Shown here: piece after piece, positions 1 to 20,000 of the stretch
Layout of the letters: every line of letters begins with the position of its first letter
Position numbering within the stretch: position 1 is the stretch's first letter
Virus record (IMG/VR): IMGVR_UViG_3300028048_003121
DNA length: 20,000 nt
Direction: 5' to 3' (one strand)
From: an uncultured virus (IMG/VR IMGVR_UViG_3300028048_003121)
Lineage: Duplodnaviria; Heunggongvirae; Uroviricota; Caudoviricetes
Notes under the pieces: generated by a model
What the model saw: the letters and a program-made list of their open reading frames with translations, nothing else
Database searches by the model: none
What the model was told of the DNA's origin: nothing
Translations under genes and position numbers: made by a program

Positions 1-65
1 GCCATCATCAAGTTCTGTTCTGGCGACAGACTCTTCTTCAATTTCTTCATAATAGAATCCTCCAT
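1..65 (-). CDS. 5' end of a hypothetical gene running off the window (MEDSIMKKLKKSLSPEQNLMM...)
   Basis: In-frame ATGs at 65 and 50 on the - strand, open to position 1, AT-rich upstream. Confidence 0.35.
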   Translation of the reverse strand, partial: MEDSIMKKLKKSLSPEQNLMM

Positions 66-343
66 AAAAATAAAGTGAAACAATAATATAAAAAATATTG
101 CTGCACTGATGATGCAACAATATCGTTTTCTGAACCTAATACAAACGGTGTATAAACTTTATACCCCCTTCTATTAGTATTATATCCTGCTTTTTGCCAA
201 TTTTAGGCATAGAGGATGGTATTTAACTTTATTTTAACACTATTCGTGCTAAAATATAGGTAATCTGTTCCAAAATGGGCAAAATCCGTTCCAATCAGCG
301 TTGGTGACGCTGAAAACTCTCTGCCACTATTTCTTACGCGTCG

Positions 344-613
344 CCTGTTGTTCATCTTGTGTTTATCCTTGGTTTTTTGACGACATTTCCCTTTGCAAAG
401 TTAGGCAGACGGATGGGTCGCCAAGTACCGTACCTATTCTTTCTGAAATTGCCTGGAAGCCTTCCGCAGATTACTGCATAATCTGGGTATTCCATGAAAT
501 TTCCTCGGAATTACTTGTCTAATACTCATCCTATATACTGCCTTTTTTAAGGCAAAGGAAAAGTCTAAAACCCGAAAGGATATGCCGATGTTAAAAAAAA
601 GCTCCGCTACAGG
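344..613. promoter_or_regulatory. Long imperfect hairpin, putative ssDNA (Frpo-like) promoter, copy 1
   Basis: Nested pairs: CAGATTA 467-473/TAATCTG 479-485, CAAGTA 422-427/TACTTG 512-517, AGGCAG 403-408/CTGCCT 538-543, CCTTTGC 390-396/GCAAAGG 552-558, TATCCTT 364-370/AAGGATA 576-582, CCTGT 344-348/ACAGG 609-613; - strand TAACTTTG at 403-396. Confidence 0.7.
458..493 (+). repeat. 36-bp direct repeat (hairpin apex), copy 1
   Basis: AGCCTTCCGCAGATTACTGCATAATCTGGGTATTCC identical to 13377-13412. Confidence 0.95.
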
Positions 614-688
614 AGCCAGAGAAGAAAAAGGAAGTCTTTCCCTCAGTTCAATCCGATATATCACATATACGCAACAACAAATAACCCC

Positions 689-734
689 AACAAACACCGA
701 AGCCGACGGAATATAAACAGGCACCGAGAATATG
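689..734 (+). repeat. Conserved pre-start leader motif, copy 1
   Basis: 37/46 identical to 13785-13830; both end in AGAATATG start. Confidence 0.85.
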
Positions 735-1127
735 AAACAACTTAATCAAGGTTTTAAAAACGCAATGACCTACGCAGCAGGGATGGAAAATTGGGTAAAC
801 AATTCTCTTCCTGGTGGTAAGCTGGAATACACCTTTGTCAGTGACTTCGCCAGAATAGACTGGCTGATGGGTAAGCAGGGTGTATTAGACACCTATAAGC
901 TTATCAAGAAAAGCTGGCTCGATAACTATAAGGCATGGACGGAGGTAGTAATAGCCGTCAATATGCTGGCTTGGGCGCATGATAATCTCAGAAAACAGGG
1001 CTATGCCGGACGTGAGCCTTTTATCGAACTCTACTCAGATCTCTATTATGAAGCTAAAGATGCTTTCTATGAGAAATATACGGGTGATGAAGAAAAATGC
1101 TACTACTTCTTCCAGATGACTGACTAA
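732..1127 (+). CDS. Conserved hypothetical helical protein of mobile elements
   Basis: 131-aa ORF, AAT-ATG start, TFxxDF...DTY...W...TE...YF..TD pattern recalled from phage/ICE hypotheticals. Confidence 0.85.
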   Translation: MKQLNQGFKNAMTYAAGMENWVNNSLPGGKLEYTFVSDFARIDWLMGKQGVLDTYKLIKKSWLDNYKAWTEVVIAVNMLAWAHDNLRKQGYAGREPFIELYSDLYYEAKDAFYEKYTGDEEKCYYFFQMTD

Positions 1128-1160
1128 AAGGAAACGGGAGGTCTAACCAGCCTCCCACTA
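1127..1160 (+). repeat. Post-gene GGGAG-CTAACCA-CTCCC hairpin motif, copy 1
   Basis: AAAGGAAACGGGAGGTCTAACCAGCCTCCCACTA, similar to 14409-14440. Confidence 0.85.
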
Positions 1161-1172
1161 TATAATATAGGT

Positions 1173-1703
1173 ATGAATACAAAAGATATCTTTAAAGGCA
1201 AGAGGATTAACACCCCTTACGGTATCGGTATAATCGAGGTTATGCCGATGAACAGCGAGAGCGACACTCTGATGGTTGAACTGGATCGTCCGACGTTTGA
1301 ATACTTCGGCCAGAAAGCTCATAAATTCGTGGTGGTGTCGTTCAAACAACTTAGCGAGGTTAAATACGCACCAGTTCCTGAGCGTTTGAAAGACAATCCA
1401 TCTTTCAAGTACCAGGCTTATCACTTCATTCCTGCAGGACTGTTTTCTGACTTTGGTATCGAGGATGATTTCTTTGCTATCTCGAAATGTATCACCCGTG
1501 ATAATATCCTCGCTATCTGGAATAAACATCAAGGGCCTGATGCTCGTTTTGACTGGGATGTCAACGACTTCTTTGCACAGGCAGGCGAACGAACCAATGA
1601 CGTATTCTACTGTGTTGAAACTGCATGCTTCTATGTACCAGGCGAAAATGAGCTGTTTATGCTAAAGAATGAATGTACTAAAGACTGGAAAAACAATGAA
1701 TAG
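1173..1703 (+). CDS. Hypothetical protein
   Basis: 176-aa ORF co-directional with neighbours. Confidence 0.8.
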   Translation: MNTKDIFKGKRINTPYGIGIIEVMPMNSESDTLMVELDRPTFEYFGQKAHKFVVVSFKQLSEVKYAPVPERLKDNPSFKYQAYHFIPAGLFSDFGIEDDFFAISKCITRDNILAIWNKHQGPDARFDWDVNDFFAQAGERTNDVFYCVETACFYVPGENELFMLKNECTKDWKNNE

Positions 1704-1995
1704 GACAGTTATACAGACGGAAATGTTCCCGGAAACGAAAATCTATGGCAAATATCACCTCGTTACCTACTGTGAGGATAATGGTGAGGATGATAAGGAC
1801 TATGTCAATGACATGATAACTGCCTGTGCCAAAGCCAGGCAATATCTGAATGGTGACTGCCTGACGGAACCTTACGAAAAGGTTTATCTCTTCAATGAAA
1901 TAGAAAACACATTGATTAAGGTGTTCGATAAGGATCATAAAAACGGTAGACCACCCTATCAGTTTGAAATTGCAAATTTTAATGTTAAATCATAA
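1696..1995 (+). CDS. Hypothetical protein
   Basis: Start moved to ATG 1696, overlapping the upstream stop; 99 aa. Confidence 0.75.
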   Translation: MNRTVIQTEMFPETKIYGKYHLVTYCEDNGEDDKDYVNDMITACAKARQYLNGDCLTEPYEKVYLFNEIENTLIKVFDKDHKNGRPPYQFEIANFNVKS

Positions 1996-1996
1996 T

Positions 1997-2323
1997 ATGA
2001 TGACGGTAAAAGTTACAAAGGAACAGTTAGCACACTGCCGCGAAGTGGCGGCAGCGGCTATCCGTTCTATAGCCGGAAAAGACGGTAAGGGTATGTTAAA
2101 GAAGTGGAATTGCTCCACTACATCCTATACCTTATATAATAATATGCCTACACTCATGCTGAAGGTCAACGGTAAACAACACCAGGGATGGGTTTTTGTT
2201 TCTCTGGAAGAAGGCAAAAATGGCTATGTCGTTTCTCTACTGAATGAAGATCATACTCTGAAACGGGCTGTTGTGGACGTTGAAAAAAAGGCTGTCAGAC
2301 AAGTTCTGATGGATAACATATAG
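1997..2323 (+). CDS. Hypothetical protein
   Basis: ATG at 1997 right after the stop at 1995; NMPTL.LKVNG..HQG.V motif. Confidence 0.8.
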   Translation: MMTVKVTKEQLAHCREVAAAAIRSIAGKDGKGMLKKWNCSTTSYTLYNNMPTLMLKVNGKQHQGWVFVSLEEGKNGYVVSLLNEDHTLKRAVVDVEKKAVRQVLMDNI

Positions 2324-2371
2324 CGTAAAACAGCCTATTTTGAAATTATTTTTGAAATAAATATTAAAATA

Positions 2372-2403
2372 TTTGCGTATTTCAAGAAATATTTATAACT
2401 TTG
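2372..2403 (+). promoter_or_regulatory. Bacteroidetes primary-sigma promoter for the 2437-12038 gene run
   Basis: TTTG (2372-2375) + 20 nt + TAACTTTG (2396-2403), consensus -33/-7. Confidence 0.85.
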
Positions 2404-2436
2404 CATACGAAAATACTAAAATAAGATATTTTACAC

Positions 2437-2778
2437 ATGGAGAATGTTATCACATATAAGAAGGTTGAACCCAATAAATCCTACGAGGTTTGGGTATCTA
2501 AACTCTTTGGTAATACTGGAGAATACCGCGTGAATGTGATTGAAGAGTGCGACTCTCATATTTCACAGACGGTCGATGTAAATCTCCGTTGGTACCGTGA
2601 CAGACGATGGCTTGAAAATTATATCAAAAGCCTAAAAGAAAGGACACATATTAAAATGATGGTCTTTGGAAATGGCGGTTGTATGAACGATGTTCATTAT
2701 CCTCTGGAAAAATACAAGGAACTCTTCGGACAATGGAAGGGTATGGATTTTCTCAACGACTTAAATATTGCAGCGTGA
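2437..2778 (+). CDS. Hypothetical protein
   Basis: 113-aa ORF just after a consensus promoter; TGATG coupling to the next gene. Confidence 0.85.
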   Translation: MENVITYKKVEPNKSYEVWVSKLFGNTGEYRVNVIEECDSHISQTVDVNLRWYRDRRWLENYIKSLKERTHIKMMVFGNGGCMNDVHYPLEKYKELFGQWKGMDFLNDLNIAA

Positions 2779-3758
2779 TGGCAGACTTCGATCTCTATAA
2801 TTACGATAAATATATCGTCAGCTTCTCAGGCGGTAAGGACAGTACGGCTTGTCTGCTGTTCCTCCTGGAGAATGGTGTTCCTAAAGAGAAGATAGAACTC
2901 TGGCACCAGGAGATAGACGGACGAGGCCGTAGCCTCTTTGATTGGGAAGTGACACCAGACTACTGCCGTAAACTGGGAACTGCTTTTGGCATCCCTGTCT
3001 ATTTCCAGTGGAAGGTGGGAGGCTTTGAGCGTGAAATGACACGCACAGAAAGCCTGACAGCGCCCGTCTGCTTTGAACTTCCTGACGGTTCAGTCCGACA
3101 AACAGGGGGTGATAAAGGCAAACCTTCCACAAGAAACAAATTCCCACAGCCGTCGCCGGATCTGCGAGTGCGCTGGTGTAGCGCCTACCTGAAAGTGGAT
3201 GTATGTGCCACAGCTCTTCGACATCAAGAGAGATTTCAAAATATCCGCACACTGGTGTTGTCTGGAGAACGTGGCGAGGAAAGTAAACAACGTGCCGGTT
3301 ATGCTATTATAGAGCCTGACAGGGCAGACTTACGTAATGGTCGAACGCCCAGACATATTGACCGCTTCCGTCCTATCCGTGACTGGAAAGAACAGCAGAT
3401 ATGGGACTTGTTGGAGAAATACCGCGTTCGCCCTCATCCCTGCTACTTCATGGGTTTTGGACGCTGCTCGTGTAAATTCTGTGTATTCGGTAACTGCCAT
3501 CAGTTTGCGTCAGCAGCTTGCTGCAGTCGTCGTCAGGCAGAGGATCTGATAAGCTTTGAGAAGAATTTCGGGTACACTATGAAACGTGATACCGACCTGG
3601 CATCATTGATCCGTAAGGGTGTTCCTTATGACACCATCACGGAGGAACTTCGTAGCCTCGCTACCTCTTATGAATACAGAATGCCAATTCTAATTGGCAA
3701 AAATGAAACATGGCAGCTTCCGGCAGGGGCGTTCCGTAAATGCGGTGGCCCGTCATAA
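2778..3758 (+). CDS. Phosphoadenosine phosphosulfate (PAPS) reductase-family / PP-loop protein
   Basis: VSFSGGKDS PP-loop, RWCS..LK, GERGEES..R, PI.DW, HPCY..G..RCSCKFC; start at TGATG overlap 2778. Confidence 0.9.
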   Translation: MADFDLYNYDKYIVSFSGGKDSTACLLFLLENGVPKEKIELWHQEIDGRGRSLFDWEVTPDYCRKLGTAFGIPVYFQWKVGGFEREMTRTESLTAPVCFELPDGSVRQTGGDKGKPSTRNKFPQPSPDLRVRWCSAYLKVDVCATALRHQERFQNIRTLVLSGERGEESKQRAGYAIIEPDRADLRNGRTPRHIDRFRPIRDWKEQQIWDLLEKYRVRPHPCYFMGFGRCSCKFCVFGNCHQFASAACCSRRQAEDLISFEKNFGYTMKRDTDLASLIRKGVPYDTITEELRSLATSYEYRMPILIGKNETWQLPAGAFRKCGGPS

Positions 3759-3794
3759 TATATAATAAGGTACAAACATATAAAGTCACTGATT

Positions 3795-4535
3795 ATGAAT
3801 AATAAGGTTGTCAAAACCAAGGCACAATGCCCAAAGACCTTTAATCGGGCTTTTGGTGTTCGCGAAATAGCACAGAAGATATGGGGTGAACTGAAAGTGT
3901 CAGACTCCTTTTCGTATCTCTATCGACGCTTTGGTGTTCCCTGTCTCGATACCAATAGCGAATACAAAATATCATATGAATACACTTTCTGGTATAAAGG
4001 GCTTTATTTCATCCTCTGCGGTACAACTCCAGATTTTGTATATCTGGACTGCTATTATCCGAAAAAATACTTCTGTCTACAACGTAACAGATACCGTAAG
4101 GATGTGCGAAACGTCTTTGAAAAGTCTTTGAAAGAGAATGTTCTGTGTTGGCCTTGGGCTTGTGGATTCTCACAGATATCTGATTCTTTGACGAAGAAAC
4201 AGTTAAAATCCTATAACACTAAGTTTGATGAAGAGGCACGGGTATTCTTTAGTAAAGAAGATTATAACTGGCTCGATTCCAGACAACATGTTAAACTCGA
4301 AGGAGCAGAAGCTGAAAAGTGTATGAATCTGATGGACGGTTTTTATAAATACTTACAGAATAAATTCAAGAAATGGGCTGGAAGCGATAAGGTCATCAAA
4401 ACTTTGTTCTGGTCTGATTACAATTTGAGATACCTTCCGGAAGTGGAGAAAATCGTTAAGGCTTTCTGTAAGGAAATGCTTAAAACGGAAAATATTCGGG
4501 ATTGTTCTATTAATATTCAGGGATGGCAGGAATGA
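3795..4535 (+). CDS. Hypothetical protein
   Basis: 246-aa ORF within the operon. Confidence 0.85.
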   Translation: MNNKVVKTKAQCPKTFNRAFGVREIAQKIWGELKVSDSFSYLYRRFGVPCLDTNSEYKISYEYTFWYKGLYFILCGTTPDFVYLDCYYPKKYFCLQRNRYRKDVRNVFEKSLKENVLCWPWACGFSQISDSLTKKQLKSYNTKFDEEARVFFSKEDYNWLDSRQHVKLEGAEAEKCMNLMDGFYKYLQNKFKKWAGSDKVIKTLFWSDYNLRYLPEVEKIVKAFCKEMLKTENIRDCSINIQGWQE

Positions 4536-4587
4536 ATTTCTACACATCCGTGGGGAAAATTATAGTGATAACCAAAATATAAAAATT

Positions 4588-6267
4588 ATGAATAAAATTA
4601 AGCTGTTATACATCGACCTTTTCTGTGGTGCCGGTGGCACGTCAACAGGTGTTGAACACGCCAAACTTTTCAATAAAAAATGTGCAAAGGTGGTGGCGTG
4701 TGTGAATCACGACGCTAACGCTATTGCGTCCCATCAGGCGAACCATCCCGACACGTTACATTTCACCGAGGACATCAGAACATTGGAACTTAGTCCGCTG
4801 GTGGCCCATCTTAAGAAGGTACGGAAGAAATACCCGGATGCTTACGTGGTATTGTGGGCCAGTCTGGAATGTACGAATTTCTCTAAAGCAAAGGGCGGTC
4901 AGCCGCGGGACGCGGATAGCCGTACCCTGGCTGAACACCTCTTCCGATATATCGAGGCTTTGCAGGTCGATTATATCCAGATTGAGAACGTCGAGGAGTT
5001 TATGAGTTGGGGGGATATGGATGAACACGGCCACCCAATCAGCAAAGACAAGGGCCGATGCTACCTGAAGTGGGTCAAGACCGTACAGCAATACGGCTAT
5101 GACTACGACTACCGCATTCTCAATGCAGCAGATTTCGGAGCATACACCTCCCGTAAACGTTTCTTCGGGCAGTTTGCCAAATGTGGACTGCCTATCGTGT
5201 TCCCCGTTCAGAGCTATGCCAAGAACGGCGACGAAGGCGGCATGTTCCATCAGTATAAGAAATGGAAACCTGTCCGTGAGGTGCTGGACTTGCAGGATGA
5301 AGGCAGCAGTATCTTCATGAAGAAAAAACCTCTCTGCGAAAAGACGCTGGAGCGTATCTTTGCCGGCTTGGTTAAATTCGTTGCTGGTGGCAAGAAAAAG
5401 TATGAGGACTTTATCTTGAAATATAACAGCATGAACAAGAGCGGACACTATCGTCCTGTTCCTACTGACGAACCGTGTCCTGTGGTAGCCACACAAAACC
5501 GACTGGGCTATGTCAAGCTGAATTTCCTCAGCAAGCAGTTCAGTGGCGACCCTGCCAGCAAGAACCAGTCCGTTGACAAACCGGCAGGCACCATTACCTG
5601 TGTCGATCACCATGCCTTCGTCACGGCATACTTCGGTAATGGCTTTAACAGCTCTATTGAAAGTCCGAGTCCTACTGTTACCACCAAGGAACGACATGCA
5701 CTTGTAAGCGTTGACCTGAACGAGCCGATGCCGGATGTTCCCTTGGATAAGGTAACCATTCAAACTAACCAGTTTCTCGCCAACGAATATAGCGGTGGCG
5801 GCCAGGTGGGGTCAATAGAAACGGTCAATCCTGCCGTTCTATGCAACCCGAAACAAAAACTGGTGTCGGCTGACCAGTACCTGATGAATCCTTATTCTTT
5901 CAAGAGTGACGGCGGTAGTATAGAGAATCCCTGCTTTACGCTGATAGCTCGCATGGATAAAATGCCGCCTTACCTGATTTCAACGGAGAAGGGAGAAATG
6001 GCAATAGCCATCTATGAGGAAGATTCTCCCATGACAAGGAAAATCAAGGAGTTTATGGCTGCATACGGCATCGTTGATATCAAGATGCGTATGCTGAACA
6101 TCCAGGAGCTGAAGCGTATCATGGGCTTCCCAGAGGACTATGTGCTGATAGGCACACAGGCAGAGCAGAAGAAATTCATCGGCAATGCCGTTGAAGTGAA
6201 TATGAGTCGAGTGCTTTGTGAGGCATTGTGTATGAAACTGTCGGACTATCAGAAAATGGCAATATGA
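4588..6267 (+). CDS. DNA (cytosine-5)-methyltransferase, orphan
   Basis: Motif I DLFCGAGG, motif IV SLECTNFS, motif VI IENV, motif VIII TSRKRFF, C-terminal MGFP.DY...IGNAV. Confidence 0.93.
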   Translation: MNKIKLLYIDLFCGAGGTSTGVEHAKLFNKKCAKVVACVNHDANAIASHQANHPDTLHFTEDIRTLELSPLVAHLKKVRKKYPDAYVVLWASLECTNFSKAKGGQPRDADSRTLAEHLFRYIEALQVDYIQIENVEEFMSWGDMDEHGHPISKDKGRCYLKWVKTVQQYGYDYDYRILNAADFGAYTSRKRFFGQFAKCGLPIVFPVQSYAKNGDEGGMFHQYKKWKPVREVLDLQDEGSSIFMKKKPLCEKTLERIFAGLVKFVAGGKKKYEDFILKYNSMNKSGHYRPVPTDEPCPVVATQNRLGYVKLNFLSKQFSGDPASKNQSVDKPAGTITCVDHHAFVTAYFGNGFNSSIESPSPTVTTKERHALVSVDLNEPMPDVPLDKVTIQTNQFLANEYSGGGQVGSIETVNPAVLCNPKQKLVSADQYLMNPYSFKSDGGSIENPCFTLIARMDKMPPYLISTEKGEMAIAIYEEDSPMTRKIKEFMAAYGIVDIKMRMLNIQELKRIMGFPEDYVLIGTQAEQKKFIGNAVEVNMSRVLCEALCMKLSDYQKMAI

Positions 6268-6827
6268 TAACTATACCGAAACATACTATTCCGACGTATA
6301 ACCCAAGTTCGACTGCTATCAATGAGCAGTCGGACTTCACGCGTCGTATTCCGTCATACCCTCCGAAGGTAAGGGTAAGGGTGGAAAAAGTTATTAAGCA
6401 GCTTATCCAGGCATACGACGTAGAGGAAAACCCAGAGAAAATGAAGGATATCTTTTTCAAAAAGGCAAGTCTCCTTCCTAATCCTACCTATTGGGAACTG
6501 CTACGCTCAGTATGGGTAGCTGCTGGTAGAGTTGATAATGTTCATGAGTTTATGCCGTTCTTTAAATCCAATAGACCCAGTAAGAATTGGTTTATGACTC
6601 CAGAGGACGCTACAGCATTTGATAAAATGGTTTTTCCATTGAAGGTATATCGGGCCTATAGCCAAGAACCGGATCCGGGAATATCATGGACTCTCGATGA
6701 ACAATGGTGCAAGGAATATGCTACTTTCAACGATAGACAAATTAAATCCCGCACCGTTATGCGTGAAGATGTTTTCGCCTATATCAGCAGACGAGGCGAA
6801 GAAGAGATAATCATTTTACCCAAATAA
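6264..6827 (+). CDS. Putative ADP-ribosyltransferase-fold protein (R-S-E class)
   Basis: ATGA coupling to the MTase; LKVYRA ... GISWTLD ... RGEEEIIIL. Confidence 0.6.
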   Translation: MITIPKHTIPTYNPSSTAINEQSDFTRRIPSYPPKVRVRVEKVIKQLIQAYDVEENPEKMKDIFFKKASLLPNPTYWELLRSVWVAAGRVDNVHEFMPFFKSNRPSKNWFMTPEDATAFDKMVFPLKVYRAYSQEPDPGISWTLDEQWCKEYATFNDRQIKSRTVMREDVFAYISRRGEEEIIILPK

Positions 6828-6828
6828 T

Positions 6829-7482
6829 ATGGCAGAGATAAAAATCACAAAGGATCTTCTGGTTCCTTTCGTTTCAAAAGATGAAACACGACCAGGACTG
6901 GCTGATGTTTTCCGTCAGCACGGATATGTTATAGCGTCAGACGGACACCTCTTGATAAGAGTGCCGGAGAATATGGTGGATGACCTGGAACAGATACCCG
7001 AACAAGGTCTTCCCAATACCGACAGTGTTATCCCAAAGGAATTGCCTTGGAATAAGCCAATAACCAAAGATTGCTTGATGAAAGCGCTGGCTAAAGCTCC
7101 CAAGGTGGAGGAAAAGGTAAGGTGTGAAGACTGTCACGGCTCTGGTAAGGTTGAATGGACTTACGAAGCCCAAAACGGCCATGAGTACACCGACACTTTT
7201 GAATGCCCTGTATGTCACGGCAAGGGTCATCATGGCGTGACGGGAAAACTGGTTCCAGATCCGCAACAACTCTATTCATTGGCTGGTGGAGCCATGAATC
7301 CGGAATGTCTGTATGATCTCATTCGTGTAATGGAAACATTTAAGGTAAAGAAGATGTCGCAACGCTCCTCTGATAACTTCAAGGCAATGTTTACTATCGG
7401 TGAAGTCCAAGTACTAAAGACATTTGTCATCATCGAAGGTGAAGACAAACCTCTACTGGATGAAATGATTAACATCAGATAA
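6829..7482 (+). CDS. Beta-clamp-like protein fragment with DnaJ-type zinc finger
   Basis: FVSKDETRP.L..V...IASDGHLL, PNTDSVIP; CEDCHGSG...CPVCHGKG. Confidence 0.6.
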   Translation: MAEIKITKDLLVPFVSKDETRPGLADVFRQHGYVIASDGHLLIRVPENMVDDLEQIPEQGLPNTDSVIPKELPWNKPITKDCLMKALAKAPKVEEKVRCEDCHGSGKVEWTYEAQNGHEYTDTFECPVCHGKGHHGVTGKLVPDPQQLYSLAGGAMNPECLYDLIRVMETFKVKKMSQRSSDNFKAMFTIGEVQVLKTFVIIEGEDKPLLDEMINIR

Positions 7483-7491
7483 ACTATCATA

Positions 7492-7806
7492 ATGGGCCAA
7501 CGCTATAGATATGAAGGTACTCCGGGCTGTTGCAGACCAACTCGTACATGGCGCAAATGGCTGATAGCCTATGAGGATGGCGAAGAGATATATGCCAAGA
7601 AAGGCTATATCCTCGACTTGGGTAAGCTAAGCATCCGGAGAGGACAGAATATCCATGTCTATGAAGAGACTATTACCCACATCATCAATCACAGAACACG
7701 CGAGATAGAGGTGAATAAGTTCAGAATAGAGATAACGGAACGCCTGAAGATGGAAATCAAAATTGAAAATTTAGATCGAAAACTTTTAAAAGAAAAAAGA
7801 ATATGA
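7492..7806 (+). CDS. Hypothetical protein
   Basis: 104-aa ORF tightly packed in the operon. Confidence 0.7.
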   Translation: MGQRYRYEGTPGCCRPTRTWRKWLIAYEDGEEIYAKKGYILDLGKLSIRRGQNIHVYEETITHIINHRTREIEVNKFRIEITERLKMEIKIENLDRKLLKEKRI

Positions 7807-7919
7807 ATATACTATCACTAATTATTGGTTGCACTCTTGGAAGCATTATAGGATATATTATAGCATATATCCAAGTCAGGTACGAGAATAAATCTAAACG
7901 GCAGAAAAGAAATGGATAA
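7803..7919 (+). CDS. Small single-TM peptide (38 aa)
   Basis: MNILSLIIGCTLGSIIGYIIAYIQVRYENKSKRQKRNG; ATGA overlap upstream and overlap with the next start; below the ORF-track cutoff. Confidence 0.6.
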   Translation: MNILSLIIGCTLGSIIGYIIAYIQVRYENKSKRQKRNG

Positions 7920-8265
7920 GATAATAACAAACATTACTATCGGAAACTGGTATCTGGTTAGAGAAAAACCTACCAGAATATCTCCGGCAAATGTTGTGTG
8001 GGCATTTCGGGATGGATGTTTTCCTATACCGCTGACAAGTGAAATACTGGAGAATAGCGGTATTCATAGAGAGGGAGGTGCCAGTTTCTGGCACGATGAA
8101 CATTATAGTATTGTATTTTTCTTCTGGAATGAGGAAAGAATAGAACTGATTATCAGTAAGAGAGGTGATGATCGTCCGTATATTGCAAAACTTGATGTAA
8201 AATACGTCGATCAACTACAAGATTTATTGAGAGTGTATAATATAAACTTAATGATTGAGTTATGA
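7912..8265 (+). CDS. Hypothetical phage-type protein (paralog of 9578-10030)
   Basis: PIPLTSEILE.SG ... VKYVDQLQ motif. Confidence 0.8.
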   Translation: MDKIITNITIGNWYLVREKPTRISPANVVWAFRDGCFPIPLTSEILENSGIHREGGASFWHDEHYSIVFFFWNEERIELIISKRGDDRPYIAKLDVKYVDQLQDLLRVYNINLMIEL

Positions 8266-9383
8266 AACTAAAGAAAATAGAAATAGATTCATGGTATATC
8301 TGTATTAAAGACATATATAACTCGGAGGGAAAAATAGAGTTCCAAAGTGGAAAAGTCTATCATGCACCTAAAGACAACTATCTGATCCGGGATGACAACG
8401 GTCAACCTGAGATAATCGGTGCATTTCTGATAGAACATTTCAAACTATGGTCAGTGAAAGATGCCAAGCCAGGAGATTTCCTGACATACAGCAGTGATGA
8501 ACATAAGGACTGGTATTTCATCTATCATAGCGAATACAAACCCTATGACAGTCATCATCATTACTTTGCCGGTTATTCAGACAAATTTCTTCCAGGAGGA
8601 ACGGCGTGTATCGATGAAGATGGCCTTCGTCCATCCACACATGAAGAATGTGACTTGCTCCTCCATAAAATAGAAGAGGCAGGATATCATTGGGATGCTG
8701 AAAACCACAAGCTGATAAAAAATAAAGAAGAGAATGAGGTGAAACAGAAAATGACGGATGAAGAGTCCATCATCCAATGCTTCGGCGAGTGGCAGCACGA
8801 GATGGTTCGAAAAACCGGCTTTGTTTATGGCTATATACGTCAGGTAGTCAGGAACTTCCTGAATGGCTTTGAAGAACCAGGTAATAACTACTTTAAGTGG
8901 GAAGTGACACACCTCATCGAAAAAGCTCTGCAGCATAAGGATGAGGGTGTAAAAGCCTACGCCCGTATGTTGGCCAAAAAATATAGTAAAGACGGACAAG
9001 ATAAATATGCAGACTGCATCTTGTCTGCCATCGGAGAAAAAGAAATACCAATGGCGACCATGGATGAGAGCACAGAGAGAATGACTGTCATCACTCTCTG
9101 TGGCAGTACTCGCTTCAAGGAGCAGTTCTTGGAACAGCAGAAACGATTGACCCTTGAAGGAAACGTCGTCATCAGCGTAGGCCTGTTCGGTCACTCCGGC
9201 GACGAAGAGGTTTGGAAACCAGGCATGAAAGAAATGCTGGATAAGATGCACTTCCAGAAGATCGACATGGCCGACGAGATATTTGTTATCAATGTCGGCG
9301 GTTATATTGGCGAGAGTACCAGGCGTGAGATTGCTCATGCAGAACAGACGGGTAAACCTGTACGATATTTGGAAAGTATATAA
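8262..9383 (+). CDS. Multidomain protein with C-terminal nucleoside 2-deoxyribosyltransferase-like domain
   Basis: C-terminal VITLCGSTRF...KIDMADEIFVIN.GGYIGEST.REI..A...GKPV; ATGA overlap start. Confidence 0.75.
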   Translation: MKLKKIEIDSWYICIKDIYNSEGKIEFQSGKVYHAPKDNYLIRDDNGQPEIIGAFLIEHFKLWSVKDAKPGDFLTYSSDEHKDWYFIYHSEYKPYDSHHHYFAGYSDKFLPGGTACIDEDGLRPSTHEECDLLLHKIEEAGYHWDAENHKLIKNKEENEVKQKMTDEESIIQCFGEWQHEMVRKTGFVYGYIRQVVRNFLNGFEEPGNNYFKWEVTHLIEKALQHKDEGVKAYARMLAKKYSKDGQDKYADCILSAIGEKEIPMATMDESTERMTVITLCGSTRFKEQFLEQQKRLTLEGNVVISVGLFGHSGDEEVWKPGMKEMLDKMHFQKIDMADEIFVINVGGYIGESTRREIAHAEQTGKPVRYLESI

Positions 9384-9413
9384 GGATTATATAACCATTA
9401 AATTATAGAAGAT

Positions 9414-9581
9414 ATGAGACTCTACGGAAGTATATGCCCCATCTATAATCGCGAGGTCAATGATGACTGCCGTCGATGCGGTCGCTTCTATTCCGGCAAC
9501 GCCACAGGAATAGAATGTGACAGTTCCCCAATGGATATTCCGAACATCCTTAAAGAGATTGGAAAGGAGGCTGGAGTATGA
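9414..9581 (+). CDS. Small Cys-rich protein (55 aa), possibly Zn-binding
   Basis: MRLYGSICPIYNREVNDDCRRCGRFYSGNATGIECDSSPMDIPNILKEIGKEAGV; ATGA overlap with 9578. Confidence 0.6.
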   Translation: MRLYGSICPIYNREVNDDCRRCGRFYSGNATGIECDSSPMDIPNILKEIGKEAGV

Positions 9582-10030
9582 CAATACAAGAACTGAAAAA
9601 GCTGATGATTGATGACTTCGTATATTCAAAGAAGCACAATCAGATAGTTCGGGTCTGGGCGGTACATCCCGGCTATATTCAGTGTTATGTCAACGGCATC
9701 CTGACAGAAGTCGGTAACGACGATGTAGAACCCATCAGGCTTACAGACGAGTTTCTGAAGAAACTTGGATTCAAGCCTCGCAGGGATATTGGCTGGGAGG
9801 ATAGAGACTTGTTCTACTGGGAAGGTGATAGGGTTTATGCCAGACTTATTCCTACCAGTTATAAGATCAGCAGTTGGTATGACTTGAAAATCGAGTCGAT
9901 AGACTCTGACGATCTGCGTCGGGGTGACTTGCGCCGTACAATGGTGAAGTATGTGCATGAAATGCAGCAGGCCTTTCGGTTTAACTATATCGATAAGGAA
10001 TTTAACTTAACGACGAAAAATAGCATATGA
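9578..10030 (+). CDS. Hypothetical phage-type protein (paralog of 7912-8265)
   Basis: PIRLTDEFLKKLGF ... VKYVHEMQ motif. Confidence 0.85.
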   Translation: MTIQELKKLMIDDFVYSKKHNQIVRVWAVHPGYIQCYVNGILTEVGNDDVEPIRLTDEFLKKLGFKPRRDIGWEDRDLFYWEGDRVYARLIPTSYKISSWYDLKIESIDSDDLRRGDLRRTMVKYVHEMQQAFRFNYIDKEFNLTTKNSI

Positions 10031-10251
10031 CTAACAAAAAAAAGTATATCAAAAATGAAAAATGTAATCCAACAAAGACGGATTGGGTGGTATTTGTTTT
10101 GTCGGTGTTGTTCACTATTCTTACTTGTGACCATATAACAAAATGTATTGGAGAATGGTTCAAAATCATTTCTTGCATTATTGTTCTTCTCGGTGCCTTT
10201 TATTTTGTCACCAGATTATTTTGCTTTTGGGTAAAGGAAATGACATCGTAA
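10027..10251 (+). CDS. Small two-TM membrane protein
   Basis: Two hydrophobic stretches; ATGA overlap. Confidence 0.65.
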   Translation: MTNKKKYIKNEKCNPTKTDWVVFVLSVLFTILTCDHITKCIGEWFKIISCIIVLLGAFYFVTRLFCFWVKEMTS

Positions 10252-10309
10252 CGTATGACTGACGAGGGCTTTGAAAGAGAAATAAAGGAAAATAAACTGG
10301 TCTGACAAT

Positions 10310-10633
10310 ATGGTAAAGAAAAATATATACTTGAAAAACGGAACGCTGTTCGCCACAGGCTACAACCGTATCGTCCATGGTGGACGGGGCGACTATGTAG
10401 AGTTTGAGCGCGACCAGATTGTACCAAAGCTAAGATCTAAATTCGGGAACAAACCGACGGACGATTTGGATATATACTACTGGTGGCTCGTACCTGAGAC
10501 TGACCCTGAAACAAAAGTATATTTTCAGAAGAAAACGGTCAAATACGCCGACTATAAAATCGGGAAATACTACGTTGATCCGTATCTCCTGAAGGATTTC
10601 AAAGACCCGGAACAACTGTTTAACTACGAATAA
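10310..10633 (+). CDS. Conserved hypothetical protein
   Basis: 107-aa ORF, GYNRIVHGGRGDYVEF...VKYADYK.G.YY. Confidence 0.85.
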   Translation: MVKKNIYLKNGTLFATGYNRIVHGGRGDYVEFERDQIVPKLRSKFGNKPTDDLDIYYWWLVPETDPETKVYFQKKTVKYADYKIGKYYVDPYLLKDFKDPEQLFNYE

Positions 10634-10647
10634 ATTTGTTATCTGTC

Positions 10648-11535
10648 ATGGGCGTATTGAGAAAACAAACAACAGTAAAGAGTGAACCGCTGACTGAACA
10701 GTCAATACAGCGGCGGTTGAATCATGTCTTCGCTTCCTGGAAATACAATATTGACGGGCTGTTTGTCTTCGAGTGGGAGTCAGACAAACTCATTTGGACG
10801 AAGACAGGCTACATATATGAGTTTGAAATCAAAATCAGCCGTGCTGACTTCAAAAACGACTTCAAAAATAAAAAAGAGAAGCATATCATCCTGAAAGGCC
10901 CGACGGAGGAGGAGCGTTTCATGCCGTCGTTCTATCAGAGCTACGAATGGAACAAACACCTGTATAATTCCATTGATGACTGTAAGGCAAGAATAAAGCC
11001 TGGTGACAGTCATCTGATAGAAAGCCACAAGAAACCAAACTACTTCTATTACGCTGTTCCAGAAGGGCTGATACAGCCGGAAGATGTTCCTGAGTATGCA
11101 GGTCTGATATACATCCTGAAGGAATATCACTATGAACGTCAAAGTTACGTCATAGTGAAAAAGGCACCTTGCCTGCATAAGCAGAAATACAAGGATGGTG
11201 AGCTTAACCTCGCTGAGAAATTCTGGTGGAACTGGCAGAGTGACCGCCGCTTGCGGCAAGAGGCCCAACGGGAACGTGACGATGCACGTAAGGCCTTACA
11301 AGAGGAACTTGCTGAGCATCAGCAAGAAGAAACCTACCAGTCCCTTAAATGGAAATACAAGGTGGCCAGCTCAGAGAGGGACGAATATCAGTCACTTTAT
11401 TCTGCCAAATGCCGTGACCAGAATATCGACAGGATGATCATCCGCAAGCTACGCCATGAGCTGCTACAACTTAAACCAGACTTCGACTACAAAGTAATCG
11501 AAGCGGAATGTGAGAAAATCTATGGTATCAAGTGA
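10648..11535 (+). CDS. MmcB-like PD-(D/E)XK nuclease-fold protein with C-terminal coiled coil
   Basis: WESD...YEFEIKISRADF..DF, PNYFYYAVP..LI...VP.YAGL; ATG at 10648. Confidence 0.75.
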   Translation: MGVLRKQTTVKSEPLTEQSIQRRLNHVFASWKYNIDGLFVFEWESDKLIWTKTGYIYEFEIKISRADFKNDFKNKKEKHIILKGPTEEERFMPSFYQSYEWNKHLYNSIDDCKARIKPGDSHLIESHKKPNYFYYAVPEGLIQPEDVPEYAGLIYILKEYHYERQSYVIVKKAPCLHKQKYKDGELNLAEKFWWNWQSDRRLRQEAQRERDDARKALQEELAEHQQEETYQSLKWKYKVASSERDEYQSLYSAKCRDQNIDRMIIRKLRHELLQLKPDFDYKVIEAECEKIYGIK

Positions 11536-11561
11536 CACCAAATCCCTTTTTTGTTGGTTTA

Positions 11562-12038
11562 ATGGAAAAAATGACCTATGACAAGCTCAAAAAGCTGGAA
11601 GCTGAACACCAGCGTCACCGTCAGGCGAAAAAACGCCTGAAGGTATACTATGGGTGGAGCAAAATTAACAAGATACAGAAACGCGAGGCTATTGCCGTCG
11701 CCTTTGAAAATGAAGAGGGTGCTGGATGGAAAAACAGCAGGTCTGGCAAGTCACTCAGAAAGACGATGACTGTCTGCTATGAACGATACCAGACGGAAAA
11801 GGAAATGTCGGATGCTGCCGCTTATAACAGGGTATTCACCGTCTATTACGTCTTTCTGGATGACAAGGCTGTAAAAGGCAGCCTAAACCGTGCCTTACAG
11901 ATCAACTCAGAGAGTGATAAGAACCATGTCACAAGTTCTGAACGGAAGCTTATATCTGAGGCCCTGGAAAGATCTTTCATGGCCTCACACATCGGCTACA
12001 AAGAGCCGACGCGACAACTGGAGCTGCAGTTTAAATAA
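11562..12038 (+). CDS. Hypothetical protein
   Basis: ATG 11562 (or GTG 11532); last gene of the + run. Confidence 0.8.
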   Translation: MEKMTYDKLKKLEAEHQRHRQAKKRLKVYYGWSKINKIQKREAIAVAFENEEGAGWKNSRSGKSLRKTMTVCYERYQTEKEMSDAAAYNRVFTVYYVFLDDKAVKGSLNRALQINSESDKNHVTSSERKLISEALERSFMASHIGYKEPTRQLELQFK

Positions 12039-12041
12039 CCA

Positions 12042-12810
12042 TGGAAGGGGTGATGGCTCACCATCTGTAGCATACCAGGACGATGACCGCATCAGTCTGT
12101 CACAAGACCACAAGGAAGTCTGTCTTAACGTAACCAGCCTATGGACTATATCCTTATTCCGCTGCCTCACATTACACCGAGGAATGCCAGAAAACCTGCC
12201 ACCTCACGGTGTTTTTCATCGGCATACGTTGTGTGCTGATGAAAAAATTATGTGGTCAACAAAACAAGGATGTACCCCATGAACGGCGCTACTAACAGAT
12301 TTTTTCGATGGACTTGCACCAGGCTGACGCCTTATGGTCAACACACCTGAATATCCTACAGCATCGTCGTAAACGATGAACCTTCCACTTGACATTCTTT
12401 CATACGACATGGGAGCCTTGTTTCTCTCACAACACCAGCGTGACCTTATCGATGGCTGAAGAATATACAGCATGCGTATCTATTCTGAGGGTACTCGCTA
12501 CCTGTAGACAGAGAGTTATCATGTCATCCTGTTCTGAATGGCACTTGCCTATGGGAAACAAGTATTACATACACATTTCCCATTGAGGCAGACAAGGTCT
12601 GCTTCACCGGCAAGAAAGCTATTCAGGGATGAAATAACAACACTCCTTACTTTGGATAGGGAGCACTCTCTTCTTTAAAGCGGTAGATGCTGTATGTTCA
12701 TCAGCACATCCGGCCACTTTTAGACTCTATTGTTCAGAAAAAGGCCTCCAGAACTATCGCCCACACCGAAGCACACGGACAGTACTCAATGAGCAACTAT
12801 CCGAGGCTTC
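12042..12810. ncRNA. Large multi-hairpin non-coding element (putative large ncRNA or structured ssDNA site); strand unresolved
   Basis: No credible ORF; more than 12 helices seen by eye, including 12042-48/12381-87, 12092-99/12320-27, 12213-27/12231-45, 12534-42/12618-26, 12551-58/12576-83, 12585-93/12597-605. Confidence 0.55.
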
Positions 12811-12818
12811 ACCCAGCC

Positions 12819-12862
12819 CTTTCTTACCCACACATTTAAGCTTTCTTCCCTACAGATTTAAA
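12819..12862 (+). repeat. Tandem 2 x 22-bp imperfect repeat
   Basis: CTTTCTTACCCACACATTTAAG / CTTTCTTCCCTACAGATTTAAA, 18/22 identical. Confidence 0.7.
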
Positions 12863-12868
12863 CCGTTC

Positions 12869-13087
12869 TCATCGGAGAAGATGAGAACGGATAATGAGAA
12901 CCTTATCGTTCAGGTACTTGCTACCGTCGATAGAAAGACTTGCACGAAGATGACCTTCGCAGCAACCTATATCATCAATACTGAACTTCTTGAAGACGGC
13001 ATGTACGCTGCCGAAATAATAGTTGGCATGACCGTGGATGAAATGGACATGCACAACCTTTGGGAGTTGTTTTCCGTCGATAACCAT
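12869..13087 (-). CDS. Small conserved hypothetical protein of Bacteroidales mobile elements
   Basis: KVVHVH....NYYFGSV.A.F...I.SHLLR; own -7 box 24 nt upstream. Confidence 0.8.
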   Translation of the reverse strand: MVIDGKQLPKVVHVHFIHGHANYYFGSVHAVFKKFSIDDIGCCEGHLRASLSIDGSKYLNDKVLIIRSHLLR

Positions 13088-13110
13088 AAGCTTGATCTCC
13101 TATTTTTCTG

Positions 13111-13118
13111 CAAAGATA
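13111..13118 (-). promoter_or_regulatory. Bacteroidetes -7 box for the 72-aa gene
   Basis: TATCTTTG(CA) on the - strand; part of inverted repeat AAAGATAGC/GCTATCTTT. Confidence 0.7.
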
Positions 13119-13237
13119 GCAAATAAATACTATAAAGCTATCTTTTAGTGCAGAATTTTAGGATAAAATAACCATTCTATATAACATATAGTACCTATAT
13201 GTAAGGATATTGCTTTTACAAAAGCATTTTCCCTTGC

Positions 13238-13546
13238 GGATTTCCATCGTGCCACCTGCCCTACAGAATACCCATCGACGTTGACTGTTTTTTCACGCCG
13301 TTTTCCCTTGCAAAGGTATGGAGAGGCAGGCTATCGCCAATGAACAGGCTAAAGTATCGGCATAAAAAGCTCAGGCAGCCTTCCGCAGATTACTGCATAA
13401 TCTGGGTATTCCTGATTTTTTACTTGATATTCCTTGGCTTATAGCCTTTAGAACCTCTCCCTGATATACCGGCAAGAAAAAAGGCTAAAACAGTGAAACG
13501 ATGTACCGATGAGTTCTTTGAAAGGGTGGTGACAGATGAAAAATTC
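13238..13546. promoter_or_regulatory. Long imperfect hairpin, putative ssDNA (Frpo-like) promoter, copy 2
   Basis: Pairs: CAGATTA/TAATCTG 13386-13404, TCAGG 13371-75/CCTGA 13411-15, AGGCTAT 13328-34/ATAGCCT 13441-47, GGAGAGG 13320-26/CCTCTCC 13454-60, CTTGC 13307-11/GCAAG 13472-76, ACTGTTT 13284-90/AAACAGT 13488-94; - strand TACCTTTG at 13318-13311. Confidence 0.7.
13377..13412 (+). repeat. 36-bp direct repeat (hairpin apex), copy 2
   Basis: Identical to 458-493. Confidence 0.95.
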
Positions 13547-13631
13547 CAAAAAAAGAAAATAAGGACTTTCAGCTCTCGATACCCGATAAGTTCAATAACA
13601 ACAGCGCAACAAAAGAATAGGAGGATTGAAT

Positions 13632-13772
13632 ATGAAAAAGTCATTTAACCAGATAGCAGCTCAACTGGAGCGTATCTACAAGCTTTACTACAAGGGCTTC
13701 GGTACAAAGACATTACTGGAGAAGGCAGAAAAGTGCATGTACGGCATACAGAACGTAGGACTGTGCTTCTGA
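13632..13772 (+). CDS. Small basic protein (46 aa)
   Basis: MKKSFNQIAAQLERIYKLYYKGFGTKTLLEKAEKCMYGIQNVGLCF; GAATATG start context with GGAGG upstream. Confidence 0.65.
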   Translation: MKKSFNQIAAQLERIYKLYYKGFGTKTLLEKAEKCMYGIQNVGLCF

Positions 13773-13784
13773 CATCTAACAATA

Positions 13785-13830
13785 AACAAACAGCGGAGGC
13801 GGCGCGATATAAACAGCCACAAAGAATATG
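13785..13830 (+). repeat. Conserved pre-start leader motif, copy 2
   Basis: 37/46 identical to 689-734. Confidence 0.85.
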
Positions 13831-14403
13831 AAGAAATATAATATCTATCAGATCAAGAACGACTCACAGGTTGCTCGTGGCATCAAATTTTCCGGACTGG
13901 AAGAGCTGGAGAAATACAACCTACGTAGCCAACTGACCCTCGACATCTATCAAAAGGTCTATACCGGCGAGATAGAGGATGGCGACATATTGGTAATGCT
14001 GGATCGTATCTTCTCGAAGTTCCAGGGGAAAAAGCCTGCTGACTTTACAGGTCATAGCGTCAGCGTATCAGATATGGTGGAAATGGACGGTAAGTACTAT
14101 TATTGCGACCATTACACATGGAAGAAAATCACTTTCACTGAGACTAAGACAACAGAAACTCCAGAAAAGGATCTCTACAGTGAGGTGGCAGATATCCTAA
14201 AGGAAGGTAACCTCTATGGTGACATCAATACCTACGATAACCAGGTGGAGGTCAGTATCGAATGGGGTGACTGGAAACACGAACATGGCTATCTTCGCTA
14301 TCTCATGGAACAGAAAGGCTTCGTTGAGACCAACGAGGAAATCACTGAAGAGGATGGTAGCGACTGCTACTCAGCAGTACACACCTTCAAAAAGGCAGCA
14401 TAA
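13828..14403 (+). CDS. YodL-domain protein fused to an acidic C-terminal domain
   Basis: YNIYQIK...Y.KVY.G...L..IF..F....P.DF.GHS.SVSD.V...YYCD. Confidence 0.8.
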   Translation: MKKYNIYQIKNDSQVARGIKFSGLEELEKYNLRSQLTLDIYQKVYTGEIEDGDILVMLDRIFSKFQGKKPADFTGHSVSVSDMVEMDGKYYYCDHYTWKKITFTETKTTETPEKDLYSEVADILKEGNLYGDINTYDNQVEVSIEWGDWKHEHGYLRYLMEQKGFVETNEEITEEDGSDCYSAVHTFKKAA

Positions 14404-14408
14404 CATAT

Positions 14409-14440
14409 AAAGGTAACGGGAGCCTAACCAACTCCCACTA
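14409..14440 (+). repeat. Post-gene GGGAG-CTAACCA-CTCCC hairpin motif, copy 2
   Basis: AAAGGTAACGGGAGCCTAACCAACTCCCACTA, similar to 1127-1160. Confidence 0.85.
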
Positions 14441-14454
14441 AAAACTTACGTCAT

Positions 14455-14613
14455 ATGAATAACAACAATGCAATCTACAGGGAACTATGGTTCGTGGCAC
14501 CAGTTTTCAAGTGGCTGGACAAACATCCGCTCATCTCAGACATCATCCTGGTTCTGGAAGGCTTGGCAACAGCCTGGGCAGTGTTTAACTATAACTTTAC
14601 AACCAATTTCTGA
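14455..14613 (+). CDS. Small hydrophobic protein (52 aa)
   Basis: MNNNNAIYRELWFVAPVFKWLDKHPLISDIILVLEGLATAWAVFNYNFTTNF; follows the post-gene motif as ORF 1173 does. Confidence 0.65.
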   Translation: MNNNNAIYRELWFVAPVFKWLDKHPLISDIILVLEGLATAWAVFNYNFTTNF

Positions 14614-14721
14614 CGAAAACGGTCTTAAATGAGTTAAATCAAGACAAAGTTTTGAGAATATTCTGAAAGTCAGATAAATAGTGATAATTTCGCAGAGTAA
14701 TAACTTAAAAAAAACAAGAAT

Positions 14722-15168
14722 ATGTTTAGTGGAAGTTTTTTAGGCCGTTGTGGCAAGGACGCCGAGATCTTAACAGGCGCATCAGGTGAACAGTATGTGG
14801 CATTGAATGTCGCAGAGTCTTATTATTCCAAGGGAGAAACCCTGACACGATGGTACAAAGTCTATGCCAGCTTCCCAAGAGCACTGAAACTGGCTCAGTA
14901 CTGGAAGAAAGGCAGACTCCTGGAAGTTGTTGGCGAACTGGTAAAGCATAACATCTATGAGGACAAGGATGGCAAGCCACAGCTTCAATTGGTGGTGAAC
15001 GCCTTCCGTGTGGAATTTCCACCAGTCGGCAAGAAAAGAGATGAACAGACCGGTGAACAGAAGAGCAGTACACCGCCTCCTGTCTCTGAGGAGGATGTTA
15101 ACAATACACCTCAGATGCCTTTCGAGGCTCCTGCAGGTGGCGAGGGTAACGATGATCTTCCCTTCTAA
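14722..15168 (+). CDS. ssb: Single-stranded DNA-binding protein
   Basis: OB-fold LGR.G.DAE...T.W.....KKG..V.V.G.L; acidic tail DDLPF. Confidence 0.92.
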   Translation: MFSGSFLGRCGKDAEILTGASGEQYVALNVAESYYSKGETLTRWYKVYASFPRALKLAQYWKKGRLLEVVGELVKHNIYEDKDGKPQLQLVVNAFRVEFPPVGKKRDEQTGEQKSSTPPPVSEEDVNNTPQMPFEAPAGGEGNDDLPF

Positions 15169-15205
15169 GAACACCTACTTACAGTAGAATGTCTATCGAG
15201 GCCTC

Positions 15206-15240
15206 GGACGCTGAGCCAGTGGAATCAGCGTCCACTTTCT
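15206..15240 (+). terminator. GC-rich hairpin after ssb (weak terminator or processing site)
   Basis: GGACGCTGA 15206-14/TCAGCGTCC 15225-33 followed by ACTTTCT. Confidence 0.45.
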
Positions 15241-15254
15241 AAAAACAATCAGAT

Positions 15255-15572
15255 ATGAATAAGGAAGAATTTAATCAGAAACTCGGACGGCTACAGGAAA
15301 TCATTGCTGAAGCCAGGGAAATTATCAGCTCTTTGGAAGAGTTCTGCAAAGAGAATAATGAGCTGGCATATACACCTGTAGCATCTCTTGCTATAGCCCA
15401 AGGTGGGCTACAAACAAAATATTTGAACGTCTGCAGCAATGCTGGCATCAAAAATATCCAGCAGCTTATGGACGTTGGCTACAACAACTTTAAGAAATAC
15501 CGGAATAGCGGCAAGATGACGGCTGACCTGGTCAGGAAAGCCTTATGGGAACAATATCATATAGAATGGTAA
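15255..15572 (+). CDS. RNA polymerase alpha-CTD-like (HhH) domain protein
   Basis: L.TK.LNVCSNAGIKNI.QL......FKKYRNSGK.T...V..AL. Confidence 0.7.
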   Translation: MNKEEFNQKLGRLQEIIAEAREIISSLEEFCKENNELAYTPVASLAIAQGGLQTKYLNVCSNAGIKNIQQLMDVGYNNFKKYRNSGKMTADLVRKALWEQYHIEW

Positions 15573-15955
15573 AGAAATCTGGTATGGAATATTTCCGCGT
15601 CATCATAGCCGGTGGTCGTGACTTTAACGACTATCCACTGCTGAAAGCCAAATGTGACAACATCCTGGCAGATAAAACCGCTACACACCGTATCATAGTC
15701 GTGTCTGGAGCGGCCAAGGGAGCTGACAGCCTGGGCGAGCAGTATGCCCGTGAGAAGGGCTATACTGTAGAACAATATCCGGCTGACTGGAATACACACG
15801 GCAGGGCGGCTGGTCCCATCCGTAATGCTCAGATGGCGAACAGCGCCGATGCCCTGATAGCCTTCTGGGATGGCCAGAGCAAAGGCACGAAGAGTATGAT
15901 AAACATAGCCAAGACAAAAGGATTGGGCGTAAGAGTAATAAGCTACACTATATAA
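15566..15955 (+). CDS. SLOG-family (DUF2493/YspA-like) protein
   Basis: IIAGGRDF.DY, VSGAAKGAD, ADW..HG.AAGPIRN.QM, AFWDG.SKGT; start 15566 or 15584. Confidence 0.88.
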   Translation: MVKKSGMEYFRVIIAGGRDFNDYPLLKAKCDNILADKTATHRIIVVSGAAKGADSLGEQYAREKGYTVEQYPADWNTHGRAAGPIRNAQMANSADALIAFWDGQSKGTKSMINIAKTKGLGVRVISYTI

Positions 15956-16014
15956 TTTTCTCGAAATATTGTATTTTTCAGCATATAATTTTCATCAAAA
16001 ATTGTATTTTTACT

Positions 16015-16476
16015 ATGAATAGAATCACAGAGAGATACTGGTTCCGGGCAAAGGTGCTACACCATGACCCAAAAACAAATCCTGAAAACGGATGGGTACA
16101 GGGCTTCTACTATCAAGACCTGTGCGGTGGAGAGATCAAACATTTCATCCGTTCAGGGGAAATGGTATGGGAAATCGATCCGAAGACATTAGGAATGTTT
16201 ACCGGCTTCTATGACAATAGCACAGAGCCACAGCCTATCTTTGAAGGCGACATCCTTCATACGCTCTTCAAGGATAACGGCAGCAGCTATGACCTGGTAG
16301 GCTGGAACCCGAAAAATGGTTGCTTCGGCATCATGGATGATATAGACTATAACGCCAGAATGGAGGGTGAGGAGGATTACTACTCCTATGAAGCCTTTGC
16401 TTGGATGCACCAGAAAAAAGTTCAGTCGGTAGTAGCTGGAAACGTCCACGAGAATGCAGACCTGATGACACAATAA
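16015..16476 (+). CDS. YopX-family protein
   Basis: FRAK...WV.G...IDP.TLG.FTG..D....IFEGDI...V.GNVHEN.DL. Confidence 0.85.
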   Translation: MNRITERYWFRAKVLHHDPKTNPENGWVQGFYYQDLCGGEIKHFIRSGEMVWEIDPKTLGMFTGFYDNSTEPQPIFEGDILHTLFKDNGSSYDLVGWNPKNGCFGIMDDIDYNARMEGEEDYYSYEAFAWMHQKKVQSVVAGNVHENADLMTQ

Positions 16477-16495
16477 TAATTAAATCCAATATAAC

Positions 16496-16915
16496 ATGAA
16501 GATCCTGATTATTGAAGACAGTGAACTGAAACGCAAAGATATCGAGCGTTTCATGAAAGAGAACTTCCCCGATGCGGATGTCACGACGGCGGCATCTTAC
16601 AGCTCCGGACTGCGTAAGGCCTACAAAGGGGAATTTGACGTTGTCATCCTCGACAACAGCCTTCCTTACTATGAGGACAGACCGTATGACATCCAGCCGG
16701 ACATGGCACGCAATATCCTGGAAGAAATAGAAGAGATACCGCCACAGAAGAGACCTCGGTGTATCATCTGCTCACAGTACGACGGAAACACCAAGGAAGA
16801 CTACTTCCGTCATATTACAGAACAATATGACTACTGCATCGGATATATACAGTATGACAACTGCTCGTCAGAATGGGAAGAGAAGCTGAAGACAATGATA
16901 AAAGGTAACGGCTAA
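16496..16915 (+). CDS. Stand-alone response regulator receiver domain
   Basis: KILIIED, FDVVILDNSLP (phospho-Asp), IICS. Confidence 0.85.
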   Translation: MKILIIEDSELKRKDIERFMKENFPDADVTTAASYSSGLRKAYKGEFDVVILDNSLPYYEDRPYDIQPDMARNILEEIEEIPPQKRPRCIICSQYDGNTKEDYFRHITEQYDYCIGYIQYDNCSSEWEEKLKTMIKGNG

Positions 16916-16921
16916 GAGACT

Positions 16922-17176
16922 ATGGATGAGAAGAAGATATACTTACCGGATGCTGAGACGGCTGGTAAACTGATAGAAAACGCCTGGCAGGAGTTCTGCG
17001 ACCAGATGAAGGAAAACGACATGGACTTCACAGGAACAAAGGTCGAAGAGCTGCTGCATGACGTGTTTGTCGCCGGTTATGCCTTCGGACATAACGACTG
17101 TCTGGCCATTATCCGCGACCAACTCTCCATCGACAACTGGATGAAATACACCAGTACGATGAACAAGAGTTCGTAA
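16922..17176 (+). CDS. Hypothetical protein
   Basis: 84-aa ORF ending the + run. Confidence 0.75.
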   Translation: MDEKKIYLPDAETAGKLIENAWQEFCDQMKENDMDFTGTKVEELLHDVFVAGYAFGHNDCLAIIRDQLSIDNWMKYTSTMNKSS

Positions 17177-17191
17177 AGACCATACACAGCA

Positions 17192-17231
17192 AATAATAAA
17201 CCCCTGTCAAGACTGGCAGGGGCTTGTTATT
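17192..17231. terminator. Probable bidirectional intrinsic terminator at the convergence point
   Basis: AATAATAAA-CCCCTGTCA AGAC TGGCAGGGG-CTTGTTATT. Confidence 0.7.
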
Positions 17232-17443
17232 ATATTAAGCGGGACATCAGGGATAACCAGAGCATCAAGAACCTTTCTTTCTAATTTCTCATTGATCCTG
17301 GTCAGCTCGTCAGAAGAGTGCGGTTTTAAATAACCTACATCATCTGAAGTGTGGGCCACACATCCCCGTAACTCACAAGGAGTACCAGGCAGGCCTTTCA
17401 GGCAATAACCATTATGATGATAGCCACAGTGCTCGTCAATCAT
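17207..17443 (-). CDS. Small Cys/His-rich hypothetical protein
   Basis: 78 aa, C..HH..C.....C...C; starts 5 nt after the upstream stop. Confidence 0.65.
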   Translation of the reverse strand: MIDEHCGYHHNGYCLKGLPGTPCELRGCVAHTSDDVGYLKPHSSDELTRINEKLERKVLDALVIPDVPLNIITSPCQS

Positions 17444-17448
17444 ACACT

Positions 17449-17793
17449 TTAGTCAAAGATCTCGTTGATGTCGCCTGGCTTGCGGCTACGCTTGACCTTG
17501 ATAGGGCCATGCTTATCTTCGTAGGCAGCTACAACAAGTTCCAACGCCTTATTGATAACATCCTTGATGGGAATGTTCTCGATATTGGCAATAGCCTTAC
17601 ACTTGTTATAAAGCTCACACTTGACGATGGAAGAAATACGCTCTTCCTCGGCTCCCATCGGCTTACGACCACGACGGGAAGTTCCTCTTGCCGGTGAAGC
17701 TGCCGGGGAAACATTTTCCTCTGCGACGGGAGCCTGTGTACCTCCAGTGAGACCTTCCAGCAAGTCGCTGGTATCGAAATTCTTTTTTGCCAT
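17449..17793 (-). CDS. Probable ParA partner, ribbon-helix-helix DNA-binding protein
   Basis: Disordered N-terminus, RGRKP, then ISSIV..ELY.K.K.IA......IKDVIN.AL; downstream of parA. Confidence 0.7.
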   Translation of the reverse strand: MAKKNFDTSDLLEGLTGGTQAPVAEENVSPAASPARGTSRRGRKPMGAEEERISSIVKCELYNKCKAIANIENIPIKDVINKALELVVAAYEDKHGPIKVKRSRKPGDINEIFD

Positions 17794-17816
17794 AAATGAT
17801 CATATTTAAATTTGAC

Positions 17817-17855
17817 TGCAAAGATATCAATATTTTCTGAAATACGGAAATATTT
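17817..17855 (-). promoter_or_regulatory. Promoter/operator of the RHH gene, near copy of 2367-2405
   Basis: - strand AAATATTTCCGTATTTCAGAAAATATTGATATCTTTGCA containing -7 TATCTTTG; 34/39 identical to 2367-2405. Confidence 0.8.
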
Positions 17856-17864
17856 ATTGAAAAA

Positions 17865-18182
17865 TTACTCCTTTTGCTGTTGAATGTAGGGGGAAATGGT
17901 TCCAAAGCGCCCCTTTAAATACGGGGAACCTTCAATTTCTATCACTTCATAACGCTGACCGTTGTTGTCCGTGACATAGGTTCTGTCAACGTCCGCTTCA
18001 CGTGTGAAATAATCAACGGAAAGAATAAACAAACCGATAACACAGACAAATATCACTGCTGAAGCAAAGGTGGAATAGTTGTCTGATGAAAACCATTCAG
18101 ACCGGATAATCCAGACACAAACAGCAATAATCGCGATAAGAATGATAACGACGTAAATAAACAAGTCCATAGCTCTATCCAT
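17865..18182 (-). CDS. Two-TM membrane protein
   Basis: Two hydrophobic helices; overlaps the parA stop. Confidence 0.75.
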   Translation of the reverse strand: MDRAMDLFIYVVIILIAIIAVCVWIIRSEWFSSDNYSTFASAVIFVCVIGLFILSVDYFTREADVDRTYVTDNNGQRYEVIEIEGSPYLKGRFGTISPYIQQQKE

Positions 18183-18936
18183 TATAACCTAACTTCTGTA
18201 ACAGCTCTTCCGTAAAGGCGCGATAATCGGCAGCACCATTACTCTTAGGCGCATACTCGACAATGTTCCTGTGCTCCAGAGGTGCCTCGGCGACGCTGAC
18301 GTTCTTACGGATCTTAGTCGCAAAAACCAGATTTCCGACAGTCTTACGTAAATCGGATTCGATAGTCTTACTGAGGTTGGTACTCTCCCAACGGGTAATG
18401 AGAATACCACTGATATGTGCGGCATTATTGAGCCGGTTATGGATGAGCTTAACGAAGTTGTTAATCATCTTCAGACCGTTGAACGGCAGCACCTCGGCTA
18501 TTAACGGCACAATGACATCAGTACAGGCAGTGATGGCATTCAGGGTAATAAGACCCAGGGAAGGGGGACAGTCAAGCAGGATGAAATCATAGTTATACTT
18601 GATCGGTTTAAGAAGACCGTCCAGAATCTTCTCTCTACTGATGGCACCAGCCAGCTCAATATCAACCATGGCCAGCATCTCAGAGGCAGGAATAAGTGAC
18701 AGGTTTTCCGTGATGGAAATAATAGGCAGCTCACCTTTACCGGTAAGAGCGTCGTAGATGGTCTCATCTGTAGGATGTTTCAAGAGACTCAGAGTGAGAT
18801 TGGCCTGGGCATCCAGGTCAGCAAGTAATACATGATAGCCCTTCTGAGCTAAGTAACTGCCAACACTGGCGGTCGTCGTGGTTTTACCAACACCGCCCTT
18901 GTGATTGACAAATGAGATAATCTTCGTCTGTTTCAT
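18175..18936 (-). CDS. parA: ParA/Soj family partition ATPase
   Basis: NHKGGVGKTTT deviant Walker A, DLDAQANLT, ILLDCPPSLG, I...VAEAP. Confidence 0.95.
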   Translation of the reverse strand: MKQTKIISFVNHKGGVGKTTTTASVGSYLAQKGYHVLLADLDAQANLTLSLLKHPTDETIYDALTGKGELPIISITENLSLIPASEMLAMVDIELAGAISREKILDGLLKPIKYNYDFILLDCPPSLGLITLNAITACTDVIVPLIAEVLPFNGLKMINNFVKLIHNRLNNAAHISGILITRWESTNLSKTIESDLRKTVGNLVFATKIRKNVSVAEAPLEHRNIVEYAPKSNGAADYRAFTEELLQKLGYNG

Positions 18937-19074
18937 AAAACTTACTATTTAAAACGTTAATAATTTATTTCTGGTGAGAAATCCTGAAAAGGAAGTCACT
19001 CTGCTCTTCCTCGGTCATCTGACCCCAGTTGAGCCATTTCTTTCTCTTCTTTTGTCTCTTTACAATACATTCTT

Positions 19075-19416
19075 TCATTGTTCTTTCTTGAAGGTTTTTG
19101 TCTGAAGATGTATATTATCCATTGCCAGTGACCTTGCCACCTGACTCCACATGTCCGGGTCATTAATACGGTCACAGCAATATCCTGGACCACGATGAAC
19201 GTTCATTCCATCATAAGATAGATATTCAAGGAAGGCAACCTTCGCACCATTGTCGTCCGTCCAATAGTAGGACATCAGCACGAAGTCCTTATACTTCCGC
19301 TTTAACATACGTGTCACCTCATTAGGTAATGGCACGTATTCATATCGAGGATGGTTAGGAAACCCTGCCATCTCCCACATTTCCTTATCAGAACTTGCCG
19401 GTGCTACCATAGTCAT
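19075..19416 (-). CDS. Hypothetical protein
   Basis: 113 aa, ATGA overlap with the upstream gene. Confidence 0.75.
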   Translation of the reverse strand: MTMVAPASSDKEMWEMAGFPNHPRYEYVPLPNEVTRMLKRKYKDFVLMSYYWTDDNGAKVAFLEYLSYDGMNVHRGPGYCCDRINDPDMWSQVARSLAMDNIHLQTKTFKKEQ

Positions 19417-20000
19417 TCTTCCTTTATTCCTAACAAATCATTAAAATAACCTTCTTTGAATACATCGAGGATATCTGAGTCCTCACAACAGGAAGGACAC
19501 GATAAACAATAACCGCTGTCAGAAAGCTGCATACCTTCCTCTATCTTTATCTTTTTCTCCTTATAGCAGATGTAGACATCGTAGCAGGCGATTTCCTTCA
19601 GGTAGAATGTCATCAGCGCAAGCTGGGATGTAACAATCGGCGTTATTCCTATACTTATAGCGTGACTGGCTTGTATATAATCATAATAGCCGACCGCTCC
19701 ACGATTATCCAGCATCTGCTTTGTGTATGACTCAATATCGACACAGAAATAGATCTCTTTCTGTTTTGGAGTTTCTTCGATAAGAATCCAAAGGGAATCG
19801 GCCCCATTGAGACTGACGCCGTCATCCTTATAAAAACAACAGTCATCAGTGTCACCGTCATCAATGACGGCAAGAATTGAACAACGTCCACGACAGTTCC
19901 ATTTAACTATCTCGACGGGTTCTCCCATATCAGTGACAACCCTGTACTCCCCAGACTCTATCTGAGGACGATACTGTAAATCAAAGGGTATTCTTTTCAT
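19413..20000 (-). CDS. Hypothetical protein (phage-type N-terminal domain)
   Basis: 195 aa, ATG at the window edge; IPFD....I.SG...VVT..G.PV.I..W. Confidence 0.8.
   Translation of the reverse strand: MKRIPFDLQYRPQIESGEYRVVTDMGEPVEIVKWNCRGRCSILAVIDDGDTDDCCFYKDDGVSLNGADSLWILIEETPKQKEIYFCVDIESYTKQMLDNRGAVGYYDYIQASHAISIGITPIVTSQLALMTFYLKEIACYDVYICYKEKKIKIEEGMQLSDSGYCLSCPSCCEDSDILDVFKEGYFNDLLGIKEE

What the first reader, a model, noticed from the sequence alone, without database searches (positions are those of the whole stretch)
344..613. Bacteroidetes-type single-stranded-DNA promoter (copy 1): the promoter points at the genes only after folding
Seen: a ~270-nt nested imperfect inverted repeat upstream of the + genes. 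Its left arm carries a Bacteroidetes promoter on the - strand (TTGGCGA 424-418, then TAACTTTG 403-396), which points away from the genes in dsDNA. If the - strand alone folds, that arm becomes the non-template strand and pairs with 512-582. RNA polymerase would then copy the right arm and run into 732 onward, giving + sense mRNA. The -7 box faces a poorly matching stretch (544-551), which could act as a pre-opened bubble. Established: F-plasmid Frpo hairpins work this way with sigma70 boxes to express leading-region genes right after transfer. Inference: this is the counterpart built on Bacteroidetes -33/-7 boxes; I do not know of a characterised example.
Basis: partly seen in the sequence, partly recalled or inferred. 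Interest (0 to 1): 0.88.

Follow-up and report, generated by a model that had tools for sequence, protein, structure and literature searches.

The report
Fold-back promoter for incoming Bacteroidales DNA
A long DNA hairpin that occurs twice in this window, and in many transferable elements of gut Bacteroidales, holds a standard Bacteroides promoter that faces its genes only when one strand folds on itself, so it probably turns on early genes just after conjugation.

Summary
Both copies (about 341-588 and 13221-13569) fold as long imperfect hairpins. The minus strand carries TTG-N18/19-TAnnTTTG at the stated places, and part of the -7 box sits in an internal loop.

The element belongs to a family. 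I found 82 distinct members in Bacteroidales genomes and 107 more in metagenome contigs. Among 51 representatives:
- The full promoter motif is on the minus-strand 3' arm in 38 and on the plus strand in 0.
- Box positions 2-7 are mostly unpaired, while the flanks are paired.
- The arms covary: 18 of 31 pairs carry compensatory changes.

The hairpins precede co-oriented SSB, RadC, PcfK, DUF2958 and YodL genes. The nearest relaxase is co-oriented in 19 of 20 clusters.

An invertible promoter is excluded at assembly level, with 0 flipped forms against 371 collinear flank pairs and 107 contigs.

Best reading (about 0.68): a single-stranded-DNA promoter that works like F-plasmid Frpo but uses the Bacteroidetes -33/-7 boxes. 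No sequence similarity to Frpo-bearing plasmids was found.

Not shown: any transcript, which strand is transferred, or ssDNA-only activity.

My literature searches found no such element described for this phylum.

The parts
341..588 (-). Copy 1: long imperfect hairpin formed by the minus strand (the template strand of the + genes). The covariance-model match is 386-571.
   Evidence: The minimum-energy fold has 78 pairs around the apex. Model R1 scores 127.2 bits, E 3e-26.
422..424 (-). Copy 1: -33 element TTG, read on the minus strand and paired with 515-517 in the stem.
   Evidence: TTG is kept at this alignment position in the family, and these columns are paired in 82-92% of 51 folds.
396..403 (-). 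Copy 1: -7 element TAACTTTG on the minus strand. It is partly unpaired: A402, A401 and C400 are free.
   Evidence: In the family, the box is an exact TAnnTTTG in 38 of 51 representatives and has one mismatch in the other 13.
543..552 (-). Copy 1: the stretch of the other arm that faces the -7 box. It is not complementary to the box, so the + strand carries no TAnnTTTG here.
   Evidence: In the family, an exact TAnnTTTG occurs on the + strand right arm in 1 of 51.
458..493 (-). Copy 1: apex module. Two conserved motifs form an internal loop around a short, freely covarying stem-loop.
   Evidence: The module is also kept, with small changes, in model hits that were not selected by the motif.
557..561 (+). 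Copy 1: predicted 5' end of the + sense transcript, opposite the minus-arm positions 5-9 nt past the -7 box.
   Evidence: Inference from the pair map and from where Bacteroides start sites lie relative to the -7 box. Not observed.
689..746 (+). Leader shared with copy 2 (78% identical to 13785-13842). It runs into the start codon of the first gene.
   Evidence: repeat D2.
732..2323 (+). Operon 1 downstream of copy 1: four ORFs (732-1127, 1173-1703, 1669-1995, 1964-2323), none with a Pfam match. No exact TAnnTTTG lies on the + strand anywhere in 1-2346.
13221..13569 (-). Copy 2: long imperfect hairpin of the minus strand. The covariance-model match is 13301-13491.
   Evidence: The fold has 130 pairs around the apex. 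Model R1 scores 135.4 bits, E 4.4e-28.
13311..13340 (-). Copy 2: TTG (13340-13338), 19-nt spacer and TACCTTTG (13318-13311) on the minus strand. The TTT at 13314-13312 is bulged.
13377..13412 (-). Copy 2: apex module, identical to that of copy 1 over the 39 bases 455-493 / 13374-13412 except at one position.
13477..13481 (+). Copy 2: predicted 5' end of the + sense transcript.
   Evidence: Inference. Not observed.
13632..16476 (+). Operon 2 downstream of copy 2: a 46-aa ORF, YodL-like (13828-14403), SSB (14722-15168), an ORF with a weak alpha-CTD-like match (15255-15572), YAcAr/SLOG (15545-15955) and YopX (16015-16476). No exact + strand TAnnTTTG lies between 10632 and 16235.

Best explanation
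Each copy is a single-stranded-DNA promoter of a conjugative element of Bacteroidales.

Proposed mechanism:
1. The strand that serves as template for the + genes (the minus strand) enters a recipient cell alone and folds into a hairpin of about 250-350 nt.
2. The stem rebuilds a duplex -33 element (TTG) and spacer.
3. The -7 element TAnnTTTG on the 3' arm lies in a conserved internal loop that is closed downstream by a TGCA clamp and followed by an A/T-rich stem. This would act as a pre-opened promoter for the primary Bacteroidetes sigma factor.
4. RNA polymerase reads the 5' arm as template and runs out of the base of the hairpin. It makes + sense RNA from about 557-561 (copy 1) and about 13477-13481 (copy 2) into the downstream establishment genes.
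5. Synthesis of the complementary strand abolishes the hairpin. The + strand has no -7 box on that side, so the genes lose this promoter.

Shown: the hairpin, the boxes, their one-sided conservation, the loop, the covariation, and the gene and relaxase context.

Inferred: which strand is transferred, initiation on ssDNA, and the start sites.

The RNA may also prime complementary-strand synthesis, or the hairpin may stall it, as reported for F-plasmid ssDNA promoters.
For: (1) Two copies in the window fold better than shuffles. Both carry TTG-N18/19-TAnnTTTG on the minus strand. The window holds 6 such motifs against 1.17 expected from shuffles.

(2) Family size. The apex pattern found 119 stretches in species-representative genomes. 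Of 113 usable distinct sequences, 82 are true members (E <= 3.7e-25), nearly all from Bacteroidales records, and 27 are non-members from other phyla.

(3) In 51 representatives (<95% identical):
- TTG-N17-20-TAnnTTTG is on the minus strand in 38 and on the plus strand in 0.
- An exact TAnnTTTG is on the + right arm in 1.
- The spacer is 19 nt in 37 of 51.
- Box positions 2-7 are paired in only 22-53% of folds, against 82-100% for most flanking positions (two downstream columns 53-65%).

(4) The structure is conserved.
- In 24 sequences, 31 pairs are 93.3% paired against 78.1% in shuffles (0 of 500 reach it) and 30.7-48.0% when slid. Eighteen pairs carry changes on both sides.
- Native arm combinations fold at -49.4 kcal/mol and chimeric ones at -34.2; the native fold is better in 45 of 51.

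(5) The minus strand folds better than the plus strand in 41 of 51.

(6) Context.
- Hairpins sit 82-253 nt from their apex to a co-oriented ATG ORF, with 55 distinct N-termini.
- Of 32 downstream ORFs scanned, 3 are SSB, 2 PcfK, 2 DUF2958, 1 RadC and 1 PRTase-like.
- In G001 and G004 the layout is hairpin, then SSB or RadC, then a few ORFs, then a Mob_Pre relaxase, all on one strand.
- In G002 the hairpins lie inside a conjugative element that has NikA, relaxase, TraG, TraM, TraN and T4CP genes, all on one strand.

(7) All co-resident copies share a strand: G001 5 of 5, G004 4 of 4, and seven further contigs 2 of 2. The nearest same-contig relaxase within 100 kb is co-oriented in 19 of 20 clusters.

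(8) The operons behind both window copies have no exact consensus + strand promoter.

(9) The mechanism is established for F Frpo1/Frpo2, which are two near-identical copies, one of them upstream of ssb (PMC9849209, passages read).
Against: - No transcript evidence. The only true RNA library with any signal gave five short contigs. One of them (13368-13509) covers the apex and right arm of copy 2, which a start at about 13479 would not produce. DNA carry-over cannot be excluded.
- The transferred strand is inferred from relaxase orientation and the F/RP4 rule, not mapped. Genes in these elements are mostly co-directional anyway, so co-orientation is weak evidence.
- The wobble test for the folding strand is ambiguous. 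On 28 pairs shared by both strand-specific predictions, G-T on the minus strand is 16 against 4. Over the union of pairs it is 33 against 29.
- In dsDNA the same boxes form a consensus leftward promoter with correct spacing, so leftward transcription in established cells is likely and is not explained.
- In the CTn-like family the hairpins lie 27-45 kb downstream of the relaxase on the integrated map, so they are 'leading' only after circularisation.
- G005 is an exception to the co-orientation.
- The 51 representatives are not independent, and the family was retrieved through the apex motif.
Confidence: 0.68

Rival explanations
1. The hairpin is only a single-strand initiation site (of the sso/ssi type). 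RNA polymerase, or an element-encoded primase, makes a short primer on the folded incoming strand for complementary-strand synthesis, and no mRNA results.
For: - Frpo RNA primes DNA synthesis (title of Masai & Arai 1997 in the reference list seen; in vivo support in preprint 10.64898/2026.01.09.698686, passages read).
- A Toprim/DUF3991 primase-like gene lies just upstream of hairpin A in G002.
- The conserved apex module has no role in a plain promoter and could be a recognition site.
Against: - Hairpins are consistently placed directly in front of co-oriented ORFs. In the SSB type the start codon is about 100 nt from the apex end, which is about 40 nt past the predicted start site.
- There are several copies per element, each heading an operon without its own consensus promoter.
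- Priming and mRNA synthesis are not mutually exclusive.
Confidence: 0.1
2. It is an ordinary dsDNA promoter that fires leftward, giving a divergent or antisense transcript. It happens to lie in a palindrome that serves another purpose, such as a terminator or insulator between co-directional operons.
For: - The boxes match the consensus with the right spacing on linear DNA.
- In the window, a leftward ORF starts at about 66 and another at 13087.
Against: - The 13087 ORF has its own TATCTTTG 24 nt upstream.
- In G001, G004 and G002 the region upstream of the hairpins holds co-oriented genes and no divergent gene.
- In the rough flank survey, a divergent ATG ORF of >= 40 codons was seen in 15 of 74 loci, against an upstream co-oriented frame in 46 of 74.
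- A leftward RNA would contain only the outer left arm. It explains neither the covariation of both arms nor the loop placed exactly at the -7 box.
Confidence: 0.1
3. The hairpin is a structured RNA. It would be either a leader or processing site in a + sense read-through transcript, or a minus-sense non-coding RNA.
For: - The + strand also folds well (z -3.24).
- The wobble counts do not clearly favour one strand.
- A metatranscriptome fragment covers 13368-13509.
Against: - No Rfam family matches the window at E <= 1.
- An RNA role does not explain a full sigma-type promoter motif kept on one arm in 38 of 51 and removed from the other.
- The minus strand folds better in 41 of 51.
- No conserved promoter for a minus-sense RNA that spans both arms was seen.
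Confidence: 0.05
4. It is a Bacteroides-type invertible promoter seen in the OFF state. Recombination between the outer arms would flip the promoter so that it faces the genes.
For: - Invertible promoters flanked by inverted repeats are common in Bacteroidales (PMC8748976, search listing only).
- Inversion would put the boxes on the + strand with the same predicted start site.
Against: - Outer flanks of family members are always collinear with the apex and promoter: 215 right-right and 156 left-left matches, and 0 left-right matches on the opposite strand.
- For the commonest relative, the flipped configuration occurs in 0 metagenome contigs and the observed configuration in 107.
- No recombinase was found among 35 window ORFs.
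- Covariation runs along the whole interior.
Confidence: 0.02

Closest known systems
Frpo1/Frpo2 of plasmid F and ssi1-3 of ColIb-P9/pESBL (class 1 ssDNA promoters)
   Same: - A long imperfect hairpin of the template strand with both promoter boxes on one arm.
- Several near-identical copies per element.
- Placed upstream of co-oriented leading genes, including ssb.
- Genes silent from this promoter once the DNA is double-stranded.
(PMC9849209, passages read; PMC12672017, passages read.)
   Different: - The boxes are the Bacteroidetes -33 TTG / -7 TAnnTTTG, not sigma-70 -35/-10.
- No sequence similarity was found: blastn of 300-760 against 72,556 plasmid records gave no match.
- The hosts are integrative conjugative elements of Bacteroidales.
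- There is an extra conserved apex module.
- Activity is untested.
Class 2 and class 3 ssDNA promoters of pESBL and F (upstream of ardA, klcA, M.EcoGIX)
   Same: They show that ssDNA promoters come in several unrelated hairpin classes in front of anti-defence genes. One class also acts as a barrier to complementary-strand synthesis (PMC12672017; preprint 10.64898/2026.01.09.698686).
   Different: They are enterobacterial and of the sigma-70 type. Their start sites were mapped by 5' RACE; here none is mapped.
Frpo-like candidates of Samuel et al. 2024 (leading-region anti-defence islands)
   Same: The same logic applies: hairpins upstream of ORFs in leading regions, with genes oriented so that the transferred strand is the template (PMC11541004, passages read).
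   Different: Their search used similarity to Frpo and the sigma-70 -35/-10 consensus. The main text has 0 mentions of 'Bacteroid'. Their supplementary tables were not read.
RNA-polymerase-dependent single-strand origins (ssoA/ssoU of rolling-circle plasmids; sso of ICEBs1)
   Same: These are folded ssDNA with promoter-like boxes, are read by host RNA polymerase, and depend on orientation (recalled, from no call).
   Different: They give short primers and are not placed as operon promoters. Their defining RSB/CS-6 motifs were not looked for here.
Ordinary sigma-ABfr promoters of Bacteroides
   Same: The consensus is the same: TAnnTTTG at -7 and TTTG around -33 (PMC7366714, passage read). The window's own dsDNA promoter at 2373-2403 has it too.
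   Different: Here the boxes face away from the genes on duplex DNA and sit in a conserved fold-back with the -7 box in a loop.

Membership tests
Frpo/ssi class 1 ssDNA promoters (by descent) | Sequence similarity to Frpo/ssi of IncF/IncI plasmids | tested here: not met
   blastn (11-base words) of window 300-760 against the plasmid collection gave no match. Relatives L015 and L024 also gave none. No Frpo sequence was compared directly.
ssDNA promoter (by mechanism) | Long imperfect hairpin on the strand that is the template of the downstream genes | tested here: met
   Covariation is shown, and the chimeric-arm test.
ssDNA promoter (by mechanism) | Both promoter elements on the 3' arm, oriented so that the 5' arm and the genes beyond it are transcribed | tested here: met
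   The full motif is on the minus strand in 38 of 51 representatives and on the plus strand in 0. The geometry is worked out.
ssDNA promoter (by mechanism) | Imperfect pairing at the melting element (-10 in Frpo; that feature is recalled from Masai & Arai 1997, which I did not see) | tested here: met
   Box positions 2-7 are paired in 22-53% of 51 folds. Most flanking positions are paired in 82-100% (two downstream columns 53-65%).
ssDNA promoter (by mechanism) | The folding strand is the transferred strand, and the site lies in the leading region | tested here: inconclusive
   The hairpins are co-oriented with the nearest relaxase in 19 of 20 clusters, and lie 3-8 kb upstream of it in G001, G004, G010 and G015. 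oriT, the nick site and the transferred strand were not mapped.
ssDNA promoter (by mechanism) | Transcription from ssDNA, early and transient in transconjugants | not testable with these tools
   Only assembled contigs of RNA libraries were available, and they were uninformative.
Sigma-ABfr promoter | TAnnTTTG at -7 and T(T)TG near -33 | tested here: met
   The consensus is taken from PMC7366714.
Bacteroidales invertible promoter | Both orientations occur relative to the flanks | tested here: not met
   0 inverted against 371 collinear flank pairs. 0 flipped against 107 unflipped metagenome contigs.
Rfam RNA families | Match to any curated covariance model | tested here: not met
   0 matches at E <= 1 over the whole window.

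The most novel reading that the evidence does not exclude
This is the first class of single-stranded-DNA promoters built for the Bacteroidetes primary sigma factor. It is spread through integrative conjugative elements of gut and rumen Bacteroidales.

Its rightward -7 box has been selectively removed, so the establishment and anti-defence genes behind it are expressed only from the incoming folded strand.

A conserved apex module (an internal loop flanking a variable stem-loop) recruits a second factor, such as a primase, SSB or polymerase subunit. That would make the hairpin a combined promoter, priming site and conversion timer.
Probability: 0.5. Interest if true: 0.85.

Novelty: new variant of a known kind. 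Interest (0 to 1): 0.78.

Why it matters
So far ssDNA promoters have been shown by experiment only in enterobacterial IncF/IncI plasmids, all with sigma-70 boxes. A family with the unmistakable Bacteroidetes -33/-7 grammar would show three things:
- The fold-back promoter strategy evolved, or was re-invented, for a very different transcription apparatus.
- Bacteroidales conjugative elements, the main vehicles of gene flow in the gut, switch on SSB, RadC, PcfK and YodL-type genes before the second strand is made.
- There is a simple sequence signature (TTG-N19-TAnnTTTG in a bulged arm) for marking leading regions and the transferred strand in thousands of unannotated elements.

It is directly testable with existing Bacteroides genetics. 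It could also serve as a promoter for transient expression, active only on delivery, in microbiome engineering.

Tried and rejected
- **RNAalifold on a plain MAFFT alignment of all 51 representatives** found only 9 pairs, because the arms were misaligned between subfamilies. I used a length-matched subset of 24 instead. The outer stem, including the -7 region, was assessed sequence by sequence.
- **Wobble-pair strand test.** It looked decisive at first (30 G-T against 4 A-C). It depends on which strand the structure was predicted from, so I treat it as inconclusive.
- **Flank ORF survey with 240-390 nt flanks**. It is noisy because of shadow frames and was used only as rough support.
- **RNA evidence**. 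Only Logan contigs were available. X3, the one true RNA library, laid five short contigs (1294-1500, 2538-2773, 5685-5934, 13368-13509, 14840-14969). X1, X2 and X4 are probably DNA. None gives a start, an end or a strand. Parts of the window without cover mean nothing.
- **blastn against plasmid and phage collections.** No match for the window copy or for two relatives.
- **Window's own assembly.** It is not held, so I worked through the nearest genome, G001, and the genomes behind the loci.
- **Covariance model over 151 genomes** drawn evenly across the order. It matched 2, one of which was G001 itself. The family is patchy, as expected for mobile DNA, and this says nothing about absence.
- **Integron attC-like or other folded recombination site.** Considered because metagenome contigs join 723 to 14411. 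No integrase is present in the window, and a recombination site would not explain the promoter motif.
- **oriT.** Rejected because there are up to five copies per element.
Full report
**Observation**

On the minus strand of copy 1, TTG lies at 424-422, an 18-nt spacer follows, and TAACTTTG lies at 403-396. A second copy has TTG at 13340-13338, a 19-nt spacer and TACCTTTG at 13318-13311. The repeat finder links the two copies in two places:
- The apex region, 455-524 against 13374-13443, is 80% identical overall, and its first 39 bases are nearly identical.
- A leader just before the first gene, 689-746 against 13785-13842, is 78% identical.

Folded as ssDNA:

| Stretch | Strand | Energy (kcal/mol) | z | Shuffles as good |
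|---|---|---|---|---|
| 300-660 | minus | -45.4 | -2.45 | 1 of 100 |
| 300-660 | plus | -46.0 | -3.24 | 0 of 100 |
| 13230-13620 | minus | -62.1 | -4.70 | 0 of 100 |

The pair map shows the following for copy 1:
- The hairpin spans 341-588, with 78 pairs around the apex.
- TTG 424-422 pairs with 515-517.
- In the -7 box, T403 pairs with A543. A402, A401 and C400 are unpaired. T399-397 form three A-T pairs with 546-548. G396 pairs with C552. Positions 544-545 and 549-551 are unpaired.

Copy 2 spans 13221-13569 with 130 pairs, and the TTT at 13314-13312 is bulged. On the folded minus strand the boxes lie on the 3' arm and point to the hairpin base. A polymerase would therefore copy the 5' arm and continue into + sense RNA towards 732 (copy 1) or 13632/13828 (copy 2).

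**What surrounds it**

Of 35 ORFs scanned against Pfam, the + strand block holds:
- a PAPS-reductase-like protein (2679-3758);
- a C5 DNA methylase (4588-6267);
- YodL-like (13828-14403);
- SSB (14722-15168);
- YAcAr/SLOG (15545-15955);
- YopX (16015-16476).

A ParA-type ATPase lies on the minus strand (18175-18936). This is the gene content of a leading or establishment region of a conjugative element. The window has a normal dsDNA promoter of the Bacteroides type at 2373-2403 (+). It has no exact + strand TAnnTTTG anywhere in 1-2346 or in 10632-16235, the stretches that include both hairpins and the operons behind them.

**The family**

The window's own assembly is not held. The nearest genome, G001, has five copies on one 166,918-nt contig, all on the same strand.

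I scanned species-representative genomes with the two apex motifs and a 14-44 nt gap. This found 119 stretches. Of 113 usable distinct sequences:
- 82 are true members by a profile search (E <= 3.7e-25);
- 4 are weak;
- 27 do not match.

The members come from records labelled Bacteroides, Phocaeicola, Prevotella, Segatella, Muribaculaceae, Parabacteroides, Odoribacter, Palleniella and the like, plus one bin labelled Oscillibacter. The non-members come from unrelated phyla and number about what chance predicts for a 20-base pattern. None of them has CAAAnnTA at the family's position.

Between the two apex motifs the short stem-loop changes freely while staying a stem-loop.

Two limits apply. 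Because retrieval used the apex motifs, their invariance in this set is by construction. However, five covariance-model hits that did not match the exact pattern keep them with small changes, and four of the five also keep an exact -7 box. Rfam has no matching family. The plasmid and phage collections hold no similar DNA.

**The promoter is one-sided**

I reduced the 82 members to 51 representatives (<95% identical).
- The -7 box is an exact TAnnTTTG in 38. It has one mismatch in the other 13.
- The TTG-to-box spacer is 17-20 nt, and 19 nt in 37 of 51.
- An exact TAnnTTTG is on the minus-strand 3' arm in 38, on the minus-strand 5' arm in 0, on the + strand left arm in 0, and on the + strand right arm in 1.
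- The full TTG-N17-20-TAnnTTTG motif is on the minus strand in 38 and on the plus strand in 0.

A perfect palindrome would carry the box on both arms. Here the copy that would face the genes on duplex DNA has been lost throughout the family, and the copy that faces away has been kept.

In the individual folds, box position 1 is paired in 82%, positions 2-7 in only 22-53%, and position 8 in 100%. The TTG columns are paired in 82-92%, and most of the ten downstream positions in 82-100% (two of them 53-65%). The loop is closed by a self-complementary TGCA and followed by an A/T-rich stem. The consensus TAnnTTTG at -7 and TTTG near -33 for the primary Bacteroides sigma factor is taken from PMC7366714 (passage read). 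That about 19 bp is the optimal spacer is my recollection of Chen et al. 2007, which I did not see.

**The fold is conserved**

RNAalifold failed on a plain alignment of all 51 representatives (9 pairs). On 24 length-matched sequences from several subfamilies it found 31 pairs in the inner half, 18 of them with changes on both sides.

Counting with controls:
- 93.3% of cells are paired, against 78.1% in column shuffles (0 of 500 reach it) and 30.7-48.0% when the partners are slid by 1-3 columns.
- The covariation score is 0.464, against 0.191 in shuffles.

For the whole hairpin I swapped arms between dissimilar members. Native combinations fold at -49.4 kcal/mol on average and chimeras at -34.2. 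The native fold is better in 45 of 51. These sequences are related, so the figures are not probabilities.

**Which strand folds**

The minus strand folds better than the plus strand in 41 of 51 representatives (mean -49.4 against -45.7 kcal/mol).

The wobble test is ambiguous.
- On the 28 pairs predicted from either strand, G-T on the minus strand outnumbers A-C by 16 to 4.
- Pairs predicted from only one strand carry wobbles of that strand by construction. Over the union the count is 33 to 29.

The case for the minus strand therefore rests mainly on the orientation and asymmetry of the boxes.

**Context in other elements**

- **G001:** the hairpin at about 110.9 kb is followed by SSB, five ORFs and a Mob_Pre-type relaxase, all on one strand.
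- **G004:** one hairpin precedes RadC. Another precedes a PRTase-like gene and a YpsA/SLOG gene. A short variant found by the covariance model (L128 12965-13083, E 0.001-0.004) lies just upstream of SSB. A Mob_Pre relaxase follows 4.5-8 kb downstream.
- **G002:** the hairpins lie in a conjugative element whose genes are all co-directional. In order these are integrase, NikA-like, relaxase, ParA-like, DUF4134, TraG, TraM, TraN, coupling protein, TraX, ArdC-N and Toprim. Hairpin A follows and precedes PcfK and PcfJ. Hairpin B precedes four small ORFs.

Across 74 loci I found a co-oriented ATG ORF of >= 45 codons starting 82-253 nt from the apex end, with 55 distinct N-termini. Of 32 scanned, 3 are SSB, 2 PcfK, 2 DUF2958, 1 RadC and 1 PRTase-like. 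The remaining 23 have no Pfam match.

Copies on one contig always share a strand. Of 20 hairpin clusters with a PF03432 match on the same contig within 100 kb, the nearest is co-oriented in 19. G005 is the exception, and its local element looks rearranged. Seven hairpin-bearing contigs had no relaxase match on them.

If oriT lies upstream of the relaxase gene and that gene enters last, as in F and RP4 (established knowledge), the transferred strand is the template strand of the relaxase, and so of the hairpin-driven genes. This is an inference. It is weakened by the general co-directionality of genes in these elements. In the CTn-like family the hairpins lie 27-45 kb downstream of the relaxase on the integrated map, so they are close to oriT only in the excised circle.

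**Rivals**

- **Invertible promoter.** This is the Bacteroides-specific alternative, and inversion would give the same start site. It finds no support. Outer flanks of members match each other only in the collinear sense: 215 right-right and 156 left-left matches, with 0 on the opposite strand. Eight left-right matches on the same strand reflect tandem hairpins. For the commonest relative, the flipped configuration occurs in 0 metagenome contigs and the observed one in 107. No recombinase was found in the window.
- **Plain leftward promoter.** This remains possible as an additional activity, because the boxes are consensus on duplex DNA. It explains neither the pairing of both arms nor the loop at the box, and divergent genes are not a regular feature.
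- **Priming-only site.** This cannot be separated from a promoter by sequence. The tight placement before ORFs favours mRNA. F-plasmid ssDNA promoters are reported to do both.
- **RNA structure.** This does not account for the one-sided promoter.

**Expression data**

One search for runs and one laying of contigs were possible. Only assembled contigs were available, and they show neither ends nor strand. One fragment from a metatranscriptome covers 13368-13509. It may be DNA carry-over. It is recorded as evidence against, not for.

**Comparison with what is known**

I read passages of PMC9849209:
- Frpo folds into a stem-loop that rebuilds the -10 and -35 boxes and recruits RNA polymerase.
- Frpo1 and Frpo2 are 92% identical and about 5 kb apart.
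- Frpo2 lies upstream of ssb.
- Both are needed for early expression in transconjugants and are inactivated by conversion to dsDNA.

PMC12672017 defines classes 1-3 of ssDNA promoters in pESBL and F, with mapped start sites. PMC11541004 searched 21,907 elements for Frpo homologues and for sigma-70-type candidates. Its main text does not mention Bacteroidetes, and I did not read its supplements.

Full-text searches gave the following:
- 'bacteroid' with 'ssDNA promoter': 0 papers.
- 'bacteroid' with 'frpo': 8 papers, none relevant by title.
- 'Bacteroides' with 'leading region' and 'conjugative': 10 papers, none on this by title or abstract.

The present family works like Frpo but is not a member by descent, since no similarity was found. 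It uses another promoter grammar and has an extra apex module. I did not test that note.

**Verdict**

- It is a new variant of a known kind, of high interest to people who work on conjugation and on Bacteroides genetics.
- It is directly testable.

Noticed in passing
window 458-493 and 13377-13412; also L132 18254-18454, L246, L241: The apex of the hairpin is a conserved module. On the minus strand, GGAATACC(C) and (T)GCGGAAGGCTGCC form a CGG/CCG stem, an asymmetric internal loop (AATA against AAGGCTG) and a CCC/GGG stem around a variable stem-loop of 14-78 nt. It lies about 60-110 nt upstream of the predicted start site. Its role is unexplained; it could be a binding site for a primase, SSB or a polymerase subunit.
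   Followed up: partly
window 689-746 and 13785-13842: A 58-nt leader that runs into the start codon of the first long ORF is shared by both copies (78% identical), although the proteins behind it differ.
   Followed up: no
window 1138-1160 and 14411-14436: Just after the stop codon of the first gene of each hairpin-driven operon lies the same small stem-loop (GGGAG..CTAACCA..CTCCC). It has no T-run after it, so it is not a classic terminator.
   Followed up: no
window 723 joined to 14411 (contigs of runs X1, X2): DNA contigs of two coded runs join the leader of copy 1 directly to the sequence after the YodL gene, skipping 13,687 bases. Other contigs end or diverge at 568/605. The hairpins and leaders seem to be module boundaries at which relatives differ.
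   Followed up: no
window 2367-2405 (+) and 17817-17855 (-): A 39-nt stretch that holds an ordinary Bacteroides promoter occurs twice in opposite orientation (87% complementary). The copies lie in front of the + gene at 2437 and the - gene at 17793.
   Followed up: no
window 15255-15572: A 105-aa ORF in the SSB operon has a weak match, below Pfam's cut-off, to the C-terminal domain of the RNA polymerase alpha subunit (E 2e-4).
   Followed up: no
L066 (two hairpins about 800 nt apart), L241/L243 (G158), L126: In several elements an SSB-type hairpin, the SSB gene and a second hairpin follow each other directly, so ssb is bracketed by two members of the family.
   Followed up: partly
window 10512-10542 and 10425-10452 (minus strand): Two further full matches to TTG-N17-20-TAnnTTTG lie antisense inside + strand ORFs. 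They could be chance or antisense promoters.
   Followed up: no
G001:C5, 96-132 kb (L126, L127): The same large element carries a BsuBI/PstI-type restriction enzyme with an Eco57I-type methylase, an RnlB-like antitoxin, a reverse transcriptase and a clostripain-like peptidase. These lie between hairpin copies and look like defence and anti-defence cargo.
   Followed up: no

Follow-up and report, generated by a model that had tools for sequence, protein, structure and literature searches.

The 770-base gap that separates the end of a plus-strand gene array from the convergent gene P0001 is made up of two imperfect hairpin rods of about 350 bases each and a small hairpin, and is not a single ornate RNA. 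The carrier of the window, i.e., of the whole 20,000-nt stretch of DNA that was analyzed, is an integrative mobile element of rumen Prevotellaceae. The rods belong to an undescribed set of long-hairpin modules in the mobile DNA of rumen Prevotella. Tentatively, and at somewhat less than an even chance, they are explained here as minus-strand single-stranded DNA (ssDNA) signals that accompany promoters formed by hairpins of a further type (rod-3 type).

Folding and Layout of the Gap

An earlier note on this DNA had described the gap as almost wholly pairable. This is borne out on both strands and with RNA as well as DNA parameters. Folded as RNA, the plus strand of 12042-12810 reaches -268.6 kcal/mol, compared to a mean of -197.0 for dinucleotide-shuffled sequences (z -9.59), and the minus strand -308.8 compared to -227.1 (z -10.58); none of the 20 shuffles per strand folded as well. 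With DNA parameters, the z-scores are -6.63 for the plus strand and -6.80 for the minus strand. The gap is laid out as follows.

12042-12387, minus strand: rod 1, a 346-nt imperfect hairpin (MFE structures)
12174-12212 and 12213-12246: the two hairpins at the apex of rod 1 (MFE structures)
About 12404-12760, minus strand: rod 2, an imperfect hairpin of ~357 nt with its homology core at 12432-12735
12551-12583: apex hairpin C of rod 2, with the conserved ACAAGTAT..CATACACAT
12584-12606: apex hairpin D of rod 2 (MFE structures)
12768-12810, unstranded: a separate 43-nt hairpin, found in four of four folds (RNA and DNA parameters, plus and minus strand)

The first domain that had been proposed for the gap is recovered in the MFE structures with all four of its long-range helices and both capping hairpins, as is the capped rod at 12534-12626 with its hairpins at 12551-83 and 12585-605. 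The proposed second and third domains and most of the three hairpins placed after them do not form separate domains. They are the arms and the apex of rod 2, and only the hairpin at 12768-12810 stands apart. The idea of a large, new structured ncRNA survives as far as 'new and structured' is concerned, because the region is structured, conserved in its pairing and absent from Rfam, but it applies to two tandem rods and not to one 770-nt molecule.

The flanking genes are convergent, as had been observed: the upstream gene ends at 12038 and a minus-strand gene of 72 aa occupies 12869-13087. The gap is not the only long one in the region, since two further non-coding stretches with long hairpins exist, at 13088-13631 and at 1-731. 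Mismatches of the G.T type and of the A.C type do both occur, and the MFE structures contain 22 G.U pairs on the plus strand and 32 on the minus strand. The arm-to-arm alignment of rod 1 has 92 Watson-Crick positions, 16 A.C and 6 G.T positions as read on the plus strand, 12 transversions and 21 indels; the 16 A.C positions are G.T on the minus strand. A weak T-rich stretch lies 3' of rod 1 on the minus strand.

None of the 4227 Rfam families matches at its gathering score anywhere in the window, which places the region outside the families described there. In E-value mode (E up to 10), eight sub-threshold matches to unrelated families were obtained, and the best match inside the 770-base element scored 15.5 bits compared to a threshold of 37 bits. 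Group II introns, retrons and omega or bridge RNAs were rejected on the basis of missing Rfam matches and the absence of their partner genes beside the rods.

Conservation of Pairing in Rod 2

Rod 2 has a counterpart, roughly 55-60% identical, at 19 metagenome loci, for example at L005:4712-5038 (hereafter the L005-type rod). The two have only short sequence blocks in common, yet both retain a rod of ~330 nt. Their consensus has 47 pairs, 16 of which are altered on both sides and still paired. At consensus pairs, 98.3% of the cells are paired, compared to 40-47% when the partners are slid. The conserved apex sequence blocks and the 16 two-sided changes persist over about 45% divergence. Within clades, substitutions at paired sites look near random, and only two variable pairs of the L005 type show two Watson-Crick types.

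Several signals weakly favor the minus strand over the plus strand for the rods. Across rod 2 and the L005 type, the alifold energy is -32.4 on the minus strand and -25.0 on the plus strand, with 53 compared to 47 consensus pairs and 20 compared to 16 two-sided changes, and one helix of six pairs in this alignment forms on the minus strand only. Among near-identical variants with 22 substitution sites, paired sites stay paired in 7 of 11 cases in the minus structure and in 3 of 10 in the plus structure. The mismatches of rod 1 point the same way, with 16 A.C and 6 G.T as read on the plus strand. Within clades, the alifold energies are nearly equal for both strands. Counts of G.T and A.C cells over the union of pairs, as read on the plus strand, are 137 and 129 for the L005 type and 53 and 54 for the window type.

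The edges of the L005-type rod are sharp, GG[TC]ACACCGCTC ... GAGCGACTATAT[AG]CC; its flanks fall into three contexts or more, and L033 and L036 carry recombinant combinations of flanks. One and the same site occurs in three states: empty in L004, where the flanking genes are 21 nt apart, with one rod in L005 and with two rods in the window. Thus, the counterpart of rod 2 behaves as a sharp-edged cassette that is present or absent at the same site. As it is also found without rod 1, the two rods are separable cassettes. The orientation of the rods relative to the flanking genes is constant in all contexts seen. In the window and in context A, the rods' immediate right-hand neighbor is a gene of the opposite strand; in context B, rods are present and P0001 is absent.

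Host Element and Distribution of the Rods

The genes on either side of the gap, which also served in the searches for related elements, are the following.

11532-12038, plus strand: P0002, a 168-aa gene, the last of plus-strand array 1 and the query for related elements
12869-13087, minus strand: P0001, a 72-aa gene with a match to phrog_10608 (E 5e-12), convergent with the upstream array

The gene content includes SSB, a C5 methylase, a PAPS-reductase-like protein, YodL, YopX and ParA. These genes lie on the same strand, and such a set is reminiscent of a leading or establishment region on DNA that is transferred. Neither a relaxase nor type IV secretion genes were recognized in the counterpart element of genome G001 (C5:134-167 kb), and therefore a single-stranded stage of the element is assumed only. 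The layout of the window is repeated in L005 at 65% protein identity, in the order rod-3 type, array, rod, P0001 on the minus strand, rod-3 type, array.

Searches with blastn and megablast against phage and plasmid collections gave no match, and neither did blastn in near and distant modes with the 770-base element against the 72,556 sequences of the plasmid collection. At the order level, 2 of 401 genomes match the element, G001 and one with a 27-nt match. At the family level, 8 of 401 match at E <= 0.01, and only G001 holds a real copy. Of the seven short family-level matches, the three inspected (L017, L018 and L021) are treated as chance, lacking a comparable hairpin and looking protein-coding, and the other four were folded only. 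The rod motif pattern has no match in viral contigs. Homologs of P0002 were found at 12 loci and of P0001 at one viral locus, mostly without rods, which indicates that the rods are tied to neither gene. The related loci were also scanned for MFE in sliding windows of 300 nt, too short for rods of 350 nt. Homologs of P0001, which fall into 17 unnamed clusters, adjoin rods in L005, L047, L044 and L048 and occur without rods in L004 and L015.

Rod 1 is represented by window-type copies only, at 97-98% identity, and nhmmer found no relatives beyond these. Rods 1, 2 and 3 have the short motifs D1 and D2 in common, but their paralogy was rejected: by nhmmer, rods 1 and 2 are not significantly similar to the rod-3 type or to the L005-type rod, and no paralogy is claimed for this reason.

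Rod-3-Type Hairpins and the Proposed Mechanism

A distinct type of long hairpin precedes each plus-strand gene array in the window.

13234-13613, minus strand: rod 3, with a conserved apex at 13385-13404; a plus-strand ATG follows at 13632
13318-13311, minus strand: -7 box TACCTTTG of rod 3, in the left arm
331-700, minus strand: rod-3-type copy upstream of the first plus-strand array, whose ATG is at 732
403-396, minus strand: -7 box TAACTTTG of the 331-700 copy

The consensus stated for sigma-ABfr is TAnnTTTG (PMC7366714). Its reverse complement, TTGCAAAnnTA when extended (TAnnTTTG on the minus strand), occupies the same place in the left arm of nine out of ten rod-3-type members. In all ten, a plus-strand ATG-initiated ORF of at least 40 codons lies beyond the hmm-aligned right end, at a distance of 4-51 nt in nine members and of 192 nt in L057, where the alignment stops before the end of the rod. 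In both copies of the window, the box lies within the stem and is partly unpaired. A perfect TAnnTTTG is absent from the plus strand of 11900-13900 and 1-731, and from either strand of the region of rods 1 and 2 (12039-12868), which nhmmer does not find similar to the rod-3 type.

G001 has four copies of rod 3, two that are 100% identical over 371 nt and 33 kb apart, and two diverged ones; the apex motif occurs in 1 of the 401 family genomes searched. A Mob_Pre relaxase gene lies 12 kb downstream of the second G001 copy and is co-directional with it. This second copy is contained in a 6-kb contig of an RNA library, which indicates that the locus is not silent in resident cells. By analogy with Frpo, only folding of the single strand would turn the box of the rod-3 type toward the genes.

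According to the favored explanation, rods 1 and 2 are tandem modules that, together with the small hairpin, sit in a hot-spot between the end of the array and the convergent P0001. It is the pairing within each rod that is conserved, and the minus strand would be the strand that matters. The rods would fold as single-stranded minus-strand DNA, the template strand of both gene arrays, and would either start complementary-strand synthesis or block transcription on the single-stranded template. The rods would act together with the rod-3-type hairpins ahead of each array. In these, the 3' arm of the minus-strand hairpin bears a Bacteroidetes -7 box that would be aimed into the array only upon folding, which is the Frpo arrangement. 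A structured ssDNA signal had been mentioned in the earlier note as an option. It is ranked first here owing to the gene content, the Frpo-like neighboring hairpins and the weak preference for the minus strand, while the lack of a recognized relaxase in the counterpart element and of a box in rods 1 and 2 counts against it.

A more far-reaching reading, which is considered unlikely, regards the window as the full system by which a Bacteroidota mobile element is expressed and established from a single strand, with cassettes that are exchangeable among rumen Prevotellaceae elements. The rod-3 type would then be the first Frpo-like ssDNA promoters on a sigma-ABfr -7 box, with one such promoter ahead of every early-gene array (methylase, SSB, beta-clamp, antitoxin). 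Rods 1 and 2 would be their non-promoter partners, priming or bounding synthesis on the incoming minus strand.

Transcription and Competing Explanations

Rods 1 and 2 are present in RNA libraries, and two further features lie around P0001.

12861-12891, minus strand: hairpin over the P0001 stop codon, read from the sequence, followed by TTTAAAT on the minus strand; possibly a weak terminator
13098-13163, minus strand: palindrome spanning the P0001 promoter; its -7 box TATCTTTG occupies 13118-13111 on the minus strand

A terminator scan of 11900-13900 called 0 sites (1.5 expected), the hairpin at 12861-12891 being likewise uncalled. Contigs from the RNA libraries of one bovine sample cover 12090-12998 at a depth of 14.5 and 12478-13094 at 9.4, compared to 2-4 for the last gene of array 1 and none for 10634-11705; such contigs carry no strand, ends or local depth, and DNA can contaminate RNA libraries. 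The rods and P0001 are deeper in these contigs than the neighboring genes. In X16, depth declines from right to left (9.4, 4.1, 3.8), and the contig end at 13094 is just downstream of the box TATCTTTG. Two further RNA studies yielded rod fragments only, and because the X17 and X18 pieces are short and have a depth of 2-3, no conclusion on habitat or expression level is drawn from them.

These data bear on the possibility, judged rather unlikely, that the rods act as RNA in cis, as a long structured tail at the 3' end of the minus-strand P0001 transcript and, in mirror image, of plus-strand array 1. In this role they would halt or insulate transcription that converges, and shield transcripts from 3' exonucleases. 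The depths over the rods and P0001 relative to the last gene of array 1, the leftward fall in X16 together with the contig end near the -7 box, the P0001-then-rod order kept in L005 and L047 at 65% protein identity and the weak minus-strand preference all agree with such a tail. A palindrome that is functional on both transcripts would, moreover, account for the lack of a dominant wobble type. However, the contigs lack strand and end information and may derive from DNA, two rods of ~350 nt far exceed the needs of termination at a place where no terminator was called, and in-helix A.C mismatches equal G.U in frequency, an unusual state for a selected RNA. In addition, context B has rods without P0001, and the same gene pair is expressed in L004 and L015, which lack rods. 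If the rods do work as RNA, a 3' tail of the P0001 transcript seems to describe them better than a stand-alone RNA gene. The latter, a free-standing and trans-acting large ornate ncRNA, was the main option of the earlier note and is regarded as very improbable. The extreme folding z-scores, the missing Rfam match, the conserved apex motifs and the presence of the rods in RNA libraries of three studies would fit it, but there is no promoter box of its own on either strand of 12039-12868, and the rods are separable, rod 2 having a counterpart without rod 1. Their shape is moreover that of a rod and not of a compact, multi-branched fold, the two strands are alike in wobble usage, and the region is missing from the related element L004.

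The cassette behavior could also mean that the rods are selfish, MITE-like foldback elements that insert or recombine at hot-spots between the genes of mobile elements and do nothing for the carrier; their pairing would be kept because movement of the rods itself would need the hairpin. The sharp edges of the L005 type in its three or more flank contexts, the recombinant flanks, the three states of one site, the duplication and divergence of rod 3 in G001 and the seemingly near-random substitutions at paired sites within clades speak for this. It is nevertheless quite improbable, since no flanking direct repeat was found at the junctions of 17 L005-type and 4 rod-3 copies, nor terminal inverted repeats beyond the hairpin itself. 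Copy number is low, with rods 1 and 2 at one place in G001 and the L005-type rod at one place in G799, and the rod-3 apex motif was found in one genome among the 401 of the family searched. The constant orientation toward the neighboring genes and the survival of apex blocks and paired changes over the divergence described above argue against selfishness as well, and an unsystematic look revealed no transposase beside any copy. The ssDNA signals that are preferred here face objections of their own. The rods are dispensable, as illustrated by the gene pair 21 nt apart in L004 and by P0001 without rods in L015. The higher RNA-library depth over the rods would be simpler under an RNA role. Rods 1 and 2 are boxless, unlike the rod-3 type, and the strand preference is weak. 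The opposite-strand gene next to the rods in the window and in context A, and the RNA-library contig around the second G001 copy of rod 3, count against the ssDNA reading too.

Comparison with Known Systems

Among described systems, the Frpo and ssi sequences within the F and ColIb-P9 leading regions are alike in being long, imperfect stem-loops of one strand that occur as dispersed, near-identical copies in same-strand arrays of establishment genes (ssb, anti-restriction). Rods of 346 and ~357 nt likewise form long, stable imperfect stem-loops on one DNA strand. The stem of Frpo/ssi rebuilds boxes of the host's primary sigma factor on the arm that, read from the apex to the base, leads toward the genes downstream, a geometry that the rod-3 type shares and rods 1 and 2 do not. 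Besides this, there is no sequence similarity to the rods (blastn, 72,556 plasmids), the host here is a member of the Bacteroidota with -33/-7 promoter logic, and neither an oriT nor relaxase or transfer genes have been identified in the present element. As described in PMC9849209, Frpo1 and Frpo2 of F are dispersed stem-loops, 92% identical and about 5 kb apart, upstream of leading genes. The partial text of Samuel et al. (2024) on Frpo (PMC11541004) contains 0 occurrences of 'Bacteroid.'

Foldback repeats and MITEs (ERIC, Correia, RPE-like) are intergenic, non-coding, hairpin-forming and co-transcribed with their neighbors, and their sharp edges and presence or absence at homologous sites are found for the rods too. 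The rods differ in being several times longer, in their few copies without visible target duplications, in their fixed orientation and in the two-sided pair changes between diverged clades. The single-strand origins (sso) of rolling-circle plasmids and sso1 of ICEBs1 are non-coding, show extensive intrastrand pairing and start complementary synthesis on one strand; they are accessory and exchangeable between replicons. Each rod is longer than these, and blastn against plasmids revealed neither a known sso motif nor any similarity. The large RNAs in Rfam (ROOL, GOLLD, OLE, HEARO, raiA) resemble the rods as large, structured and non-coding sequences of mobile DNA, and in their occurrence in rumen or gut metagenomes and RNA libraries. 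They differ by their multi-domain fold compared to two simple rods, and no family matches here at its gathering score. An intrinsic bidirectional terminator differs as well, no GC-rich hairpin with a T-run being called in 11900-13900.

Significance

How DNA that enters Bacteroidota cells expresses its first genes and has its second strand synthesized is largely unexplained. In the portions of the literature consulted, ssDNA promoters are described only for plasmids of enterobacteria and for pLS20, a Bacillus plasmid, and none for Bacteroidota. Hairpin cassettes of ~350 nt, one type of which has a conserved Bacteroidetes -7 box in Frpo geometry, are concrete sequences that can be tested. Should the RNA reading be true instead, unusually long structured 3' tails would be exchanged as cassettes among mobile elements. 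The rod family, absent from Rfam, accounts for several large 'empty' gaps in these elements.

Structure of the gap between the convergent genes

The gap at 12042-12810 is flanked by convergent genes, as the earlier note had described, and contains the following features in order along the window:

ending at 12038, plus strand: P0002, a 168-aa gene on the side of array 1
12042-12387: rod 1, a long imperfect hairpin in the MFE structures
about 12404-12760: rod 2, a second long imperfect hairpin in the MFE structures
12768-12810: separate hairpin
12869-13087, minus strand: P0001, a 72-aa gene matching phrog_10608 (E 5e-12)

The expectation that this region folds better than shuffled sequence is borne out on both strands. 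As RNA, the plus strand reaches -268.6 kcal/mol where shuffles average -197.0 (z -9.59) and the minus strand -308.8 kcal/mol where they average -227.1 (z -10.58), with 0 of 20 shuffles as good in either case; with DNA parameters, z is -6.63 (plus) and -6.80 (minus). No credible reading frame was found in 12042-12810, a conserved coding frame having been named beforehand as evidence against a structured element. The helices that the earlier note listed for its Domain 1 are all found in the MFE structures. Its capped rod at 12534-12626 (Domain 3) is present as well, but belongs to rod 2 instead of forming a domain of its own. This single rod takes in both Domain 2 and Domain 3, along with most of the note's later hairpins, as its arms and apex, and the anatomy is therefore rod 1, rod 2 and the hairpin at 12768-12810. 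Neither is the gap the only long one, since 13088-13631 and 1-731 are likewise non-coding and also hold long hairpins.

The hairpin family is absent from Rfam and from the phage and plasmid collections searched. At gathering score, Rfam gave 0 matches over the whole window, in agreement with the earlier note, which had recognised no intron, tRNA or known ribozyme; the E-value mode (E up to 10) gave 8 matches, all sub-threshold and to unrelated families. Megablast and blastn against 50,697 phage and 72,556 plasmid records returned no match.

Relatives of the rods

In a search of 401 order-level and 401 family-level genomes, a real copy of the element was found only in the nearest genome, an uncultured Prevotella MAG (G001), where a 98% identical copy of the 12042-12810 region lies on a 167-kb contig. 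Three short extra matches were inspected and look like chance. P0002 homologues occur in Prevotellaceae MAGs, a Bacteroides and 8 IMG/VR contigs, mostly without a gap behind the gene. At the related locus L005 (65% protein identity) there is such a gap, holding a 327-nt rod with two capping hairpins (L005:4712-5038; z -4.8 and -4.5) that has the blocks ACAAGTAT..CATACACAT, TCACCG and GGATGA-N7-ACACTCCTT in common with rod 2. This block pattern had no match in viral contigs and was found at 24 loci in metagenome contigs, five of the window type (96.9-98.3% identical across all 769 nt) and 19 of the L005 type (88-97% identical to the L005 rod).

The edges of the L005-type rod are sharp (GG[TC]ACACCGCTC ... 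GAGCGACTATAT[AG]CC), with at least three left and at least three right flanks and recombinant flank combinations in L033 and L036. The third base of the edge covaries with its partner: the pair is T-A in one flank context and C-G in a second. One of the contexts places the rod inside a 1.4-kb non-coding array directly downstream of a tyrosine integrase gene. The rods can also be missing: at L004 a gap of 21 nt, which holds no rod, separates the P0002 homologue from that of P0001, and at L015 P0001 is present and the rods are absent. In variants of context A (L047, L044, L034, L037), the P0002 homologue and the rod are separated by a further ~320 nt that contain a 109-aa ORF on the minus strand, which makes the slot between the convergent genes a hot-spot for differing insertions.

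Conservation of pairing and strand

Twenty distinct full-length sequences were aligned, 6 window-type and 14 L005-type, with 5 exact duplicates and 2 partial copies excluded. RNAalifold predicts 47 pairs, with 98.3% of cells paired; sliding the partners by 1-3 columns lowers this to 40-47%. The covariation among homologues that the earlier note had proposed as a check is present, 16 of the 47 pairs being altered on both sides (2-6 in the slid controls); as these changes all fall between the two clades, each pair represents one evolutionary contrast. Within clades, variation at paired sites is close to random, and only 2 variable L005-type pairs show two Watson-Crick types. Pairs in the outer stems, which MAFFT aligned poorly, are under-counted.

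Overall, there is little strand bias. Both mismatch types reported from the single sequence recur in the union of plus and minus consensus pairs, with 137 G.T(+) versus 129 A.C(+) cells in the L005 type and 53 versus 54 in the window type; within clades, the two strands have almost the same alifold energy. Arm-versus-arm alignments give a complementarity of only 65-70%, with transversions and indels. Several signals, none significant alone, weakly favour the minus strand. The joint alignment folds better on minus than on plus (-32.4 versus -25.0; 53 versus 47 pairs; 20 versus 16 two-sided) and has one 6-pair helix on the minus strand only. Rod 1 has 16 A.C(+) versus 6 G.T(+) mismatches. Among substitutions at 22 sites, taken from G001 and one RNA-library variant, paired sites were kept paired in 7 of 11 cases in the minus structure versus 3 of 10 in the plus structure.

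RNA libraries and the P0001 promoter

The RNA-library data are Logan contigs, which carry neither strand nor local depth. Bovine and sheep gut samples are the source of the runs with the element. In a bovine sample (two runs), contigs cover 12090-12998 at depth 14.5 and 12478-13094 at depth 9.4; array 1 reaches 2-4 at its end, and 10634-11705 has nothing. In run X16, depth declines leftwards from the P0001 side. A sheep-gut run and another gut-metagenome run, from other studies, hold rod fragments only (depth 2-3). The contig that ends at 13094 stops shortly downstream of TATCTTTG (13118-13111), a perfect Bacteroidetes -7 box on the minus strand. The simplest reading is a putative minus-strand transcript that would run from the P0001 promoter through the rods.

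A palindrome with 19-bp arms (13098-13163) covers this promoter box, with TATCTTTG on the minus strand and its mirror TATCTTTT on the plus strand. It looks like an operator; in the Rfam E-value mode it appears on both strands as a weak miRNA-like hairpin. Separately, some 32 nt just after the YodL-like gene (14405-14436) occur in RNA-library contigs of all four runs with unrelated sequence on either side, and might represent a short module, conserved or repeated, that many contexts share.

The host element

Genes on the plus strand form two long arrays (732-12038 and 13632-17176), which encode, among others, a PAPS-reductase-like protein, a C5 methylase, YodL, SSB, a YAcAr/SLOG protein and YopX, and are followed by a convergent ParA operon. 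The G001 counterpart is flanked by a tyrosine-integrase-like gene and topoisomerase III. From these flanks and the gene content, the host DNA is an integrative mobile element; no relaxase or type IV secretion genes were recognised in the counterpart, and PF03432 and PF01076 matches in G001 lie outside it, the nearest at C5:106 kb. An AT-rich hairpin at 2330-2420, which precedes the PAPS-reductase-like gene and has perfect plus-strand TAnnTTTG boxes at 2347 and 2396, probably serves array 1 as an ordinary internal promoter.

Rod-3-type hairpins

A different long hairpin, rod 3 (13234-13613), is a ~290-nt rod inside a 741-nt segment (z -5.0 and -4.5), with a diverged copy at 331-700; each of the two stands immediately ahead of one plus-strand array. 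G001 has two copies, 100% identical over 371 nt and 33 kb apart, one of them the cognate, and two more that are diverged; all four share orientation. The second identical copy has a C11 peptidase gene on one side and an RnlB-antitoxin-like gene on the other; a reverse transcriptase is nearby, and a co-directional Mob_Pre relaxase follows 12 kb downstream. The surrounding G001:C5:105-123 kb (L055, L056), which also has a BsuBI/PstI-type restriction-modification pair, is a second mobile or defence-like region. With nhmmer, the type was found twice in L005 and also in L047, L025, L027 and L057. The layout of L005 is that of the window: rod-3 type, array, rod, P0001 (minus), rod-3 type, array.

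The apex is near-invariant (CCTTCCGCAGATTACTnCATAATCTGGGTATTCC; in 1 of 401 family genomes searched), and TTGCAAAnnTA stands at one place in the left arm in 9 of 10 members, both n positions being variable. Past the aligned right end, each of the ten is followed by a plus-strand ORF that starts with ATG and has at least 40 codons, after 4-51 nt in nine and after 192 nt in L057, where the alignment stops well inside the rod. These downstream genes include, in the window, the opening small ORF of the YodL/SSB array and the first gene of the methylase array, and elsewhere genes for an RnlB-like protein and a DNA polymerase III beta clamp. The clamp gene (L057, G001:C5:25.4-28.4 kb) is full-length, with 380 aa and all three Pfam domains.

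Read on the minus strand, the motif is TAnnTTTG, which PMC7366714 gives as the sigma-ABfr -7 consensus; no perfect plus-strand box was found in 1-731 or 11900-13900. In the folded minus strand, the box lies on the 3′ arm, apex-to-base and partly in an internal loop. Transcription begun at the box would copy the 5′ arm and continue rightwards to the plus-sense genes; the box has the opposite direction when the DNA is double-stranded. This geometry is that described for Frpo of the F plasmid, a stem-loop that rebuilds promoter boxes and recurs, at 92% identity, in dispersed copies ahead of leading genes (PMC9849209; PMC11541004).

What rods 1 and 2 may be

Rods 1 and 2 carry no perfect TAnnTTTG box on either strand, and nhmmer detected no relatedness to the rod-3 type; promoters of that kind are therefore ruled out. 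We rank first, tentatively, a role as DNA signals of the minus strand that are active in single-stranded form; an ssDNA signal was one of the two options of the earlier note. They would then act as second-strand priming sites, or as barriers ending array-1 transcription on a single-stranded template. This reading draws on the setting with its neighbouring Frpo-like modules, on the rod shape, on helices that accept A.C as readily as G.U and on the minus-strand lean. It is weakest in assuming a single-stranded stage of the element and in the dispensability of the rods in relatives such as L004 and L015. The finding is placed with a known kind, the long-hairpin single-strand signals of mobile DNA, as a candidate role. 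Full-text searching brought up work on ssDNA promoters of enterobacterial plasmids and of pLS20, a Bacillus plasmid, with no Bacteroidota case among the papers listed; for MITEs in Prevotella or Bacteroides it brought up general MITE surveys.

Somewhat less probable is that the rods act as RNA, giving P0001 transcripts a structured 3′ tail and placing a stop between the convergent units; this reading matches the RNA-library data best but fits the mismatch pattern and the rod size more poorly. That they are selfish foldback cassettes appears unlikely; no target duplications were seen at L005-type rod junctions, and rods 1-2 and the L005-type rod are each present once in their genomes. The other option of the earlier note, a large free-standing ornate ncRNA, is ranked last and considered very improbable. 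These four readings are not fully exclusive.

Folding in 200-nt stretches, with z noisy at 12 shuffles per stretch, points to further strong structure at 19801-20000, 1901-2200, 11101-11300 and 11601-11900 (z down to -6.9). Some structured stretches fall within predicted genes, such as the inverted repeat 11750-11765 / 11849-11864 in P0002.

Follow-up and report, generated by a model that had tools for sequence, protein, structure and literature searches.

A 20,000-nucleotide stretch of DNA (the window), whose source is a Prevotella-type mobile element of the cattle gut, contains two long hairpins with promoter-like boxes in their stems. The boxes face the genes to their right only in the folded single strand; in duplex DNA they point leftward. 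What a promoter arranged in this way would be for is the question that the locus raises. We conclude that the two units, at 13225-13613 and about 320-620, are probably single-strand (fold-back) promoters of a conjugative element, a Bacteroidota counterpart of Frpo. The initial annotation of the second copy had proposed a hairpin promoter. That proposal is supported by what was observed here, namely the structure with its covariation and strand bias, the conserved boxes, the behaviour as a cassette and the orientation of the genes; activity on single-stranded DNA is predicted.

Two hairpins in the window share one apex

320-620, minus strand: hairpin copy 1, of arm type A; it heads the gene array of 732-12038 and has its apex at 458-493
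13238-13546, minus strand: hairpin copy 2 (arm type B), long and imperfect; the minus strand is the best folder
13377-13412, unstranded: apex of copy 2, identical to 458-493, with a 7-bp stem (CAGATTA/TAATCTG), a 5-nucleotide loop and conserved unequal flanks

The window has two occurrences of the 36-nucleotide apex and no more, one at 458-493 and the other at 13377-13412. As had been claimed, there is no mismatch between them; none of 200 shuffles gave a match. Folding energies were calculated for both strands of each copy and compared with those of shuffled sequences. Copy 2 gave -58.4 kcal/mol on the minus strand (z -6.5) and -48.8 kcal/mol on the plus strand (z -4.4), and the corresponding values for copy 1 were -41.0 kcal/mol (z -3.1) and -37.8 kcal/mol (z -2.7). 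On re-reading of the sequence, TCGCCAA was located at 13334-13340 in copy 2 and 418-424 in copy 1, and TTGCAAAGnTA at 13308-13318 and 393-403, respectively; these coordinates and the spacers of 19 nucleotides in copy 2 and 18 in copy 1 all agreed with the initial annotation.

The arms of the two copies differ in sequence and keep their pairing. GGAGAGG/CCTCTCC and AGGCTAT/ATAGCCT of copy 2 were found paired in its minimum-energy fold, as were AGGCAG/CTGCCT and GGATG../..CATCC in that of copy 1. The proposal that the apex lies upstream of the -33 box in the folded form holds for the folded minus strand. A third candidate hairpin at about 14422-14745, built on a 21-nucleotide inverted repeat, was rejected: it folded no better than shuffles (z -0.7) and carried no promoter boxes. 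A search of the window with Rfam 15 covariance models gave no match at the gathering score, and chance-level matches at E values of up to 1-5. Joints that would mark deletions between the two 36-nucleotide repeats were looked for in four RNA-library runs and none was found; the sole long joint in those runs, from 723 to 14411 (X17), is a mosaic of cassettes.

A family of hairpins with rewritten arms and preserved pairing

Related hairpins were recovered from one Prevotella genome, a second genus and metagenomes, and fall into six arm types:

Type A: copy 1, L004 and L026
Type B: copy 2 and eight others
Type C: five loci
Type D: L008
Type E: L027
Type F: L006, from the second genus

An exact scan of metagenome contigs for a 20-nucleotide apex core returned 25 loci, 13 of them true family members; the other 12 had the core without flanks or arms and were dropped as chance matches. 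Among 401 genomes sampled from the same family, two (G001 and G050) matched the hairpin DNA, and the apex pattern matched one of 401 genomes sampled across the order, figures that describe these samples and do not imply absence elsewhere. There was no match to 13238-13546 among 72,556 PLSDB plasmids (blastn, word size 11), and none to the apex pattern among viral contigs. At least half of the sampled words of 13100-14500 were present in 15 of the 24 sequencing runs listed (11 studies), and most were labelled bovine gut metagenome. The closest genome compared, G001, had 24% of the window's sampled words in common with it and includes a contig labelled uncultured Prevotella; most of the window can be aligned collinearly with it, at about 96% identity, and four of its hairpins have this apex. 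Two long metagenome contigs, those bearing L022 and L016, have two hairpins each. Several copies are present per element, each heading a gene array.

For analysis of covariation, 16 of 17 distinct 311-nucleotide minus-strand sequences were aligned with MAFFT without structural guidance, the incomplete L013 and type F being absent from the alignment. RNAalifold predicted 49 pairs on these 16 sequences, with compensatory change at 20 of them. Pairing was possible in 95.4% of pairing cells, compared with 44-54% when the 3' partners were slid by 1-3 columns, and the covariation score of 0.364 (0.058-0.085 when slid) was reached by none of 500 shuffles. When one sequence per arm type was used (n=6, type F included), compensatory change was seen at 21 of 53 pairs. 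Covariation had been claimed inside one genome; it holds there and reaches well beyond that genome, and the family alignment thereby confirms and generalises the description of arms rewritten with pairing preserved.

The minus strand is the strand that folds

Calculated single-stranded DNA energies were lower for the minus strand in all five types compared over 361 nucleotides, and in 6/6 types over 301 nucleotides by 2.5 to 11 kcal/mol, a count that overstates independence, the six types being related and having the apex in common. With RNA parameters the minus strand was favoured in five of the six. Many of the pairs are G-T on the minus strand, which become A-C mismatches on the plus strand. 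The minus strand is also the template of the plus-strand genes to the right.

It is possible that the structure acts in RNA, as a hairpin in the 5' leader of a plus transcript started upstream, where it would serve as an insulator, terminator or processing site. Covariation alone does not separate DNA from RNA, and a similar role, the prevention of read-through from upstream promoters, is proposed for EGeRS1 of pLS20 (PMC8708921). RNA-library contigs (X10 and X16) also cover the entire type B hairpin with both flanks, in another context, so that either the region can be transcribed through or the libraries contained DNA; unless the latter is so, these contigs count against a strictly silent hairpin region. 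However, the plus-sense strand, of which such a leader would consist, is the poorer folder in every type with DNA parameters and in 5/6 with RNA parameters, and it has A-C mismatches where the minus strand has wobble pairs. A leader would give no role to invariant, correctly spaced boxes on the opposite strand, and no Rfam family was matched. We consider a function in RNA very improbable.

Promoter boxes in the stem

13338-13340, minus strand: -33 element TTG of copy 2, in a fully paired part of the stem; kept in five of six arm types
13311-13318, minus strand: -7 element TACCTTTG of copy 2, consensus TAnnTTTG, 19 nucleotides after TTG, partly unpaired in the fold
424-422 and 403-396, minus strand: -33 element TTG and -7 element TAACTTTG of copy 1, with an 18-nucleotide spacer
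13474-13480 (about 13477), plus strand: predicted start of the plus-sense transcript of copy 2, opposite the 4-6 nucleotides past the -7 box, as placed by fold geometry

The consensus for the Bacteroidota primary sigma factor is given as TAnnTTTG at -7 and TTTG near -33 (PMC7366714). In the hairpins, TAnnTTTG is present in every type, including F, always on the 3' arm of the minus-strand hairpin, and the columns TA.CTTTGCAA of the extended -7 box were unchanged in all 16 aligned sequences. The -33 position has TTG, not the consensus TTTG, in five of the six types, separated from the -7 box by 18 nucleotides in type A and by 19 in the other four (B, C, D, F). At this position type E reads TTTT, which counts against the promoter reading. 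The -33 motif is reported not to occur across all Bacteroidota (PMC7366714). In the minimum-energy folds, unpaired extra bases between the boxes are always on the template arm and never on the box arm; canonical spacing is therefore kept on the arm that bears the boxes. The pattern TTG-N17-21-TAnnTTTG occurs six times in the window on both strands, where 1.7 are expected, and two of the six are the hairpins. A scan of 12000-20000 for sigma-70-type sites listed none within the hairpin. By the same fold geometry, the transcript of copy 1 is predicted to start near 557. No canonical plus-strand -7 box was found between the hairpin and the first downstream gene in any of the seven contexts examined.

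The same boxes could form an ordinary duplex promoter that fires to the left, into a divergent gene or an antisense RNA, with the hairpin serving for regulator binding or as a cruciform. The minus-strand TTG-N18/19-TAnnTTTG is near consensus and does face left in the duplex. Divergent genes lie upstream in five of eight contexts (types A, B in the window, C/D, E and F); in types A, C and F there is no other canonical minus-strand box before them, and the divergent gene of C and D is the first of the transfer operon. These divergent genes, however, come from unrelated families. In three type B contexts the upstream gene, a peptidase gene ending 177 nucleotides before the apex, is co-oriented, so that a leftward start there could only be antisense. 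The divergent gene of the window itself, a 72-aa minus-strand gene (phrog_10608, E 5e-12), has its own -7 box at 13118-13111, and contigs over this gene, from three RNA-library runs of two studies, stop at 13090-13094 and not at the hairpin, a weak hint in the same direction. Nor does a plain promoter need 140 bp of covarying pairing or a bias towards one strand, and the cassette described below carries the right-hand leader, not the left-hand genes. A promoter acting only leftward in the duplex is, in our view, highly unlikely.

The apex as a recognition element

Conservation of the apex extends beyond its pairs. All ten apex pairs were unchanged in the 16 sequences; types A, B and C are alike at all 36 nucleotides, and a few flank positions are different in types D and E. 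The base at the centre of the loop is free, since G, A, C and T all occur there among near-identical copies. Type F has G-C in place of A-T as its top pair and a loop of 3 instead of 5 nucleotides, whereas its lower stem is kept and so are its unequal flanks, CCTTCCG and GGGTATTCC. A 2-nucleotide change in half-site spacing would disturb the operator of a dimer and would be harmless in a hairpin; recognition of an extruded or single-stranded form is for this reason the better reading, and the apex looks like a hairpin recognition element rather than a duplex operator. Unpaired flank bases are strictly conserved as well, which points to a sequence-specific partner and not a mere folding nucleus. 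The apex, situated about 60-95 nucleotides upstream of the predicted start, most likely serves the folded strand as an element for sequence-specific recognition or for nucleation. In the initial annotation it was suggested to bind an activator or repressor, or to have a second role such as priming; its variation would suit the binding of a hairpin better than that of a duplex.

On the minus strand the apex loop reads GNA, a type of DNA loop that can be very stable (PMC3201870, PMC13037366). This reading as a GNA triloop was given little weight: the closing pair is T-G (G-C in type F), not the favourable C-G.

A further arrangement would give the boxes a use in both states of the DNA. The direction of the promoter would be set by strandedness, leftward in the duplex (for types C and D, towards the first gene of the transfer operon) and rightward when folded, and the apex would dock a factor specific to the folded state that couples early transcription to priming. 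Candidates for this factor would be a primase, a host protein that binds single-strand structures, or the 105-aa protein encoded at 15255-15572. We hold this arrangement to be doubtful.

The hairpin moves as a cassette with its leader

13225-13613, unstranded: portable module of copy 2 (type B), consisting of the hairpin and a leader of about 65 nucleotides; it ends just 5' of a ribosome-site-like AGGAGG, with ATG at 13632

In three other contexts of type B (L002/L034, L016 and L021), the sequence resembles the window only over 13225/13232-13603/13613 (93-96% identity) and is flanked on either side by different DNA. The cassette moves with its right-hand leader and not with the left-hand genes. 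Type B precedes three different first genes, namely the 46-aa open reading frame (ORF) with the yodL-like gene, a gene for a 179-aa RnlB-antitoxin-like protein and a gene for a 135-aa protein. Type C leads into a sliding-clamp gene, type E into a SLOG/YAcAr-like gene, and types A and D into small proteins of no family. A conserved leader peptide starting from CCGATG was considered and ruled out, the frame being broken in copy 2 and open in L012.

Genes downstream of copy 2 and the reach of the unit

13632-13772, plus strand: 46-aa ORF, the first gene past the module, with conservative changes in L001, L012, L013, L022 and L023
13828-14403, plus strand: gene for a YodL-like protein of 191 aa (Pfam YodL, E 1.5e-19)
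14455-14613, plus strand: 52-aa ORF without a family match
14661-14692, plus strand: near-consensus ordinary boxes TTCTG, 19 nucleotides, TAATTTCG, before ssb (14722-15168)
17201-17222, plus strand: terminator-like stem where the plus-strand array ends, with convergent gene blocks on its two sides; RNA-library contigs end at 17187/17191

According to the initial annotation, the unit would drive the 46-aa ORF, the yodL-like gene, the 52-aa ORF and possibly ssb. This reach is partly supported. The first three genes follow the hairpin, and terminator-like sites between the hairpin and ssb do not exceed shuffle expectation (7 found, 6.2 expected). The ssb gene, however, is preceded by the near-consensus boxes at 14661-14692, and RNA-library contigs from two studies begin just beyond them, at 14715 (X10) and 14708 (X17), and run to 17187/17191; ssb probably has its own start. 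The X10 contig start is preceded by 20 letters that we take to be adapter-like. Other RNA-library contigs begin at 2428/2441, just past the sole ordinary full plus-strand promoter of the first array (2373-2403). The RNA-library evidence comes from four runs and consists entirely of contigs, in which strands and true ends are invisible, so that these agreements between boxes and contig starts are weak hints. Contig depth cannot rank genes, and the higher figure over 14715-17187 was not interpreted.

Two further observations concern the same stretches. No contig from the four runs covered 1-667, which includes the type A hairpin, and among the 32 contig pieces listed none lay within 13095-13270 or 13614-13905; neither gap is evidence. 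The protein encoded at 15255-15572 has a faint likeness to the C-terminal domain of the RNA polymerase alpha subunit, and its single-sequence structure model was poor (mean pLDDT 56.9).

Element context and the transferred strand

The plus-strand arrays of the window encode PAPS-reductase-like, C5 DNA methylase, YodL-like, SSB, SLOG/YAcAr and YopX-like proteins, together with many of no family. Such a mix is that described for leading regions (PMC11541004), and the genes downstream of the hairpins (C5 methylase, PAPS-reductase-like, SSB, YodL and RnlB-antitoxin-like) are of this kind. Three observations count against the promoter reading: the window contains no oriT, relaxase or transfer genes; past the plus-strand array, 17207-20000 carries minus-strand genes, including a ParA-like one; and in G001 the end of the collinear element adjoins chromosomal gld genes.

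The G001 genome also provides information on strand polarity. A type B copy 98% identical to that of the window heads a 12-kb array there (RnlB-like, a PstI-type methylase and nuclease pair, SSB). The array reads in the direction of a Mob_Pre relaxase gene and, beyond it, a coupling-protein gene, both on the same strand as the array. By the geometry of conjugation, the relaxase gene usually enters the recipient last. If it does so here, the template strand of the G001 array would be the transferred strand, as a single-strand promoter needs. Next to type C, and back to back with it, is a transfer operon (DUF4134, TraG/VirB4-like).

We propose that the minus strand, the template of the plus-strand genes and presumably the transferred strand, enters the recipient alone and forms a hairpin some 140 bp long. 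TTG, 19 nucleotides and TACCTTTG on its 3' arm would then serve the primary sigma factor of the phylum as the non-template side of a promoter that resembles a duplex. The 5' arm would act as template and, no longer paired, would continue into the 46-aa ORF and on through the yodL-like gene and the 52-aa ORF. RNA polymerase that accepts this fold would start near 13477 and head to the base of the hairpin and on into the genes. Once the complementary strand was made, the boxes would be reversed and expression of the genes would end. By analogy with F, the transcript may also prime synthesis of the complementary strand.

This last step raises the possibility that priming is the whole function, and that the hairpins are only single-strand origins or replication-control sites that prime or stall complementary synthesis, any messenger being incidental. 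Single-strand origins that depend on RNA polymerase are described as orientation-specific folded promoters (PMC4595007), Frpo transcripts are reported to prime synthesis, and an ssp2 hairpin to stall it (10.64898/2026.01.09.698686). The conserved apex could be a primase or primosome signal, and some copies precede a sliding-clamp gene or ssb genes. On the other hand, each copy lies directly 5' of a gene, with a common leader and no other canonical promoter, and the presence of several copies per element, each at the head of an array, is the pattern of operon promoters. Promoter and priming roles are, moreover, not exclusive in F. Replication control as the sole function is quite unlikely.

Comparison with known systems

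Single-strand promoters let plasmids express anti-defence and establishment genes seconds after entry. To our knowledge, all those that have been tested are enterobacterial and have sigma-70 boxes. Bacteroidota dominate gut and rumen communities and are rich in conjugative elements. Should the proposed reading be correct, the single-strand promoter device would have arisen independently in this phylum, on its unusual -33/-7 promoter, and searches of Bacteroidota for early-entry regulons and new anti-defence genes could rely on its signature, a template-strand hairpin whose 3' arm bears TAnnTTTG. With their single apex, the six arm variants form a natural mutational series in which positions that have to pair can be told from positions whose sequence has to stay, and the function of the apex thereby becomes directly testable. 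No report of single-strand promoters in Bacteroidota was found in the literature searched, subscription journals being outside its scope, and the term Bacteroid* is not mentioned in PMC11541004 or PMC13478746.

The closest parallels are Frpo1 and Frpo2 of F, ssi1-3 of ColIb-P9 and the class 2/3 promoters of pESBL and F, described as long, imperfect hairpins of the template strand (PMC11541004, PMC12672017, 10.64898/2026.01.09.698686). The window hairpins have this form, with promoter boxes in the stem. In the Frpo/ssi systems a duplex promoter is described as being rebuilt before leading-region genes (ssb, methylase and anti-restriction genes), as we propose here. Several copies are present per element in both groups; those of Frpo/ssi are silent once double-stranded and may also provide primers, as the window hairpins would. 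There is, however, no sequence likeness between the two groups (blastn against 72,556 plasmid records). The host phylum is different, and the boxes are the Bacteroidota -33/-7 elements and not the sigma-70 -35 TTGACA and -10 TATAAT. The window hairpins also differ from Frpo in having an invariant apex on rewritten arms.

Among the ssoA types, a short conserved loop motif occurs amid otherwise diverged hairpins. The sso elements of rolling-circle plasmids and ICEBs1 are described as orientation-specific folds that exist only in the single strand, are read by host RNA polymerase and matter after conjugative entry (PMC4595007). By description, an sso makes a short primer and heads no operon, whereas the window promoter points from the apex into genes.

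In the pLS20 family of Bacillus, EGeRS1 units of several hundred bases are repeated and structured and stand directly before establishment operons; there are several per element, described as having no constitutive duplex promoter (PMC8708921). EGeRS1 is described as a branched multi-hairpin structure without recognisable sigma-A boxes, whereas the units of the window are single hairpins with clear boxes.

Apparent cassette structure of the early genes

Two 58-nucleotide leaders, 78% alike, were found at the following positions.

689-746: 58-nucleotide leader, directly upstream of the 131-aa gene
13785-13842: 58-nucleotide leader, directly upstream of the yodL-like gene

RNA-library contigs (assembled contigs aligned to the window, which show neither strand nor true ends and may derive from contaminating DNA) revealed the type B module, the second hairpin copy, followed by this same leader in another context, with 13600 joined to 696. 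The early genes seem to have been built up from hairpin, leader and gene cassettes. Within the hairpins, a short motif recurs about 30 nucleotides past the predicted start of the plus-sense transcript; it is invariant or near-invariant in arm types A to E, with a variable pairing partner.

585-590 and 13506-13511, plus strand: CCGATG, which is CATCGG on the 5' arm of the minus strand

The first array, headed by hairpin A, also contains an internal promoter, and RNA-library contigs start close to it, at 2428 and 2441.

2373-2403, plus strand: full canonical promoter, upstream of the gene at 2437

This is the sole full canonical plus-strand promoter within the array. The first four genes past hairpin A may therefore depend on the hairpin, and in duplex DNA the remaining genes may be served as well.

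The region left of the type B module

Directly left of the type B module, a palindromic region (13098-13163) precedes a minus-strand ORF, and carries a box on that strand together with the near-box TATCTTTT on the plus strand.

13118-13111, minus strand: -7 box, before the 72-aa gene
12869-13087, minus strand: 72-aa ORF (phrog_10608, E 5e-12)

Judged by its phrog match, the ORF is a real gene, and the palindromic region may be a small bidirectional promoter. Downstream of this gene lies a stretch of 830 nucleotides (12040-12870) with a single-stranded DNA fold of -133.9, compared with -96.1 +/- 5.0 for shuffled sequences (z -7.5); folding was of lower energy on the minus strand with DNA and RNA parameters alike. 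No convincing ORF was found in this stretch, Rfam returned no matches for it, and RNA-library contigs (12090-12998 and 12478-13094) cover nearly all of it. It may represent a large structured RNA; alternatively, it may be a single-strand DNA element.

Neighbouring genes and the related locus

A further gene encodes a protein faintly resembling the alpha-subunit C-terminal domain of RNA polymerase.

15255-15572, plus strand: 105-aa protein gene, between ssb and the SLOG/YAcAr gene

The Pfam score (E 2.1e-4, 21.4 bits) falls below that model's cut-off of 23.8 bits, and NCBIfam rpoA models gave E values of 6e-5 and 7e-4. A structure modelled from the single sequence (pLDDT 56.9) was too poor for judgement. 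Further along, 29-nucleotide AT-rich repeats form a tandem pair (15950-16011, 86% alike) in the gap preceding the YopX-like gene.

A second type B copy is present in the nearest of the genomes compared, labelled as an uncultured Prevotella (G001).

G001 contig C5, 107000-126999: locus L034, containing the second type B copy

Upstream of this copy are genes for a reverse transcriptase and a clostripain-family peptidase, and downstream are an RnlB-antitoxin-like gene, a PstI-type methylase/nuclease pair and SSB. The hairpin in this locus lies amid mixed defence-like and anti-defence-like genes.
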